Shown here: positions 1 through 64,000 of the stretch, one piece after another
How the letters are laid out: each line of letters starts with the position of its first letter
How positions within the stretch are numbered: position 1 is the first letter of the stretch
IMG/VR virus record: IMGVR_UViG_3300027963_005443
Strand: one strand, 5' to 3'
Source: a virus
Length of the DNA stretch: 64,000 nt
Translations under genes and position numbers: made by a program
The notes under the pieces: model-generated
The model's database searches: none
The model's input: the letters and a program-made list of their open reading frames with translations, nothing else
What the model was told of the DNA's origin: nothing

Positions 1-10696: not shown

Positions 10697-13600
10697 ATGA
10701 GTAATAAAGCTAAACATCAATATACGTTAAATCTTGGAAATTGCACCGGTACATTCATTTTAAATTATGATGCATCAAATCCACCTAACGTAGCATCAGT
10801 TCCTGTAAGATTCACAGTAGAGTGGAACGGAAAAATAACAACCTCTGGTTTTGTGGGAGATCATGCACATGACCTACAATTATCTGCTCTTGGATTCCCT
10901 GCGGTCAACTCATCACCAAGAGACAATCCAGTTGGATCTTTTACGATAAATAAAAATTTGTCTTCACCTCCAACAGCAACACTAACAGTTGATTCACCTT
11001 TGTCTGGGGCTATTTGGACTTTTGGACTTAGTTGCAACTTAACAGTTTGTCCAACAACTACAACGACCACGACTACAACGACCACGACTACAACGACCAC
11101 GACTACAGCAGCACCGGGCACTACAGCAGCACCGGGCACTACAGCAGCACCGGGCACTACAGCAGCACCGGGCACTACAGCAGCACCGGGAACCCCGTGC
11201 GTTAATTGTGGAGGAGCAGGTGCTCATGGTGCCGGTCCTGGGGTCGGAGGAGGTGGGGGTGCGGGTGGTGCGGGAGGTGGTGCGGGAGGTGGTGCAGGTG
11301 CGGGTGCAGGAGGCGGTGGTGCGGGTGCAGGAGGCGGTGGTGCAGGTGCAGGAGGAGGTGGTGGTGCTGCAAGAGGTATTCCTCAATACCACCTTTATTC
11401 TTGGGGCGCAAATAGCTCCAGCCAAATTGGAGATGGAACTCTATCAGATAAATTAACGCCCATAAACATAGGATCCTACTCGGCAAGTAGCTACACAGTT
11501 TCTACTGGATATAGTCATTCCATGATACTTGTAGATAATGAACTATACATGTGGGGAAGCAACGTAAAAGGTCAACTTGGAAATAATACGAATATTGACC
11601 TTTTAACTCCCTCCAGAACCGGATTGATTTTATCCTCTAATTCGGCAACTCCTTGGACAGCAGCTTCAACTTCTGCTCCTATAAAAATTAAATTTGAAAA
11701 CGGAAAGTTTGTCGGTATTAACGGAAAAACATCTAACGATACCGGCGCTAGCTGGGCGAGTAGTTCGGTGACCATGAGCAATACACCAGTGTTTGGAAAT
11801 GGGACCTGGGTTGCGTGGAACTATTATTATAGTAGAGGACTATACTCAGAGACATCAGAGGTCCGTCCGTATACAAGTCCAGATGGAACCAATTGGTCTC
11901 AACAGACCTCCTTGCCATACACAATAGATACCGGATCCTTGTCCATAGGAAAGCCCACTAATAGTCACTACTTACCAGGTGTGCAACCTATATCTTTTGT
12001 CAATGGAAAGTTTTTTGGATTCATTGGAACTAAAGGCAAAGGATCTCCAAAAAATGTAATCCCATTATATTCCACAGACGGCGACACATACGACAGAGGA
12101 ACAACATCTGGGTTGGTCTATGTTGACCAGTGGAACGGAGCAACAGCATATGCAGACCTATGCGAAGTAAGAGGAATAGCCAACAGCCCGCCTTTGCTTG
12201 GCGGCATTGGTGGCCCAACCATGTCAGTAGCAGTTGGTCGTGGATTGAATGGGAATTTAGCTAATTCATCGATAAAAACCAGTAAGTGCATACGCTCAAC
12301 AGATCAAATTAATTGGACCGCAACTACACTGCCTTTTGCAGCAATGTGGAATGGGATAGCTTATGGAAATGGAAGATTTGTGGCGGTTTGTGATGGTGCC
12401 GATGCTGCAACTAGCACAGATGGAATTAATTGGGTGACTATTAAAATGCCATCTACATTAAACTGGACAGACATTGCTTTTGGAAATGGTATTTGGGTAG
12501 CAGTTGGAGGACCGTCTTCTGTGGTGGCTGTTTCTAAGGATGGTGTAAATTGGAGTAAGGTCACTACTCTGCCTGTTTCGGCCACCTGGTCTGGTGTCGC
12601 CTATGGCAACAATAAATTCCTCATAACTAGCACAAAAGGCGTTTCACTAATCGCTGATTCATTCACAGTCAGTTCTAATTTAAGACCGGGCGATTTCAAA
12701 TACGCAACACTTGGAAAAAGACACTCTGTAGGTATAAGTCCGGCAGGATTTATGTATACTTGGGGAGATAATTCATACGGTCAATTGGGAGATGGAACTA
12801 ATGTAGATAAAAAAATACCCACAAAAATAACAAGTGTAAACAATGGATCTAGTATAAAGAGTGCCCCAGCGTGGTCATATGTGGCGGCAAGTAATCATAA
12901 TTTAGCAATAACTAAATCAGGAGCTTTATATGCTTGGGGAAATAATAACAACGGTCAATTAAGCAGTGGGGTGACCGTTACAACCACAACAGGTTCACCA
13001 ATCACAACAACAGTCGCACCGGCTTATTTGTCCGTGCCGTTATTAATAGATTCGGGCAAATGGTATGATGTAGATGTTGGTAATAGCCATTCTATGGGAT
13101 TGAAATGGGATGCAAGCCAAACAAATTTAGAACTATACACATGGGGATCTAATCAATACGGACAATTAGGAGATGGAACAAACAACTCTAGTTCGGATCT
13201 TTTAAGGGTTCCCGATCCCCCGGGCTCTACTTGGGCAGCAATAGCCTGCGGTACAAATCACTCAATGGCATTAGATGCCAACGGACAGTTATACACATGG
13301 GGAAGGAATAATCATGGCCAATTAGGAGATGGAACAATTATTGATAAAAATTCTCCGGTATCACCAGCAAGCTCTATAATATTTAATTTAATAGATGGTG
13401 GCGGAGATAAGTCAATAGCGGCAGATGAATTTAAAAATCTATATTCTTGGGGAGAAAATTCTTCAGGAGAATTAGGCTATAACACATTGGTTGACAATAA
13501 AAATATAGTAAAAAATACTTATCTGGAGAATATTTTAGAAGTATCAATAGGAGATCATCATTCAATTGCACTATCTATAGATCCGCCAAAAGTTATAAAT

Positions 13601-16201
13601 AACAGCATATGGGCAAATGCATCGTCTTCTGCTCCTGTGCGGGTTGCATTTGAGGATGGACAATTTACGGGCAACGACATCAGAATGTCTTATGATGGAG
13701 GATTTAATTGGCAAACAACTGATATAGATTTTAGCTATGCACATAATTTCACTACACCGGTATTTGGAGGAGGAACTTGGGTAACATGGAAACATTTTTA
13801 TGTCAGTGGATCCACAATATATAATAACGCAGTACTAACTTCAGAAATCTCAGAAATCAGGCCCTACACAAGTCCGGATGGCATTAATTGGTCGCAACAA
13901 ACTACCCTATCTTATAAACTAAATAATGGTTATCCATCGATCTCAACACCATCTAATTCTCACTCTGCGGCCGGTGTTCAAACAATGTCGTTTATCAATG
14001 GAAAGTTTTTTGGTTTTATCGGGACTAGGGGTAAGGGGTCTCCAAAAAATGTAAAAGTATCATATTCCACAAATGGAGATACGTGGACACAAGGATCTGT
14101 AACAGGTTTAAACTATGTTGATCAGTGGAATGGAGCAACAGCATATGCAGATCTATGTGAAATCAGAGGTATAGCTAATAGCCCAACCATGTCAGTAGCA
14201 GTTGGCCGTGGATTAAGTGGAAATTTAACAACATCTCCAATCACAACCAATAAGTGCATACGCTCAACAGATCAAATTAATTGGGCCGCAACTACGTTGC
14301 CTTTTGCAGCGGTGTGGAATGGAGTAGCTTATGGCGATGGAAGATTTGTTGCTGTGTGTGATGGATCAAGAGCCGCTACCAGCACAGATGGAATTAATTG
14401 GACTTCTATTAATATGCCATCAACTTTAAATTGGACTAGTGTTGCATATGGAAATGGGAAATGGATCGCAGTTGGAGGACCATCTTCGGTGGCCGCTACA
14501 TCGACAAATGGAATAAATTGGACAAAAATTACATTGCCAATATCTGCTGTTTGGTCTAGTGTGGCGTATGGAAATGGAGATTTCCTTATAACTAGTACTA
14601 CCGGAACATCTTTGAGAGGATTGACTAGCCCCACAACAACAATTTCCCCTGCATCGAGAGCGGGAATAGCTCCTCGTGTTCCTACTGGACCACTACCTTG
14701 TTGTCCCTCCGGTGCTCCGAATACTTCCGGAGAGACTCATTTACACAATATTGGAAAAAGTTGGGCCTCGCCGCTCTCTCCTGTAGTATGGGACGACAAT
14801 GTGGTTGGACCCTACTGGATGATTGAGTGGTATGAGGTTGACAGTAACGATGGGGTGCACGCCTGGATTTCTAAAAGAGAGGCCGTGTGTCTATTTCCGG
14901 GGACAAACAGAATAGATGGTGTAGTAAGAGTAGGATCGCCTAAAGGATGCACGTTAAGTGCAACTGTAAACAAAACATGGAAACCAGATATAAGTTGCAA
15001 CCCACTTTGCACAGAAACCGAAACGGGCATGGGTCTTAAGGCAAACTTCAATTATAATGTCATTAAAAATCTTAAAGGATTTGGAGGAATGCATTGGGTA
15101 AACACACAATATGTAGCAAGTCTAAATAATATTAGTTTCCCAACCAATGGGATTATAGGACCGCTCGGCGCAGGAGCTAGTGTTTGTGGATCAAGCTGCG
15201 CCTACAGAGTATATGATAATAATTACATGGGTGCGCTTGATGGTTTTACCTTGGGATTAATGAACAACCAACCAGGATCAATGACTGCAGAAGCTAGTAA
15301 TGTAATTGGTAACCTTGCCTGTTTACAGACTAGGCTAAGCGGAAAAACATGTGGAGGCCAACCAAAAATAAATTTTCATCTAAGCAAAGAAGATAAAAAA
15401 TATAGAGAATCTTTATATCCGGTAGCAGCTACAAACAACCGTGATGATGATCCACCTTGCTGCTCTGCTGATGATATGGTGCGTGGGTCAGAGGAATGCG
15501 GTGGAGGGGAAGGGCCCACATTAGACCCGCCAACTGAGTGTCCGGATACACCTTGTGCTTGCCATTACACAACAGACGGCAATCCCGACTGCACTATGTT
15601 GGCTCCAGGGGATCTATCTACATGTAGTTTAATTTATAATGGAATTCTCACCTGTGATTGCTCTGGGAGCTGTAACCCAGATGATCCACCTCCTACATAT
15701 AGTTGGTGGAGGTGCACAGGCGATGGGAATTGCTGTCAGGCTGGGGTCGATGATGGATGTGAACCATGCGACAACAACGATGAAGATTGCTATGGCGGAT
15801 ATGGGGCAAATTCTTCATGCAATAATAATTGCAATAATGAAACCACTCCCCCGCCGCCGACTGATGGTTGGTGGAGATGCACAGGCGATGGAAGTTGCTG
15901 CCATGCCGGGGTCGACAACGGCTGCGCTGCTTGTAATGATCAAGATTTGGATTGCTATAGCGGAAATTCAGCGCAGAGTGATTGCAGCAGAAATTGCGAT
16001 CAACCAACAACTACACCATCTCCACCACCTCCGCCTGATAATTGTACTGTTGAAAATTGTGGAGGGAATCCTTGCTCCAGCCCCTCAGATAAATGCTGCG
16101 GAGACAATGCTGGTAACTGTAGTTGTTGCTCAGAAATTACTTGGGTTTGTTGCCCAGATCAAATATATTGCGCAGCATCACTAGGAGATTGTCCTCCTTA
16201 G
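10697..16201 (+). CDS. Giant modular putative virion protein: N-module, Thr/Gly-Ala linkers, 7 RCC1 repeats, two propeller-like modules, Cys-rich tail
   Basis: Seven LY(S/T)WG.N..GQLG repeats; duplicated module with GVAYGNGRFVAV-type repeats; CxC/CC-rich C-terminus. Confidence 0.75.
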   Translation: MSNKAKHQYTLNLGNCTGTFILNYDASNPPNVASVPVRFTVEWNGKITTSGFVGDHAHDLQLSALGFPAVNSSPRDNPVGSFTINKNLSSPPTATLTVDSPLSGAIWTFGLSCNLTVCPTTTTTTTTTTTTTTTTTTAAPGTTAAPGTTAAPGTTAAPGTTAAPGTPCVNCGGAGAHGAGPGVGGGGGAGGAGGGAGGGAGAGAGGGGAGAGGGGAGAGGGGGAARGIPQYHLYSWGANSSSQIGDGTLSDKLTPINIGSYSASSYTVSTGYSHSMILVDNELYMWGSNVKGQLGNNTNIDLLTPSRTGLILSSNSATPWTAASTSAPIKIKFENGKFVGINGKTSNDTGASWASSSVTMSNTPVFGNGTWVAWNYYYSRGLYSETSEVRPYTSPDGTNWSQQTSLPYTIDTGSLSIGKPTNSHYLPGVQPISFVNGKFFGFIGTKGKGSPKNVIPLYSTDGDTYDRGTTSGLVYVDQWNGATAYADLCEVRGIANSPPLLGGIGGPTMSVAVGRGLNGNLANSSIKTSKCIRSTDQINWTATTLPFAAMWNGIAYGNGRFVAVCDGADAATSTDGINWVTIKMPSTLNWTDIAFGNGIWVAVGGPSSVVAVSKDGVNWSKVTTLPVSATWSGVAYGNNKFLITSTKGVSLIADSFTVSSNLRPGDFKYATLGKRHSVGISPAGFMYTWGDNSYGQLGDGTNVDKKIPTKITSVNNGSSIKSAPAWSYVAASNHNLAITKSGALYAWGNNNNGQLSSGVTVTTTTGSPITTTVAPAYLSVPLLIDSGKWYDVDVGNSHSMGLKWDASQTNLELYTWGSNQYGQLGDGTNNSSSDLLRVPDPPGSTWAAIACGTNHSMALDANGQLYTWGRNNHGQLGDGTIIDKNSPVSPASSIIFNLIDGGGDKSIAADEFKNLYSWGENSSGELGYNTLVDNKNIVKNTYLENILEVSIGDHHSIALSIDPPKVINNSIWANASSSAPVRVAFEDGQFTGNDIRMSYDGGFNWQTTDIDFSYAHNFTTPVFGGGTWVTWKHFYVSGSTIYNNAVLTSEISEIRPYTSPDGINWSQQTTLSYKLNNGYPSISTPSNSHSAAGVQTMSFINGKFFGFIGTRGKGSPKNVKVSYSTNGDTWTQGSVTGLNYVDQWNGATAYADLCEIRGIANSPTMSVAVGRGLSGNLTTSPITTNKCIRSTDQINWAATTLPFAAVWNGVAYGDGRFVAVCDGSRAATSTDGINWTSINMPSTLNWTSVAYGNGKWIAVGGPSSVAATSTNGINWTKITLPISAVWSSVAYGNGDFLITSTTGTSLRGLTSPTTTISPASRAGIAPRVPTGPLPCCPSGAPNTSGETHLHNIGKSWASPLSPVVWDDNVVGPYWMIEWYEVDSNDGVHAWISKREAVCLFPGTNRIDGVVRVGSPKGCTLSATVNKTWKPDISCNPLCTETETGMGLKANFNYNVIKNLKGFGGMHWVNTQYVASLNNISFPTNGIIGPLGAGASVCGSSCAYRVYDNNYMGALDGFTLGLMNNQPGSMTAEASNVIGNLACLQTRLSGKTCGGQPKINFHLSKEDKKYRESLYPVAATNNRDDDPPCCSADDMVRGSEECGGGEGPTLDPPTECPDTPCACHYTTDGNPDCTMLAPGDLSTCSLIYNGILTCDCSGSCNPDDPPPTYSWWRCTGDGNCCQAGVDDGCEPCDNNDEDCYGGYGANSSCNNNCNNETTPPPPTDGWWRCTGDGSCCHAGVDNGCAACNDQDLDCYSGNSAQSDCSRNCDQPTTTPSPPPPPDNCTVENCGGNPCSSPSDKCCGDNAGNCSCCSEITWVCCPDQIYCAASLGDCPP
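11057..11190 (+). repeat. Tandem repeats: 15-bp unit x3 (poly-Thr), then 18-bp unit x5 (TTAAPG)
   Basis: actacaacgaccacg x3 (11057-11101); actacagcagcaccgggc x5 (11102-11190). Confidence 0.9.
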
Positions 16202-16231
16202 TTTTATCTTGGCGAGATCTTTTAAAAATGC

Positions 16232-17158
16232 TTATTGATCATTAATCTTTTTATTTATTTTTAAATCATAAACACAAGCACAAGTGGTCTTTCTACAAAT
16301 CAAACCACTCTGCAGCAACTTTATTCTTAAATTTTTATTATGAGATAAGTTCCCAAAAATTTTCTCTCTGCATTGTGCGCCTGTGACCTCTCCATCCCAT
16401 TTGATAGCCAAACTACTCATTCCGGCATCACAGATATAACCAGATAAATGATTAAGTTTATTTGATATAATTTTTTGACCATCAAAACGCTCTTTTTCTC
16501 CATTGGAATAAGAAACGATAATATCTGTAGATACTTCTTTGGTGGTATTTCTCGTTAAAAAATCTAGCTGTTCTTGAGAATAGTCGACATAGTAAATTGA
16601 TCTGGAGCTGGAGTGTTTGTCGAGTATACCTTTATATACAACTCTTATATTTTGCGACTCAAAATATTCAGCAGCCTCGATCGCTCTACTCCAGTAATCT
16701 TTATCCATCAATATATTTAAAAAAAATTTATGATTATTATTTTTAAATATATTGATAACCTCTGTGACGTGTCTATAATTTCCGTATCTTGGGTGAAAAC
16801 TTAGACATAAAGTATCGATATTAGAAAAATTTTTATTCCAAAAATCTAATTTTGCACTACCATTTGTAATTATTGAATTTTCAAAATTATTCTCTTTAAA
16901 AAATTTTAATAAATTTTCTATTTTTGGATATATGCTAGGTTCACCGCCAGTAAAACTAACCTCTCGTCTAGGATAATTAAATATCTGTGGATTATCGCTA
17001 AAGAGATTAGAAAAAAAATTTATATAATCTTCATCTGATATTTTTTGTTGAGAGCCATCTTTTAGTCTTGATGGGCAATATGAGCAATTATAATTACATA
17101 AATTAAAAACAATTAAATTTATTGTAAATGAATTATTCTCTATACTGGTTATTCTCAT
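16232..17158 (-). CDS. Radical SAM protein with C-terminal SPASM/twitch-like Cys cluster
   Basis: CNYNCSYC (CxxxCxxC), FTGGEP, ITNGS; C-terminal CDAG...GAQC...CRKTTCAC. Confidence 0.85.
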   Translation of the reverse strand: MRITSIENNSFTINLIVFNLCNYNCSYCPSRLKDGSQQKISDEDYINFFSNLFSDNPQIFNYPRREVSFTGGEPSIYPKIENLLKFFKENNFENSIITNGSAKLDFWNKNFSNIDTLCLSFHPRYGNYRHVTEVINIFKNNNHKFFLNILMDKDYWSRAIEAAEYFESQNIRVVYKGILDKHSSSRSIYYVDYSQEQLDFLTRNTTKEVSTDIIVSYSNGEKERFDGQKIISNKLNHLSGYICDAGMSSLAIKWDGEVTGAQCREKIFGNLSHNKNLRIKLLQSGLICRKTTCACVYDLKINKKINDQ

Positions 17159-17159
17159 T

Positions 17160-17783
17160 TCAAATAATAGAAATTTTTCTATCAGCCAATCTAGCAGGGA
17201 TATAGTAATTTATTTTACCATAATTTTCTTTGTAATTCTTTTTAAACCAAGCCTCAACTCCATTAGTGCTGGTTTTTAATTTTTTGTTCCATATCTTTTT
17301 ATCTAAAAGATCATTATAAATTTTACTATTGAAGTAGCCCCACTGTTCTTCTTCAGGGAACCATTCTCTTTCGGCTTCATCTATAAGATCTAGTATCTTG
17401 TCTGTGCTTGTGATACTAACATGACTATACTCTTTTTGCTCATTCATTGAAGCTACAAAATAGAGTTTATTCTTTTTTGCTTTCAACGACTTATAATCTC
17501 TTCCTATCGTTGATTCTTCGTATCCTCGAAATGGCTGGAATCTACAAATTGGAATATCTTGCCACTTATCTTTTCTAAGTTTGAATTGAATTGGCACGTC
17601 CGTATCTTCTTCGTAATTTATAATATAGTCAGTGCCGTCTATATCTACCTGCTTAACTGTTTCTCGTGGATTAGAGACTAAATTTCTCTCTAATAATACC
17701 TGTATGATACCTCTGGTTTCTATCCTTGAATTATTTTCTCGATCATTGAAGTGCATGTTATGAAATGACATTAAATTCTCCAT
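17160..17783 (-). CDS. Hypothetical protein, possibly PD-(D/E)xK nuclease-like
   Basis: 207 aa; DIDGTDY...PIQFKLR resembles a D...QxK pattern. Functional call is tentative. Confidence 0.5.
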   Translation of the reverse strand: MENLMSFHNMHFNDRENNSRIETRGIIQVLLERNLVSNPRETVKQVDIDGTDYIINYEEDTDVPIQFKLRKDKWQDIPICRFQPFRGYEESTIGRDYKSLKAKKNKLYFVASMNEQKEYSHVSITSTDKILDLIDEAEREWFPEEEQWGYFNSKIYNDLLDKKIWNKKLKTSTNGVEAWFKKNYKENYGKINYYIPARLADRKISII

Positions 17784-17791
17784 TTCAAAAC

Positions 17792-17819
17792 ATTATAATC
17801 ATTTTTATATTACTGTCAA
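17792..17819 (-). promoter_or_regulatory. Sigma70 consensus (early-type) promoter
   Basis: Perfect TTGACA-16 nt-TATAAT on the minus strand, ending 9 nt before ATG 17783. Confidence 0.7.
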
Positions 17820-18018
17820 TTCATTTCTGCATTTGTTCTTCAAAAGTATATCTTATTCTATCGCTTCTTCCTTTTTCATAACCTTCGATAAATGCACGTT
17901 TTATAATTGGGTCGTTAATTAAAACCTTTTCTTCTTCCATCCATCTTTCATATTCTATTTCCGCAATTGTTTTCATAAAATTAATATAGAAATTTACCCT
18001 TGAAAAAAAATCTGAAAA

Positions 18019-18034
18019 CGGGTAAATTTACCCG
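18019..18034. promoter_or_regulatory. Perfect 16-bp palindrome upstream of purA (operator-like)
   Basis: CGGGTAAATTTACCCG, with an extra partial copy AAATTTACCC at about 17990-17999. Confidence 0.5.
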
Positions 18035-18061
18035 GAAGAGTAACTTTTTTAGAAAAAACAA

Positions 18062-19051
18062 ATGATTGAATACGTCGATGTTATAGTGGGACTTTGCTGG
18101 GGTGATGAGGGCAAGGGAAAGGTATCCAGTTACCTAAGCAAAGAATATGATATGGTTTGTAGATGGAATGGAGGCCCAAATGCCGGGCATACCGTCTACA
18201 TCAATGACAATAAATATAAAACTCATCTGATACCATCAGGAGTATTTCATAATAAAAAGTCAATTATTGGCCCCAATTGCGTAATCAACACAGAGAAATT
18301 CTTAAAAGAAATAGATTACTTAGAAGAAAATGGGTTCGATACAGGATTTGTGAAGGTACATCCCAATACCCACGTTATTACTGAAAAGCATATAGAATAT
18401 GATTTAAATTTCTTAAAACCAAGATTAGGCACTACTGGTCAGGGCATAGCCCCGTGCTATGCAGATAAAGCAAATAGGATAGGCGTTCTTGCTAAGAAGG
18501 TTTTGGATCCAAAGTATATCTGGGATACAAAGCTAGAAGGTAAAATACTTTGCGAAGGAGCACAAAGTATATGGTTGGATATTAACTACGGTAATTACCC
18601 ATACGTAACCAGCAGCGAAACATTTCCTCATAACAGTTGTAGTCTTGGATTTAGCCCCAAGAAAATAAGAAACATAATTGGTGTTGCCAAAATATATGAT
18701 ACTAAGAGCGGCAAAGATCCAGATTTTCCAGAAATTCTATGGGAAGATCTGGAACTAAATAAAATAATTGAAGCTGGTAAAGAGTTCGGAACAACAACCA
18801 ATAGAAAGAGATTAGTTAATTACCTTAATTTAGACTTACTAATTAAGGCGATTAATCTTTCTGGTACGACTCAGCTTATAATTAATAAGTGTGATATATT
18901 AGAAATGCTTGATATTTATAAACTATTCTATAATAAAGAACTTCATTTTTTCAAAGATTTAAATGAAATGAAATGTCTTATAGAGAATAAGATAAAAGAG
19001 AAAACAGAGAATGTAGAAGTTATTTTTTCCGGAGATACAACAACGATATGA
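18062..19051 (+). CDS. purA: Adenylosuccinate synthetase (short form)
   Basis: WGDEGKGK, RWNGGPNAGHT, LGTTGQGIAPCYADK, EGAQ, EFGTTTNRKR, INKCD. Confidence 0.95.
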   Translation: MIEYVDVIVGLCWGDEGKGKVSSYLSKEYDMVCRWNGGPNAGHTVYINDNKYKTHLIPSGVFHNKKSIIGPNCVINTEKFLKEIDYLEENGFDTGFVKVHPNTHVITEKHIEYDLNFLKPRLGTTGQGIAPCYADKANRIGVLAKKVLDPKYIWDTKLEGKILCEGAQSIWLDINYGNYPYVTSSETFPHNSCSLGFSPKKIRNIIGVAKIYDTKSGKDPDFPEILWEDLELNKIIEAGKEFGTTTNRKRLVNYLNLDLLIKAINLSGTTQLIINKCDILEMLDIYKLFYNKELHFFKDLNEMKCLIENKIKEKTENVEVIFSGDTTTI

Positions 19052-19482
19052 ACAAAGAATTAACAGAAAAATTATTCAATGATTTCCCTGAACTTTTCAG
19101 AGGCAAAGATAAACCCAGGCACGAAAGTCTAATGTATTATGGACTTTCACACGATGATGGTTGGTACACAATAGTAAATTCAATGTGTTATGCTATAAAT
19201 AATCATCTTAAAAATCTAAAAAGAATTGGAACTCCTTTAGATTATGAATTTGTACAGATAAAAGAAAAGTTCGGAACTCTCAGGGTCTATGACAATGGGG
19301 GAAACGAACACATAGATGGAATAATAAGTTTGGCAGAAATACTAAGTTCAAAAACATGCGAAGTTTGCGGAACTAATGCAGAACTTAGCGTGAGAGGCCA
19401 TGGAGGAACTTGGTATAAAACCTTATGTCAAAAACATAGAGAAGAATTAGAATATAAGGTTTACAAGGGATTGATGAAGTAG
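19048..19482 (+). CDS. Conserved phage hypothetical protein (QIKEKFGTLRVY type)
   Basis: QIKEKFGTLRVY motif; C-terminal CxxC...C zinc-binding pattern. Confidence 0.7.
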   Translation: MNKELTEKLFNDFPELFRGKDKPRHESLMYYGLSHDDGWYTIVNSMCYAINNHLKNLKRIGTPLDYEFVQIKEKFGTLRVYDNGGNEHIDGIISLAEILSSKTCEVCGTNAELSVRGHGGTWYKTLCQKHREELEYKVYKGLMK

Positions 19483-19519
19483 ATTCTTGTTGAGTTTTTA
19501 ATACATAACTCATATAAAC

Positions 19520-19882
19520 ATGGAATGGAATAGTGAAAAATTTGATAAACTGACCGAAATAATATACCGAAGCTTTAGTCATAATAAAGTTGATGAGTGG
19601 AAAAAGTTTAAAAAAGAAAATCAAGTAAGGGCTGGGACGCCAAAAGCCATAGAAGTATATGATAATCCAAGATTTGACATACCATTAAGTTTCAATTATA
19701 TCGCCTATTTATTTCCTCATCACGATAAAGAGAATAATGTTGTGATAATAAGAAACCCTTTCTATTGCACAACAACACCTCCGCCCTTTATAAAGTTAAG
19801 CATTATAGCAGATGATTTTGAGTTTTTAGAGATAGATGAAGAAAGGGCAAGAAAATTACTTTTACTTGGGAGTTTTAGATGA
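19520..19882 (+). CDS. Hypothetical protein
   Basis: 120 aa ORF in a co-oriented run. Confidence 0.6.
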   Translation: MEWNSEKFDKLTEIIYRSFSHNKVDEWKKFKKENQVRAGTPKAIEVYDNPRFDIPLSFNYIAYLFPHHDKENNVVIIRNPFYCTTTPPPFIKLSIIADDFEFLEIDEERARKLLLLGSFR

Positions 19883-20043
19883 ATAGAACTAAAGTTTACA
19901 AGATTTACGTCGATAGAGAACCCGTTGATGACATAATTGCTAAAAATTATGAAGAAGCATACTTTGAAGCAAGAAGATTATATCCAACTAATTATCTTAG
20001 AATATTTCAGGACTTCCCCTATGTGAATGCTCCCGCCCCCTAA
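19879..20043 (+). CDS. Small hypothetical protein (54 aa); last codons and stop are supplied by the IS remnant
   Basis: MNRTKVYKIYVDREP...DFPY|VNAPAP*; ATGA overlap with the upstream gene. Confidence 0.55.
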   Translation: MNRTKVYKIYVDREPVDDIIAKNYEEAYFEARRLYPTNYLRIFQDFPYVNAPAP

Positions 20044-20145
20044 AGAGAGTGGGCTTCTAAGACATTGCTGTCTAAGGAGTTCATTCCAACTCTTAATATG
20101 TTCTTTGCAGCATTAAGGTCTCGCTCAACTAATTGGCGTTATCCC
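20023..20145 (-). mobile_element. IS200/IS605 tnpB 3'-end remnant with right end (omega-RNA-sized)
   Basis: Minus strand encodes ERDLNAAKNILRVGMNSLDSNVLEAHSL* (the TnpB C-terminal DRDxNAAxNI motif). It ends in the imperfect hairpin CCCACTCTC-TTTA-GGGGGCGGG followed by AGCATTCAC. Confidence 0.75.
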
Positions 20146-20334
20146 TTAATTTTGGATCGATTTTAATAACCAATCTTTGAATCCCTCCATGTAACCACCA
20201 CCTCTTTGTTGGCGTTTGCAATAATTTTTTTGACTAAAACCCTTGGGATGATTGCAATTTATGCTTTTTTTGTATTTCAAGCTCCATCTGCTTTTCATAT
20301 TTTTTCTGGGTTTATTATATTCCATAATTATCAA
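20146..20334 (-). CDS. Small basic phage protein with WSxKYKKSINC-PKGFSQ motif
   Basis: Motif RWSLKYKKSINCNHPKGFSQKNYC, recalled from T4-like phage hypotheticals. Confidence 0.6.
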   Translation of the reverse strand: MIIMEYNKPRKNMKSRWSLKYKKSINCNHPKGFSQKNYCKRQQRGGGYMEGFKDWLLKSIQN

Positions 20335-20663
20335 CTTAAATATGTTGTTATTTCTACTTGATCGCCACTTGGCATCCAGTGCCAGCTAAATACTAAGACA
20401 CTATTAGTTGGAGTGTAGATATGTCTTATCGGATCTTCTATCTTTTCAATATTAAATCTTTGAGTATATTCTGGTGTCTTATCATGGACATTAAAACTGG
20501 GACTTCCTTCTATCTGAAACCCTTGATCTCTTAAGATTTCCTGTAAGGCTGTTAGTGCTTGACCGGGCTTATCCCAATAAGTTCTTAAGTTGGAAACACT
20601 CTTTCTTACTTGGTCATTTCTATGTATCTTATATTCTTCGTTTAGGAAATCTTTAAAATTCAT
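20331..20663 (-). CDS. Hypothetical protein with CTS-like N-terminus
   Basis: MNFKDFLNEE start. Confidence 0.65.
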   Translation of the reverse strand: MNFKDFLNEEYKIHRNDQVRKSVSNLRTYWDKPGQALTALQEILRDQGFQIEGSPSFNVHDKTPEYTQRFNIEKIEDPIRHIYTPTNSVLVFSWHWMPSGDQVEITTYLS

Positions 20664-20736
20664 TGCTTCTCCTTATGTTTTTATATCCTTATAATCCTTT
20701 ACGTGTATATATGTAAAAAATTTACTATTTTATAGT

Positions 20737-20991
20737 ATGATAAAACCGCTTTTGTTATCAATAACTTTATCTCAAACAACTCCAGTTGAACCTTATCATT
20801 CAAATAATCCCTATTGTGAAGATATATCTTATCAAGAATTCTGTGTACCGATCACGCAAAATAAAAATACATTAGAATATAACGTTTTTAGTCAAGACGA
20901 TATGGTCAAAGAACAAAATCAAAAAATATTAGACAATCTATTTAAGGAGATTATTGAAGATGAAACTATTAATCTACAATCAAGACCTTGA
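20737..20991 (+). CDS. Hypothetical protein
   Basis: 84 aa ORF with a short hydrophobic N-terminus. Confidence 0.5.
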   Translation: MIKPLLLSITLSQTTPVEPYHSNNPYCEDISYQEFCVPITQNKNTLEYNVFSQDDMVKEQNQKILDNLFKEIIEDETINLQSRP

Positions 20992-21187
20992 ACCAGTAGA
21001 ACAGAAAATAGAAATATATTTAGATCCAGAATTTCAATCTAAATATATTGAGTCATTAAGCATTTTCCCAGATGAAGATTACAGATGGGAATTAAAGATA
21101 TTTGATAGTAATATAATTCTGGATACGAGGGAGAAGAAGAAGGAAATCTTAACTTTGTTGAATCTTCTCAAAATACATATCGGTTAA
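20954..21187 (+). CDS. Hypothetical protein
   Basis: 77 aa ORF overlapping the previous one. Confidence 0.55.
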   Translation: MKMKLLIYNQDLEPVEQKIEIYLDPEFQSKYIESLSIFPDEDYRWELKIFDSNIILDTREKKKEILTLLNLLKIHIG

Positions 21188-21263
21188 ATCTAATTAAAAA
21201 AAAGATACATATATAATTTTATATAACTCATAAAGTGGATCAAACAATTAAAAAAGGAAAAAT

Positions 21264-22808
21264 ATGATAAAGCATTATGCGATACTAAAGGGACCGGCAG
21301 AAGATAGTAAAAACATAGTTAGAAACTTATCTAATACTAACACAACTGGGCCCTACCTGCCAATGGATTTGGCTAAAATATACAATTTTCCAGTTGGTTA
21401 TAACGGAAATGGACAAAGCGTAGCATTTATAGAACTGGGGGGAGGTTTTGTTCAAAATGACTTAAATAACTTTTTTGCACCATTTGGAATAACAGCACCT
21501 ACAGTGCAATTTGTATCAGTAGATGGGGCTATCAACTCTCCAACCACTGTGGATAGCGCAGATATAGAGGTGATGTTAGATTTAGCAGTTACTATCGGTG
21601 TGGCCCCAGAAATAACTCCAATAGTTTATATGGCCCCCAATACAGTTCAAGGATTCGCAAATGCCATAAATAGAGCGGTAAACGATGGAGTCAAAATAAT
21701 AAGTATTAGTTGGGGATTAACAGAAAGTCAATGGTACGATTCCGAACTGGCGGTCATGAATAACGCATTCCAAAATGCAGTAAACCAAGGAGTTAGCGTA
21801 TTCACGGCAGCAGGAGATAATGGAGCAAGTGACGGGCTACCGGGACTTAATACAGATTATCCAGCAAGTTCACCATATGTTACGGGTTGCGGAGGAACAA
21901 CATTAAGCTCGGTAGACAACACATCATACTTAAATGAAGTTGTTTGGAGTAATTCAACAAACTCAGCAACAGGAGGGGGAATTAGTAGAAAATTCCAGAT
22001 TCCTCAATATCAAATTGGATTTTTAACAGGAATTAAAAGAGGAGTCCCAGACGTAGCAGGAGTAGCTGATCCCGATACCGGAATAATAGTCCCAGTAGAC
22101 GGAAACAATTATATCGTAGGAGGCACAAGTGCCGTGGCACCATTGTGGGCAGGAGTAACAGCGGTTCTTAATCAAAGATTGGGCAGAAATCTGGGATTCT
22201 TAAACCCAATAATATATCCATTATTTAATAATCATTTAAATGATAGTACAAAACCATTTCATGATATAACAATAGGAAATAATAGCGGATATAGTGCAAA
22301 GGTTGGCTGGGATAATTGCACAGGCTGTGGAAGTCCAAATGTTCAAAGATTATACGAATTGTTATCATTGTCGCCAGCAGACGTGTTAACTAGCACACCT
22401 ACCCCAACTAAAACACTAACACCTACCCCAACTAAAACACTAACACCTACGCCAACTAAAACACTAACACCTACGCCAACTAAAACCAGAACACCTACAC
22501 CAACTAAAACACTAACACCTACACCAACTAAAACACTAACACCTACCCCAACTAAAACACTAACACCTACCCCAACTAAAACACTAACACCTACCCCAAC
22601 TAAAACGGCAACGCCCACATTAACTACTACTCCAACCAAAACTAGCACTCCAACTCCAACAAAAACACTAACACCTACACTAACTCAAACCAGTACACCA
22701 ATGCCAACCAGAACTCGAACACCAACGCTAACCAGAACCCCTACTGCAACCACAATTAGAAGAAGGCCAGTTAATGTGCCAGTAAAACCGCATTTACACC
22801 CATTCTGA
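21264..22808 (+). CDS. S53 (sedolisin/kumamolisin) peptidase with TPTPTKTL-repeat tail
   Basis: DIEVMLD (Glu/Asp), AAGDNG (oxyanion Asp), VGGTSAVAPLWAG (Ser), GWDNCTGCGSP (Ca site). Confidence 0.92.
   Translation: MIKHYAILKGPAEDSKNIVRNLSNTNTTGPYLPMDLAKIYNFPVGYNGNGQSVAFIELGGGFVQNDLNNFFAPFGITAPTVQFVSVDGAINSPTTVDSADIEVMLDLAVTIGVAPEITPIVYMAPNTVQGFANAINRAVNDGVKIISISWGLTESQWYDSELAVMNNAFQNAVNQGVSVFTAAGDNGASDGLPGLNTDYPASSPYVTGCGGTTLSSVDNTSYLNEVVWSNSTNSATGGGISRKFQIPQYQIGFLTGIKRGVPDVAGVADPDTGIIVPVDGNNYIVGGTSAVAPLWAGVTAVLNQRLGRNLGFLNPIIYPLFNNHLNDSTKPFHDITIGNNSGYSAKVGWDNCTGCGSPNVQRLYELLSLSPADVLTSTPTPTKTLTPTPTKTLTPTPTKTLTPTPTKTRTPTPTKTLTPTPTKTLTPTPTKTLTPTPTKTLTPTPTKTATPTLTTTPTKTSTPTPTKTLTPTLTQTSTPMPTRTRTPTLTRTPTATTIRRRPVNVPVKPHLHPF
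22395..22610 (+). repeat. 24-bp tandem repeat x9 (TPTPTKTL)
   Basis: acacctac(c/g/a)ccaactaaaacacta units read directly from the sequence. Confidence 0.9.
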
Positions 22809-22845
22809 TGTGAGTTTTTATTTAATAAGTTCCATATATATCTTT

Positions 22846-23877
22846 ATGCAAACTTTTAAAGAATATATAGAAAAAAGAGAAGAAATAGATGAATCACTCA
22901 TAGGGGCGGCAAAGTTTGTCGGAGGATTCGGAGGAAATCTATTGGGCCAGTCCTCAAGGGGATTATTGAATCTGGGTAAGGGGGCAGCAAAAGTTGGATT
23001 GGGGGCACTTGGTGCTGCGGCTGATGTGGTAAAGGGCACAGCCCAAGCATCGCTTGGAGATACTGAGAGGTCGTCGAGAAGCTTAAGTAGTGCAAAAAAA
23101 AGAATTTCGACTGTTGGATCCGGACTTGTTGATGCCAGTAAGGGAGCGGTGCAATTGGCTGGGGCTGCGACCGGAGTTACTCCCTTTTTAAGAGGAGTCC
23201 AGGCGTCTTCAGAAGAAGGCATTGCTCCTTTATCTAGGGAGAGAAATAGTGCACAAGAATTGCTTGGATTAAACGCAAATCAGGCCCCAAGAGAAAAAGA
23301 AAGAAAAATCAAAAGATCCCAAATACAAAGACCAAAAAAGGAAGATTTATTTGTATTATCTCCCGTAACAGATAGCAAAAATGTTGCACACTACATAAGC
23401 GAAGCCTATAAAGCATCACAAGAAGGTAAAAAAGTGATAACTTATGATGCAAAGGAATTTGTAAGTAATTTACTTATATCTTATAGTAACCACAAGAATA
23501 AAAATCCAAAAATAGATAAAAAACTAAATTATATTCTCAAAAGATATTTTCCTAATTATAAAATCATAAAAATGAAGAGTTTTGAGAGCATGGGAATTCA
23601 AATGAATGCCGACAGCATTCTGAAGATTAAAAACTTTATAAATTCAGTTATAGTTCTGGAAGTGGACAACCCAGAAAAAGTTACCTACTTGCCAGAAGAT
23701 TCAGAAAAATTCAGAAAAGATTTAATTGAAATACATAATAATGTATTAAATACTAAAAATTTTAACAAAAATATTCAAGGTGATATAAAAGATCTAAAGA
23801 AACAAGTATTAAGAATATTAAATCATTATTATCCAGAAAAAGAATTTAAAACAGAAACAAGAAAAGAATCTAATTAA
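22846..23877 (+). CDS. Hypothetical protein with CTS-like N-terminus and Gly/Ala-rich amphipathic region
   Basis: Start placed at MQTFKEYIE, preceded by ATATATA. Confidence 0.65.
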   Translation: MQTFKEYIEKREEIDESLIGAAKFVGGFGGNLLGQSSRGLLNLGKGAAKVGLGALGAAADVVKGTAQASLGDTERSSRSLSSAKKRISTVGSGLVDASKGAVQLAGAATGVTPFLRGVQASSEEGIAPLSRERNSAQELLGLNANQAPREKERKIKRSQIQRPKKEDLFVLSPVTDSKNVAHYISEAYKASQEGKKVITYDAKEFVSNLLISYSNHKNKNPKIDKKLNYILKRYFPNYKIIKMKSFESMGIQMNADSILKIKNFINSVIVLEVDNPEKVTYLPEDSEKFRKDLIEIHNNVLNTKNFNKNIQGDIKDLKKQVLRILNHYYPEKEFKTETRKESN

Positions 23878-24076
23878 AATCTCTGATTGCTTCTCTGTTC
23901 TTTTCTCCACGGCTGCCTTTTTTTGTTTTTGGCTGCATAACTCCTGCTTTTCCGTGCTGCATTTCACTTGCTGCTTTTTTAGAAGCACGCTGATGAAGCT
24001 CCAAAGAACTCATACGCTCTGGCATCTTCTCTGCGGATCTTTGATTTCTTTTTTCAAGCCAAAGTGAAAATTTCAT
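23870..24076 (-). CDS. Small basic hypothetical protein
   Basis: MKFSLWLE start; GAGG SD upstream. Confidence 0.6.
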   Translation of the reverse strand: MKFSLWLEKRNQRSAEKMPERMSSLELHQRASKKAASEMQHGKAGVMQPKTKKGSRGEKNREAIRDFN

Positions 24077-24114
24077 ATTTTACCTCTCGTATAACTTATA
24101 CATTTATATATGCA

Positions 24115-24780
24115 CTATATATTATATTTGAAGATACTTGACTTGCTTATGGCTTGGGTGAACTTTTTATTTTTCATCTTTTCATAGAAATCTTTAGACA
24201 GATCTTCAATATCATTAGTATCTTTAAATAAGCCTACATTACTGAAGAGATCTCTATGGCAAATAAAACTATAGAGCGGTAAATATTCATTCTCCAAGAT
24301 AACATCAGAGTTCTCGTCTTGGAAATTTAAGAAAAATGAATTATTCTGAATATATGGCGAAACAATCTTTACTCCCCGGGACTTTAATCTCTGCATGGTT
24401 TCACCCAAATTCAAAAGCCAAGATGGACCTAACGGGGTTGTTTCTGGGCTAAGGACAAGAATCCATGGATTACTGGACTTTTTAATAACTAAGTTTATAT
24501 TTTCCCCGAGTGTCTTGGGTTGTGCATTTCTATGAAACTCCATGAAATCAAATTTTTTAAAATTTTCTATAAACCCAAGTTCAAAAGAACTATTGTAAAC
24601 AATATTTAATTTATACTTGTTAATAACAGTTTTAAGAATATTCTCAAACAAAGAAATTAAAGAGTTATAAGATCCATTGAACGGAACAATAATATCCAAC
24701 CTGGCGTCGGAGAATCTAGCTATTTCAAAAGCCTTTGATTTAAATGTTTTTTCTTCCATATAATTCTTCCCATTTTTCAA
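24115..24780 (-). CDS. GT2-like glycosyltransferase (possibly degenerate)
   Basis: LDIIVPFNG, SNPWILVLSPET, YLPLYSFICHRDLFSNVGLF. Canonical DxD is not evident. Confidence 0.55.
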   Translation of the reverse strand: MKNGKNYMEEKTFKSKAFEIARFSDARLDIIVPFNGSYNSLISLFENILKTVINKYKLNIVYNSSFELGFIENFKKFDFMEFHRNAQPKTLGENINLVIKKSSNPWILVLSPETTPLGPSWLLNLGETMQRLKSRGVKIVSPYIQNNSFFLNFQDENSDVILENEYLPLYSFICHRDLFSNVGLFKDTNDIEDLSKDFYEKMKNKKFTQAISKSSIFKYNI

Positions 24781-25285
24781 AACTAAGGAATTCTTTGTCT
24801 TTTTTAGAAATCAATAATTCCTTAGAATCTATTTGCCAATCTATGTCTAAACTATCATCATTGTAGATGATAGAAGATTCTTTTTTAGAATCATAAAAAT
24901 CGTCCTGCATGTATACCACATTGGTATTATCTGTCAACGACAAGAACGCATGACCACAATTCTCAGGAATCAAAATCTGTCTCTTGTTTTCAGAGTTCAA
25001 TATTACTGAGGAGTATTGCTTGTAAGTCTCGGAATCAGGTCTGAGGTCCACGCACACATCCAATATTGAACCAAAAACACATGAGACTAATTTTTTGAAT
25101 GGAGAGACATGTATGCCACGCAAAACATTTTTATGACTAAAAGAATGATTGACTTGTTTTGGAATAAATGTAAAATCACTATATTTAACCTCTTGAAAAA
25201 TTTCTCTAAAAAAGCCTCTTTCATCCTTATATATTTGTGGAGTGATTAGGTAACAATCTTTTATTTTTAATCTTTCAAATAACAT
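24740..25285 (-). CDS. rmlC: dTDP-4-dehydrorhamnose 3,5-epimerase
   Basis: DERGFFRE, QVNHSFSHKNVLRGIH, KLVSCVFGSILDVCVDLRPDSETY, IPENCGHAF. Start placed at MLFERL. Confidence 0.93.
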   Translation of the reverse strand: MLFERLKIKDCYLITPQIYKDERGFFREIFQEVKYSDFTFIPKQVNHSFSHKNVLRGIHVSPFKKLVSCVFGSILDVCVDLRPDSETYKQYSSVILNSENKRQILIPENCGHAFLSLTDNTNVVYMQDDFYDSKKESSIIYNDDSLDIDWQIDSKELLISKKDKEFLSFEKWEELYGRKNI

Positions 25286-25862
25286 GGAAAACACGCCTCT
25301 TGTTTTAATATTGAATAAATCTTTTGTTCCAATAAATGTCACTGACTATAGAAGAGCAATTACTTTGATTTTTTCCGAGCGTGCCAAAATCCTTGATTAC
25401 AAGACATACAACCTATATTCTTGGGAAGAGTGGGGCCAGTTAGATTTAGATTATTATCAAAAAATTAAAACAAGCTCCAGATATTATTATATACCAGAGA
25501 TAATAATGCTGAATCATTATGACAGGTATCAAAAAAGAAGATTTAAAGCTAATAAAAAGAATATATTTAAAAGAGACAAGGGAATATGCCAATATTGTGA
25601 TATTTGTTTAAACTATGCGCAGGCAACAATAGATCACATAAATCCAAAAAGTAAAAATGGAAAATTAAGTTGGGAGAACTGCGTGCTTTCTTGCAGAAAA
25701 TGCAATCATAAAAAAGCAAATTTATCACTCGAACAAGCAAATATGAAGCTGGCGAGATCACCTTCAATACCAAATTTTAATATAATAGATATTAATAGTT
25801 TCTTTTATTTTCAAACAAAAACTCCAGAGAGCTGGAGAGTTTTTCAGGAGCAGAAAAATTGA
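25284..25862 (+). CDS. HNH endonuclease
   Basis: VLILNKSFVP, IFKRDKGICQYC, TIDHINPKSKNG, WENCVLSCRKCNHKK. Confidence 0.92.
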   Translation: MENTPLVLILNKSFVPINVTDYRRAITLIFSERAKILDYKTYNLYSWEEWGQLDLDYYQKIKTSSRYYYIPEIIMLNHYDRYQKRRFKANKKNIFKRDKGICQYCDICLNYAQATIDHINPKSKNGKLSWENCVLSCRKCNHKKANLSLEQANMKLARSPSIPNFNIIDINSFFYFQTKTPESWRVFQEQKN

Positions 25863-25996
25863 AGAAAAAATTCATAACAGTTGCAGCTTTTTCTGTTCTT
25901 GCTTTAAGTGGAGTAATTTCTGGACTATTTAGCTTTTTTACAAATTTAATATTAGGTAGGGTTTATAATAAGAAAAGAAAAAGAAAAACTAAATGA
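25859..25996 (+). CDS. Small single-pass membrane protein (45 aa, TTG start; not in ORF track)
   Basis: AGGAG 8 nt before TTG; KKKFITVAAFSVLALSGVISGLFSFFTNLILG followed by a polybasic tail. Confidence 0.5.
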   Translation: MKKKFITVAAFSVLALSGVISGLFSFFTNLILGRVYNKKRKRKTK

Positions 25997-26017
25997 AGCT
26001 AGGCCTCATTTAGTTTT
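25985..26017. terminator. Inverted repeat between convergent genes
   Basis: aaaactaaatga-agctaggcc-tcatttagtttt (12-bp AT-rich stem). Confidence 0.4.
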
Positions 26018-26206
26018 AAATAAATCAGTTTTAACCCAGCAAAAATTATCTTCTGACCAAACTATTGGATAATTTTTAGGCATGGATTCTAGTATATCAA
26101 ATAACTCTACTTCTGTTTTTGCGTGTTCAAGGCTTCTATGAAAGATTAAAGGATGTACTTCCTTATACCTTTCTCTTAGTTTTTCTACGATTTTTTGGTC
26201 TAGCAT
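26006..26206 (-). CDS. Hypothetical protein
   Basis: 66 aa ORF; VHPLIFHRSLEHAK. Confidence 0.65.
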   Translation of the reverse strand: MLDQKIVEKLRERYKEVHPLIFHRSLEHAKTEVELFDILESMPKNYPIVWSEDNFCWVKTDLFKTK

Positions 26207-26447
26207 TTATTTTATTCCAAACAAACAGAAAGAGTATTCCTCCCAAAACCGAAAAAATCAAGCCCGCTGGGTGATATCTGTGAGTATTGCCCAATGCATA
26301 ACTCAGAAGTCCTCCCGCATATGATCCGACTACTCCTATGAATAAAGTTGGTACCCATCCATTCATTTTTTCATCACCTGGGTGTAGTTTTTTTGAAACA
26401 ACTCCCACAAAAAGACCGAAAAACAACCACATTACAAGATTAATCAT
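26163..26447 (-). CDS. GlsB/YeaQ/YmgE family (transglycosylase-associated) membrane protein
   Basis: WLFFGLFVGVVSKKLHPG...TLFIGVVGSYAGG...GLIFSVLGGILFL. Confidence 0.85.
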   Translation of the reverse strand: MINLVMWLFFGLFVGVVSKKLHPGDEKMNGWVPTLFIGVVGSYAGGLLSYALGNTHRYHPAGLIFSVLGGILFLFVWNKINARPKNRRKTKRKV

Positions 26448-26449
26448 AA

Positions 26450-27334
26450 CTATTTCCTTCCTATATTTAGATAATTATCAGGAATATTATCTTTTTTCAA
26501 TTCATTGAAAATATCCCTATAGTATCTATTGTAGGAACTGTCTAAAGATTTCGAATCAAATCCACAAATCTTATCATTTTTACCAAAGAAGTATTCAAGG
26601 AACTTAGATTCACCAAATTCTTTCTTTAACATTAAGCAAAAAACTAAAGAATCCGTGTTAAATTTATCTTTATTTTCTTGATTCATTTTTTGATAGTCTT
26701 TTTCAGTAACCTTGAGGAAATTGGTGCCGGGCTGAGTTTCAGAGACTCTACCAATTATATTTTTAATATTATCCGATGATGTATTTAACTCAGACATGCC
26801 CTTAAAGGCGACGAACGATAAGCTTGGATCCAAATCACGAAGACAAACCTCGGTTACCGCCTCACGGACAGAATTGTCGAATAGATTCATATCCTCTACA
26901 TCCAGCCATATAGCCACCACATCATCTCTAAACTCAATTCTATAAGACTGCAGTCCAAACAACCTTTTTAAAAGCTCTTTGCTCGGAGCCAGCATTATCC
27001 TGCAGTCTTTTGACAATGAAGAATCTTTGAGCCCCCATCTACTCAAGCAATCCTTTTTAATATTCTCTATATTATGAAATAGATTCTCACCTTGTTTTTT
27101 GTCTATGCTTAATATTGTGAAATTATCAGTTTCGTATCTATTCCAAACAAGATCTTTTATTGAATCCTTATCTCCGCCATAATCCCCAAAGGGCTTGAGA
27201 GATTGAGCCGGTTCCGGATCTATTATAGAATAATTAATATCGGCTTGAGTTGTTGATATCAGGATCCGATCCAGTGAGTCTGCAAATGAGACTCCAGAGA
27301 AAACAAATAATAGCAGAATAAATAAATTTTTCAT
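26450..27334 (-). CDS. Secreted hypothetical protein
   Basis: Signal-peptide-like N-terminus MKNLFILLLFVFSGVSFA|D. Confidence 0.65.
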   Translation of the reverse strand: MKNLFILLLFVFSGVSFADSLDRILISTTQADINYSIIDPEPAQSLKPFGDYGGDKDSIKDLVWNRYETDNFTILSIDKKQGENLFHNIENIKKDCLSRWGLKDSSLSKDCRIMLAPSKELLKRLFGLQSYRIEFRDDVVAIWLDVEDMNLFDNSVREAVTEVCLRDLDPSLSFVAFKGMSELNTSSDNIKNIIGRVSETQPGTNFLKVTEKDYQKMNQENKDKFNTDSLVFCLMLKKEFGESKFLEYFFGKNDKICGFDSKSLDSSYNRYYRDIFNELKKDNIPDNYLNIGRK

Positions 27335-27377
27335 AATTAACCTTTAATAAGTTGTTATTATAATATAGTCTAAAATT

Positions 27378-29309
27378 TTAGACATATACTGTCGTTCGAG
27401 TAACTTTATTCTCTATTTGATTTTTGGAAACAGTAAATTTAATATCTGGGTTCTTAATCCAATAATCGGAAGAAAATAACCCTATATTATCATAAAATAT
27501 AAAATTATCATAATAGGCCTGGTATCCTATGAAGAAATATTTTTTTATTATATTATACTTAAAAGAAAAAGAAAACTCTGAATTGTATTGGCAAATAAAT
27601 TCACTGGGTACAGTTAGATATAATCTAGTATCAAAATCAGTGCCATCTTTAAGAGTTCTAGACACATACATAGAGAATCTCCAATAGTAACTAGAGTCGC
27701 TATAGTTATTGTAGTTGACTATAGAAGAAAGTTGAGACTGAGATTGTGCCAAATAACCTTCTAATGAAATCGGATTCCCGGATGAATCGATTTTTCCAGA
27801 ATTAATCCAATCTTGTTCGATGGTGTCTAGCAAGGACTCATTGAACAACACGTCTCCACTATTTTTAGAATAATTAACACATCCAAAGTCAAAGACAATC
27901 TTCCAATCCTCGTTTAAATATTTATCTTTATAGTGGAATATATTGGTCCATAAATTTTGTTTAGAATCATAAGTGAACCGTATGTTCTCTTGAATTTCCT
28001 GGGAATTTCTATTTAAAACATTATTTAATAAATTGAGATTACTCAAGTTGTTGTTGCAATACAATACTCCAGGCAGTGATGAACAGCCGTAGCATTTAAC
28101 AGAAACATCATTTGGCGGGAAATATAAGTTCTGCAGAAACATTTCTTCATAAGAAGGAATTAAACAAACTAAATCTGTGCAGTATCCTTCTGGTGGGACT
28201 GGCTCTATTTTTACTCTTATTTTAGTCTCAAAAGTTCCCAAGAAATTTCCCTTATGAGAATAATCACTAGAGAATATGATTCTCCCAGTAGGCTTATACG
28301 ACCATTTGTTACTAACCTGTGATTCTGGGGCAAATATTATTGATCCGTCGCCATCATAAAAGAAATTATTGTTATCCGGACCCGACCATCTTACCTTGGA
28401 CTTTCCATTAAAATATATAAATCCTTCAGGAAAATAATCTTTATATATTGGATATTCTGCTTCTCCTCTGAATCTTATGGCCTTTTTTACAGGAGTATAT
28501 TCCCAACTAGAAGAGACTAATCCAGCATAGCCAGAAAATTTTATATACCTACTAATATCGTAAGATTCATTGTATTCATCTTCGCTAAATGAACCATAAT
28601 TTAATTCTGCTACGTATCTGTATGCATTTGTGTAAACTATGGAGTAAGAGCTAAATGATGCGAATCCACTTCCATAATAAGGAATCCTATAGGGCAATTT
28701 TTTACTATCCCCAGAAAAACTTATTTTTCCATTTCCCGTGACAGCAAAACGTTGACCTGTTAAAAGTATTCTTACTTTGTTTTCAGGTTTAGGAAAATAT
28801 TCGTCATAAGATTGTATTGAGGGAGACTGGGTGGTGGTTGCGAGAGAATTTTTCCTAAAACTAACGGTGGTGGCAACCTTGATTCTGACCGACTCGGAGT
28901 ACTCTGTACTCAATGCCACACATTCAGTTATCTTTTTAAAATCAACAACTTCTAATATATTACAGATATCATTGGTGCTAGAATTACTTATAGCTGGGCG
29001 TGACCATTTTTTAACACTACAGAGCTTCCAATTCCAGCCAGTATCATTTAATTCTTGGCAAAGCTCTTCTACGCTATTAGCTAGTATTATTTGAAAATAC
29101 TGGCTCTTGTTTTGACATTCTGAGTTTGGATTTATGGGAGGGCAAACATCGGTATTGTTTGTTGATAAATCTTTACAGCAACCTTTAACCTCATACCAAT
29201 AAGAGGACACAGAGCCAGTGTTCCAAATGAACTTGTGCTCAGTATTTGCAGGATATGCCTGATCCCAGAATATGTTTTTAGATAATTCTACTCTTAAATA
29301 ATCATCCAT
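27378..29309 (-). CDS. Hypothetical protein (643 aa, putative structural)
   Basis: Long ORF with internal G.I.FSG/G.I.F repeats and Cys pairs. Confidence 0.65.
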   Translation of the reverse strand: MDDYLRVELSKNIFWDQAYPANTEHKFIWNTGSVSSYWYEVKGCCKDLSTNNTDVCPPINPNSECQNKSQYFQIILANSVEELCQELNDTGWNWKLCSVKKWSRPAISNSSTNDICNILEVVDFKKITECVALSTEYSESVRIKVATTVSFRKNSLATTTQSPSIQSYDEYFPKPENKVRILLTGQRFAVTGNGKISFSGDSKKLPYRIPYYGSGFASFSSYSIVYTNAYRYVAELNYGSFSEDEYNESYDISRYIKFSGYAGLVSSSWEYTPVKKAIRFRGEAEYPIYKDYFPEGFIYFNGKSKVRWSGPDNNNFFYDGDGSIIFAPESQVSNKWSYKPTGRIIFSSDYSHKGNFLGTFETKIRVKIEPVPPEGYCTDLVCLIPSYEEMFLQNLYFPPNDVSVKCYGCSSLPGVLYCNNNLSNLNLLNNVLNRNSQEIQENIRFTYDSKQNLWTNIFHYKDKYLNEDWKIVFDFGCVNYSKNSGDVLFNESLLDTIEQDWINSGKIDSSGNPISLEGYLAQSQSQLSSIVNYNNYSDSSYYWRFSMYVSRTLKDGTDFDTRLYLTVPSEFICQYNSEFSFSFKYNIIKKYFFIGYQAYYDNFIFYDNIGLFSSDYWIKNPDIKFTVSKNQIENKVTRTTVYV

Positions 29310-29327
29310 AGAACTATCTATTATTCA

Positions 29328-30074
29328 TCATTCACCTATTTTTGCCAAAATTCTGGAAATTACAGGATTCCTGATAATGTCTGAGTTATCGAATCTAAAG
29401 GTTCCCACACTCTCTATTCCGGTTAATTTGTTATACCAATATGGCAATCCAGATTCTCCTTCATAAAGATCCGTTTGTTTATCATCTCCAACCAAAATGG
29501 CCTTGCTATTAAAACCCACTCTAGTGACAAACAGCTTTATTTGGGAATGCGTACAATTCTGGCATTCATCTAATATCATATAGCTATTATGATAATTCAT
29601 ACCTCTCATATAAGCTAATGGCGCTATGATTATTTCATTTTTGCCCACACGATTAACTCCATTGTTTATGAAAGTTTGGAGTTCTTGTTTGCTTATGTAT
29701 TTTGATAATTCATAATAAATTGGTTGTAGATACGGGTCGAGTTTCTGTGAAAAGTCACCAGGCAAGAATCCAAGATTTTCTCCCGCCTCAACAACTGGTC
29801 TTGTTATTATTAAACTTTTATATTCTCCAATTAAAAGTTTCTCTATTCCATAAGCTACCGCTATTAATGTTTTTCCGCATCCTGCAGGGCCGACCCCCAT
29901 GGAAACCGTATTCTCTGATATCGTTCTTATAAACTCGGCCTGATTTTTAGTTTTAGGCTTAAGTTGTTTGGCCTGTTTTATTTCTCTGGGCTGATTTTGC
30001 ATCTGATTTTGTATTGTTCCATTATTTGGGGTTTTTCTATTTTTAGATTTTTTGGATTTTTTAGGTCTACTCAT
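29328..30074 (-). CDS. phoH: PhoH family ATPase
   Basis: PKTKNQ, GPAGCGKT, RPVVEAGENLGFLPG, LAYMRG, LDECQN, GDDKQTDL, DIIRNP. Confidence 0.95.
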   Translation of the reverse strand: MSRPKKSKKSKNRKTPNNGTIQNQMQNQPREIKQAKQLKPKTKNQAEFIRTISENTVSMGVGPAGCGKTLIAVAYGIEKLLIGEYKSLIITRPVVEAGENLGFLPGDFSQKLDPYLQPIYYELSKYISKQELQTFINNGVNRVGKNEIIIAPLAYMRGMNYHNSYMILDECQNCTHSQIKLFVTRVGFNSKAILVGDDKQTDLYEGESGLPYWYNKLTGIESVGTFRFDNSDIIRNPVISRILAKIGE

Positions 30075-30113
30075 ATTCTCCTTTAGTTTTTTTATGGTTA
30101 ATCAATCGAATAA

Positions 30114-33100
30114 CTAAGTTTGGTTACAGGTGATTTCATTGCTTAATTCCCAACCGACATACCGACCATCTGCGTTACCGCAACCAGAGTCCATGGATGT
30201 TGAGCAAAAAGTTGCAGAATTATACGGTGAATCATTTACATACAATGCGGGCACATCGCAGATTTTTGTGCTTACGGGATGCGAAGACATATATGTCCCA
30301 AAGCTATCTATAACTACTCCACAATTGCAACCGTAATTAATGTTTTGCCATTCTACCACGAAGTATCCAGTATCGGCAGTGGGACCGGCTGAACAGCTAT
30401 CATTATCTATGAATTTAGCAGTCTTATACCAATTAAGAGATCCATCAAAAGCTTGAAACCCATTTCCTCCACTAGGACAACAACATTTAACTCCATCAAT
30501 TCCGTTTGACACATCAAAATATATTGTTTCAGGAGGACCCATATATTTTATAGACGCCAATGAACAAGGATTGGTAAGACTATCATCGTTATTTAGTTGG
30601 TAGCTTGCAATATTTATTCTGCCATAATTTCCATTATTATTAGCTTGTGATAATACCGTTCTTACTTGATTATTGCTTCTAAATAAATAGTTTGGATTAA
30701 ATCTTTTTATTACCATTTTGCTTAATGGACAAGTGCTGAATGTCTCTGATCCTTGGAAATGAGCTGTAGGATGGCCTATAAATATGCCGCCTATAGTATC
30801 ATTTAAACTCAAATCCACAGTTCCTAAATTATTATTATTAAGATAAAGATCAATATTGTCGTCTTTGGCAGCATTTGAATTACAAATCCATACCACAACC
30901 ACACGACAATAACACTTATATGGAACTGGCGATTTTGTTAGGGTTAAGGTTGCAGTTTTAGTTGGTGTCAGTGTTGGTGTTGATGTCAGTGTTGGAGTAA
31001 GTGTTGGGGTAAGTGTAAGTGTTGGAGTAGGAGTAGGAGGAGGCAAAGCAATACAAACCTCATTTGACATGCAAGGCTTTTTGCAAAATACCCTGAAACA
31101 TATTTCATTTGCTCCAACAGGACCATTGTTGGCTCCTACTTTCATATACTCGCTCAAGGACCCAGTTTCACAGTTTCCGCATCTACCTGGACGGAGGCAT
31201 ACGCACAGTTTATCAACGCTTCTTTGTGCAGAAACATAAGGCAACCCGTCCTGCTCATCGTTGGTACAGACAAAACTCGGCAAGTCATCACTTTGGGTGG
31301 CATACTTCCAGTAGCCAGAATTTAAACCATTACCCTTATAATAAGCAGCTTTGTACCATTCGTCTTCACTTGGTATCCAATACTTGGCATTAGTATTCTT
31401 TTCCACAATTCCACATTTTGGAACTATTCCATTGAGAGTATATGCTCCATCTTCTGTAGAAGAAGAATCAAGCATACCATTGTGAAGCCAATTACAAAAT
31501 CTAGCGCAGTCGTACCAATCCACAAGAACTACAGGTTTATTACACATTCTACTCTTTGTGGAATAAGTGTAATTTGGAGAAGATCCATTTCTCACTATAC
31601 CACAATTTACATTATATATATTATCATCTCCTTTATATAATCCGTAATCATCTTTCTTGGCAATACTATTTAAAAAAGAGCAATACTGTTTGTTGGTGAT
31701 AGAATATTTTCCTATTGAATACTTGTAAGAAACAGAACCAAATCCAGAATTTCCATTATCATCTACGGACATATCAGACCGATTATTCAAATCTTCAATA
31801 TCCATAAAGCGTATTCCGCTAAAAGACTCATCATTTAAAGTACAAAGCCTAAACCCTAATGATTCATGAAAAACATGTGCTCCCACCACTTTTGGATGGT
31901 TAGATGAGAGACCGTCTACATTCATCCAAGAACCACCTCTCCAGACTATGCAGGATTTATCCGAACAACCGGCAACATTATTTTCTGCCCAATCTAAAGT
32001 TATTCCGCTTCCTATTATGTTCCAAACATTACCGCTCATGTCATAAGTTCCATAGGCACTTGGTCCACCATTTGTGCCAATGGTGGTAACATTGGATGTA
32101 GAGCGATGAGCAAAATCAGTGGCTGGCCATTTATTGTATCCCGAGTTTACATGTTGAGGTCCGTCATTTAAATCTACATGATCTAAAAATGTTATCCAAC
32201 CCGGGGAACCTGGTTCGTTGGTCTTGTATTCAATTCCATTGCAACAATTATCATTTCTAAGTAAATTTATAATATAATTTAAATCTCCATTACCTAGTAT
32301 TCTTCCATCAGTTGTAACAGAGCCAATTATTATTGGAGGATTACATTCTTGACAACCTTCGCAACCTGGGTTTATTGGATCCCAATTACAAGAAGTACTA
32401 GTTAGTGTTGGGGTAGAGGTGAGCGTTGGAGTTAACGTTAAAGTTGAAGTTAAAGTGAAAGTTGGAGTTAATGTAGGAGTGACAGTTGGTGTTTTGGTAA
32501 GCGTAGGAGTGAGCGTAGGAGTGAGCGTAGGAGTTGGAGTAGATGTAGAAGTGGGGGTGGCTCCTGGGGTTGGATCGGGAACAATACAAGATATGCCGTC
32601 GCCCACATTGTTAGCACACACACAATCGGGAAGAGTGTCACTCTGGGTGGCATATGTCCAATATCCTCCAGAACCATTCTTGTTTGGATCATAATAAGCA
32701 GCTTTATACCATTCATTTTCATTGGGAACGAAATAAAGAGCATCTGGGTTTCTTGAAAATGCTGCGCTTCCAATTGCAGGCAAGGAACCGATCAAGCCGT
32801 CTCTGTCGACCTCACCGCCGGAGGGTGCTCCACCCAAAGTATATGCTCCAGTTTCGGTGCTGCTAGTGGACTGGCCTCCGTTATGAAGCCAATTACATAA
32901 TCTTGCTGCACAAAACCAATTGACAAAATTAACTGGTTTATTACCCATGTTAATTTTGGAAGAATAGGAGTAATTTCCAGAACTTCCAGTTCTCAATATT
33001 CCTCCTATAGAAAGATCGCCCATATTAGGACTGTATACTCCATAATCATCAGTTTTGGCAACTGAATTCAGAAATTGCACGTATTCATCATTGGTTAATT

Positions 33101-34100
33101 CATATTTTTGAATTTTATAATTATAAGAAACGGAACCATAAGCAGAATCGGGAGGATTATTTGGATTACCAATAGATACAAAACTACTATAGTCTAAGGG
33201 ATTTTCGATAGAGGCAATTCTAAATCCTATCCAGTAATATTTAATATCAACAGTATCGTTTCTCCACGATTTACTTAGTCCCATGGGACCCTCGTTGAAA
33301 GATCCTCCTCTCATAACACGAACACTTGGATTAAATTTTATTATTGTATCTGTAATTTCGTTTAAATTTCCGGTTTGATCGCATGTTCCATAAGCGCTTG
33401 GACCTCCGTTAGTGCCAACAGAGGTTTGATTTCCATTTCCGATCACTGAGCCGAAACCAGGTGGAACAGAGAGCCCCCAAAAAGAACAATCTTTGCCGCC
33501 ATTAGCACTATTTCTTCCCACCAGGGATATATCTGGAAGTTCTTCTTGACTTAATGGTCCATCGTAAATCTCTATTCTATAGACTGACCCCGGACAGTAT
33601 TCGTTTGGAACCTCAAGATCATCTATAAAAAATAAAAGGGTATTATTATCTGCCACTGCTTCATTGAGTGTATCTACCCAAGAAAATTTACTAATGTTAT
33701 TGACATATACGGCAACAACATTACTTGCACCATCTCTAGAAATAATCAATCTTAGTATTTTATTTGAAATTATAGTATTATCTATACTCTCGTAGGGCTC
33801 CCACTGAATGCGTCCCCTATTACCATACAAACCAATGTCAGAGGTTCTATTTTTTGTATCTAGTATTCTTTGTAAATCTCCAGTAGTACTTAAATCAAAT
33901 TTGAAGTCTATTATTATTGTATAATTATCATTATAAGCTAAGGCATCTTTAAGAATCAAACCTTGGTTAGCACTAGACGACCCACCAAAATTATAAGAAT
34001 TACTAGTGAGTATACCTCCGTTTGGCCGCAGGGATGGTCCTCCCAGTGTATCATTTAAATTGTTTTTGAATTCGTATAAATGTATGAGAGAGGCTGGCAT
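30114..34100 (-). CDS. Putative receptor-binding protein A: LamG-like domain + 2 permuted FGE/CLec domains + TPT linkers
   Basis: LIHLYEFKNNLND N-domain; two GPSAYGT.D..GN / RGGS / GFR / KY..TN / EWYKAAYY sets. Confidence 0.75.
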   Translation of the reverse strand: MPASLIHLYEFKNNLNDTLGGPSLRPNGGILTSNSYNFGGSSSANQGLILKDALAYNDNYTIIIDFKFDLSTTGDLQRILDTKNRTSDIGLYGNRGRIQWEPYESIDNTIISNKILRLIISRDGASNVVAVYVNNISKFSWVDTLNEAVADNNTLLFFIDDLEVPNEYCPGSVYRIEIYDGPLSQEELPDISLVGRNSANGGKDCSFWGLSVPPGFGSVIGNGNQTSVGTNGGPSAYGTCDQTGNLNEITDTIIKFNPSVRVMRGGSFNEGPMGLSKSWRNDTVDIKYYWIGFRIASIENPLDYSSFVSIGNPNNPPDSAYGSVSYNYKIQKYELTNDEYVQFLNSVAKTDDYGVYSPNMGDLSIGGILRTGSSGNYSYSSKINMGNKPVNFVNWFCAARLCNWLHNGGQSTSSTETGAYTLGGAPSGGEVDRDGLIGSLPAIGSAAFSRNPDALYFVPNENEWYKAAYYDPNKNGSGGYWTYATQSDTLPDCVCANNVGDGISCIVPDPTPGATPTSTSTPTPTLTPTLTPTLTKTPTVTPTLTPTFTLTSTLTLTPTLTSTPTLTSTSCNWDPINPGCEGCQECNPPIIIGSVTTDGRILGNGDLNYIINLLRNDNCCNGIEYKTNEPGSPGWITFLDHVDLNDGPQHVNSGYNKWPATDFAHRSTSNVTTIGTNGGPSAYGTYDMSGNVWNIIGSGITLDWAENNVAGCSDKSCIVWRGGSWMNVDGLSSNHPKVVGAHVFHESLGFRLCTLNDESFSGIRFMDIEDLNNRSDMSVDDNGNSGFGSVSYKYSIGKYSITNKQYCSFLNSIAKKDDYGLYKGDDNIYNVNCGIVRNGSSPNYTYSTKSRMCNKPVVLVDWYDCARFCNWLHNGMLDSSSTEDGAYTLNGIVPKCGIVEKNTNAKYWIPSEDEWYKAAYYKGNGLNSGYWKYATQSDDLPSFVCTNDEQDGLPYVSAQRSVDKLCVCLRPGRCGNCETGSLSEYMKVGANNGPVGANEICFRVFCKKPCMSNEVCIALPPPTPTPTLTLTPTLTPTLTSTPTLTPTKTATLTLTKSPVPYKCYCRVVVVWICNSNAAKDDNIDLYLNNNNLGTVDLSLNDTIGGIFIGHPTAHFQGSETFSTCPLSKMVIKRFNPNYLFRSNNQVRTVLSQANNNGNYGRINIASYQLNNDDSLTNPCSLASIKYMGPPETIYFDVSNGIDGVKCCCPSGGNGFQAFDGSLNWYKTAKFIDNDSCSAGPTADTGYFVVEWQNINYGCNCGVVIDSFGTYMSSHPVSTKICDVPALYVNDSPYNSATFCSTSMDSGCGNADGRYVGWELSNEITCNQT
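31513..32270. repeat. ~758-bp identical direct repeat, copy 1
   Basis: Line-by-line comparison found no mismatch to 35365-36122 (offset 3852). Confidence 0.85.
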
Positions 34101-34130
34101 TTATTTTATATATTGAAGATAACGCATAAT

Positions 34131-37100
34131 TTACATGGAATCAATCACATAACTTTTGTCATTAGCCACAGTAACAACGTCCAGTGGCATGCAGTAACTT
34201 AAAACTACTTTTCCCTTATTATCCACTACTCTTATCCAATTTATACCGCTGTGACAACCTCCTGCTCCCCAGTAACAGGTCAACTGAAATGTATATTCAT
34301 CCTTGCCTGGGAACGGGCGATCGGCTCCACCTTTTTTCGGCTTAACATTACCAGGAATGATTGCGTAATCGTATCTAGCCATAGGATTATTAGCCTTGTC
34401 TGAGAAGGGGTATATTGATGTAAATTTAGAATTATTAGGGGACCTATAATCGAAAGGATCATCTGCTCCTCCTCCATTATTTGTGTTCATTGTCTTAACA
34501 AACACTCCATTTATGTTTAAATTAAACTTAGCGGCATTGCATCCGTGACTACCGTCGCATGATCCCCCCGGCGCCCACCAGCTTTCGGGGCCAGCACCGT
34601 GCTGGGGATCATATATAATCTCTACTCTGTATCCTGCAATTTGGCCTACTGGAGATAGGGGGATCGGGGTAGCAGTTGGGGTTTGGGTTTTTGTTAAGGT
34701 TGGGGTCAAGGTAGGTGTTGGAGGTATGGTAGAGGTCATAGTGGCCGTTAAGCTTGCTGTCGGCACGATAGTCAGAGTAGGCGTCTCTGTAAGTGTGGGG
34801 GTGCTAGTGAGAGTGGGTGTAGACGTAAGCGTAGGAGTTAATGTTTGTGTTGATGTAGGGGTGGGAGTAGGCGTAGGAGGAGGCAAGGGAATACAAACCT
34901 CATTTGACATACAGGGTTTTATACAGAAAACTCTAAAACATATTTCTGTGGCGCCATATGGTCCATTATTGGCCCCAACTTTCATATACTCGCTCAAAGA
35001 CCCAGTTCTACAATTGCCACATCTATTTGGGTCTAGGCACACACAGAGACTATCGTCACTTCTTTGCGTGGAAGCATAAGGAAGTCCATCCTGTTGACTG
35101 TTGGTGCATACAAAACTCGGCAAGTCATCACTTTGGGTTGCATACTTCCAGTAACCAGAATTTAAACCATTGCCCTTATAATAAGCAGCTTTGTACCATT
35201 CGTCTTCACTTGGTATCCAATACTTGGCATTAGTATTCTTTTCCACAATTCCACATTTTGGAACTATTCCATTGAGAGTATATGCTCCATCCTCTGTAGT
35301 TAAAGTATCTTGATTTCCATTAAGCATACCATTATGAAGCCAATTACAAAATCTAGCACAATCATACCAATCCACAAGAACTACAGGTTTATTACACATT
35401 CTACTCTTTGTGGAATAAGTGTAATTTGGAGAAGATCCATTTCTCACTATACCACAATTTACATTATATATATTATCATCTCCTTTATATAATCCGTAAT
35501 CATCTTTCTTGGCAATACTATTTAAAAAAGAGCAATACTGTTTGTTGGTGATAGAATATTTTCCTATTGAATACTTGTAAGAAACAGAACCAAATCCAGA
35601 ATTTCCATTATCATCTACGGACATATCAGACCGATTATTCAAATCTTCAATATCCATAAAGCGTATTCCGCTAAAAGACTCATCATTTAAAGTACAAAGC
35701 CTAAACCCTAATGATTCATGAAAAACATGTGCTCCCACCACTTTTGGATGGTTAGATGAGAGACCGTCTACATTCATCCAAGAACCACCTCTCCAGACTA
35801 TGCAGGATTTATCCGAACAACCGGCAACATTATTTTCTGCCCAATCTAAAGTTATTCCGCTTCCTATTATGTTCCAAACATTACCGCTCATGTCATAAGT
35901 TCCATAGGCACTTGGTCCACCATTTGTGCCAATGGTGGTAACATTGGATGTAGAGCGATGAGCAAAATCAGTGGCTGGCCATTTATTGTATCCCGAGTTT
36001 ACATGTTGAGGTCCGTCATTTAAATCTACATGATCTAAAAATGTTATCCAACCCGGGGAACCTGGTTCGTTGGTCTTGTATTCAATTCCATTGCAACAAT
36101 TATCATTTCTAAGTAAATTTATTATATAATTTAATTTTCCATTACTTAGCAATTCCCCATTAGTGGTAACAGAACCTATTATGATTGGAGGATTACATTC
36201 TTGACAACCTGTGCATCCTGGGTTTGTTGGATCCCAATTACAAGAAGTACTAGTTAGTGTTGGGGTGGAGGTGAGCGTTGGAGTTAAAGATAGAGTTGGA
36301 GTTAAAGTATTTGTTGATGTTAATGTTGGGGTTACAGTTGGTGTTTTGGTAAGCGTAGGGGTGATTGTGGGAGTTAGTGTGGGAGTAAGAGTTAAAGTTG
36401 GCGTTGGCGTGGAGGTAGATGTGGAAGTGGGCGTAACTCCGAGAGTAGATGTCAATGTAGGTGTTGGGTCGGGAGGAACACACACTATGCCATCGCCAAT
36501 ATTACTTGCGCATACACAGTCCGGGGTGATGTCACTCTGTGTCGCATAAGTCCAGTATCCTCCAGAACCATTCTTGTTGGGATCATAATATGCAGCCTTA
36601 TACCATTCATTTTCATTGGGAATAAAATAAAGAGCATTTGGATTTCTTGAAAAGGTTGCGCTATTAGTAACAGCTCCATTTAATGTGTATGCTCCGGTTT
36701 CAGTACTACTAGATGCTGCGCCTCCGTTATGAAGCCAGTTGCATAGTCTTGCCGCACAAAACCAACTTACAAAATTAACAGGTTTATCACCCATATTAAT
36801 TTTAGAAGAATAGGAGTAATTTCCAGAACTTCCAGTTCTTAATATGCCTCCTGCTGGGGTGCTTCCCATGTTAGAACTATATAATACATAATTATCGGTC
36901 TTTGCCACTGAATTTAAAAATTGAGCATATTCATCATTGGTTAACTCATATTTTTGTATTTTATAATTATAAGAAACAGAACCAAATCCAGTATCATCGG
37001 AAGGATTATTGATATTTCCTATCAAAACAAAATTACTATAATTTAATGTGTTGGTAATAGAAGCTATCCTAAATCCCAAATCAGATAAGCCCAAAGGATA

Positions 37101-37958
37101 TTCTACATTGGTGGCGACTTGCCTTGCAAGGTTGGATATGCCAATGGGTGTTGTTGACGACGAGGATCTAAATGAACCTCCTCTGAGATAATGAGCATCG
37201 TTGCTGTTGGGCAGTGGGACGAAGCTTCCATAAGGAGTCTCTGTCCATTCAGCAATATTCCCTGTTTGATCGTATGTTCCATAAGCGCTTGGACCTCCGT
37301 TAGTGCCAACAGTAGTTTGATTTCCTTCACCCGGAAATCCTGCACCCCAAAAAGCGCATGTATCATAATTAGTTTTATTTCTTCCGGCAGGGGATATCTC
37401 TGGCAATTCTGTCTGGGCCAGCGGTCCATCATAAACTTCTATTCTATAGACGTGACCAGGATCGCACTCATTAGGAACCTCAAGATCGTCTATAAAAAAC
37501 AAAAGAGTATTATTAAATGCTATAGCCTCACCAATGGTATCAACCCAAGAAAATTTACTGCTATTGTCAACATATGTATTAACTACATTACTTTGGCCGT
37601 CTCTAGTGATAACAACTCTTGATGTTTTGCCTGCCACTATAAGGCCATCATCTATGCTCAGATAAGGAAACCATTGAAGGTGACCTTGGTAACCATATAA
37701 TCCCCTATCTGAGGTTCTATTTTTTGTATCTAATATTCTTTGCAAATTGCCGGGAAGGCTATCAAATTTAAAGTCTATTATTATTGTATAGCTATTATTA
37801 TAGGCCAATGCATTTTCAAGAATTAACCCTTGGTTGGGACCAAAACTATAGGAGTTGGAACCGGTAAGCGCTCCTCCGATTGCCCGGATTGGCGGTCCAC
37901 CTAGTGTATCATTTAAACTATTTTTGAATTCGTATACATGTATAAGAGAGGCTGGCAT
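34131..37958 (-). CDS. Putative receptor-binding protein B, tandem paralogue of A with a different C-terminal domain
   Basis: Same architecture as A; the C-terminal ~200 aa are unrelated. Confidence 0.75.
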   Translation of the reverse strand: MPASLIHVYEFKNSLNDTLGGPPIRAIGGALTGSNSYSFGPNQGLILENALAYNNSYTIIIDFKFDSLPGNLQRILDTKNRTSDRGLYGYQGHLQWFPYLSIDDGLIVAGKTSRVVITRDGQSNVVNTYVDNSSKFSWVDTIGEAIAFNNTLLFFIDDLEVPNECDPGHVYRIEVYDGPLAQTELPEISPAGRNKTNYDTCAFWGAGFPGEGNQTTVGTNGGPSAYGTYDQTGNIAEWTETPYGSFVPLPNSNDAHYLRGGSFRSSSSTTPIGISNLARQVATNVEYPLGLSDLGFRIASITNTLNYSNFVLIGNINNPSDDTGFGSVSYNYKIQKYELTNDEYAQFLNSVAKTDNYVLYSSNMGSTPAGGILRTGSSGNYSYSSKINMGDKPVNFVSWFCAARLCNWLHNGGAASSSTETGAYTLNGAVTNSATFSRNPNALYFIPNENEWYKAAYYDPNKNGSGGYWTYATQSDITPDCVCASNIGDGIVCVPPDPTPTLTSTLGVTPTSTSTSTPTPTLTLTPTLTPTITPTLTKTPTVTPTLTSTNTLTPTLSLTPTLTSTPTLTSTSCNWDPTNPGCTGCQECNPPIIIGSVTTNGELLSNGKLNYIINLLRNDNCCNGIEYKTNEPGSPGWITFLDHVDLNDGPQHVNSGYNKWPATDFAHRSTSNVTTIGTNGGPSAYGTYDMSGNVWNIIGSGITLDWAENNVAGCSDKSCIVWRGGSWMNVDGLSSNHPKVVGAHVFHESLGFRLCTLNDESFSGIRFMDIEDLNNRSDMSVDDNGNSGFGSVSYKYSIGKYSITNKQYCSFLNSIAKKDDYGLYKGDDNIYNVNCGIVRNGSSPNYTYSTKSRMCNKPVVLVDWYDCARFCNWLHNGMLNGNQDTLTTEDGAYTLNGIVPKCGIVEKNTNAKYWIPSEDEWYKAAYYKGNGLNSGYWKYATQSDDLPSFVCTNSQQDGLPYASTQRSDDSLCVCLDPNRCGNCRTGSLSEYMKVGANNGPYGATEICFRVFCIKPCMSNEVCIPLPPPTPTPTPTSTQTLTPTLTSTPTLTSTPTLTETPTLTIVPTASLTATMTSTIPPTPTLTPTLTKTQTPTATPIPLSPVGQIAGYRVEIIYDPQHGAGPESWWAPGGSCDGSHGCNAAKFNLNINGVFVKTMNTNNGGGADDPFDYRSPNNSKFTSIYPFSDKANNPMARYDYAIIPGNVKPKKGGADRPFPGKDEYTFQLTCYWGAGGCHSGINWIRVVDNKGKVVLSYCMPLDVVTVANDKSYVIDSM
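35365..36122. repeat. ~758-bp identical direct repeat, copy 2
   Basis: Matches 31513-32270; the flanks show mainly synonymous differences. Confidence 0.85.
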
Positions 37959-37992
37959 TTATTTTATATATTGAAAGTAATATATAATTTAT

Positions 37993-38442
37993 ATGGATTT
38001 TAAAACATTCTTTGAACAAGAAGATAGCAAAAGCATAAAAAAAACTATAGGTAAATTACCTAGGGGTCATCAAAAACTTTTGGATGGATTTAAATTTAGA
38101 TACACATCAGACAACACCTTGGACAACGATCATGGTCATGTAGGAATAATCCAGGGCAAAAATATAGAAGTATCAGCGCCTTGGAATTATGGTAGAGAAT
38201 GGGTCACATTGCACGAAATAGCCCACAGAATATGGGAAGAAAAGATGACAAAAGAACTCAAAAAAGAATGGAGTCCTTTAGCCAAAAAAATTAAGAACAA
38301 AAATAGAGATAATAAATCTTTACAACAAAACGATGAAGAGCTTTTTGCTATGGCCTATGCAGCCACCTATGCAAAACATCCTGTTGTTACATTCCATCAC
38401 AAGGAATGGATCGAGTTTATTAAAGAAAAAGTTCCAAGTTAA
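37993..38442 (+). CDS. HExxH zincin-like protein with CTS-like N-terminus
   Basis: MDFKTFFEQE; WVTLHEIAHRIW; downstream EELFA. Confidence 0.6.
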   Translation: MDFKTFFEQEDSKSIKKTIGKLPRGHQKLLDGFKFRYTSDNTLDNDHGHVGIIQGKNIEVSAPWNYGREWVTLHEIAHRIWEEKMTKELKKEWSPLAKKIKNKNRDNKSLQQNDEELFAMAYAATYAKHPVVTFHHKEWIEFIKEKVPS

Positions 38443-39167
38443 ATCGGTCTAGATTGCACATCACTCAATAACTTTGGAAGAGTAGTCATTGCATCTTCGG
38501 TCAATCTTTCATAATCATTAATATCTAGACTGAATATCTGGTAATGGTGGCAGATAGGATTCTTCATTACCTGCGGGTTGTATCCCTTATTCTGTGTTTT
38601 GAGGGTCATAAGGAAACTCATACCAACCTGTGGGAGCATTTCATTCCAAGGACCACAATTTTCCCAACATTCTTTTGTCATTAAACAAAGATACTCTTGT
38701 AAAAACTCTACCTTTTGATCACCCATCATATAGCTTGAAAAATCAACGCCAACAAGACCGGCTTTATTATTTTCTGCGACATTTATTAGAAGATCCAACC
38801 ATGCCGCATTGAGTATGACAACATCACAATGCATAAAAATAAAGTACTTTGAATTTTTATCAGCAGCTTTTGCACCCTTATTTGCAGCACTGCTCCAAAA
38901 TTCATTCTTCGGAAGTCTAACGAGTTTAACCTCATTTTTAATATCTTCCAAAAACGACTGAGACTCTTCTCCACTTCCATTATCAACAACTATTATTTCA
39001 TAATTATTACTAAAACTAGTGACAGCAATACTCTGAAGACAAATATTGAGATACTCAGGCCTGTCCTTATGGACCACTATGATGCTGACTTGTTCTTCGG
39101 TGCTGTTGTGCATCGGTATAGAGAGTTCTGCACGGTCGCCTTCGAGGGGATTGTATGGTTTAGCCAT
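38439..39167 (-). CDS. GT2 glycosyltransferase
   Basis: VSIIVVHKDR, EIIVVDNGS, AANKGA, FMHCDVV. Confidence 0.85.
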   Translation of the reverse strand: MAKPYNPLEGDRAELSIPMHNSTEEQVSIIVVHKDRPEYLNICLQSIAVTSFSNNYEIIVVDNGSGEESQSFLEDIKNEVKLVRLPKNEFWSSAANKGAKAADKNSKYFIFMHCDVVILNAAWLDLLINVAENNKAGLVGVDFSSYMMGDQKVEFLQEYLCLMTKECWENCGPWNEMLPQVGMSFLMTLKTQNKGYNPQVMKNPICHHYQIFSLDINDYERLTEDAMTTLPKLLSDVQSRPI

Positions 39168-39180
39168 ATTATTTTCCTTG

Positions 39181-39217
39181 GTTAGATTTAGATCTATTGG
39201 TTAGATTTAGATCTATT
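39181..39217. repeat. 18-bp direct repeat x2 (period 19) upstream of the GT2 gene
   Basis: gttagatttagatctatt at 39181 and 39200. Confidence 0.8.
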
Positions 39218-39226
39218 ATAGACTTT

Positions 39227-39439
39227 TCATTCTTCTGTTTCAATGTCAAAGATTGAATATTCACAAGAACACTCAACTGAAAAACCCTGGGCTGTTTGAA
39301 TTAATTGTTTTGTATTTTTAGCAAGAGAATTAAAATAAGTCTCAGCTTTTAATATGTCCTTAAAAGCTTTTTCAACTTTAACAAAGATAAATTCTCCGTT
39401 AATTTGTCTTGCCACATTTACTATTAAAAAAACCTTCAC
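39227..39439 (-). CDS. Hypothetical protein
   Basis: 70 aa ORF in a co-oriented run. Confidence 0.6.
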   Translation of the reverse strand: MKVFLIVNVARQINGEFIFVKVEKAFKDILKAETYFNSLAKNTKQLIQTAQGFSVECSCEYSIFDIETEE

Positions 39440-39729
39440 TCTGGGAACTCCAATTCTTTTATTTCTTTAGGTTTCTGCTTTTCTTCTTTTATAATTTCTT
39501 TTTGAGCTATCATGATGTTCTTGTCTAAAGTTCTTATAAATCCCTCTAGTGCTTGGTGAGGATAACTTGAGGCCATTTTTTTCAGACGATTTTTAACCTT
39601 TTCATCTAAATCTTTTGAGTCTATCAATTTGGTGACAGTTTTAAAATTTATAATTTTAAAACTACAGGGCTGTCTTGATTCATCTTGGCCCGCTGATAAT
39701 TGAAACTTAAGATTCTCTGCTTCTAGCAT
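39436..39729 (-). CDS. Hypothetical protein
   Basis: 97 aa ORF with overlapping start/stop junctions. Confidence 0.6.
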   Translation of the reverse strand: MLEAENLKFQLSAGQDESRQPCSFKIINFKTVTKLIDSKDLDEKVKNRLKKMASSYPHQALEGFIRTLDKNIMIAQKEIIKEEKQKPKEIKELEFPE

Positions 39730-40040
39730 TATTCGTCCTCCTTGCTTTCTTCGTTTTCTTCAAAATTCCTATATCTTTCAAATTTATTATTTTTTAAGTC
39801 AGACAATAGACTTCCAACATTTACTAGCGGATTATTATTAAATTTATATTCTTTTAAATTATCTCCGACTAAAGTCCTCAATGCAATATCTTGTATTTCT
39901 TTTTTCTTATCGTCAGATAATTCATGATCTAAAAAATAAACACTACTATCTGCGTAATTAAACATGCAAAGGTGTTTGTTATCTCCTATCTTAACTAAAA
40001 CTGGCACCAAATATTCTATAGAAATCTTTTCCATAAACAT
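39729..40040 (-). CDS. Hypothetical protein
   Basis: 103 aa ORF. Confidence 0.6.
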   Translation of the reverse strand: MFMEKISIEYLVPVLVKIGDNKHLCMFNYADSSVYFLDHELSDDKKKEIQDIALRTLVGDNLKEYKFNNNPLVNVGSLLSDLKNNKFERYRNFEENEESKEDE

Positions 40041-40103
40041 AATTGAGTTAAAATTTTCTGAAAATGTTTAGTATATACATTATGCTAATACAATCCTAAC
40101 AAA

Positions 40104-40913
40104 ATGAAAAAATTAATATTTTTATTTCTGTTGTTGATTCATAATTTTTCTCTGGCTGGCACTATCGACCCATCAACCCCCGATGAAAAATATATTGATT
40201 TTGGTGAAAAATTTTATTTTGTAGTAAAAATTAAATCAAGTTTTAAAATCGACGGAGAAGAATACAGCAGCTCCGCATCTTCCGTACTAATAGGTCCGCA
40301 TTGGGCACTAACCGCTGCTCATGTTGTAGATGGGACAGAAAAGTCGGAAATTATTCTAGGAGATTGTGAAGAAAAAACGTGCAAACACTATCCTTTAACG
40401 GTAATAAAGCACAAAGAATATAATGATGATGTGCACGCAAGATATGATATTGCACTATGCTACTCTGCAGAAGATTTTGGACTAAATTCTTATCCCAAAT
40501 TATATAAAAAAGATGACGAACTTGGTAAAATAGCCACTATCTCCGGCTTCGGTATGCGTGGAACTTTTAATACAGGAGCGCAAGAGGGAGATAATCGAAG
40601 GAGAGCCGGAAGCAATAAAATAAGCGGCCTAGAGAGGGGGGTAATAGTTTGTGATCCAAGTATCACAGGAAAAACGGCATTAGAATTCATGATCACACCA
40701 GGAGATTCTGGTGGGGGTTTATTTATTGGAAATGAATTAGCCGGGATAAATTCTTTTTTAATGTCAACAGACGGAAAAGCTAATGGAACCTACACAGACG
40801 AATCTGCGTTTACCCGCATAAGTCTATACTCGGATTGGATAGACAGCAATATTAACGAACACGAAGAACTTGTTTCAAAAAATAAAGACGTGATTGTGGT
40901 GAAAAAAGAGTAA
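40104..40913 (+). CDS. Secreted trypsin-like (S1) serine protease
   Basis: Signal peptide ending SLA|G; WALTAAHV, YDIAL, PGDSGGGLF. Confidence 0.92.
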   Translation: MKKLIFLFLLLIHNFSLAGTIDPSTPDEKYIDFGEKFYFVVKIKSSFKIDGEEYSSSASSVLIGPHWALTAAHVVDGTEKSEIILGDCEEKTCKHYPLTVIKHKEYNDDVHARYDIALCYSAEDFGLNSYPKLYKKDDELGKIATISGFGMRGTFNTGAQEGDNRRRAGSNKISGLERGVIVCDPSITGKTALEFMITPGDSGGGLFIGNELAGINSFLMSTDGKANGTYTDESAFTRISLYSDWIDSNINEHEELVSKNKDVIVVKKE

Positions 40914-41144
40914 TCAGTTCTTCTTGATTTTATCCATATCTATCTTATCTGGATCGATTCCTGGGCCATAAGGTGATGGTGAATATTCTTTCTGAAGCTT
41001 CTTTATTACAATATCTGCAATATTCTCGTAATGATTTTCAACAATTAAGTTGGAGACCTGTTTAGAGAATACGGCCGATATAAGTAGGGCAGAAGCCAGA
41101 AAAGATGCCAACCAAAACAGTTTATTATCAAGTAAATTTTTCAT
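40914..41144 (-). CDS. Small membrane-anchored hypothetical protein
   Basis: Start placed at MKNLLDNK; LFWLASFLASALLISAVF hydrophobic segment. Confidence 0.55.
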   Translation of the reverse strand: MKNLLDNKLFWLASFLASALLISAVFSKQVSNLIVENHYENIADIVIKKLQKEYSPSPYGPGIDPDKIDMDKIKKN

Positions 41145-41175
41145 TTTAATGCCTTTCAAATATAATATAGTATTT

Positions 41176-41730
41176 TTATTGATTTTTTGGAACAACTCTT
41201 GCAATAATTTGATTGCTAGAAATGAAGGGGTCTTTTTCAACTATGCCTAGATCTTTCAATTCATCGATAAACTTTTTAATTAATTCAAATCCCTTATCTT
41301 TGTGAGATAAATCTCTATATGTTTTAAATCTAACGGTGATCTGAAGTTTCTTTTTATCTTCAAGAAAAGATTTGGCCTGATTGATTTTTATATTAAGATC
41401 ATTTTGCTCTATGCAAGATTTAAATCTGATCTCCTTTAAATCATTCTTATTCTTCTTTAAGCTTTTTTCTTTTATCTTTTGTTCGTAGAGATATTTTTCA
41501 TAATTTATAATATGACATACTGGTGGATTTGCAGTCGGGACCAGTTCAACCAAATCGAGCTTCTTATCTTGCGCCAGTCTTTGAGCAGAGGCGGTATTCA
41601 TTATGCCGATCTGCTGACCTTCACTTATCACTCTTACGCAAGGAGCCTTTATAAAATTATTAATTTTATGCTTAGGTTGATTACCATGATTGGTAAAATA
41701 CCTATTATTGTTGTTGTAAAATTTGTTCAT
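41176..41730 (-). CDS. infC: Translation initiation factor IF-3
   Basis: INNFIKAPCVRVI, LDLVELVPTANPPVCHIINYEKYLYEQK, KEIRF, NDLNIKINQAKSFL. Confidence 0.92.
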   Translation of the reverse strand: MNKFYNNNNRYFTNHGNQPKHKINNFIKAPCVRVISEGQQIGIMNTASAQRLAQDKKLDLVELVPTANPPVCHIINYEKYLYEQKIKEKSLKKNKNDLKEIRFKSCIEQNDLNIKINQAKSFLEDKKKLQITVRFKTYRDLSHKDKGFELIKKFIDELKDLGIVEKDPFISSNQIIARVVPKNQ

Positions 41731-41736
41731 CCTGAA

Positions 41737-42378
41737 CTAGACCTCTAAATTCCCATCTAGTATTTTCACAGATATACCTTCTTTTTCTGCTGGATATTTG
41801 CGGGTCCACTCAACAACCTGTGTTTCTGGATTCATTTTAGTCACCTTAAACTCAAACAAATAATCACCTGGGAGTGAGGTGTCGGAATCCAGCCAATCAT
41901 AAACCAAGTAACTCTCTGAGAGAGAGGTTTCTTCTTCCCCTTGCATATTCAAACTTGTTGAATTCACAAGCTCTTTGGTCGCAGGAGAATTGATAAACTT
42001 TATTATCTTTATAACTGTACCCTTTTTCCAATTTAATGCATCTGTACCGAGTTGAGCCCTATCTACAGTTATCGTATTATTGTAACTATCGACAGCAGTT
42101 ACAACCAAAGTCTCATAAGAGTTAGATGTTTTGAGAAGAAGATTAGTGCCGACCGAGACAGTTTCAAATCCAATATTGTTTGCAAATAGTATTTCTTGAT
42201 TAACTGTATCTAAATCTTTTTTTAGTTTGGCGTTAGACCACATGCTAGCCTCTATTGTATAGTCCTCTGTTAGGTCTATAGGGCTGGAGTCGCAGTCAAA
42301 TATCTTGTATCTCAAGGAAGGACTTGTGTCATTCCTTTTAATTAAAAACTCGTAATTGTTGTTATTGTTGCAGGCCAT
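41737..42378 (-). CDS. BppU-like structural protein
   Basis: IKRNDTSPSL...PIDL N-terminus and YDW..SDT..PGDY..EFKV C-terminus resemble BppU-type baseplate domains. Confidence 0.5.
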   Translation of the reverse strand: MACNNNNNYEFLIKRNDTSPSLRYKIFDCDSSPIDLTEDYTIEASMWSNAKLKKDLDTVNQEILFANNIGFETVSVGTNLLLKTSNSYETLVVTAVDSYNNTITVDRAQLGTDALNWKKGTVIKIIKFINSPATKELVNSTSLNMQGEEETSLSESYLVYDWLDSDTSLPGDYLFEFKVTKMNPETQVVEWTRKYPAEKEGISVKILDGNLEV

Positions 42379-42393
42379 ATTATATATATAACT

Positions 42394-42720
42394 TTACTTA
42401 ATTATATATCTACATTGTTTCTTGTCAAGGGCTAATTTTCCACTATCCAATTTTGTTAAAAGTTCTAAATCCATATCTTTTTTTGCCTTATCATAAAGAT
42501 AAATTAAATCATTATACCTTTCGGTAAGATCATTTAACCATCTTTTTTGGCACCTGAATCCCGTGTGATCGCAAAAATTCTCAGAATCCCCAAAAAATAT
42601 CAAATATTTAATAAAAGTATTTTGAATACTTGTGGTAAAATATTTTAAAAGAAATCTTTTTTCTTTAGGTATTTCTAATTCTAAAAATCTCATTCCTAAA
42701 AATAAGCAATCATATTCCAA
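42394..42720 (-). CDS. Hypothetical protein
   Basis: 108 aa ORF. Confidence 0.6.
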   Translation of the reverse strand: MEYDCLFLGMRFLELEIPKEKRFLLKYFTTSIQNTFIKYLIFFGDSENFCDHTGFRCQKRWLNDLTERYNDLIYLYDKAKKDMDLELLTKLDSGKLALDKKQCRYIIK

Positions 42721-43198
42721 AATCTATTCCCTCGCAAAATTCCAAATAAAGAATAATCATGCCTCCAGCAAATTGCTGTGGGATACCAAACTCATATAAG
42801 CTTTTAAGAGTCTCATTAACAAGTTTGATTTCCTGAGTAACATCGCCTGTCTTTTTTGCAAAAGACAAGTCTTCTTCTGTGATCTTAATATAGTTGTTTA
42901 GTGTTAAATAAATTCTTTTTACAGAATCTATTATATTTGTATTTAAAACAATAGAAATCCTTTTTTCACAGCTCAGGAGATCTGGGCTGATGTGTTTTCC
43001 ACATTTAGTTTTTTTATCACTAAAAAACTTACTAACATAATGAGCTGCAAGATAATTGGCATCTAGTAAGAAATCACTAGGATTCCTTATATCATGGCTT
43101 TCTAAGACATCACAGGCTTGATTTGCTTCAAATTCAATAGGTGATTCATAATCGTAATCATCATACTCTTCACTAAAATCTACAATAGATTCTTTCAT
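42710..43198 (-). CDS. Hypothetical protein
   Basis: 162 aa ORF. Confidence 0.6.
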   Translation of the reverse strand: MKESIVDFSEEYDDYDYESPIEFEANQACDVLESHDIRNPSDFLLDANYLAAHYVSKFFSDKKTKCGKHISPDLLSCEKRISIVLNTNIIDSVKRIYLTLNNYIKITEEDLSFAKKTGDVTQEIKLVNETLKSLYEFGIPQQFAGGMIILYLEFCEGIDFGI

Positions 43199-43228
43199 AC
43201 TTTCCCTATATACATTAGAGGTAACAAA

Positions 43229-43702
43229 ATGAAAACATTAACGTCTATTTTAATGGTCCTAGTCCTTTTTTCCGGTTGTGCTAACTTTAATCCAAAATCC
43301 AGAATAAATAATAGCAATGGAAAAATAAACGATATAAACAACAATCAAAACGGGATGATGTTGGAGCTTGGCAAGCTTAAACAAGATGCAGAAATTTTAA
43401 ACAGCAAGTTAAAAGAAGTGCAAAATGGCCTCCTAAACTTAAACATGGCGATATCAAGAAATGAGAACACAGGAATACAAGTCTTACAGGGAGATGGATC
43501 TCTTTTTTTAGTATTTAGTTGCATTGCTTTAGTGTGCATGTTTTATTTCAAAAATAGAGATAACGAAGACACCATGAAACTTCTGGCTGAGAAAATAATG
43601 GAAAGCCAAGATGAAAATCTACAGGAGTCTGTTGTCGACGCAGCAATAGAAAAAAATAAAGGTGAAAAAGTATTAAGCTTGCTAAAAAAAGCAAAAAAGT
43701 AA
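43229..43702 (+). CDS. Putative lipoprotein with coiled coil and internal TM segment
   Basis: Lipobox LFSG|C; GAGG SD; LFLVFSCIALVCMFYF hydrophobic segment. Confidence 0.7.
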   Translation: MKTLTSILMVLVLFSGCANFNPKSRINNSNGKINDINNNQNGMMLELGKLKQDAEILNSKLKEVQNGLLNLNMAISRNENTGIQVLQGDGSLFLVFSCIALVCMFYFKNRDNEDTMKLLAEKIMESQDENLQESVVDAAIEKNKGEKVLSLLKKAKK

Positions 43703-43703
43703 T

Positions 43704-43952
43704 TTAAAACTTCCTTGAAAAACTAATACCACCGCAGTTGTCGCCCAAAGGCAAATCAAAAGAATTTAAATCTTTATCTTTTTTGTTACAATAGTTAGCA
43801 AACTCTTTTACTTGATTATCTATTATAATTTTTTTGGAAGTGTTTTTTAAACAAAAATACACATCTTCCTTTGTGTCAGAAGACAAATACCTACATCTCC
43901 TAGATCCGCCACTCTTCAAACAAATTTGATCTATTTGATTTTTGTTTAACAT
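43704..43952 (-). CDS. Hypothetical Cys-containing protein
   Basis: 82 aa; upstream TTGACA-16-TATATT (about 43979-44002). Confidence 0.6.
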   Translation of the reverse strand: MLNKNQIDQICLKSGGSRRCRYLSSDTKEDVYFCLKNTSKKIIIDNQVKEFANYCNKKDKDLNSFDLPLGDNCGGISFSRKF

Positions 43953-44011
43953 AATTATCCCCCAATAGATTTCAAGAATATATCAGGAGATATAATTGTG
44001 TCAAGAGAAAA

Positions 44012-44254
44012 TCATAGAAATCTCTCATTATTCTTTTTCTCTAGATTTCTGCGATATGCGTCACTTTCTTTTTTCTTTCTTCTTCTCTTCTGACCTGGGG
44101 TTTCATGAAACTCCCGCATCTTTAATTCCTGTAGAACGCCGCTATCGGAGACGCCTTTTTTAAATATACTCAAACATTTCCTAAAGACATCGTCTTTTTC
44201 CCTTTGCGAGAGGCTGTGGTAGTAAGCTTCATCACGAATCACATTTATCTTCAT
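44012..44254 (-). CDS. rpsU: Ribosomal protein bS21
   Basis: FKKGVSDSGVLQELKMREFHETPGQKRRRKKKES fits the bS21 pattern G.L.E.R.RE.YEKP...R.RK. Confidence 0.85.
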   Translation of the reverse strand: MKINVIRDEAYYHSLSQREKDDVFRKCLSIFKKGVSDSGVLQELKMREFHETPGQKRRRKKKESDAYRRNLEKKNNERFL

Positions 44255-44287
44255 TTTAATTTTCCTTGTGGGTTAAAACTAATATAG

Positions 44288-45436
44288 TTAATCGAACGAA
44301 TTTATTTTCACGAAACGGGTGCCAAGCCTTTTATTCTTAAACTCTCTTACAGCCGAGTAATTAGCGCTAATTTCAATTTCTTCAGTTGTTGGCCATGATT
44401 CTCTATCCGAGTATGGGACAAGATTGAGAAGACTGTTTTTAATATATAAAAACATCTCGTTCTTCCAGTAACTCCTAGAACCAGATATCAGAGAACTCAT
44501 AAAGGTGTAAACAAAGAGGTTGGGAATTTTATCGTTTTTAGTAAAGTCATCTAATTCATACTCTTTGGTATAATAATATTTATTTCTTTCTTCTATTACC
44601 AAAGATGGAACTCTTGCGGCCTTTGCAAGTCTTGAAATACCATTAAATATGTCTAGAACACAACCGGTTGTCCTAATGGCAGATAAAACTTTAAAAATAT
44701 CATATTCATTTAAAAACAAGCAGTCTTCACCATTTTTAAGATCTTCGGTTAAATTAAAAGAAAGATTATGATTCCATACAACTGGAAAGAAGTTATTCTC
44801 TCTGAGAAACTTTATCAATTCTACATAAAATTCTTTATTAACGCTTGCCTTATAACACCTGCCGTTCCTCCAAGAATCAACATAAATTGCAGGATGTATA
44901 AAAATTTTATAACCAGAGGACTGATTTATAATCTTTAAGAAATCTTTTCCCAATACTGCTGAACTAGGCACCATTGGATAAAATATATTAAAGTTTTTAC
45001 CAAAGTTTTTATAATAATTATTTGTAAAACCGTTATTATAAAATTGATTAAATATTTGAGAATCTAATACATTTCTAAAATTCTCATTTAGATTCCTTAG
45101 AATATTATTGAAATTAGTAGATTTATTATGAAACTCATCTGAGCTTTCATAAAGTTTTTTAAAATTAGCAAAATCAGATAATGTCCAAAATTCGTCTACA
45201 TAAGGGAAAAGCTGAGAAAACCCTGGGTATGAGCAGGCGATCACATACTTAGAACTCTTGAATTTATTTAAATAATTTTTAAGAATAAAAGAAGATAATA
45301 TGTGAGAATATTTAAAATCATTAAAGAATGGAACTAATAATAAATCGTCTAAGTCTGTGGGGACGTTAGAATCATCAAATTTTTCTCTTTTGAAACCTAT
45401 CTTCTCAGAAGTTCTATTCAAAAAATCAATTACCAT
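44288..45436 (-). CDS. GT-B (GT9-like) glycosyltransferase-like protein
   Basis: LFPYVDEFW; VLSAIRTTGCVLDIFNGISRLAKAARVPSLVI resembles the GT9 C-terminal motif. Confidence 0.45.
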   Translation of the reverse strand: MVIDFLNRTSEKIGFKREKFDDSNVPTDLDDLLLVPFFNDFKYSHILSSFILKNYLNKFKSSKYVIACSYPGFSQLFPYVDEFWTLSDFANFKKLYESSDEFHNKSTNFNNILRNLNENFRNVLDSQIFNQFYNNGFTNNYYKNFGKNFNIFYPMVPSSAVLGKDFLKIINQSSGYKIFIHPAIYVDSWRNGRCYKASVNKEFYVELIKFLRENNFFPVVWNHNLSFNLTEDLKNGEDCLFLNEYDIFKVLSAIRTTGCVLDIFNGISRLAKAARVPSLVIEERNKYYYTKEYELDDFTKNDKIPNLFVYTFMSSLISGSRSYWKNEMFLYIKNSLLNLVPYSDRESWPTTEEIEISANYSAVREFKNKRLGTRFVKINSFD

Positions 45437-46545
45437 TTAGATAAACCCTTTTTATTTATCATAGAATACAATAATCTTTTATTTTTTGCAAGAGACATAT
45501 TATAACTCCAATCATCATTCAACATCTCATCTATTGATTTAGATACGGCATCTAAAGAAGCTTCTTGGTTCTCTAAAAAATCCAGATAATGAGAAATTAA
45601 TATTTTCTTTTTATTCCAATTTGTTGTTGCGGCAATCCTATGTCCTTCTTGTCCCGCTCCTGCTATTTGATCTGGGGATTCGACTAGCAAGAAAGGGGTC
45701 TTTACAATAGAAGATAATCTTGTGGAGGCAGTCCAAAATTGAATAGAAAAATTAACGCAAGACAAAACAGATAAAGTAAAATTCAAATCATTTACTTCGG
45801 GTCTATTTGAAAAATCAAGACAGTCATCCATGCCCAGAGAAGAAACATTTTCCCCAAGATAAATTGGAAAAAGGCCCCTTTTTTTTAAAAGTTTATTGAG
45901 CTTGATGTAAAATTCCCTGGGCAGATTTCTCCCATAGGTTTTTCTGTTTCTGGCGAAAACTGCAACGCTATTTTCCGGGATGCTTGATTTCAATTTTGGA
46001 TCTATAGATGGAGGAGGTATTGGCACCACCCTCTCTCTGTCAATGTTGTTTAGAAAAGGAAACCAAAAACTATCGTTACCACATTTAACGCACTTACTTG
46101 ATTCTAAAGTAGGAGTCAAACATTCCTTACAATTTTTTGAAACTAAAAAATTACCTAAGCTGGCTCCCTTAAAGACAAAATAACCGTAATCAGAAATCTT
46201 ATCTTCTAACTTAGATAAGTTTTTAGAATTATGAATGCAGGCGTTACTATAGTCTTTAAGCCAATAATGGCGTTTATCCAATTCCCAAAATTCATCAACA
46301 AGATGTTTATAGAAATATCTTCTGCCGCTCCATCCAAAAACTATACTATAGTAATCTTTAAATTTTTCTAAAACTCTTGGTATGCTATAATTGCAATTTA
46401 GAGTTTCTACACCCAATTCACAAAAATTAGTTATAACTAAAGTTTCTTTTGGGTCTTTTCTTTGTTTAGTAGAGAATTTTTCTCTACTAATATAGAAATC
46501 TTCCACCCAAGGTTCTTTAAGTGAGCCGCACGGGAAGAAGTGCAT
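45430..46545 (-). CDS. GT-B (GT9-like) glycosyltransferase-like protein, paralogue of neighbour
   Basis: HLVDEFW; VAVFARNRKTYGRNLP; SVLSCVNFSIQFWTASTRLSSIVKTPFLLV. Confidence 0.45.
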   Translation of the reverse strand: MHFFPCGSLKEPWVEDFYISREKFSTKQRKDPKETLVITNFCELGVETLNCNYSIPRVLEKFKDYYSIVFGWSGRRYFYKHLVDEFWELDKRHYWLKDYSNACIHNSKNLSKLEDKISDYGYFVFKGASLGNFLVSKNCKECLTPTLESSKCVKCGNDSFWFPFLNNIDRERVVPIPPPSIDPKLKSSIPENSVAVFARNRKTYGRNLPREFYIKLNKLLKKRGLFPIYLGENVSSLGMDDCLDFSNRPEVNDLNFTLSVLSCVNFSIQFWTASTRLSSIVKTPFLLVESPDQIAGAGQEGHRIAATTNWNKKKILISHYLDFLENQEASLDAVSKSIDEMLNDDWSYNMSLAKNKRLLYSMINKKGLSKW

Positions 46546-46566
46546 AGAAGTCTAAACCCGGGAGGA

Positions 46567-47193
46567 TTATGGCTCGCTCTTGAAACGGCGATTACCCATA
46601 GAATCGCTGACTTTATCTATCATAGATAGAACCTTCTCTATCTCTTTGGAGGCCGCATCAGTTTTTTGATCTAAAGTTTCCTTAGAAGTCAAAGAAACTT
46701 GAAGTTCATGTAACTTCTTCTTAAGCTCAATAAGACTCTCTAATTCCTCTCCACTGCTCCAGCCGTTAGTGACCTTAAGTTTTGAATCCTTGCCAGTACT
46801 CATATAATCTACTGGATTCTGGGATTTATTCATTTTCTTGGTCTTTTCAATCAGATCGGCCATATCTTCGACGGGATCAGAGCTTTTTACAGTAGAAAGC
46901 TCGGGATTCTTTAAACTCTTAAACATATCAACTACCTCAGGAGCTGATTCTTTTTTCTCTTCTGTCAAGAGAGATTCAGACTCAGAGTAATTGACAACAT
47001 TGTTCCAATAATCAACATCACTGGACTCTAGTTCCGCTTCGGCGTCGGAGTCGCTTATATTAGTTTGGCCAAAGAAATTTGCAGCACCTTTGTCTTTAGC
47101 CTCTGGTTTGGGGGCGTCTTTAGAGCCGAAAACTCCGTCTGCTAAAGCTTTGTCCCACTGCTGTGTCCATTTGTCGAATTGGTCGTCTATCAT
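46567..47193 (-). CDS. Hypothetical protein
   Basis: 208 aa ORF preceded by TATATA. Confidence 0.65.
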   Translation of the reverse strand: MIDDQFDKWTQQWDKALADGVFGSKDAPKPEAKDKGAANFFGQTNISDSDAEAELESSDVDYWNNVVNYSESESLLTEEKKESAPEVVDMFKSLKNPELSTVKSSDPVEDMADLIEKTKKMNKSQNPVDYMSTGKDSKLKVTNGWSSGEELESLIELKKKLHELQVSLTSKETLDQKTDAASKEIEKVLSMIDKVSDSMGNRRFKSEP

Positions 47194-47217
47194 AATAACT
47201 TATATAGTATTCGAATC

Positions 47218-47625
47218 TTATTTTTTTTCTAAAAAATTGTTTTTAATCGAGATAGCTGTCCAGTGAGGATCGTTTTCAGGGAGATATTCTGGTTTGGTGA
47301 AATAAAATGCTTCATATGTGTATTCATATTCTTTCTTTTCAACTTCCTCCAGGCTAAGTCCATTTAATAAATCATTAGATATATTCTTTAAAACTCTGAT
47401 TGCGTCTTCTTCTATGGCTCCGCCTAACTTTCGCATAACTTTTAATGCAGACACAGAATCATTATGCATCAATAAATTCATTAAATCTTTTTTCATAACT
47501 CCGTCAACAAGAAAAGCTTTTGCCCTGTATCTCGCCAGGATCTCATCTTTACCAGGTTTATTATTTTTGATTTCTTTGAAATATTTAAAGAAATTTGTTT
47601 CATCGATTATAAGTTCGTCTGACAT
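47218..47625 (-). CDS. Hypothetical protein
   Basis: 135 aa ORF overlapping the end of dnaE-C. Confidence 0.65.
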   Translation of the reverse strand: MSDELIIDETNFFKYFKEIKNNKPGKDEILARYRAKAFLVDGVMKKDLMNLLMHNDSVSALKVMRKLGGAIEEDAIRVLKNISNDLLNGLSLEEVEKKEYEYTYEAFYFTKPEYLPENDPHWTAISIKNNFLEKK

Positions 47626-50225
47626 TTTTCTATTTCCTTTTCTTGTTCAATGGTAGTATCATCAGTTATATTATTAGGTTTTCTCAATAATACCAATCTA
47701 TAGTCATCGCTCTTTTCAATCTGTTTCTTTTTGTAAAAATTTCTTGGTCCAATTGAAGAGAGTGTATATGTTTTAAAACCGTTAGATGGTGCATTTAATC
47801 TCATTCTAACAAAGTTACCTGCAACTATCTCATTCTGGAAAGAATTATAGTCATCTTTCCAAACATTAATAACACCTTCGTCGCCATTTTCGTCTTCAGC
47901 CTTTATTTGATAATATTCTGCTCTCTTACCTTTTCTTTTATTAACTGCTATTATCTCGATCTCTACCGGAAGGATCTCGTTGACACCCTCAGTAAAAGAA
48001 TCAAAAGTGCAACCACCTTGATAATCAAGACTGTTGCGAATCTTCGAAGTCCAAGAAAACCCGTAATATCTCTTCTCGCATTCAGCAAGAGATTCGAGAA
48101 GTTCTTTTTCTAGTTTATTATCAATTGTTATTGATAAAGGATCAAAAGATTCTAAGTCTGGTTTGTCTTGATTGTCCTTGAGCTTAAATTTCTCAGTAGC
48201 TTTAGTCATCTTGTTTATTAGTTTGCAAACTTCTTTCCATAGATCTTTACCGTCTATTTTCAATCCCTTGTATCTTTCTTTCCATATTTCACAATTGCTA
48301 ACTTTTTTTAGATCCTTAGAATCTATAGGATCTATTTCACCTTTAGCAAGTTTTTTGATAGTCTCACTAGAATTTTCTGCCCTGTCTATTAAGTCCATCA
48401 AAACTTCTTTATTCTTCTTACTCGATGCTTGATGTCTTTTCTTTCTATCAATTTTCTTCTTTGTATAATCTTTGTAAGCCTCAGCAAATTTAAATAGTGT
48501 AACTGGGTCTGAGTCTTTGAAAGATCCTGTTGATATGAGAGGCTTCAATACGCTTGAATCAGTTCCAAACCTATCTATAAAATCTTCAAAATTAGCATAA
48601 GGTTGCTTTTCAACTATCTGTTCGGCAACATTTATCCCTATGCCTTTAACATTTGAAAAGCCAAAATATATTTCATCATCAACAAGACTAAAATTTGCCT
48701 TGGATTTATTTATATCAATCTTATTGATCTTTATATTGTGCTTTATTATTTCTTTTCTATACTCTTTGATTTTATCAGTATTGTCTTCACACATCAAAAT
48801 AGCAGTATAAAACTCATGTGGATAGTGTGATTTTAAATATAGAAGTCTTGCAGATATATGAGTATATGCGCAGGCGTGGGATTTGTTAAAACCATATTCG
48901 CTAAAAGAAATAAGCTGATTAAACAGTTCTTCGGATTCTTCTTCTGTGCAAGATAGATTCTTTTTTCCATTTTTAATAAATACTTCTTTGTACTTTATGA
49001 ACTGTTCTACTTTTTTCTTACTAATTGCTTTTCGAACAGTTTCGACATCCCTCATTGGGATATCTCCAATTATATGTAATATTTTCATCACCTGTTCTTG
49101 ATATATGATAACGCCATAGGTGCTATTTAATATTTCATCAAGCATAGGATGTAAATTATACTCTTCTCTGCCTCTTTTTCTTTCAATATATCTCTCGTGC
49201 ATTTTCATATTTAACGGACCTGGCCTGTATAAAGCCGAGTAAGCCACTAAATCTTCAAATCTTGTAACACCACCAGATTTGGCGAGATTTCTAATTCCAT
49301 CTGAGTCGAACTGGAAGATACACTTAAGATCTCCTTCGTCTGCCATTATCAATGCTTTTTCATCATTCCTATATTGATCAATATCGGTCCAATTTGATTT
49401 GCCATGAAGAGCGCATATTTTTTCTATTCCATGCCGCTCATATATAAGCCTGCAACAGTGAGCTATTTGTAAAAGATTGCTAATAACCAACAAATCAAAT
49501 TTAACAAGACCCACAGGCTGTAGGTCTTGACCGTGAAGACCTTCTACCCAAGCACTAGCTTGGGGGTCATCTTTCCTTTTAACAAGAGGAACAAGATCTG
49601 TAAGTGGTATGCTGCTGATAATAAGACCTCCAGCATGAACTCCCATGCCTCTATTTCGATCAATTAATTTATGGGCAGCCTTGGCAACATCAGGATTATC
49701 ATCACAATATTTCTTGAGACCGGGATCAACCTTCATTGCAGACTCCCAAGTCAAAGCTTTACCTTCATCATCCTTGGTTTGAAGCTTGGTAGTTAAAGCA
49801 AGCAATTCTCCTCTATCTTTATCATGAACTCTAGCCATATCTATTAGAGACGATTTAATACCATATGTTGTGTAGTTGCCAATATTACAAACATATTGCT
49901 CACCAAATGTTTTGGGGGCCCATTCATTCTTTAAAAAATCACGCACTGCTGGAAGGTAGTCGGTATCCACGTCAGGCGAATCTCCATAGAAAAATTCGGG
50001 ATCTTGATCTATGTTGAAATCTTTAACTATATCCAAAAGATATGGAACCAAAAGATTATTTTGATTTTCAGGGTATTTTATGCCTCTATTATAAAGATCA
50101 ATAAAATAATTCTCTTTATTTTGAATCTCTGTCTCGAGTAGTTCCCAATTGAGCCTTTTCAGATAAATAGGGTCGCTCAAACCCTTTTGACTTAATTTTT
50201 CTACACAGATTTCCCTGAGATTCAT
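47607..50225 (-). CDS. dnaE: DNA polymerase III alpha, C-terminal (catalytic palm/fingers/HhH/OB) subunit
   Basis: SPDVDTDY, GVHAGGLIIS, GLVKFDLL, IFQFDS, ALYRPGPL, YGVIIYQEQVM, YGFNKSHA, YPHEFY, FGFSNVKGIG. Confidence 0.93.
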   Translation of the reverse strand: MNLREICVEKLSQKGLSDPIYLKRLNWELLETEIQNKENYFIDLYNRGIKYPENQNNLLVPYLLDIVKDFNIDQDPEFFYGDSPDVDTDYLPAVRDFLKNEWAPKTFGEQYVCNIGNYTTYGIKSSLIDMARVHDKDRGELLALTTKLQTKDDEGKALTWESAMKVDPGLKKYCDDNPDVAKAAHKLIDRNRGMGVHAGGLIISSIPLTDLVPLVKRKDDPQASAWVEGLHGQDLQPVGLVKFDLLVISNLLQIAHCCRLIYERHGIEKICALHGKSNWTDIDQYRNDEKALIMADEGDLKCIFQFDSDGIRNLAKSGGVTRFEDLVAYSALYRPGPLNMKMHERYIERKRGREEYNLHPMLDEILNSTYGVIIYQEQVMKILHIIGDIPMRDVETVRKAISKKKVEQFIKYKEVFIKNGKKNLSCTEEESEELFNQLISFSEYGFNKSHACAYTHISARLLYLKSHYPHEFYTAILMCEDNTDKIKEYRKEIIKHNIKINKIDINKSKANFSLVDDEIYFGFSNVKGIGINVAEQIVEKQPYANFEDFIDRFGTDSSVLKPLISTGSFKDSDPVTLFKFAEAYKDYTKKKIDRKKRHQASSKKNKEVLMDLIDRAENSSETIKKLAKGEIDPIDSKDLKKVSNCEIWKERYKGLKIDGKDLWKEVCKLINKMTKATEKFKLKDNQDKPDLESFDPLSITIDNKLEKELLESLAECEKRYYGFSWTSKIRNSLDYQGGCTFDSFTEGVNEILPVEIEIIAVNKRKGKRAEYYQIKAEDENGDEGVINVWKDDYNSFQNEIVAGNFVRMRLNAPSNGFKTYTLSSIGPRNFYKKKQIEKSDDYRLVLLRKPNNITDDTTIEQEKEIEKCQTNL

Positions 50226-50270
50226 GTTTTTTCCAAGAATAATATAACTAGTTGTGCATAAATAAATTAT

Positions 50271-50444
50271 ATGAAAAAGAACAAATCAGTCCTGCTGGGA
50301 GTCTGTGCTGACTTGGGTGACAAAACAGATATAAATCCAAATTGGATACGTATTGGATTTGTTGCTTCTTTTTTATTTTTTGGGATAGGACCACTAATTT
50401 ATATCATAATGTGGATTTTAATGCAACTTAGAAAAGGGAGATGA
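50271..50444 (+). CDS. pspC: PspC-domain membrane protein (57 aa; not in ORF track)
   Basis: LLGVCADLGDKTDINPNWIRIGFVASFLFFGIGPLIYIIMWILM matches the PspC domain; ATGA overlap with the next gene. Confidence 0.8.
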   Translation: MKKNKSVLLGVCADLGDKTDINPNWIRIGFVASFLFFGIGPLIYIIMWILMQLRKGR

Positions 50445-51433
50445 TCATGGCATTCAAAAAGTTTAATGAGTATTTAAATGAAAAGGGTAAAGTGGAAGAA
50501 AATCCACCAAAGATGACCAGTAAAAAAATAAAGGCAAAGAAAAACAAGAATGCTCTTGGACATCATGGAAACAAAAAATTAGTCTATGAACCAAAAACAG
50601 AACCTCTACAAAATAAGTCGCCAGAATGGCACAAAGAAAAAGAAGATGGCCCAAATCTTCCAAAACCAAGCAAACCAACAAAAGTTGGGCCAACAAGCCA
50701 AGTATCAAAGGTATCGGAGTGGATACATAAAACAAAAGGAATGTCCTTATCTGAATTTGCAAAAAATATTCATGAAGAAAAAAATGTCGAAATAGATTAT
50801 AGCAAGATTAAAAGTGTCCAGGATCTACTTGCAGTTGCAGTATCTGCAATGAAAAATAATCCAAAACTTATTGAGAACGTTGTAAGAGAAATAAAGAGAT
50901 CCAAACTATCAGAAGCGGTTCTCGTTGAAATGCTTAAAGACAAAAATCTACAAGAGAGTGTCGCAGGTCCAATAGGTTTTGAAAAACTTTATGACGACGA
51001 ACCAGAATCAGAAGATGAAGTCGATTCAGAAGATGCTTCTGACGAGATGGAGGGCGATGATGAAGAATATAGTGATGATTCAGAGGATTCGGAAGATTCA
51101 GAGGATGGAGAAGAGTATATCAGTGATGACTCAGAAGACTCCGAAGAAGAAGATGACTCAGATGATTACGAAGATTCAGATAATTATGATGACTCAGAAG
51201 ATTCGGATTCAGAAGAGTCCGATGATTCAGAGGAAGAATCAGAAGAAGAATCAGAAGAAGATTATGAAGATTCTGAGGAAGGTGAATCAGAAGACGAAGA
51301 ATCAGAAGATGAGGATGAGGATTCAGATAGCTACGATGACTCAGATGAGTCCGAAGAAGATTACGGTGGGGATGAAGAAGAATCAGATGAAGACGAGGAT
51401 TACTTTGGAAAATTCGGTAAATACAATCGCTAA
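50441..51433 (+). CDS. Hypothetical protein with basic N-terminal half and ~140-aa Asp/Glu/Ser tail
   Basis: MAFKKFNEYLNE near the start; D/E/S low-complexity region from about 50995. Confidence 0.75.
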   Translation: MIMAFKKFNEYLNEKGKVEENPPKMTSKKIKAKKNKNALGHHGNKKLVYEPKTEPLQNKSPEWHKEKEDGPNLPKPSKPTKVGPTSQVSKVSEWIHKTKGMSLSEFAKNIHEEKNVEIDYSKIKSVQDLLAVAVSAMKNNPKLIENVVREIKRSKLSEAVLVEMLKDKNLQESVAGPIGFEKLYDDEPESEDEVDSEDASDEMEGDDEEYSDDSEDSEDSEDGEEYISDDSEDSEEEDDSDDYEDSDNYDDSEDSDSEESDDSEEESEEESEEDYEDSEEGESEDEESEDEDEDSDSYDDSDESEEDYGGDEEESDEDEDYFGKFGKYNR

Positions 51434-51450
51434 ATCTTCAATATAAAAAT

Positions 51451-51490
51451 AAAAATCACACCCTTGCTTAAACATGGGTGTGATTTTTTT
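51451..51490. terminator. Bidirectional intrinsic terminator
   Basis: aaaaatcacaccc-ttgcttaaacat-gggtgtgattttttt between convergent genes. Confidence 0.75.
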
Positions 51491-51594
51491 CACCCTCTAC
51501 TGTCATCACTAAATCTTTTGGTAAACTATTAATAAGAATTGCATAGTCTAGGCCAAAAGCAACAGCAAGTTCATAGAACATAATAAAACCTTTA

Positions 51595-52983
51595 TTAAAT
51601 AGGATCGATATCTTTAAACTCTAAAATCATACTTCTTCCTCCTCGAGATTCACTTAAAAATCTGGAGAATAAAAGATCTTCTTTGATTGGATCCACGTCT
51701 GTTATGCCCAAGCAATAGCAGAGAAGAGAACCACAAGCGCTTCCACGGCCGGGACCAACGGCTTCACTTCCATCTCCCCAACCAAGTAATTGAGGGCATA
51801 TTCTTCTGGCTTCGTCTGTCATCATCTTCTGAATGAGGAAATAGCTACTGAAACCTTTTCTTTTGATTAGAGAAATTTCTTCTTTTAATCTGTCTAAATA
51901 GACTTTTGTTTTAGGGAGGTTTCTATCATTGAAACCTCTTATGGTTAGTTCTTTTAATTTTTCATCACCATCTTCTATTACAGGAAGTTTAAGGCTTCTA
52001 TCAAATGTAACCCCTTTTGCCTTCTCGCATATTCTGACTGTATTTTTTTTAGCTTCTTGGAATAATTCATAAGGAATAATTTCACTATAGTCCTTTAGCC
52101 ATTTCTCATTAAGCTCTTCTTCACTTTTCATCCATAGATTTTCATCTTGAAGCTCGAAGAAGTCTGCCATACTATCTTTTTGTTTTGCTTCTTCTATCTC
52201 TTTTAATGTTCTATTAGTTTGGATCATCAACATCAAGCGTTGATAGTGACTATCTTCTTTATTACAATAATGAACATCGCAAGATACTATCAAAGGAATC
52301 TTATATTTTTCATGACATTTTACAATAAAAGCATCATATGCAAACTGCTTTTTAAAATCTAAAAGCATGAGCTCCAAATAGAAATGATCTTTACCAAACA
52401 TTTCTAGATGCTTTTCAAGCATTTGAAAGCCGGCTTCTTCTCCGCCTTTATCAAAAGCTCTTCCTATTTCACTGTTGTAACAGCAGCTTGTAAATATTAA
52501 GCCTTCTTTGTGCTTCTTGAGCTGTTCATAATTAACCCGAGGCTTTCTGTAGAAGCCCTTGGTCCAGCCCCAGCTGGTTAATCTAACAAGATTCTTGTAG
52601 CCCTCTAGGTTGTAAGCTATTGCCAATAGGTGAGGACTAGCTTTTAAAGTATCGATTTCATCTGGGGATAAATCTTTAGTAAAATTTTGCATATCACCTA
52701 AGCCAGAACTCTCTGGTTGTAGTGAATTAATATACAATTCACTGGCGAAGATAGGACTTAACTTATTTTTATCTTTGTATTTATCACATATTTTATCACA
52801 TATTTTGATTTGTCTTGGGACTGCCCCCAACATACCGTGGTCAGATACCGTTAGAAACTTTTGATTGATTTCAATGGCACGATTTCCAGCCTCTTCTACG
52901 GTTTGAAAACCATCAAGGAGACTATAATCGGTGTGAAGGTGTAAATGTTCAAATCCAACAATTTCGACTATTTTATCGCTCAT
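51595..52983 (-). CDS. dnaE: DNA polymerase III alpha, N-terminal (PHP domain) subunit
   Basis: HLHLHTDYSLLDG, SDHG, HLLAIAYNLEGYKNL, CDVHY, GPGRGSACGSLLCYCLGITDVDP, LLFSRFLSESR. Confidence 0.93.
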   Translation of the reverse strand: MSDKIVEIVGFEHLHLHTDYSLLDGFQTVEEAGNRAIEINQKFLTVSDHGMLGAVPRQIKICDKICDKYKDKNKLSPIFASELYINSLQPESSGLGDMQNFTKDLSPDEIDTLKASPHLLAIAYNLEGYKNLVRLTSWGWTKGFYRKPRVNYEQLKKHKEGLIFTSCCYNSEIGRAFDKGGEEAGFQMLEKHLEMFGKDHFYLELMLLDFKKQFAYDAFIVKCHEKYKIPLIVSCDVHYCNKEDSHYQRLMLMIQTNRTLKEIEEAKQKDSMADFFELQDENLWMKSEEELNEKWLKDYSEIIPYELFQEAKKNTVRICEKAKGVTFDRSLKLPVIEDGDEKLKELTIRGFNDRNLPKTKVYLDRLKEEISLIKRKGFSSYFLIQKMMTDEARRICPQLLGWGDGSEAVGPGRGSACGSLLCYCLGITDVDPIKEDLLFSRFLSESRGGRSMILEFKDIDPI

Positions 52984-53023
52984 TTTGAACCAAAAGATGA
53001 GTTATTTTTAAAATTAATTAATT

Positions 53024-53052
53024 ATTTTAGCCCAATTTTCACAAAAAGTCAA
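53024..53052 (-). promoter_or_regulatory. Sigma70-type promoter for dnaE-N
   Basis: TTGACT-17 nt-TAAAAT on the minus strand. Confidence 0.55.
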
Positions 53053-53092
53053 CAACGGGGATATTATTTTATTTTTTATAATATATAAAAGT

Positions 53093-54346
53093 ATGGATTC
53101 AATAACGATTATTTTACAGCCAAAAGACTTGCACGCAATAGATGAGAGACAGACGGGCTTTGTTGTTCAGGCAATAACAGAATCGGGGGCAGCAATCTCA
53201 TATCAATGGCAAAAATCCACAGAACCAGATGTTTGGAAAAATGTGGGAGTAGATTCAAATATAATAAGCTTTGTTACTTCATTGGCAATGAATAGACACA
53301 AATATAGAGTAATATTGACCTCTGGTTCATATTCTACTGGATTAAAAGTTCTGGCGAGTGATGAGGTGACTGTTTTTGTGTCACCAAAACCAACAATCAC
53401 TCCAACACCAACAATGACTCCGACGCCCACAGCTACGCCTACAAAACCAAGAATAAACATACCAGGAGTGAAGAATTTAGTTTTCGATAAAAATAAAAAT
53501 AGATTATACGCTTCGACTGGATTTAGTATCAAAGTTGTAAACACAATAAATAATCAAATAGTTTCTAATTATAATATAACATCACCAGCAAACATATGGA
53601 AAATGGTGGGAGATGCTAACAGCTTATATGTTTCCGATACTACAAATAATCAAATTATACAATTATCAAAATCTAATGGGGATATCGAAAAAATAACAAA
53701 TATAAATGTTTATCCAATGGATATTCAAATAAACGATGGATCAATTTATGTATTGGCGACTAGCCGTAAAGAAAATTCATTGAAAAAAATAAGAAATGGA
53801 GAAGTGGTCAACTCAATAATATTGAGTGAATACTCAATAGACCGATTCGTTAAATTATTAATCAACAAGAATAATAATAAAGCATATGTATTAGATGCCA
53901 GCAGTGAATCTATATTGGTCATTGACTTACGATATATGACTCTAGAGAGTACTGTTTATCTTCCCAAGGGGGGAAAATCAGAGTCGATGGAAATAGACTT
54001 ATCTTCTAACTTAATATACATTCCAACTAAAGATTTGGGTTTTAATGAATTTTTACTATTAAATACAAATACCAATTCAATATTAGATTATAGAATAACA
54101 ATTCCATATAATCAAAACTCGGAACAAATAAATGTAATAAACTTTAGCATAAATTCTTTAAAAAATAAGATTTATCTAGCAGATTCGTACAAGTCGTCTG
54201 CTTTATTTACAATGAACACAAAAAATCAAACATTTGCATCAATTGAAAACTTATCCGGTGGGTGCAGCTCTTTTGTGGAAGATGCTGTTTCAAATAAAAT
54301 ATACATAGCAAACGGAAACTCTGGCGTGGATGTTGTGCAACTATAA
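53093..54346 (+). CDS. Ig-like domain + TPT linker + YncE/YVTN-like beta-propeller protein
   Basis: ITIILQPKD...YQWQKS...KYRV (Ig I-set-like); repeated NKAYV/NKIYL/NKIYI blades. Confidence 0.7.
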   Translation: MDSITIILQPKDLHAIDERQTGFVVQAITESGAAISYQWQKSTEPDVWKNVGVDSNIISFVTSLAMNRHKYRVILTSGSYSTGLKVLASDEVTVFVSPKPTITPTPTMTPTPTATPTKPRINIPGVKNLVFDKNKNRLYASTGFSIKVVNTINNQIVSNYNITSPANIWKMVGDANSLYVSDTTNNQIIQLSKSNGDIEKITNINVYPMDIQINDGSIYVLATSRKENSLKKIRNGEVVNSIILSEYSIDRFVKLLINKNNNKAYVLDASSESILVIDLRYMTLESTVYLPKGGKSESMEIDLSSNLIYIPTKDLGFNEFLLLNTNTNSILDYRITIPYNQNSEQINVINFSINSLKNKIYLADSYKSSALFTMNTKNQTFASIENLSGGCSSFVEDAVSNKIYIANGNSGVDVVQL

Positions 54347-54416
54347 CCTTTATATTGAAAATTGTGTTGGCAGATGACATCTATAATTAACTAAAACATT
54401 TTAACTATATATTTTT

Positions 54417-57311
54417 ATGCCAAAAGAAGAACTAGAAAAATACGCAAAAGACCCAACAATCATAGTAATAAATGATGCCATAAGCATTGGATTGAGATAT
54501 GGTGCACCATACACATTGGCTTGGGATCAGAGAAACCTGGCTTACATAAAATCCATAGAGTCTGGGTCTGGGTATGTGCCTCAGAGCTCCTCCCAGTATG
54601 ACAAATTTAATAAAAATAATGCTTCAGATCAGTGCTATAACCATAATCATTATGTGTGGGAAAATGATTCGTGGAACGCAGTATCCGCATGTGATGCGGG
54701 ATGGATAGGAACCCTGGTTTTGGAATATATAGCTCCAACCTCAACACCAACACTTACAAAAACACCAACATTAACATCTACTAATACGCCAACTCCCACC
54801 CTGACTGCTACACCCACAAAAACAAAAACGTTAACACCAACAAAAACATCAACTCCAACTGCAACATCAATTGCAGGCAATAGTGCAAATTATAAAAAAA
54901 ATGCTTATTGGGGAGAAATAGGAAATGAAGGAGGACCAACTTCTGTTGGTACCAACGGAGGACCAAGTGCATATGGCGCCTATGATATGAATGGAAATGT
55001 ATGGGAATTAACAGATGGAAGTAATAGCAAAAAAATTCTACGTGGAGGATCTTTTTCTTCTAATGATTTATTGAAAGGAAACAGATTTGAATTTAATTTC
55101 AAAGATAGAACTATAGGTTTTAGATTATCTTCAATAAATAATCCTTTAAATTATAGTAAATTTGTTAGCATAGGCAATCCTGGAAACCTACCAGATAGTA
55201 GGCATTCCTTCGGAAGTGTGGGATATAATTACTTAATACAAAAATACCCTGTGACAAACACTGAGTATTGTGAGTTTCTCAATATTGTAGCAAAATCGGA
55301 TCCATATAATTTATACAACTATTCAATGTCCGAAGATCCAGCAGGAGGAATACAAATATCTGGTGTATCAGGGAGATACACATATTCAGTAAAACCAAAA
55401 ATGGGCAACAAGCCAGTTAATTTTGTTGGCTGGTTGAGTGCCGCCAGGATGGCTAATTGGCTTCATAATAGAGCATCACATCCATCGACAACAGAGACTG
55501 AGTCTGGGGCATATAATTTAAACGGATCAGAAATATTTTTCGAAATAGATAAAAATCCGAATTCTATGTATTATATTCCGTCTGAGGATGAGTGGTATAA
55601 AGCAGCATTTTACAAATCTAGTGTTGCTGGTTATTGGGAATATTCCACTCAAAGCAACATCGTTCCAAATCCAATTTGTGCAAATAGTAATGGGGACGGC
55701 TCTAATGTGTGCATCACCAGAACACCTACGCCAACAAAAAGTGTAACTCCAACTAACACAAGAACACCCACTTTAACAAAGACATACACTCGAACACCCA
55801 CACAAACTCCCACACTAACAAAAACATCAACTTTAACAAAAACACCAACTTTAACAAAAACTCCTACATTAACCAGTACTCAAACGGCCACGAATTCAAA
55901 TACTCCAACACTAACTAGAACTCCAACACTAACTAGAACTCCAACACTAACTAGAACGATAACCAAAACTTTAACTAATACTCCGACAAAAACAAAGACT
56001 CCAACAATAACCAGAACATCAACAAGTACACCAACTCCTACATTAACAAGAACTCCTACATTAACAAGAACTCCTACACTAACAAGAACTCCTACACTAA
56101 CAAGTACACCTACACTAACAAGTACACCTACACTAACAAGAACTCCTACACTAACAAGTACACCTACACTAACAAGTACACCTACACTAACAAGTACACC
56201 TACACTAACAAGTACACCTACACTAACAAGTACACCTACACTAACAAGTACACCTACACTAACAAGTACACCTACACTAACATTAACAAGTACTCCTACA
56301 CTAACAAGTACACCTACACTAACAAGTACACCTACACTAACATTAACAAGTACTCCTACACTAACAAGTACACCTACACTAACAAGTACACCTACACTAA
56401 CAAGTACACCTACACTAACATTAACAAGTACTCCTACACTAACAAGTACACCTACACTAACATTAACAAGTACTCCTACACTAACAAGTACACCTACACT
56501 AACATTAACAAATACACCGACAAATACCAAAACACCAACCCCTACACAAACACCAACACTATCAAACCCATACGCACCGGGTTATAATGTTTTTGTGGAT
56601 GATTTTAATAGAATTCCGGTTAGTCCTGGAGGAGTGCCATCTATTGTCTATACATCTACGATAACAAATACCGGTAGTATCTCCATTGTTAGTTCATATT
56701 TAAGATTAAGAGCGGATAATACAAATACATCCGGAAGACTTTACATGATGTCTACATATACTTTAATGAATAGTCCTAATTTTTATTCTCAATTAAATTT
56801 AAATCCAACAGTTGTTAATTGGTCTATAAATGTGAGAAATAACTGGTCCGACATTTTAAGTGGGTTTGATACAGGACTTTTTGGCCAAGCCGTTATTTTA
56901 GCGTCAAGTGGAACTAATGTGTTAACTAATGGTTATGGTTATGCGTTAGTTTATGGAGGGTCGGGAACTAGACAATGGCGTTTAGTTAGTTTTACAGGTG
57001 GTCTACAAGCAAACACTAATATAACAACGATTTTATCAACACCAGATTCACCAGGGTTTGGGGATGGCGATTATTTAAGTTTAAAGGTTTCTTATGATTC
57101 GCTAACAAATAATTGGCGATTATATTTTAGGAATGACGGTACCGCTTGGGTTGACCCTAGACTAACAACAGGATATAGTACTCCTGGTGTGGCTACAAAT
57201 GGAACATATACAAATATAACATTAGATTCGTTCGGGTATTTTTATAATTTTGGGTCAACACTAAATTCTAATGCCTCAATATTTGATAAACTTAACATTT
57301 ATTATAATTAA
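54417..57311 (+). CDS. Putative fibre: permuted FGE/CLec domain + ~280-aa (T-S/R-TPTL)n stalk + C-terminal beta domain
   Basis: GPSAYGAYDMNGNVWE, RGGSF and GFRLSS precede SIGNPGN, QKYPVTN and EWYKAAFY. Confidence 0.75.
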   Translation: MPKEELEKYAKDPTIIVINDAISIGLRYGAPYTLAWDQRNLAYIKSIESGSGYVPQSSSQYDKFNKNNASDQCYNHNHYVWENDSWNAVSACDAGWIGTLVLEYIAPTSTPTLTKTPTLTSTNTPTPTLTATPTKTKTLTPTKTSTPTATSIAGNSANYKKNAYWGEIGNEGGPTSVGTNGGPSAYGAYDMNGNVWELTDGSNSKKILRGGSFSSNDLLKGNRFEFNFKDRTIGFRLSSINNPLNYSKFVSIGNPGNLPDSRHSFGSVGYNYLIQKYPVTNTEYCEFLNIVAKSDPYNLYNYSMSEDPAGGIQISGVSGRYTYSVKPKMGNKPVNFVGWLSAARMANWLHNRASHPSTTETESGAYNLNGSEIFFEIDKNPNSMYYIPSEDEWYKAAFYKSSVAGYWEYSTQSNIVPNPICANSNGDGSNVCITRTPTPTKSVTPTNTRTPTLTKTYTRTPTQTPTLTKTSTLTKTPTLTKTPTLTSTQTATNSNTPTLTRTPTLTRTPTLTRTITKTLTNTPTKTKTPTITRTSTSTPTPTLTRTPTLTRTPTLTRTPTLTSTPTLTSTPTLTRTPTLTSTPTLTSTPTLTSTPTLTSTPTLTSTPTLTSTPTLTSTPTLTLTSTPTLTSTPTLTSTPTLTLTSTPTLTSTPTLTSTPTLTSTPTLTLTSTPTLTSTPTLTLTSTPTLTSTPTLTLTNTPTNTKTPTPTQTPTLSNPYAPGYNVFVDDFNRIPVSPGGVPSIVYTSTITNTGSISIVSSYLRLRADNTNTSGRLYMMSTYTLMNSPNFYSQLNLNPTVVNWSINVRNNWSDILSGFDTGLFGQAVILASSGTNVLTNGYGYALVYGGSGTRQWRLVSFTGGLQANTNITTILSTPDSPGFGDGDYLSLKVSYDSLTNNWRLYFRNDGTAWVDPRLTTGYSTPGVATNGTYTNITLDSFGYFYNFGSTLNSNASIFDKLNIYYN
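56044..56505 (+). repeat. 18-bp tandem array (acaagtacacctacacta; TSTPTL) with interspersed 24-bp variants
   Basis: More than 20 near-identical units visible; boundaries approximate. Confidence 0.9.
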
Positions 57312-57402
57312 TTTTGGGTATTTTAAATTTAATTAAAAAATTGCTGACGGAGTTCAGGGGCAGTATATCAACTGAGATTTTAGATGCCATATCACAGGAG
57401 CA

Positions 57403-58542
57403 TTAGCTTAAATCCTCCGCTGTTGGTACAACAAATGCTTGCACAGAAACATTTCCAAATTCATATATTTTAACTTTATCATAAACGTCACATAAAATTT
57501 GATCATCATAAACAGAAACTCCATCAACTAACCAACTTCTGGTGGAGGCTGAATTGACCGGCTTATTATTTGCTTCATCAGTAAATGTCCATTGATCTGG
57601 GTTTAGATACATTGTGGCCATATAAGTCATAGCTTTTCTTATACTACCACATTCTTGATCATCAACATAATTCCATATGTCTATTCCTAAGCTAGAGCAA
57701 ACCTTGGCCAAATTACAGAGAAGTGTGAGATTAAAGTTACAATAGTGCATCTTTAAAGTTCTTTCCATCTCTAATGGTTGTTGTCCATCGGAAGCTATTT
57801 GTTTACTCAAAACTTCCTTGACATTAGCTTCTAGATAGTTTCTTGCTTCTTCTTCTTTTCCTGCGGCAGATAGATATGAAGCAAGTTGTAGCATATAGGA
57901 TGTTTTTATGTTGTGGTGATAACCAGACTGAAGAATGCCTCTGGGGCTATTTTGAAACCAATTTGCGAGTTCTCCGAACCATAATTTCATTCCATCTTCA
58001 TCATTATCTGTCCAGTTGGGGGTGGTCCTGAGAACTTCTATCATGTCTACCACATACGGTAGAGAAACCACATCTATTGTTGCCCCTCTTATCTTTAAAT
58101 GATTTTCATTATTTCCCATAACTATGCCACTGTACGTTAGGTCTGGGTTCATCCTTGAATTTTCTATTAAGAAAAAATGCCTGATATACTCCACCGCTTT
58201 TAAACCATACTCTTCTGATTTTGAGACACGATAAATCAAAGTAGAAACAATAACAGATTTTATAAATTTATAAAAAAATGATCTATCAGAAGTTTCAAAT
58301 GAATTTTTATTTATTATTCCATCTTTTCTTATATACGGAAAACCAGTTCGTGTATTTGGATTTGGATGCCAATAATTAGCTAAACTTGTATAATTATTAG
58401 CCCCAGTTGTCTTTTTTATAGATGCCGTATTCTGGGTTATGCTTGGGGGAAGTTCAGGAAGTTCAATACCATAATTCTGGACAAATAATTCTATTTCTTG
58501 GTTAGAGAGCTTGTTTAATCTAGCCTCATTTAGCATCAACAT
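57403..58542 (-). CDS. Alginate lyase family (PL5-like, alpha/alpha-toroid) protein
   Basis: YTSLANYWHPNP...PYIRKDG, MNPDLTY, QIASDGQQPLEMERT..MHYCNFNL. Confidence 0.8.
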   Translation of the reverse strand: MLMLNEARLNKLSNQEIELFVQNYGIELPELPPSITQNTASIKKTTGANNYTSLANYWHPNPNTRTGFPYIRKDGIINKNSFETSDRSFFYKFIKSVIVSTLIYRVSKSEEYGLKAVEYIRHFFLIENSRMNPDLTYSGIVMGNNENHLKIRGATIDVVSLPYVVDMIEVLRTTPNWTDNDEDGMKLWFGELANWFQNSPRGILQSGYHHNIKTSYMLQLASYLSAAGKEEEARNYLEANVKEVLSKQIASDGQQPLEMERTLKMHYCNFNLTLLCNLAKVCSSLGIDIWNYVDDQECGSIRKAMTYMATMYLNPDQWTFTDEANNKPVNSASTRSWLVDGVSVYDDQILCDVYDKVKIYEFGNVSVQAFVVPTAEDLS

Positions 58543-58581
58543 ATATCATCCCAAGATAGTGGAACACTGCCCTTCCTGGGC

Positions 58582-59316
58582 TCATTTAGGATTAGCATAA
58601 AATTTGTGCTCCTCTAACGACACATTGTGTTTGAAATTTTTTATTAATTCACATGTAGTGAACTTTTTATTCGGACAATAAATATTTCTGGTGAGATTGC
58701 CATGCATCTTGCATGTATTTTCAAAATTCATTTTTTTCCAACTTAATTCAGAATTCATATTTTTTATTGTATCTTCCTTTGAGTTCAAAAGTGCCGGTTT
58801 ATTACAAACAACATTTTCGAAATTATATCCAAGTAATTCACATCTTAGTCTGATGTCTGTATCGTGTTTACCAGCAGGAAAAAATGATTCGTCATAACCG
58901 CCCACTTTCTCAAACACACTTCTTGAGAATCCTAGTCTGCCGTATAGACCTTGATTCGTAACATTACAGTATATTCCTATATCACCCTTTTTCATAATAA
59001 CTTCAGTAGTGTCTGCGATAAAGTTGTCCACATCTAAATTAAAAATATAGTCTCCAGAAGACAATCTAGCAGAAAAATTCTTGGCCACCGGTATCGAATA
59101 TTGATCATAATTTAAAGTCAAATAATAGTGAATCCTTGAAATATTTTCCGACTCTATAAATTTCTGCATGAACTCTCGAACACCATCATCAGAATTACAA
59201 TCTACAATGATCCATTCTGTATTCTCATGTTTTTTAATTTGTTCTAAATTATGGTTAAAAGTTTCAGCAAATTGGTGAAATCTATTTTTTATTTGAGAGC
59301 AATAAGATATTATCAT
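58582..59316 (-). CDS. GT2/GT7-like glycosyltransferase
   Basis: EWIIVDCNSDDG, AKNFSARLSSGDYIFNLDVD, KVGGYDESF..AGKHDTD. Confidence 0.8.
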   Translation of the reverse strand: MIISYCSQIKNRFHQFAETFNHNLEQIKKHENTEWIIVDCNSDDGVREFMQKFIESENISRIHYYLTLNYDQYSIPVAKNFSARLSSGDYIFNLDVDNFIADTTEVIMKKGDIGIYCNVTNQGLYGRLGFSRSVFEKVGGYDESFFPAGKHDTDIRLRCELLGYNFENVVCNKPALLNSKEDTIKNMNSELSWKKMNFENTCKMHGNLTRNIYCPNKKFTTCELIKNFKHNVSLEEHKFYANPK

Positions 59317-59326
59317 TTGTAGTATA

Positions 59327-59857
59327 TTATAGATTAAAAAATTGCCATCTATTTTTATTATCTATATTTTCATCATTATTAATGTGTAATATATAATCTT
59401 TTAATTCATTCCAATTAGAAAAAAACCATTGATGAGGCAATGTTCCAAAAAGCCAGTCTGGTGTGTTTTGTTTACCTTGTTCGATGTGAATAAGTATTGG
59501 TTTTTTTGAACGGTTGCATAAAAAAAGCTCTTCCCAGGTTCCGCAGGCATAATGCTCAAGATTAAGATTTACTATTAAAAAATCTGATATATCTACCATT
59601 CTTAGGTCTATATTTCTGATGGTTCTCATTAATGATGACAGCTCATCATATCTCTGATTATTTTTTAGTGTGGTTTTTATTTTGTGTGAGTCATTATCCT
59701 CAAGACCAACTGATGCCGGTTTACTAATAGGATTAAAAACAACAACTCCCAACTCCTCTAAAAAAGGAGTAATATCATCTCTCCAAGTCGTGCCTCTATC
59801 AGGAACTCTATCCATTGCCCCAACAAGATAAACTCTTTGATTCTTTAATCTTTTCAT
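59327..59857 (-). CDS. Nucleoside 2-deoxyribosyltransferase-like protein
   Basis: VYLVGAMD...WRDDI...VFNP, DLRMVDISDFLIV, GTWEEL. Start placed at MKRLKN. Confidence 0.7.
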   Translation of the reverse strand: MKRLKNQRVYLVGAMDRVPDRGTTWRDDITPFLEELGVVVFNPISKPASVGLEDNDSHKIKTTLKNNQRYDELSSLMRTIRNIDLRMVDISDFLIVNLNLEHYACGTWEELFLCNRSKKPILIHIEQGKQNTPDWLFGTLPHQWFFSNWNELKDYILHINNDENIDNKNRWQFFNL

Positions 59858-59896
59858 AAATAAGCCTTTTTTTCCATTATACATTATAAAAATGAA

Positions 59897-59929
59897 AAAA
59901 CCAAGGAACAATTAATGCTCCTTGGTTTT
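59897..59929. terminator. Intrinsic terminator-like hairpin
   Basis: aaaaccaagga-acaattaatgc-tccttggtttt. Confidence 0.55.
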
Positions 59930-59959
59930 ATTGGTCTTTAAATAAAACTTTCGACAGGG

Positions 59960-60229
59960 TTATTTATCACCCCCCTTCCCTTCGCCTACTTGCGAAGATT
60001 TCCACTGCTCAAATTCCTCGTTGAGCTGTCTTGCTTTATTTTCTAATTCTTTCATTTCATTTTGTAAATTTTCATAAACTTGCTTTAAATGCTCCTTTTT
60101 TTTCTTCTTTTCAGAATGTATTTCGGATATTTTAAGAGCAAATTCTTGAAAATTATCAGTCAAAAGATAATCAAATTGATTATCTTTTTTGTCTGTTTTG
60201 GCAGACTTATTCTCAACTATCATTTTCAA
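59960..60229 (-). CDS. Coiled-coil hypothetical protein
   Basis: 89 aa; GGAG SD. Confidence 0.6.
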   Translation of the reverse strand: MKMIVENKSAKTDKKDNQFDYLLTDNFQEFALKISEIHSEKKKKKEHLKQVYENLQNEMKELENKARQLNEEFEQWKSSQVGEGKGGDK

Positions 60230-60344
60230 TACTCCAGTGTGACATCCAGAAAACTCTGGTTAATGTTTGCATGATTCTCTTCAAATATTAACAAAATAAG
60301 AAGGTTGTCCTACAAACAAGACGCATTGTCTTGCGTTTGTTTTA

Positions 60345-60626
60345 TTAATTTAAAAAGAAATTTTCCAATAATTTATGGAACCATTCTCTTTGTTGATTTG
60401 GTATTGCTACAGAAAGATCTAATTGATTGTCTCCATATTTACCAGTATCAATTATCTTTAAAGAATAAAATAAATTTAATTCATTTTGATCTAAAGAATT
60501 TAAAAGATCTCCTATGGTCTTTTCTTCGGCCCAACTATCTACTATCTTGTCGTCAATAGATCTAAGAGTCTCTATTTCCGAATTATTTTCCTTTTCGGAT
60601 TTATTGAAATAATCTAACCAATTCAT
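60345..60626 (-). CDS. Hypothetical protein
   Basis: Start placed at MNWLDY, directly after the upstream stop. Confidence 0.55.
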   Translation of the reverse strand: MNWLDYFNKSEKENNSEIETLRSIDDKIVDSWAEEKTIGDLLNSLDQNELNLFYSLKIIDTGKYGDNQLDLSVAIPNQQREWFHKLLENFFLN

Positions 60627-60627
60627 T

Positions 60628-60921
60628 TTAATATTCTCCGTAGATATCCTTTGAATTGCCGACCCTGGAGTGCTTCTCCGCATTCATGCGCTCTTTTTTT
60701 GCACTATCCATATTAAACCCAGCTCTATATTCAAAGTTGTCCCACTTGCTACTTTCCTTTGGGTTAGTAAAACTGACGCCATAAGAGGAAAGAAGTTTTT
60801 CTTTTTTCTTAGACCCACAGTGTTCACATTCGACACCAGAGTATTTTCCTTCTGGGTCGTGTGAAATCAGAGCTTCATATGTTTTCTTACATTTTTTGCA
60901 AACAAACTCATAAATTGGAAT
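60628..60921 (-). CDS. FmdB-family zinc-ribbon protein (probable ATT start)
   Basis: PIYEFVCKKC...VECEHCGSKK.EKLLS; SD GAGGTG upstream of ATT. Confidence 0.8.
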   Translation of the reverse strand: MPIYEFVCKKCKKTYEALISHDPEGKYSGVECEHCGSKKKEKLLSSYGVSFTNPKESSKWDNFEYRAGFNMDSAKKERMNAEKHSRVGNSKDIYGEY

Positions 60922-60929
60922 AAGGCACC

Positions 60930-61196
60930 TCACTCATCTTTCATTTCAAGTAAATTTATAAATTCTTCATAAACCTTTTTTATAGAGCTCAATCTCTTTT
61001 CCACACTATAAAAGTTCCAAAAAAATGATTCTTCACAACATTTCATACTTTTATAGAGAATTTTATTCTTTAGATTTTTTTCCATTATATGAAGATGAAA
61101 ACCTTCTAATGCATTTTGTTGAGACATAAGATTTTTATATTCTCCTTCTTCTAAGAAATCATCAAATTCATCATCGCCATTATCAATATATCTCAT
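60930..61196 (-). CDS. Hypothetical protein
   Basis: 88 aa ORF. Confidence 0.6.
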   Translation of the reverse strand: MRYIDNGDDEFDDFLEEGEYKNLMSQQNALEGFHLHIMEKNLKNKILYKSMKCCEESFFWNFYSVEKRLSSIKKVYEEFINLLEMKDE

Positions 61197-61717
61197 TTTT
61201 TTCCTCTTTTTATTTTGCTTGAGTGGTCTTTTAGTTTTAGGTGTTTCTTGGCTAATTTGTAAACACAGCTCAAAAACTGTTTTGCGGTAACTACATCACG
61301 ATCTAAATACTGCGGATTTATTTGGAATGCAAAATTTTCTACTTCTTGATCCCAAATTATATCAACAACATCAAACTTGCTCAATTTCTCAAGAACATTT
61401 GAACATATTCTTATAGATAAATCTTTTATTAAAGAAGGAAATTCACTTACCTTTAAAAAAATATATTCATTGCTTTTATCACTCATTAAATAGTTTCTAA
61501 CTATCAAATCGGATTCTTTTGCTGGCAGCAAACAATCAAGCTCTTGAGCAAATTTTTTAGTTATTCTTCTGGAGAAGAGATCTTGAACCCTAGTCGACGG
61601 CAGGTTATTATTCGTGTATATAAAATGCCAATATGATGCATTTCTTATTTTCTCATGAACAAGATCATAGTCTTCTATGACCATGATTTCTTCTTTTTCA
61701 TCTTCATCATAAGACAT
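61193..61717 (-). CDS. Hypothetical protein
   Basis: 174 aa ORF. Confidence 0.6.
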   Translation of the reverse strand: MSYDEDEKEEIMVIEDYDLVHEKIRNASYWHFIYTNNNLPSTRVQDLFSRRITKKFAQELDCLLPAKESDLIVRNYLMSDKSNEYIFLKVSEFPSLIKDLSIRICSNVLEKLSKFDVVDIIWDQEVENFAFQINPQYLDRDVVTAKQFLSCVYKLAKKHLKLKDHSSKIKRGKK

Positions 61718-61761
61718 TAAATTTTCCTCATATAGTTATCATAGTTTATTTTGAAGAAAAT

Positions 61762-62244
61762 TTACAAATTGTTTAGTTTTTTAGAATACACCCATAATTC
61801 AAATTCATCGAATTTTTGAAATAATTTCTTATCCCAATTGTCTTCTTGAAAATCTGGGAACATAACATCTCCATCATATTCTTTACTTATCTTAGAAATA
61901 TACATCTTATCCACTAAATTCTTATCTAAGACATATTTATATAATTTACATCCACCAATAACAAATATTTTTTTATTTAAATTTATTTTATTACAGAAAT
62001 TAATAGATTCTTCAAAATTAGGAAAACAGTAAACATTTGCGTCTAATTTATTTTTAGTTAAAACTATGTTTAGTCTCTTGGGTAAAGGCTTACCTATGCT
62101 CTCATAAGTATTTCTCCCCATTACTACAATATTGTTTGTAGTAATCTGCTTAAAGAACGCCATGTCTTCTTTAATTTTCCATGGCAAAGAATTTTGTTTA
62201 CCCATGACTCTTTTAGGGTCATAGGCTGCGATTAAATTGATCAT
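61762..62244 (-). CDS. folA: Dihydrofolate reductase
   Basis: MGKQNSLPWKIKEDMAFFK, VMGRNTYESIGKPLPKRLNIVLT, VIGGCKLY, GDVMFP. Confidence 0.96.
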   Translation of the reverse strand: MINLIAAYDPKRVMGKQNSLPWKIKEDMAFFKQITTNNIVVMGRNTYESIGKPLPKRLNIVLTKNKLDANVYCFPNFEESINFCNKINLNKKIFVIGGCKLYKYVLDKNLVDKMYISKISKEYDGDVMFPDFQEDNWDKKLFQKFDEFELWVYSKKLNNL

Positions 62245-63101
62245 ACGGCCATTTCAACCTTTGGAAGGGGAGGATGAGGGTCATAATTAATTAACTCTAA
62301 ATCCTCGTAATTTAACTCTAACAACTCTTCAAGAGTAGAAAAATCTTTTTTAAACACAAGAGATGGCAATTGTCTTGGAACTCTAGTTATCTGCTGTTGA
62401 ACCGCCTCTAATTGATTATTATATAAATGTGCATCCCAACCAAAGTAAGTAAGTTCTCCCGGTTGTAAATTCAATAATTTACTAAAGGCAAGGTTTAAAA
62501 AAGCGTATCCCATTATATTGGTTGGAAGTCCTAGATACAAATCATTGCTTCTCATTACGAAACAACTATTGAGTTTATTTTCACTAACAGAATACATATG
62601 CATTATGTGGCAAGGAGGAAGAGGTGTGCCTGAATTTTGACTTGGATTCCAAGCAGTAACAATATGCCTTCTTCCATTGGGATCAGTCTTAAGGTTATTA
62701 ATTAAGTCTCTTATTTGATCAACACCATCACTGTTGCCCAAAGTTCCACCAAAATTTCTCCAAGAATGAGAATAGCCAGTCCCAATAGAACCTTCAGGAA
62801 GATGTGATAATCCACGATTATCTAAAAATTCTCTGGTTGTGTTTCCCCGCCAAATATTAATGTTTTTATCTTCAAGTTTCTTTGTATCTGTTTCTCCACG
62901 TAAAAAAAACATGGTTTCTTCAAAGGCAATCCTAAAAGAAACCTTCCTTGTCGTGACCATTGGGAAACCATCGGATAGATTCCACTTAAGGGTGGCACCA
63001 TTAATAAAACGACTACCTATGCCCGTCCTATCTTGTCTGTCAGTGCCAGACGACAAAACATTGCTAAGTAAGCTGATGTAATTTTCCATGCTAAGCATCA
63101 A
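62241..63101 (-). CDS. thyA: Thymidylate synthase
   Basis: DRTGIG, FPMVTTRK, RRHIVTAWNP, LPPCH, RSNDLYLGLPTN, DAHLY. Confidence 0.96.
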   Translation of the reverse strand: MMLSMENYISLLSNVLSSGTDRQDRTGIGSRFINGATLKWNLSDGFPMVTTRKVSFRIAFEETMFFLRGETDTKKLEDKNINIWRGNTTREFLDNRGLSHLPEGSIGTGYSHSWRNFGGTLGNSDGVDQIRDLINNLKTDPNGRRHIVTAWNPSQNSGTPLPPCHIMHMYSVSENKLNSCFVMRSNDLYLGLPTNIMGYAFLNLAFSKLLNLQPGELTYFGWDAHLYNNQLEAVQQQITRVPRQLPSLVFKKDFSTLEELLELNYEDLELINYDPHPPLPKVEMAV

Positions 63102-63496
63102 GCAGAAGGGTTTTCACCAGTCTGTCCAGCGGGTTCAGAAATCTGTTGTGATGTTTTTGTGATATTTATTTTATTAATAGGAAGACCAACAGAAGAAAGT
63201 AATGATTCTAGCTCTTTTATAGAGCTATAAATATTATCTTTTGGATCATTCTTTTCGTCGTAGTCTTTCATTAATGCAGTAGCTATTTTTTGTAAAATTT
63301 TAAGATAGTTTAGACCTATATCTTTCTTAAGTAATGGTCTTATCTTATTGACTATATTGATAACATATACAAAAACATCTTTCTTACTCATTACATCTAT
63401 ATCTGAGTAGATATCTTGTAGCGAAGACAGTATGTCTCCAACCTTAACGGCAAAATCTGATTTATTTTCACTAAGTAAAAAGTCTTTAAATTCCAT
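63098..63496 (-). CDS. Hypothetical protein with CTS-like N-terminus
   Basis: MEFKDFLLSE start, preceded by TAAATA. Confidence 0.65.
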   Translation of the reverse strand: MEFKDFLLSENKSDFAVKVGDILSSLQDIYSDIDVMSKKDVFVYVINIVNKIRPLLKKDIGLNYLKILQKIATALMKDYDEKNDPKDNIYSSIKELESLLSSVGLPINKINITKTSQQISEPAGQTGENPSA

Positions 63497-63500
63497 AAAG

Positions 63501-64000
63501 TTATTTACTTTTTTTTGTTAATTTTTTTTTATTTTCCAAGGCCGCCGAAACAAAACCTTTAAAAAGAGGAGCGGCATCTGACAATCTGCTCTTAAATTCT
63601 GGATGTGCTTGTGTTCCGACAAAAAATGGATGCTTTAGTTGATCTAATTCCATTATTTCAACTAATTTGGTTTCCGGGTTAAATCCAGATAGATTTAAGC
63701 CCTTCTTAGCAAAAATCTCTAAATACTTAGGATTAACCTCGAGCCTATGTCTGTGCCTTTCGCTTATTGTGTTTTTATTGTCCCATCTATTTGGCGACCC
63801 AGAATAAACATTGTGAGCAATTGTGCCTTTAATTAATTCACAATTATAAGATCCTAATCTCATACTAGCGCTCTTAACTGCTATATCTTTTTGTCCTACT
63901 AAATAATGAACAACTGGGTCAACTGCATCTTTGTCGAATTCTTGGCTATTAGCCCCCAGCATACTGCAAACATTTTTAGCAAATTCAATTACTGCACATT
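63501..64000 (-). CDS. pyrG: CTP synthase, C-terminal glutaminase part (truncated by window edge)
   Basis: CAVIEFAKNV upstream in frame; MRLGSY, ERHRHRLEVNP, HPFFVGTQAHPEFKSR. Confidence 0.95.
   Translation of the reverse strand, partial: CAVIEFAKNVCSMLGANSQEFDKDAVDPVVHYLVGQKDIAVKSASMRLGSYNCELIKGTIAHNVYSGSPNRWDNKNTISERHRHRLEVNPKYLEIFAKKGLNLSGFNPETKLVEIMELDQLKHPFFVGTQAHPEFKSRLSDAAPLFKGFVSAALENKKKLTKKSK

What the first reader, a model, noticed from the sequence alone, without database searches (positions are those of the whole stretch)
30114..37958. Circularly permuted FGE-sulfatase/C-type-lectin domains (five copies with one breakpoint)
Known: the canonical order is V.VGNPGN..G.G.V.Y.Y.IGKYEVTN > PVN.VSW > LP.EDEWYKAAYY > T.VG..S.YGT.DQ.GNV.EW > RGGS > GFR (C-end). 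Seen: in both domains of 30114..34100, both domains of 34131..37958, and in 54417..57311, the T.VG/GNVWE/RGGS/GFR block comes first. It is joined by an ~8-12 aa linker (e.g. ITNTLNYSNF, INNPLNYSKF) to the canonical N-terminal block. The segment between GNxxE and GFR is the most divergent between copies and lacks the catalytic Cys pair. Inference: these are binding modules whose ligand loops have been moved from the C-terminus to the interior, so they can be strung inside multi-domain fibres.
Basis: partly seen in the sequence, partly recalled or inferred. Interest (0 to 1): 0.75.

Follow-up and report, generated by a model that had tools for sequence, protein, structure and literature searches.

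The report
Swapped-halves lectin-fold domains, phage proteins
Three large Pro/Thr-stalked proteins of an uncultured large phage carry five copies of a known binding fold (FGE-sulfatase / C-type-lectin type) with its last third moved in front of its first two thirds; the rewired domain is still predicted to fold normally and belongs to a big family, found here in virus-like DNA, that has no database model of its own.

Summary
In all five domains (two in 30114-34100, two in 34131-37958, one in 54417-57311), Pfam FGE-sulfatase positions ~165-254 come before positions ~35-127, joined by an 8-9 residue linker. Each domain aligns end to end to a doubled canonical relative, starting at about position 200-225 of 300.

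With 79 permuted homologues, AlphaFold2 gives one compact domain (pLDDT 94.6, pTM 0.93). Of 48,161 solved chains only 16 match it, and 15 of those have FGE-type or C-type-lectin folds.

The catalytic Cys pair is absent. The loops between GNVWEW and GFR are the most variable part. No reverse transcriptase or template repeat was found.

On trees the permuted form is one clade or nearly so. It occurs in 17 IMG/VR contigs. It was not seen in 80 bacterial loci or 201 sampled Planctomycetota genomes, whose relatives are canonical, often tandem or PEP-CTERM-anchored.

The likely origin is duplication then truncation. The likely role is a non-enzymatic binding head on phage surface proteins; this is inferred, and no ligand is known.

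A sixth copy (8290-10686) is permuted at a different point. This scan already holds 59 notes on this permuted domain, from at least 36 genomes.

The parts
30114..34100 (-). Gene for a 1328-aa protein (P0001). Order of parts: ConA/LamG-like N-terminal domain, permuted FGE-like domain 1, Pro/Thr linker, Cys-rich segment, permuted domain 2, Pro/Thr linker, unique Cys-rich C-terminal domain.
   Evidence: the LamG_3 assignment is only a lead from the protein atlas
33210..33425 (-). P0001 domain 1, C-terminal block placed first (TSVGTNGG...GNLNE...RGGS...GFRIAS), residues 226-297
   Evidence: half-HMM E 4e-25; Pfam profile 165-254
32637..33185 (-). P0001 domain 1, N-terminal block placed second (FVSIGN...KYELTN...PVNFVNW...ENEWYKAAYY...YATQSD), residues 306-488
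   Evidence: E 7e-71; Pfam profile 35-127
31839..32087 (-). P0001 domain 2, C-terminal block first, residues 672-754
   Evidence: E 3e-22; Pfam profile 173-253
31287..31811 (-). P0001 domain 2, N-terminal block second, residues 764-938
   Evidence: E 1e-69; Pfam profile 36-126
34131..37958 (-). Gene for a 1275-aa tandem paralogue (P0002). Same architecture as P0001 up to residue ~1050, then an unrelated C-terminal domain.
37059..37316 (-). P0002 domain 1, C-terminal block first, residues 215-300. Its variable loops differ in length and sequence from those of P0001 domain 1.
36531..37034 (-). P0002 domain 1, N-terminal block second, residues 309-476
   Evidence: E 5e-77
35691..35939 (-). P0002 domain 2, C-terminal block first, residues 674-756
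35127..35663 (-). P0002 domain 2, N-terminal block second, residues 766-944
54417..57311 (+). Gene for a 964-aa protein (P0003). Order of parts: small N-terminal region, Pro/Thr linker, one permuted domain, ~300-residue Pro/Thr stalk, ConA/LamG-like C-terminal domain.
54939..55133 (+). P0003 domain, C-terminal block first
   Evidence: E 1e-21; Pfam profile 161-253
55158..55658 (+). P0003 domain, N-terminal block second. The whole domain 54867-55721 lies between two Pro/Thr linkers and was the sequence modelled.
8575..9507 (+). Sixth FGE-like domain, in the 798-aa protein 8290-10686 (P0004), with a different breakpoint. RG...GFRLAS (8575-8673) comes first, then the N-terminal block (8725-9222), then TTVATNG...GNVSEW (9352-9507) last.
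   Evidence: The doubled-sequence alignment starts at canonical position ~255. The C-half HMM matches only its positions 1-31 downstream of the N block.
31513..32270 (.). 758-nt stretch identical base for base to 35365-36122. It covers the front part of domain 2 in both tandem genes.

Best explanation
What it is. Each of the five units is one FGE-sulfatase-type (C-type-lectin-like) domain that has been circularly permuted. The chain starts in the middle of the 37-residue surface loop that, in canonical relatives, links ...YATQSD to TxVGxNG. It then runs through the GNVWEW / RGGS / GFR part that carries the variable loops. It crosses an 8-9 residue bridge that joins the old C-terminus to the old N-terminus. 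It ends after the old N-terminal two thirds.

Origin (inferred). A tandem array N-C-N-C with a short inter-domain linker lost its first N block and its last C block. This happened once or very few times, in a lineage now seen in large uncultured phages.

Function (inferred). The domain is not an enzyme, because it lacks the Cys pair. It most likely acts as a carbohydrate- or surface-binding head whose specificity lies in the two hypervariable loops. It is displayed together with ConA/LamG-like modules on Pro/Thr stalks of phage surface proteins (fibres or decorations).

Shown: swapped order, one breakpoint, predicted single fold, absence of catalytic residues, loop variability, distribution.
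Inferred: the route of origin, virion location, binding function, ligand.
For: Order:
- Pfam halves are swapped in all five domains.
- The half-HMM pattern is C-8/9-N.
- Each domain aligns end to end to a doubled canonical domain.

Cut site:
- The canonical N->C loop reads ...GDI..NxANY..WNG..TTVG. Permuted domains end ...GDG and begin NxANYN..WNG..TTVG.

One domain, not two halves:
- P0003's unit is bounded by Pro/Thr linkers on both sides.
- 44 short proteins of 282-493 aa consist of one C-8-N unit. Examples are P0161 (297 aa) and P0189 (282 aa).
- The C->N spacing is 8 residues in 105 of 163 units and 9 in 27 more. The spacing from N to the next C varies widely, from about 24 to about 800 residues.

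Fold:
- The AlphaFold2 model has pLDDT 94.6 and pTM 0.93, and all five models score 93.8 or more.

Non-enzymatic:
- There is no Cys between RGGS and GFR.
- Pfam at E <= 0.1 reports no family other than FGE-sulfatase on the three proteins, so no DinB-type domain.

Binding loops:
- The loops have entropy 2.5-2.8 bits and 78 insertion columns.
- P0001 and P0002 domain 1 share 15-16 of 40 residues in the loops against 31-36 of 40 in the core.

Origin:
- Canonical tandem arrays with 3-12 residue C->N linkers exist.
- On a 526-unit tree all 144 permuted units fall in one clade (support 97), with 3 changes of state.
- On a 47-row IQ-TREE the permuted units form one side of a branch, SH-aLRT 96.4.

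Distribution:
- The permuted unit is in 17 of 37 IMG/VR loci and 15 of 80 metagenome loci.
- It is in 0 of 80 bacterial genome loci.
- No junction-spanning match was found in 201 sampled Planctomycetota genomes.

Context:
- None of the three proteins has a signal-peptide-like N-terminus.
- The flanking modules look ConA/LamG-like (leads only).
- In relatives the gene lies next to a major-head-protein-like gene (L010) and a tail-fibre-like gene (L018).
Against: - Foldseek gave no match at E <= 0.001.
- In the window the genes sit among PhoH, a glycosyltransferase, a protease, IF3 and DnaE, not in an obvious virion module.
- PHROGs gives no structural annotation for these proteins.
- No ligand is known.
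- The larger trees need 3 changes, and two small canonical groups nest inside the permuted clade. A strictly single origin is therefore not proven.
- 'Phage-only' is a sampling statement. The best 80 of about 591 bacterial loci were read, and at most 11 candidates per genome were scored.
Confidence: 0.75

Rival explanations
1. The C and N blocks are not one domain. They are leftovers of a tandem array, and each half-domain is completed by a partner half from another chain (a domain-swapped oligomer) or from the other unit of the same protein.
For: - The fold's own N and C termini are neighbours, so swapping between chains is geometrically conceivable.
- Fibres are often trimers.
- Sequential structure aligners matched only one half at a time.
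Against: - The monomer model is compact, with pTM 0.93.
- Single-unit proteins of 282-330 aa exist.
- The 8-residue junction is length-conserved, while N->next-C distances vary widely, about 24-800 residues.
- P0003 has only one unit.
Confidence: 0.07
2. The domains are binding modules, but the proteins are not parts of the virion. They might be released at lysis or act inside or on the infected cell, for example by binding host envelope glycans or the phage's own glycosylated Pro/Thr proteins.
For: - The window neighbourhood is metabolic and replicative, not structural.
- Several glycosyltransferases and many Pro/Thr-rich proteins are encoded nearby.
- PHROGs gives no structural family.
Against: - There is no signal peptide.
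- Relatives lie beside head-like and tail-fibre-like genes.
- The modular lectin-plus-stalk architecture, with divergent tips in tandem paralogues, resembles fibre cassettes.
Confidence: 0.15
3. The domains are targets of a diversity-generating retroelement, like TvpA or Mtd, and the variable segment is hypermutated.
For: - The fold is the commonest DGR target fold.
- The variable segment corresponds to the region where DGR targets vary.
Against: - There is no RVT_1 hit among the window ORFs scanned, including every ORF of 280 aa or more.
- There is none in four related viral records, three of them rated complete.
- No template-like repeat of the variable segment occurs in the window.
- The copies differ by insertions and deletions, which DGRs do not make.
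Confidence: 0.03
4. The domains are active FGE-, EgtB- or PvdO-like enzymes.
For: Sources name relatives 'formylglycine-generating enzyme' or 'SUMF1/EgtB/PvdO family nonheme iron enzyme'.
Against: - The Cys pair after RGGS is absent in all five.
- Pfam reports no family other than FGE-sulfatase on the three proteins, so no DinB-type iron domain.
- The names are automatic transfers from the Pfam family.
- The active-site region is the least conserved part.
Confidence: 0.02

Closest known systems
FGE-sulfatase-domain surface proteins of Planctomycetota and Verrucomicrobiota, many with a PEP-CTERM anchor. They are annotated 'formylglycine-generating enzyme family protein' or 'SUMF1/EgtB/PvdO family nonheme iron enzyme'.
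   Same: - They are the closest sequence relatives, at 40-51% identity over the blocks.
- They have the same subfamily motifs (KYEVTN, NKPVNFVxW, ARYCNWLHN, GAYxL, ENEWYKAAYY, YATQSD, GNVWEW, RGGS, GFR).
- They lack the Cys pair in the same way.
- They are often in tandem arrays.
   Different: - Their order is canonical (N block, 37-38 residue loop, C block).
- They carry signal-peptide or PEP-CTERM contexts (PF07589 in P0193, P0211, P0238, P0258; GFRVASVPEP tails).
- The window's copies are permuted, have no anchor and sit in phage proteins.
TvpA, Treponema denticola variable protein 1 (PDB 2y3c), and other FGE-type C-type-lectin-fold DGR variable proteins (TaqVP 5vf4, Mtd 1yu0)
   Same: - They are non-enzymatic binding proteins of the same fold.
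- The variable surface lies in the equivalent segment.
   Different: - Their chain order is canonical.
- Their variability comes from a retroelement and keeps length constant. Here there is no retroelement, and the variation includes insertions and deletions.
CarF (PDB 5aoh), the carbapenem intrinsic-resistance protein
   Different: It has canonical order, is a single-domain periplasmic protein, and shares 20% identity.
Human FGE (SUMF1, e.g. 1y1e) and its paralogue pFGE (SUMF2, 1y4j)
   Same: - They founded the Pfam family that both halves match.
- pFGE is the only PDB hit by sequence (E 0.036).
   Different: FGE is a copper oxidase that uses a Cys pair, which these domains lack. Its order is canonical.
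The sixth domain of the same genome (8290-10686)
   Same: It belongs to the same subfamily, is also permuted and is also in a Pro/Thr-stalked protein.
   Different: Only the last ~45 residues (RG...GFR) are moved to the front. Its breakpoint lies between GNVSEW and RGGS, not in the N->C loop.

Membership tests
Pfam FGE-sulfatase (PF03781) / FGE-type C-type-lectin-like fold | Significant match to the family profile | tested here: met
   Whole proteins score 117, 124 and 50.5 bits against a 23.3-bit cut-off. Each half scores above the cut-off on its own.
Pfam FGE-sulfatase (PF03781) / FGE-type C-type-lectin-like fold | Blocks colinear with the profile (N block, then GNVWEW/RGGS/GFR at the C-terminal end) | tested here: not met
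   Profile positions 165-254 precede positions 35-127 in all five domains, and the doubled-sequence alignment confirms it. The domains belong to the superfamily by homology but not to the canonical topology.
Pfam FGE-sulfatase (PF03781) / FGE-type C-type-lectin-like fold | Three-dimensional fold like solved members | tested here: met
Formylglycine-generating enzyme (catalytic FGE) | Two catalytic, copper-binding cysteines shortly after the RGGS motif (Cys336/Cys341 in human FGE; from established knowledge) | tested here: not met
   No Cys lies between RGGS and GFR in any of the five copies (read directly).
EgtB/OvoA-type sulfoxide synthases | N-terminal DinB-like iron-binding domain fused to the FGE-like domain | tested here: not met
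   Pfam at E <= 0.1 finds only FGE-sulfatase on the three proteins. The region in front looks LamG-like.
DGR variable proteins | Nearby reverse transcriptase | tested here: not met
   There is no RVT_1 among the window ORFs scanned, including all of 280 aa or more. There is none in four related viral records. The rest of this phage's genome was not available.
DGR variable proteins | Template repeat near-identical to the variable region, differing at adenines and without indels | tested here: not met
   No such repeat occurs in the 64-kb window. The copies differ by indels.
Phage tail fibre / virion surface protein | Homology to known fibre families, or location in the structural module | tested here: inconclusive
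   PHROGs gives only unknown-function families and a family labelled 'kinase'. The window neighbours are not structural. In relatives, head-like and tail-fibre-like genes are adjacent.
Phage tail fibre / virion surface protein | Presence in particles | not testable with these tools
   This needs virion proteomics or microscopy.

The most novel reading that the evidence does not exclude
The permuted FGE-type lectin domain is a phage-specific host-recognition module. On this reading it was captured from PEP-CTERM surface lectins of Planctomycetota/Verrucomicrobiota-like hosts and rewired by duplication and truncation. Rewiring has been selected more than once: there are two different breakpoints in this one genome, and a canonical-order group with short new loops nests inside the permuted clade. 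The selective reason would be that moving the chain ends away from the old N/C seam lets the binding-loop cassette and the scaffold be exchanged or nested as separate recombination units. The mosaic tandem genes fit this: they have a 758-nt identical patch, divergent loops and unrelated tips.
Probability: 0.25. Interest if true: 0.65.

Novelty: new variant of a known kind. Interest (0 to 1): 0.5.

Why it matters
- Database models treat this fold as colinear. These domains are therefore reported as two partial hits, or as a misnamed 'formylglycine-generating enzyme', and their boundaries and numbers are miscounted in phage genomes.
- A dedicated profile for the permuted form would find a large family. 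Here that meant 144 distinct units among the 526 units from proteins and loci with a clean domain order, within a search that returned 2,231 cluster representatives at E <= 1e-30, canonical and permuted together.
- The family would mark candidate receptor-binding proteins of large uncultured freshwater phages. A survey of 224 jumbo phages reported no FGE-type lectin domains at all (PMC7824862).
- It is a clean natural example of duplication-truncation permutation, with apparent ancestors (tandem arrays) still extant and a second breakpoint in the same genome.
- It also shows that the variable, ligand-binding part of this fold tolerates being placed first in the chain.

Tried and rejected
- Foldseek of both models against the PDB and of the good model against BFVD gave no match at E <= 0.001. 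The best rows were still FGE-type proteins: PorK, TvpA, pFGE, and the SUMF-like protein of Microcystis phage LMM01. I put this down to order-dependent alignment of a fold with little regular secondary structure.
- The first AlphaFold2 run used 29 sequences and left residues 1-80 at pLDDT 31-56. It was superseded by the 79-sequence run.
- phmmer against PDB sequences found only pFGE, at E 0.036.
- tblastn of the domain against 50,697 GenBank phage records found no match at 1e-5.
- NCBIfam has no model that fits.
The genomic context of the short stand-alone permuted proteins could therefore not be read, and whether they are viral is unknown.
- A tree on the N block alone needed 15 changes and was poorly supported. 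It was replaced by the N+C concatenated tree.
- An AU test of monophyly on 79 rows did not finish in two 300-s runs. On a 47-row set no test was needed.
- A terminase search (PF03237) in related records gave only sub-threshold hits.
- Literature searches for circular permutation together with formylglycine, C-type lectin fold or FGE-sulfatase found no description. Subscription journals are not covered.
- I considered and rejected that the contiguous 'query 5-280' matches in bacterial loci were permuted units. On translation they are canonical, and the tool had joined non-colinear pieces.


Full report
THE GENES. The window reads as part of a large uncultured phage. Its own assembly is not held. 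The nearest record is a 103.6-kb IMG/VR contig rated 21% complete. Genes near the finding include PhoH, IF3, a split DnaE, glycosyltransferases, a trypsin-like protease and an alginate lyase.

The finding covers two tandem genes on the minus strand, 30114-34100 (1328 aa, P0001) and 34131-37958 (1275 aa, P0002). It also refers to 54417-57311 (964 aa, P0003). All three proteins are modular, with long Pro/Thr linkers and no signal-peptide-like N-terminus. Pfam finds only FGE-sulfatase (PF03781) on them: four stretches on each of the first two and two on the third.

I cut each domain at the GFR-to-FVxxGN junction and scanned the pieces separately.
- In all five domains the first piece matches profile positions 161-173 to 253-254.
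- The following piece matches positions 35/36 to 126-134.
- Every piece scores above the family's 23.3-bit cut-off.

I then built half-domain HMMs from homologues: 'C' covers TVG...GFR and 'N' covers FVxxGN...YATQSD. They give C-8-N-183-C-9-N, C-8-N-197-C-9-N and C-8-N for the three proteins, with E-values from 1e-21 to 1e-77.

The classical test for circular permutation also passes. Each domain aligns over nearly its full length to a canonical relative joined to a copy of itself. The alignment enters at about position 200-225 of ~300 and leaves one turn later. Scores are about 110-150 units higher than against a single copy.

- No cysteine lies between RGGS and GFR in any copy.
- In a 79-sequence alignment the two loops GNVWEW->RGGS and RGGS->GFR are the most variable segments. 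Their entropy is 2.5 and 2.8 bits with 78 insertion columns, against 1.5 bits for the N block.

WHERE THE CHAIN WAS CUT. Canonical relatives join the N and C blocks by a loop of 37-38 residues (101 of 181 cases). The loop reads ...YATRSN..P...A...GDI....NVANY....WNG...N.TTVG. Permuted domains end ...YATQSD..P..V.A...GDG and begin N.ANYN..A.WNG..GN.TTVG. The new ends therefore lie inside that loop and nothing is lost. The old ends are joined by a bridge that is variable in sequence but fixed in length: 8 residues in 105 of 163 units and 9 in 27 more.

ONE DOMAIN, NOT TWO HALF-DOMAINS.
- P0003's unit is bounded by Pro/Thr linkers on both sides.
- Among proteins of 156-499 aa, 44 consist of a single C-8-N unit with about 17 residues after it. 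Examples are P0161 (297 aa) and P0189 (282 aa).
- The distance from an N block to the next C block varies from about 24 to about 800 residues, while C-to-N is fixed.

THE STRUCTURE MODEL. A first AlphaFold2 run with 29 sequences was confident only for the N block. With 79 permuted homologues the model of 54867-55721 has mean pLDDT 94.6 and pTM 0.93, and all five models reach 93.8 or more. That indicates one compact domain.

This is the swapped order seen at the level of structure. The Z-values are middling, and I had no coordinates for a permutation-aware superposition. That remains the main gap.

THE FAMILY AND ITS DISTRIBUTION. An exhaustive HMMER search with one domain found 7,712 cluster representatives at E <= 0.001 and 2,231 at E <= 1e-30. 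Both orders occur among the top 150.

| Source | Result |
|---|---|
| 80 bacterial genome loci, mostly Planctomycetota and Verrucomicrobiota MAGs | All canonical (N-15..45-C) or canonical tandem arrays (N-38-C-10-N-38-C), often ending GFRVASVPEP, i.e. PEP-CTERM |
| 37 IMG/VR loci | 17 carry the C-8-N unit, on contigs of 16-223 kb, three of them rated complete |
| 80 metagenome loci | 15 carry it |
| 201 sampled Planctomycetota genomes | A profile of the permuted domain gave only matches starting at the N block |
| 50,697 GenBank phage records | No relative at 1e-5 |
| BFVD | No full-length structural match |

Sources name the relatives 'formylglycine-generating enzyme' or 'SUMF1/EgtB/PvdO family'. 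That is a family-name transfer, not a tested function.

ORIGIN. I concatenated the N and C blocks in one common order for 526 distinct units.
- The tree places all 144 permuted units in one clade (support 97) that also holds 16 canonical units. Three changes of state are needed.
- A 79-row IQ-TREE also needs three changes. Shuffled labels need about 26.
- On a 47-row set the permuted units form one side of a branch, with SH-aLRT 96.4.

Canonical tandem arrays with 3-12 residue linkers also exist. Together this fits duplication followed by loss of the first N block and the last C block, once or a few times. A strictly single origin is not proven. One nested canonical group has an unusually short N->C loop (21-25 residues) and may be a reversal.

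FUNCTION IS INFERRED. The domains lack the FGE Cys pair and any DinB-type partner domain, so an enzymatic role is unlikely.

They are not DGR targets.
- No reverse transcriptase was found among the window ORFs scanned or in four related viral records.
- No template-like repeat was found.
- The copies differ by indels.

The conserved scaffold with two hypervariable loops points to a ligand-binding head. So do the accompanying ConA/LamG-like modules (leads only) and the stalk-like linkers.

The tandem paralogues P0001 and P0002 are mosaics.
- The N-terminal domain is 60-80% identical.
- The domain 1 core is 80-90% identical, but its loops share only 15-16 of 40 residues, with indels.
- Domain 2 is identical over 758 nt.
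- The C-terminal domains are unrelated.

In relatives the gene lies beside a major-head-protein-like gene (L010) and a tail-fibre-like gene (L018). In this window the neighbours are not structural, so virion location is plausible but not shown.

The permutation, the loss of catalytic residues and the binding-module reading are supported. The proposed purpose, that permutation allows stringing inside fibres, is not. Canonical domains are strung just as tightly, and a circular permutant keeps its two ends adjacent in the same way.

BEYOND THE FINDING. The 798-aa protein at 8290-10686 carries a sixth domain of the same subfamily, permuted at another point.
- RG...GFRLAS (8575-8673) comes first and TTVATNG...GNVSEW (9352-9507) comes last.
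- The doubled-sequence alignment enters at canonical position ~255.
- The C-half HMM matches only its first 31 positions downstream.

NOVELTY. I found no description of a permuted FGE-type or C-type-lectin domain in the searchable literature. A survey of 224 jumbo phages states that no such lectin domains were found in them (PMC7824862). The fold, its non-enzymatic use and circular permutation as a process are all well known, so this is a new variant of a known kind.

This scan already holds 59 notes on the same permuted domain in at least 36 genomes. My tests were made independently and agree with them.

Noticed in passing
window 8290-10686 (+), domain 8575-9507: A sixth FGE-like domain is permuted at a different point. 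Only RG...GFR (about 45 residues) is moved to the front, and TTVATNG...GNVSEW ends the domain. So one genome holds two different circular permutations of the same subfamily.
   Followed up: partly
window 31513-32270 and 35365-36122: A 758-nt stretch is identical base for base between the two tandem genes, which are otherwise 72-85% identical. This suggests recent gene conversion or an assembly collapse. The proteins' C-terminal domains (after residue ~1046) are unrelated.
   Followed up: yes
loci L081, L179, L199, L200; proteins P0097, P0107: A small group of canonical-order units with an unusually short N->C loop (21-25 residues instead of 37-38) nests inside the permuted clade on the 526-unit tree. 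It may be a reversal from a permuted tandem array, or a tree artefact.
   Followed up: partly
window 5824-7116 (-), 38439-39167 (-), 58582-59316 (-): A eukaryote-type GlcNAc transferase (PF11397, E 7e-71) and two family-2 glycosyltransferases lie among many Pro/Thr-stalk proteins. The stalks may be O-glycosylated by the phage itself.
   Followed up: no
window 10697-16201 (+): An 1834-aa protein carries RCC1 / RCC1-like repeats (PF25390 and PF00415, E about 1e-60). It has an internal ~2-kb duplication at ~80% identity (12097-12512 against 14092-14480) and lies in a GC-rich stretch (0.41-0.46 against ~0.34).
   Followed up: no
window 57403-58542 (-): An alginate lyase gene (PF05426, E 4e-54) lies directly downstream of P0003. 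It may be a polysaccharide depolymerase working with the lectin-like protein.
   Followed up: no
window 51595-52983 (-) and 47607-50225 (-): DNA polymerase III alpha is split into two genes, PHP plus the start of the NTPase domain in one and the rest in the other. They are separated by a plus-strand ORF (50441-51433).
   Followed up: no
window 41176-41730 (-), 18062-19051 (+), 62241-63101 (-), 16232-17158 (-): The phage encodes IF3, adenylosuccinate synthetase, thymidylate synthase and a radical-SAM protein. This auxiliary gene content is typical of very large phages.
   Followed up: no
proteins P0202, P0227, P0257, P0263, P0268; locus L126: These fragments have the pattern N-38-C-8-N. They combine the canonical 38-residue loop with the 8-residue permuted junction in one chain, the kind of array from which a permuted unit could be cut.
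   Followed up: no
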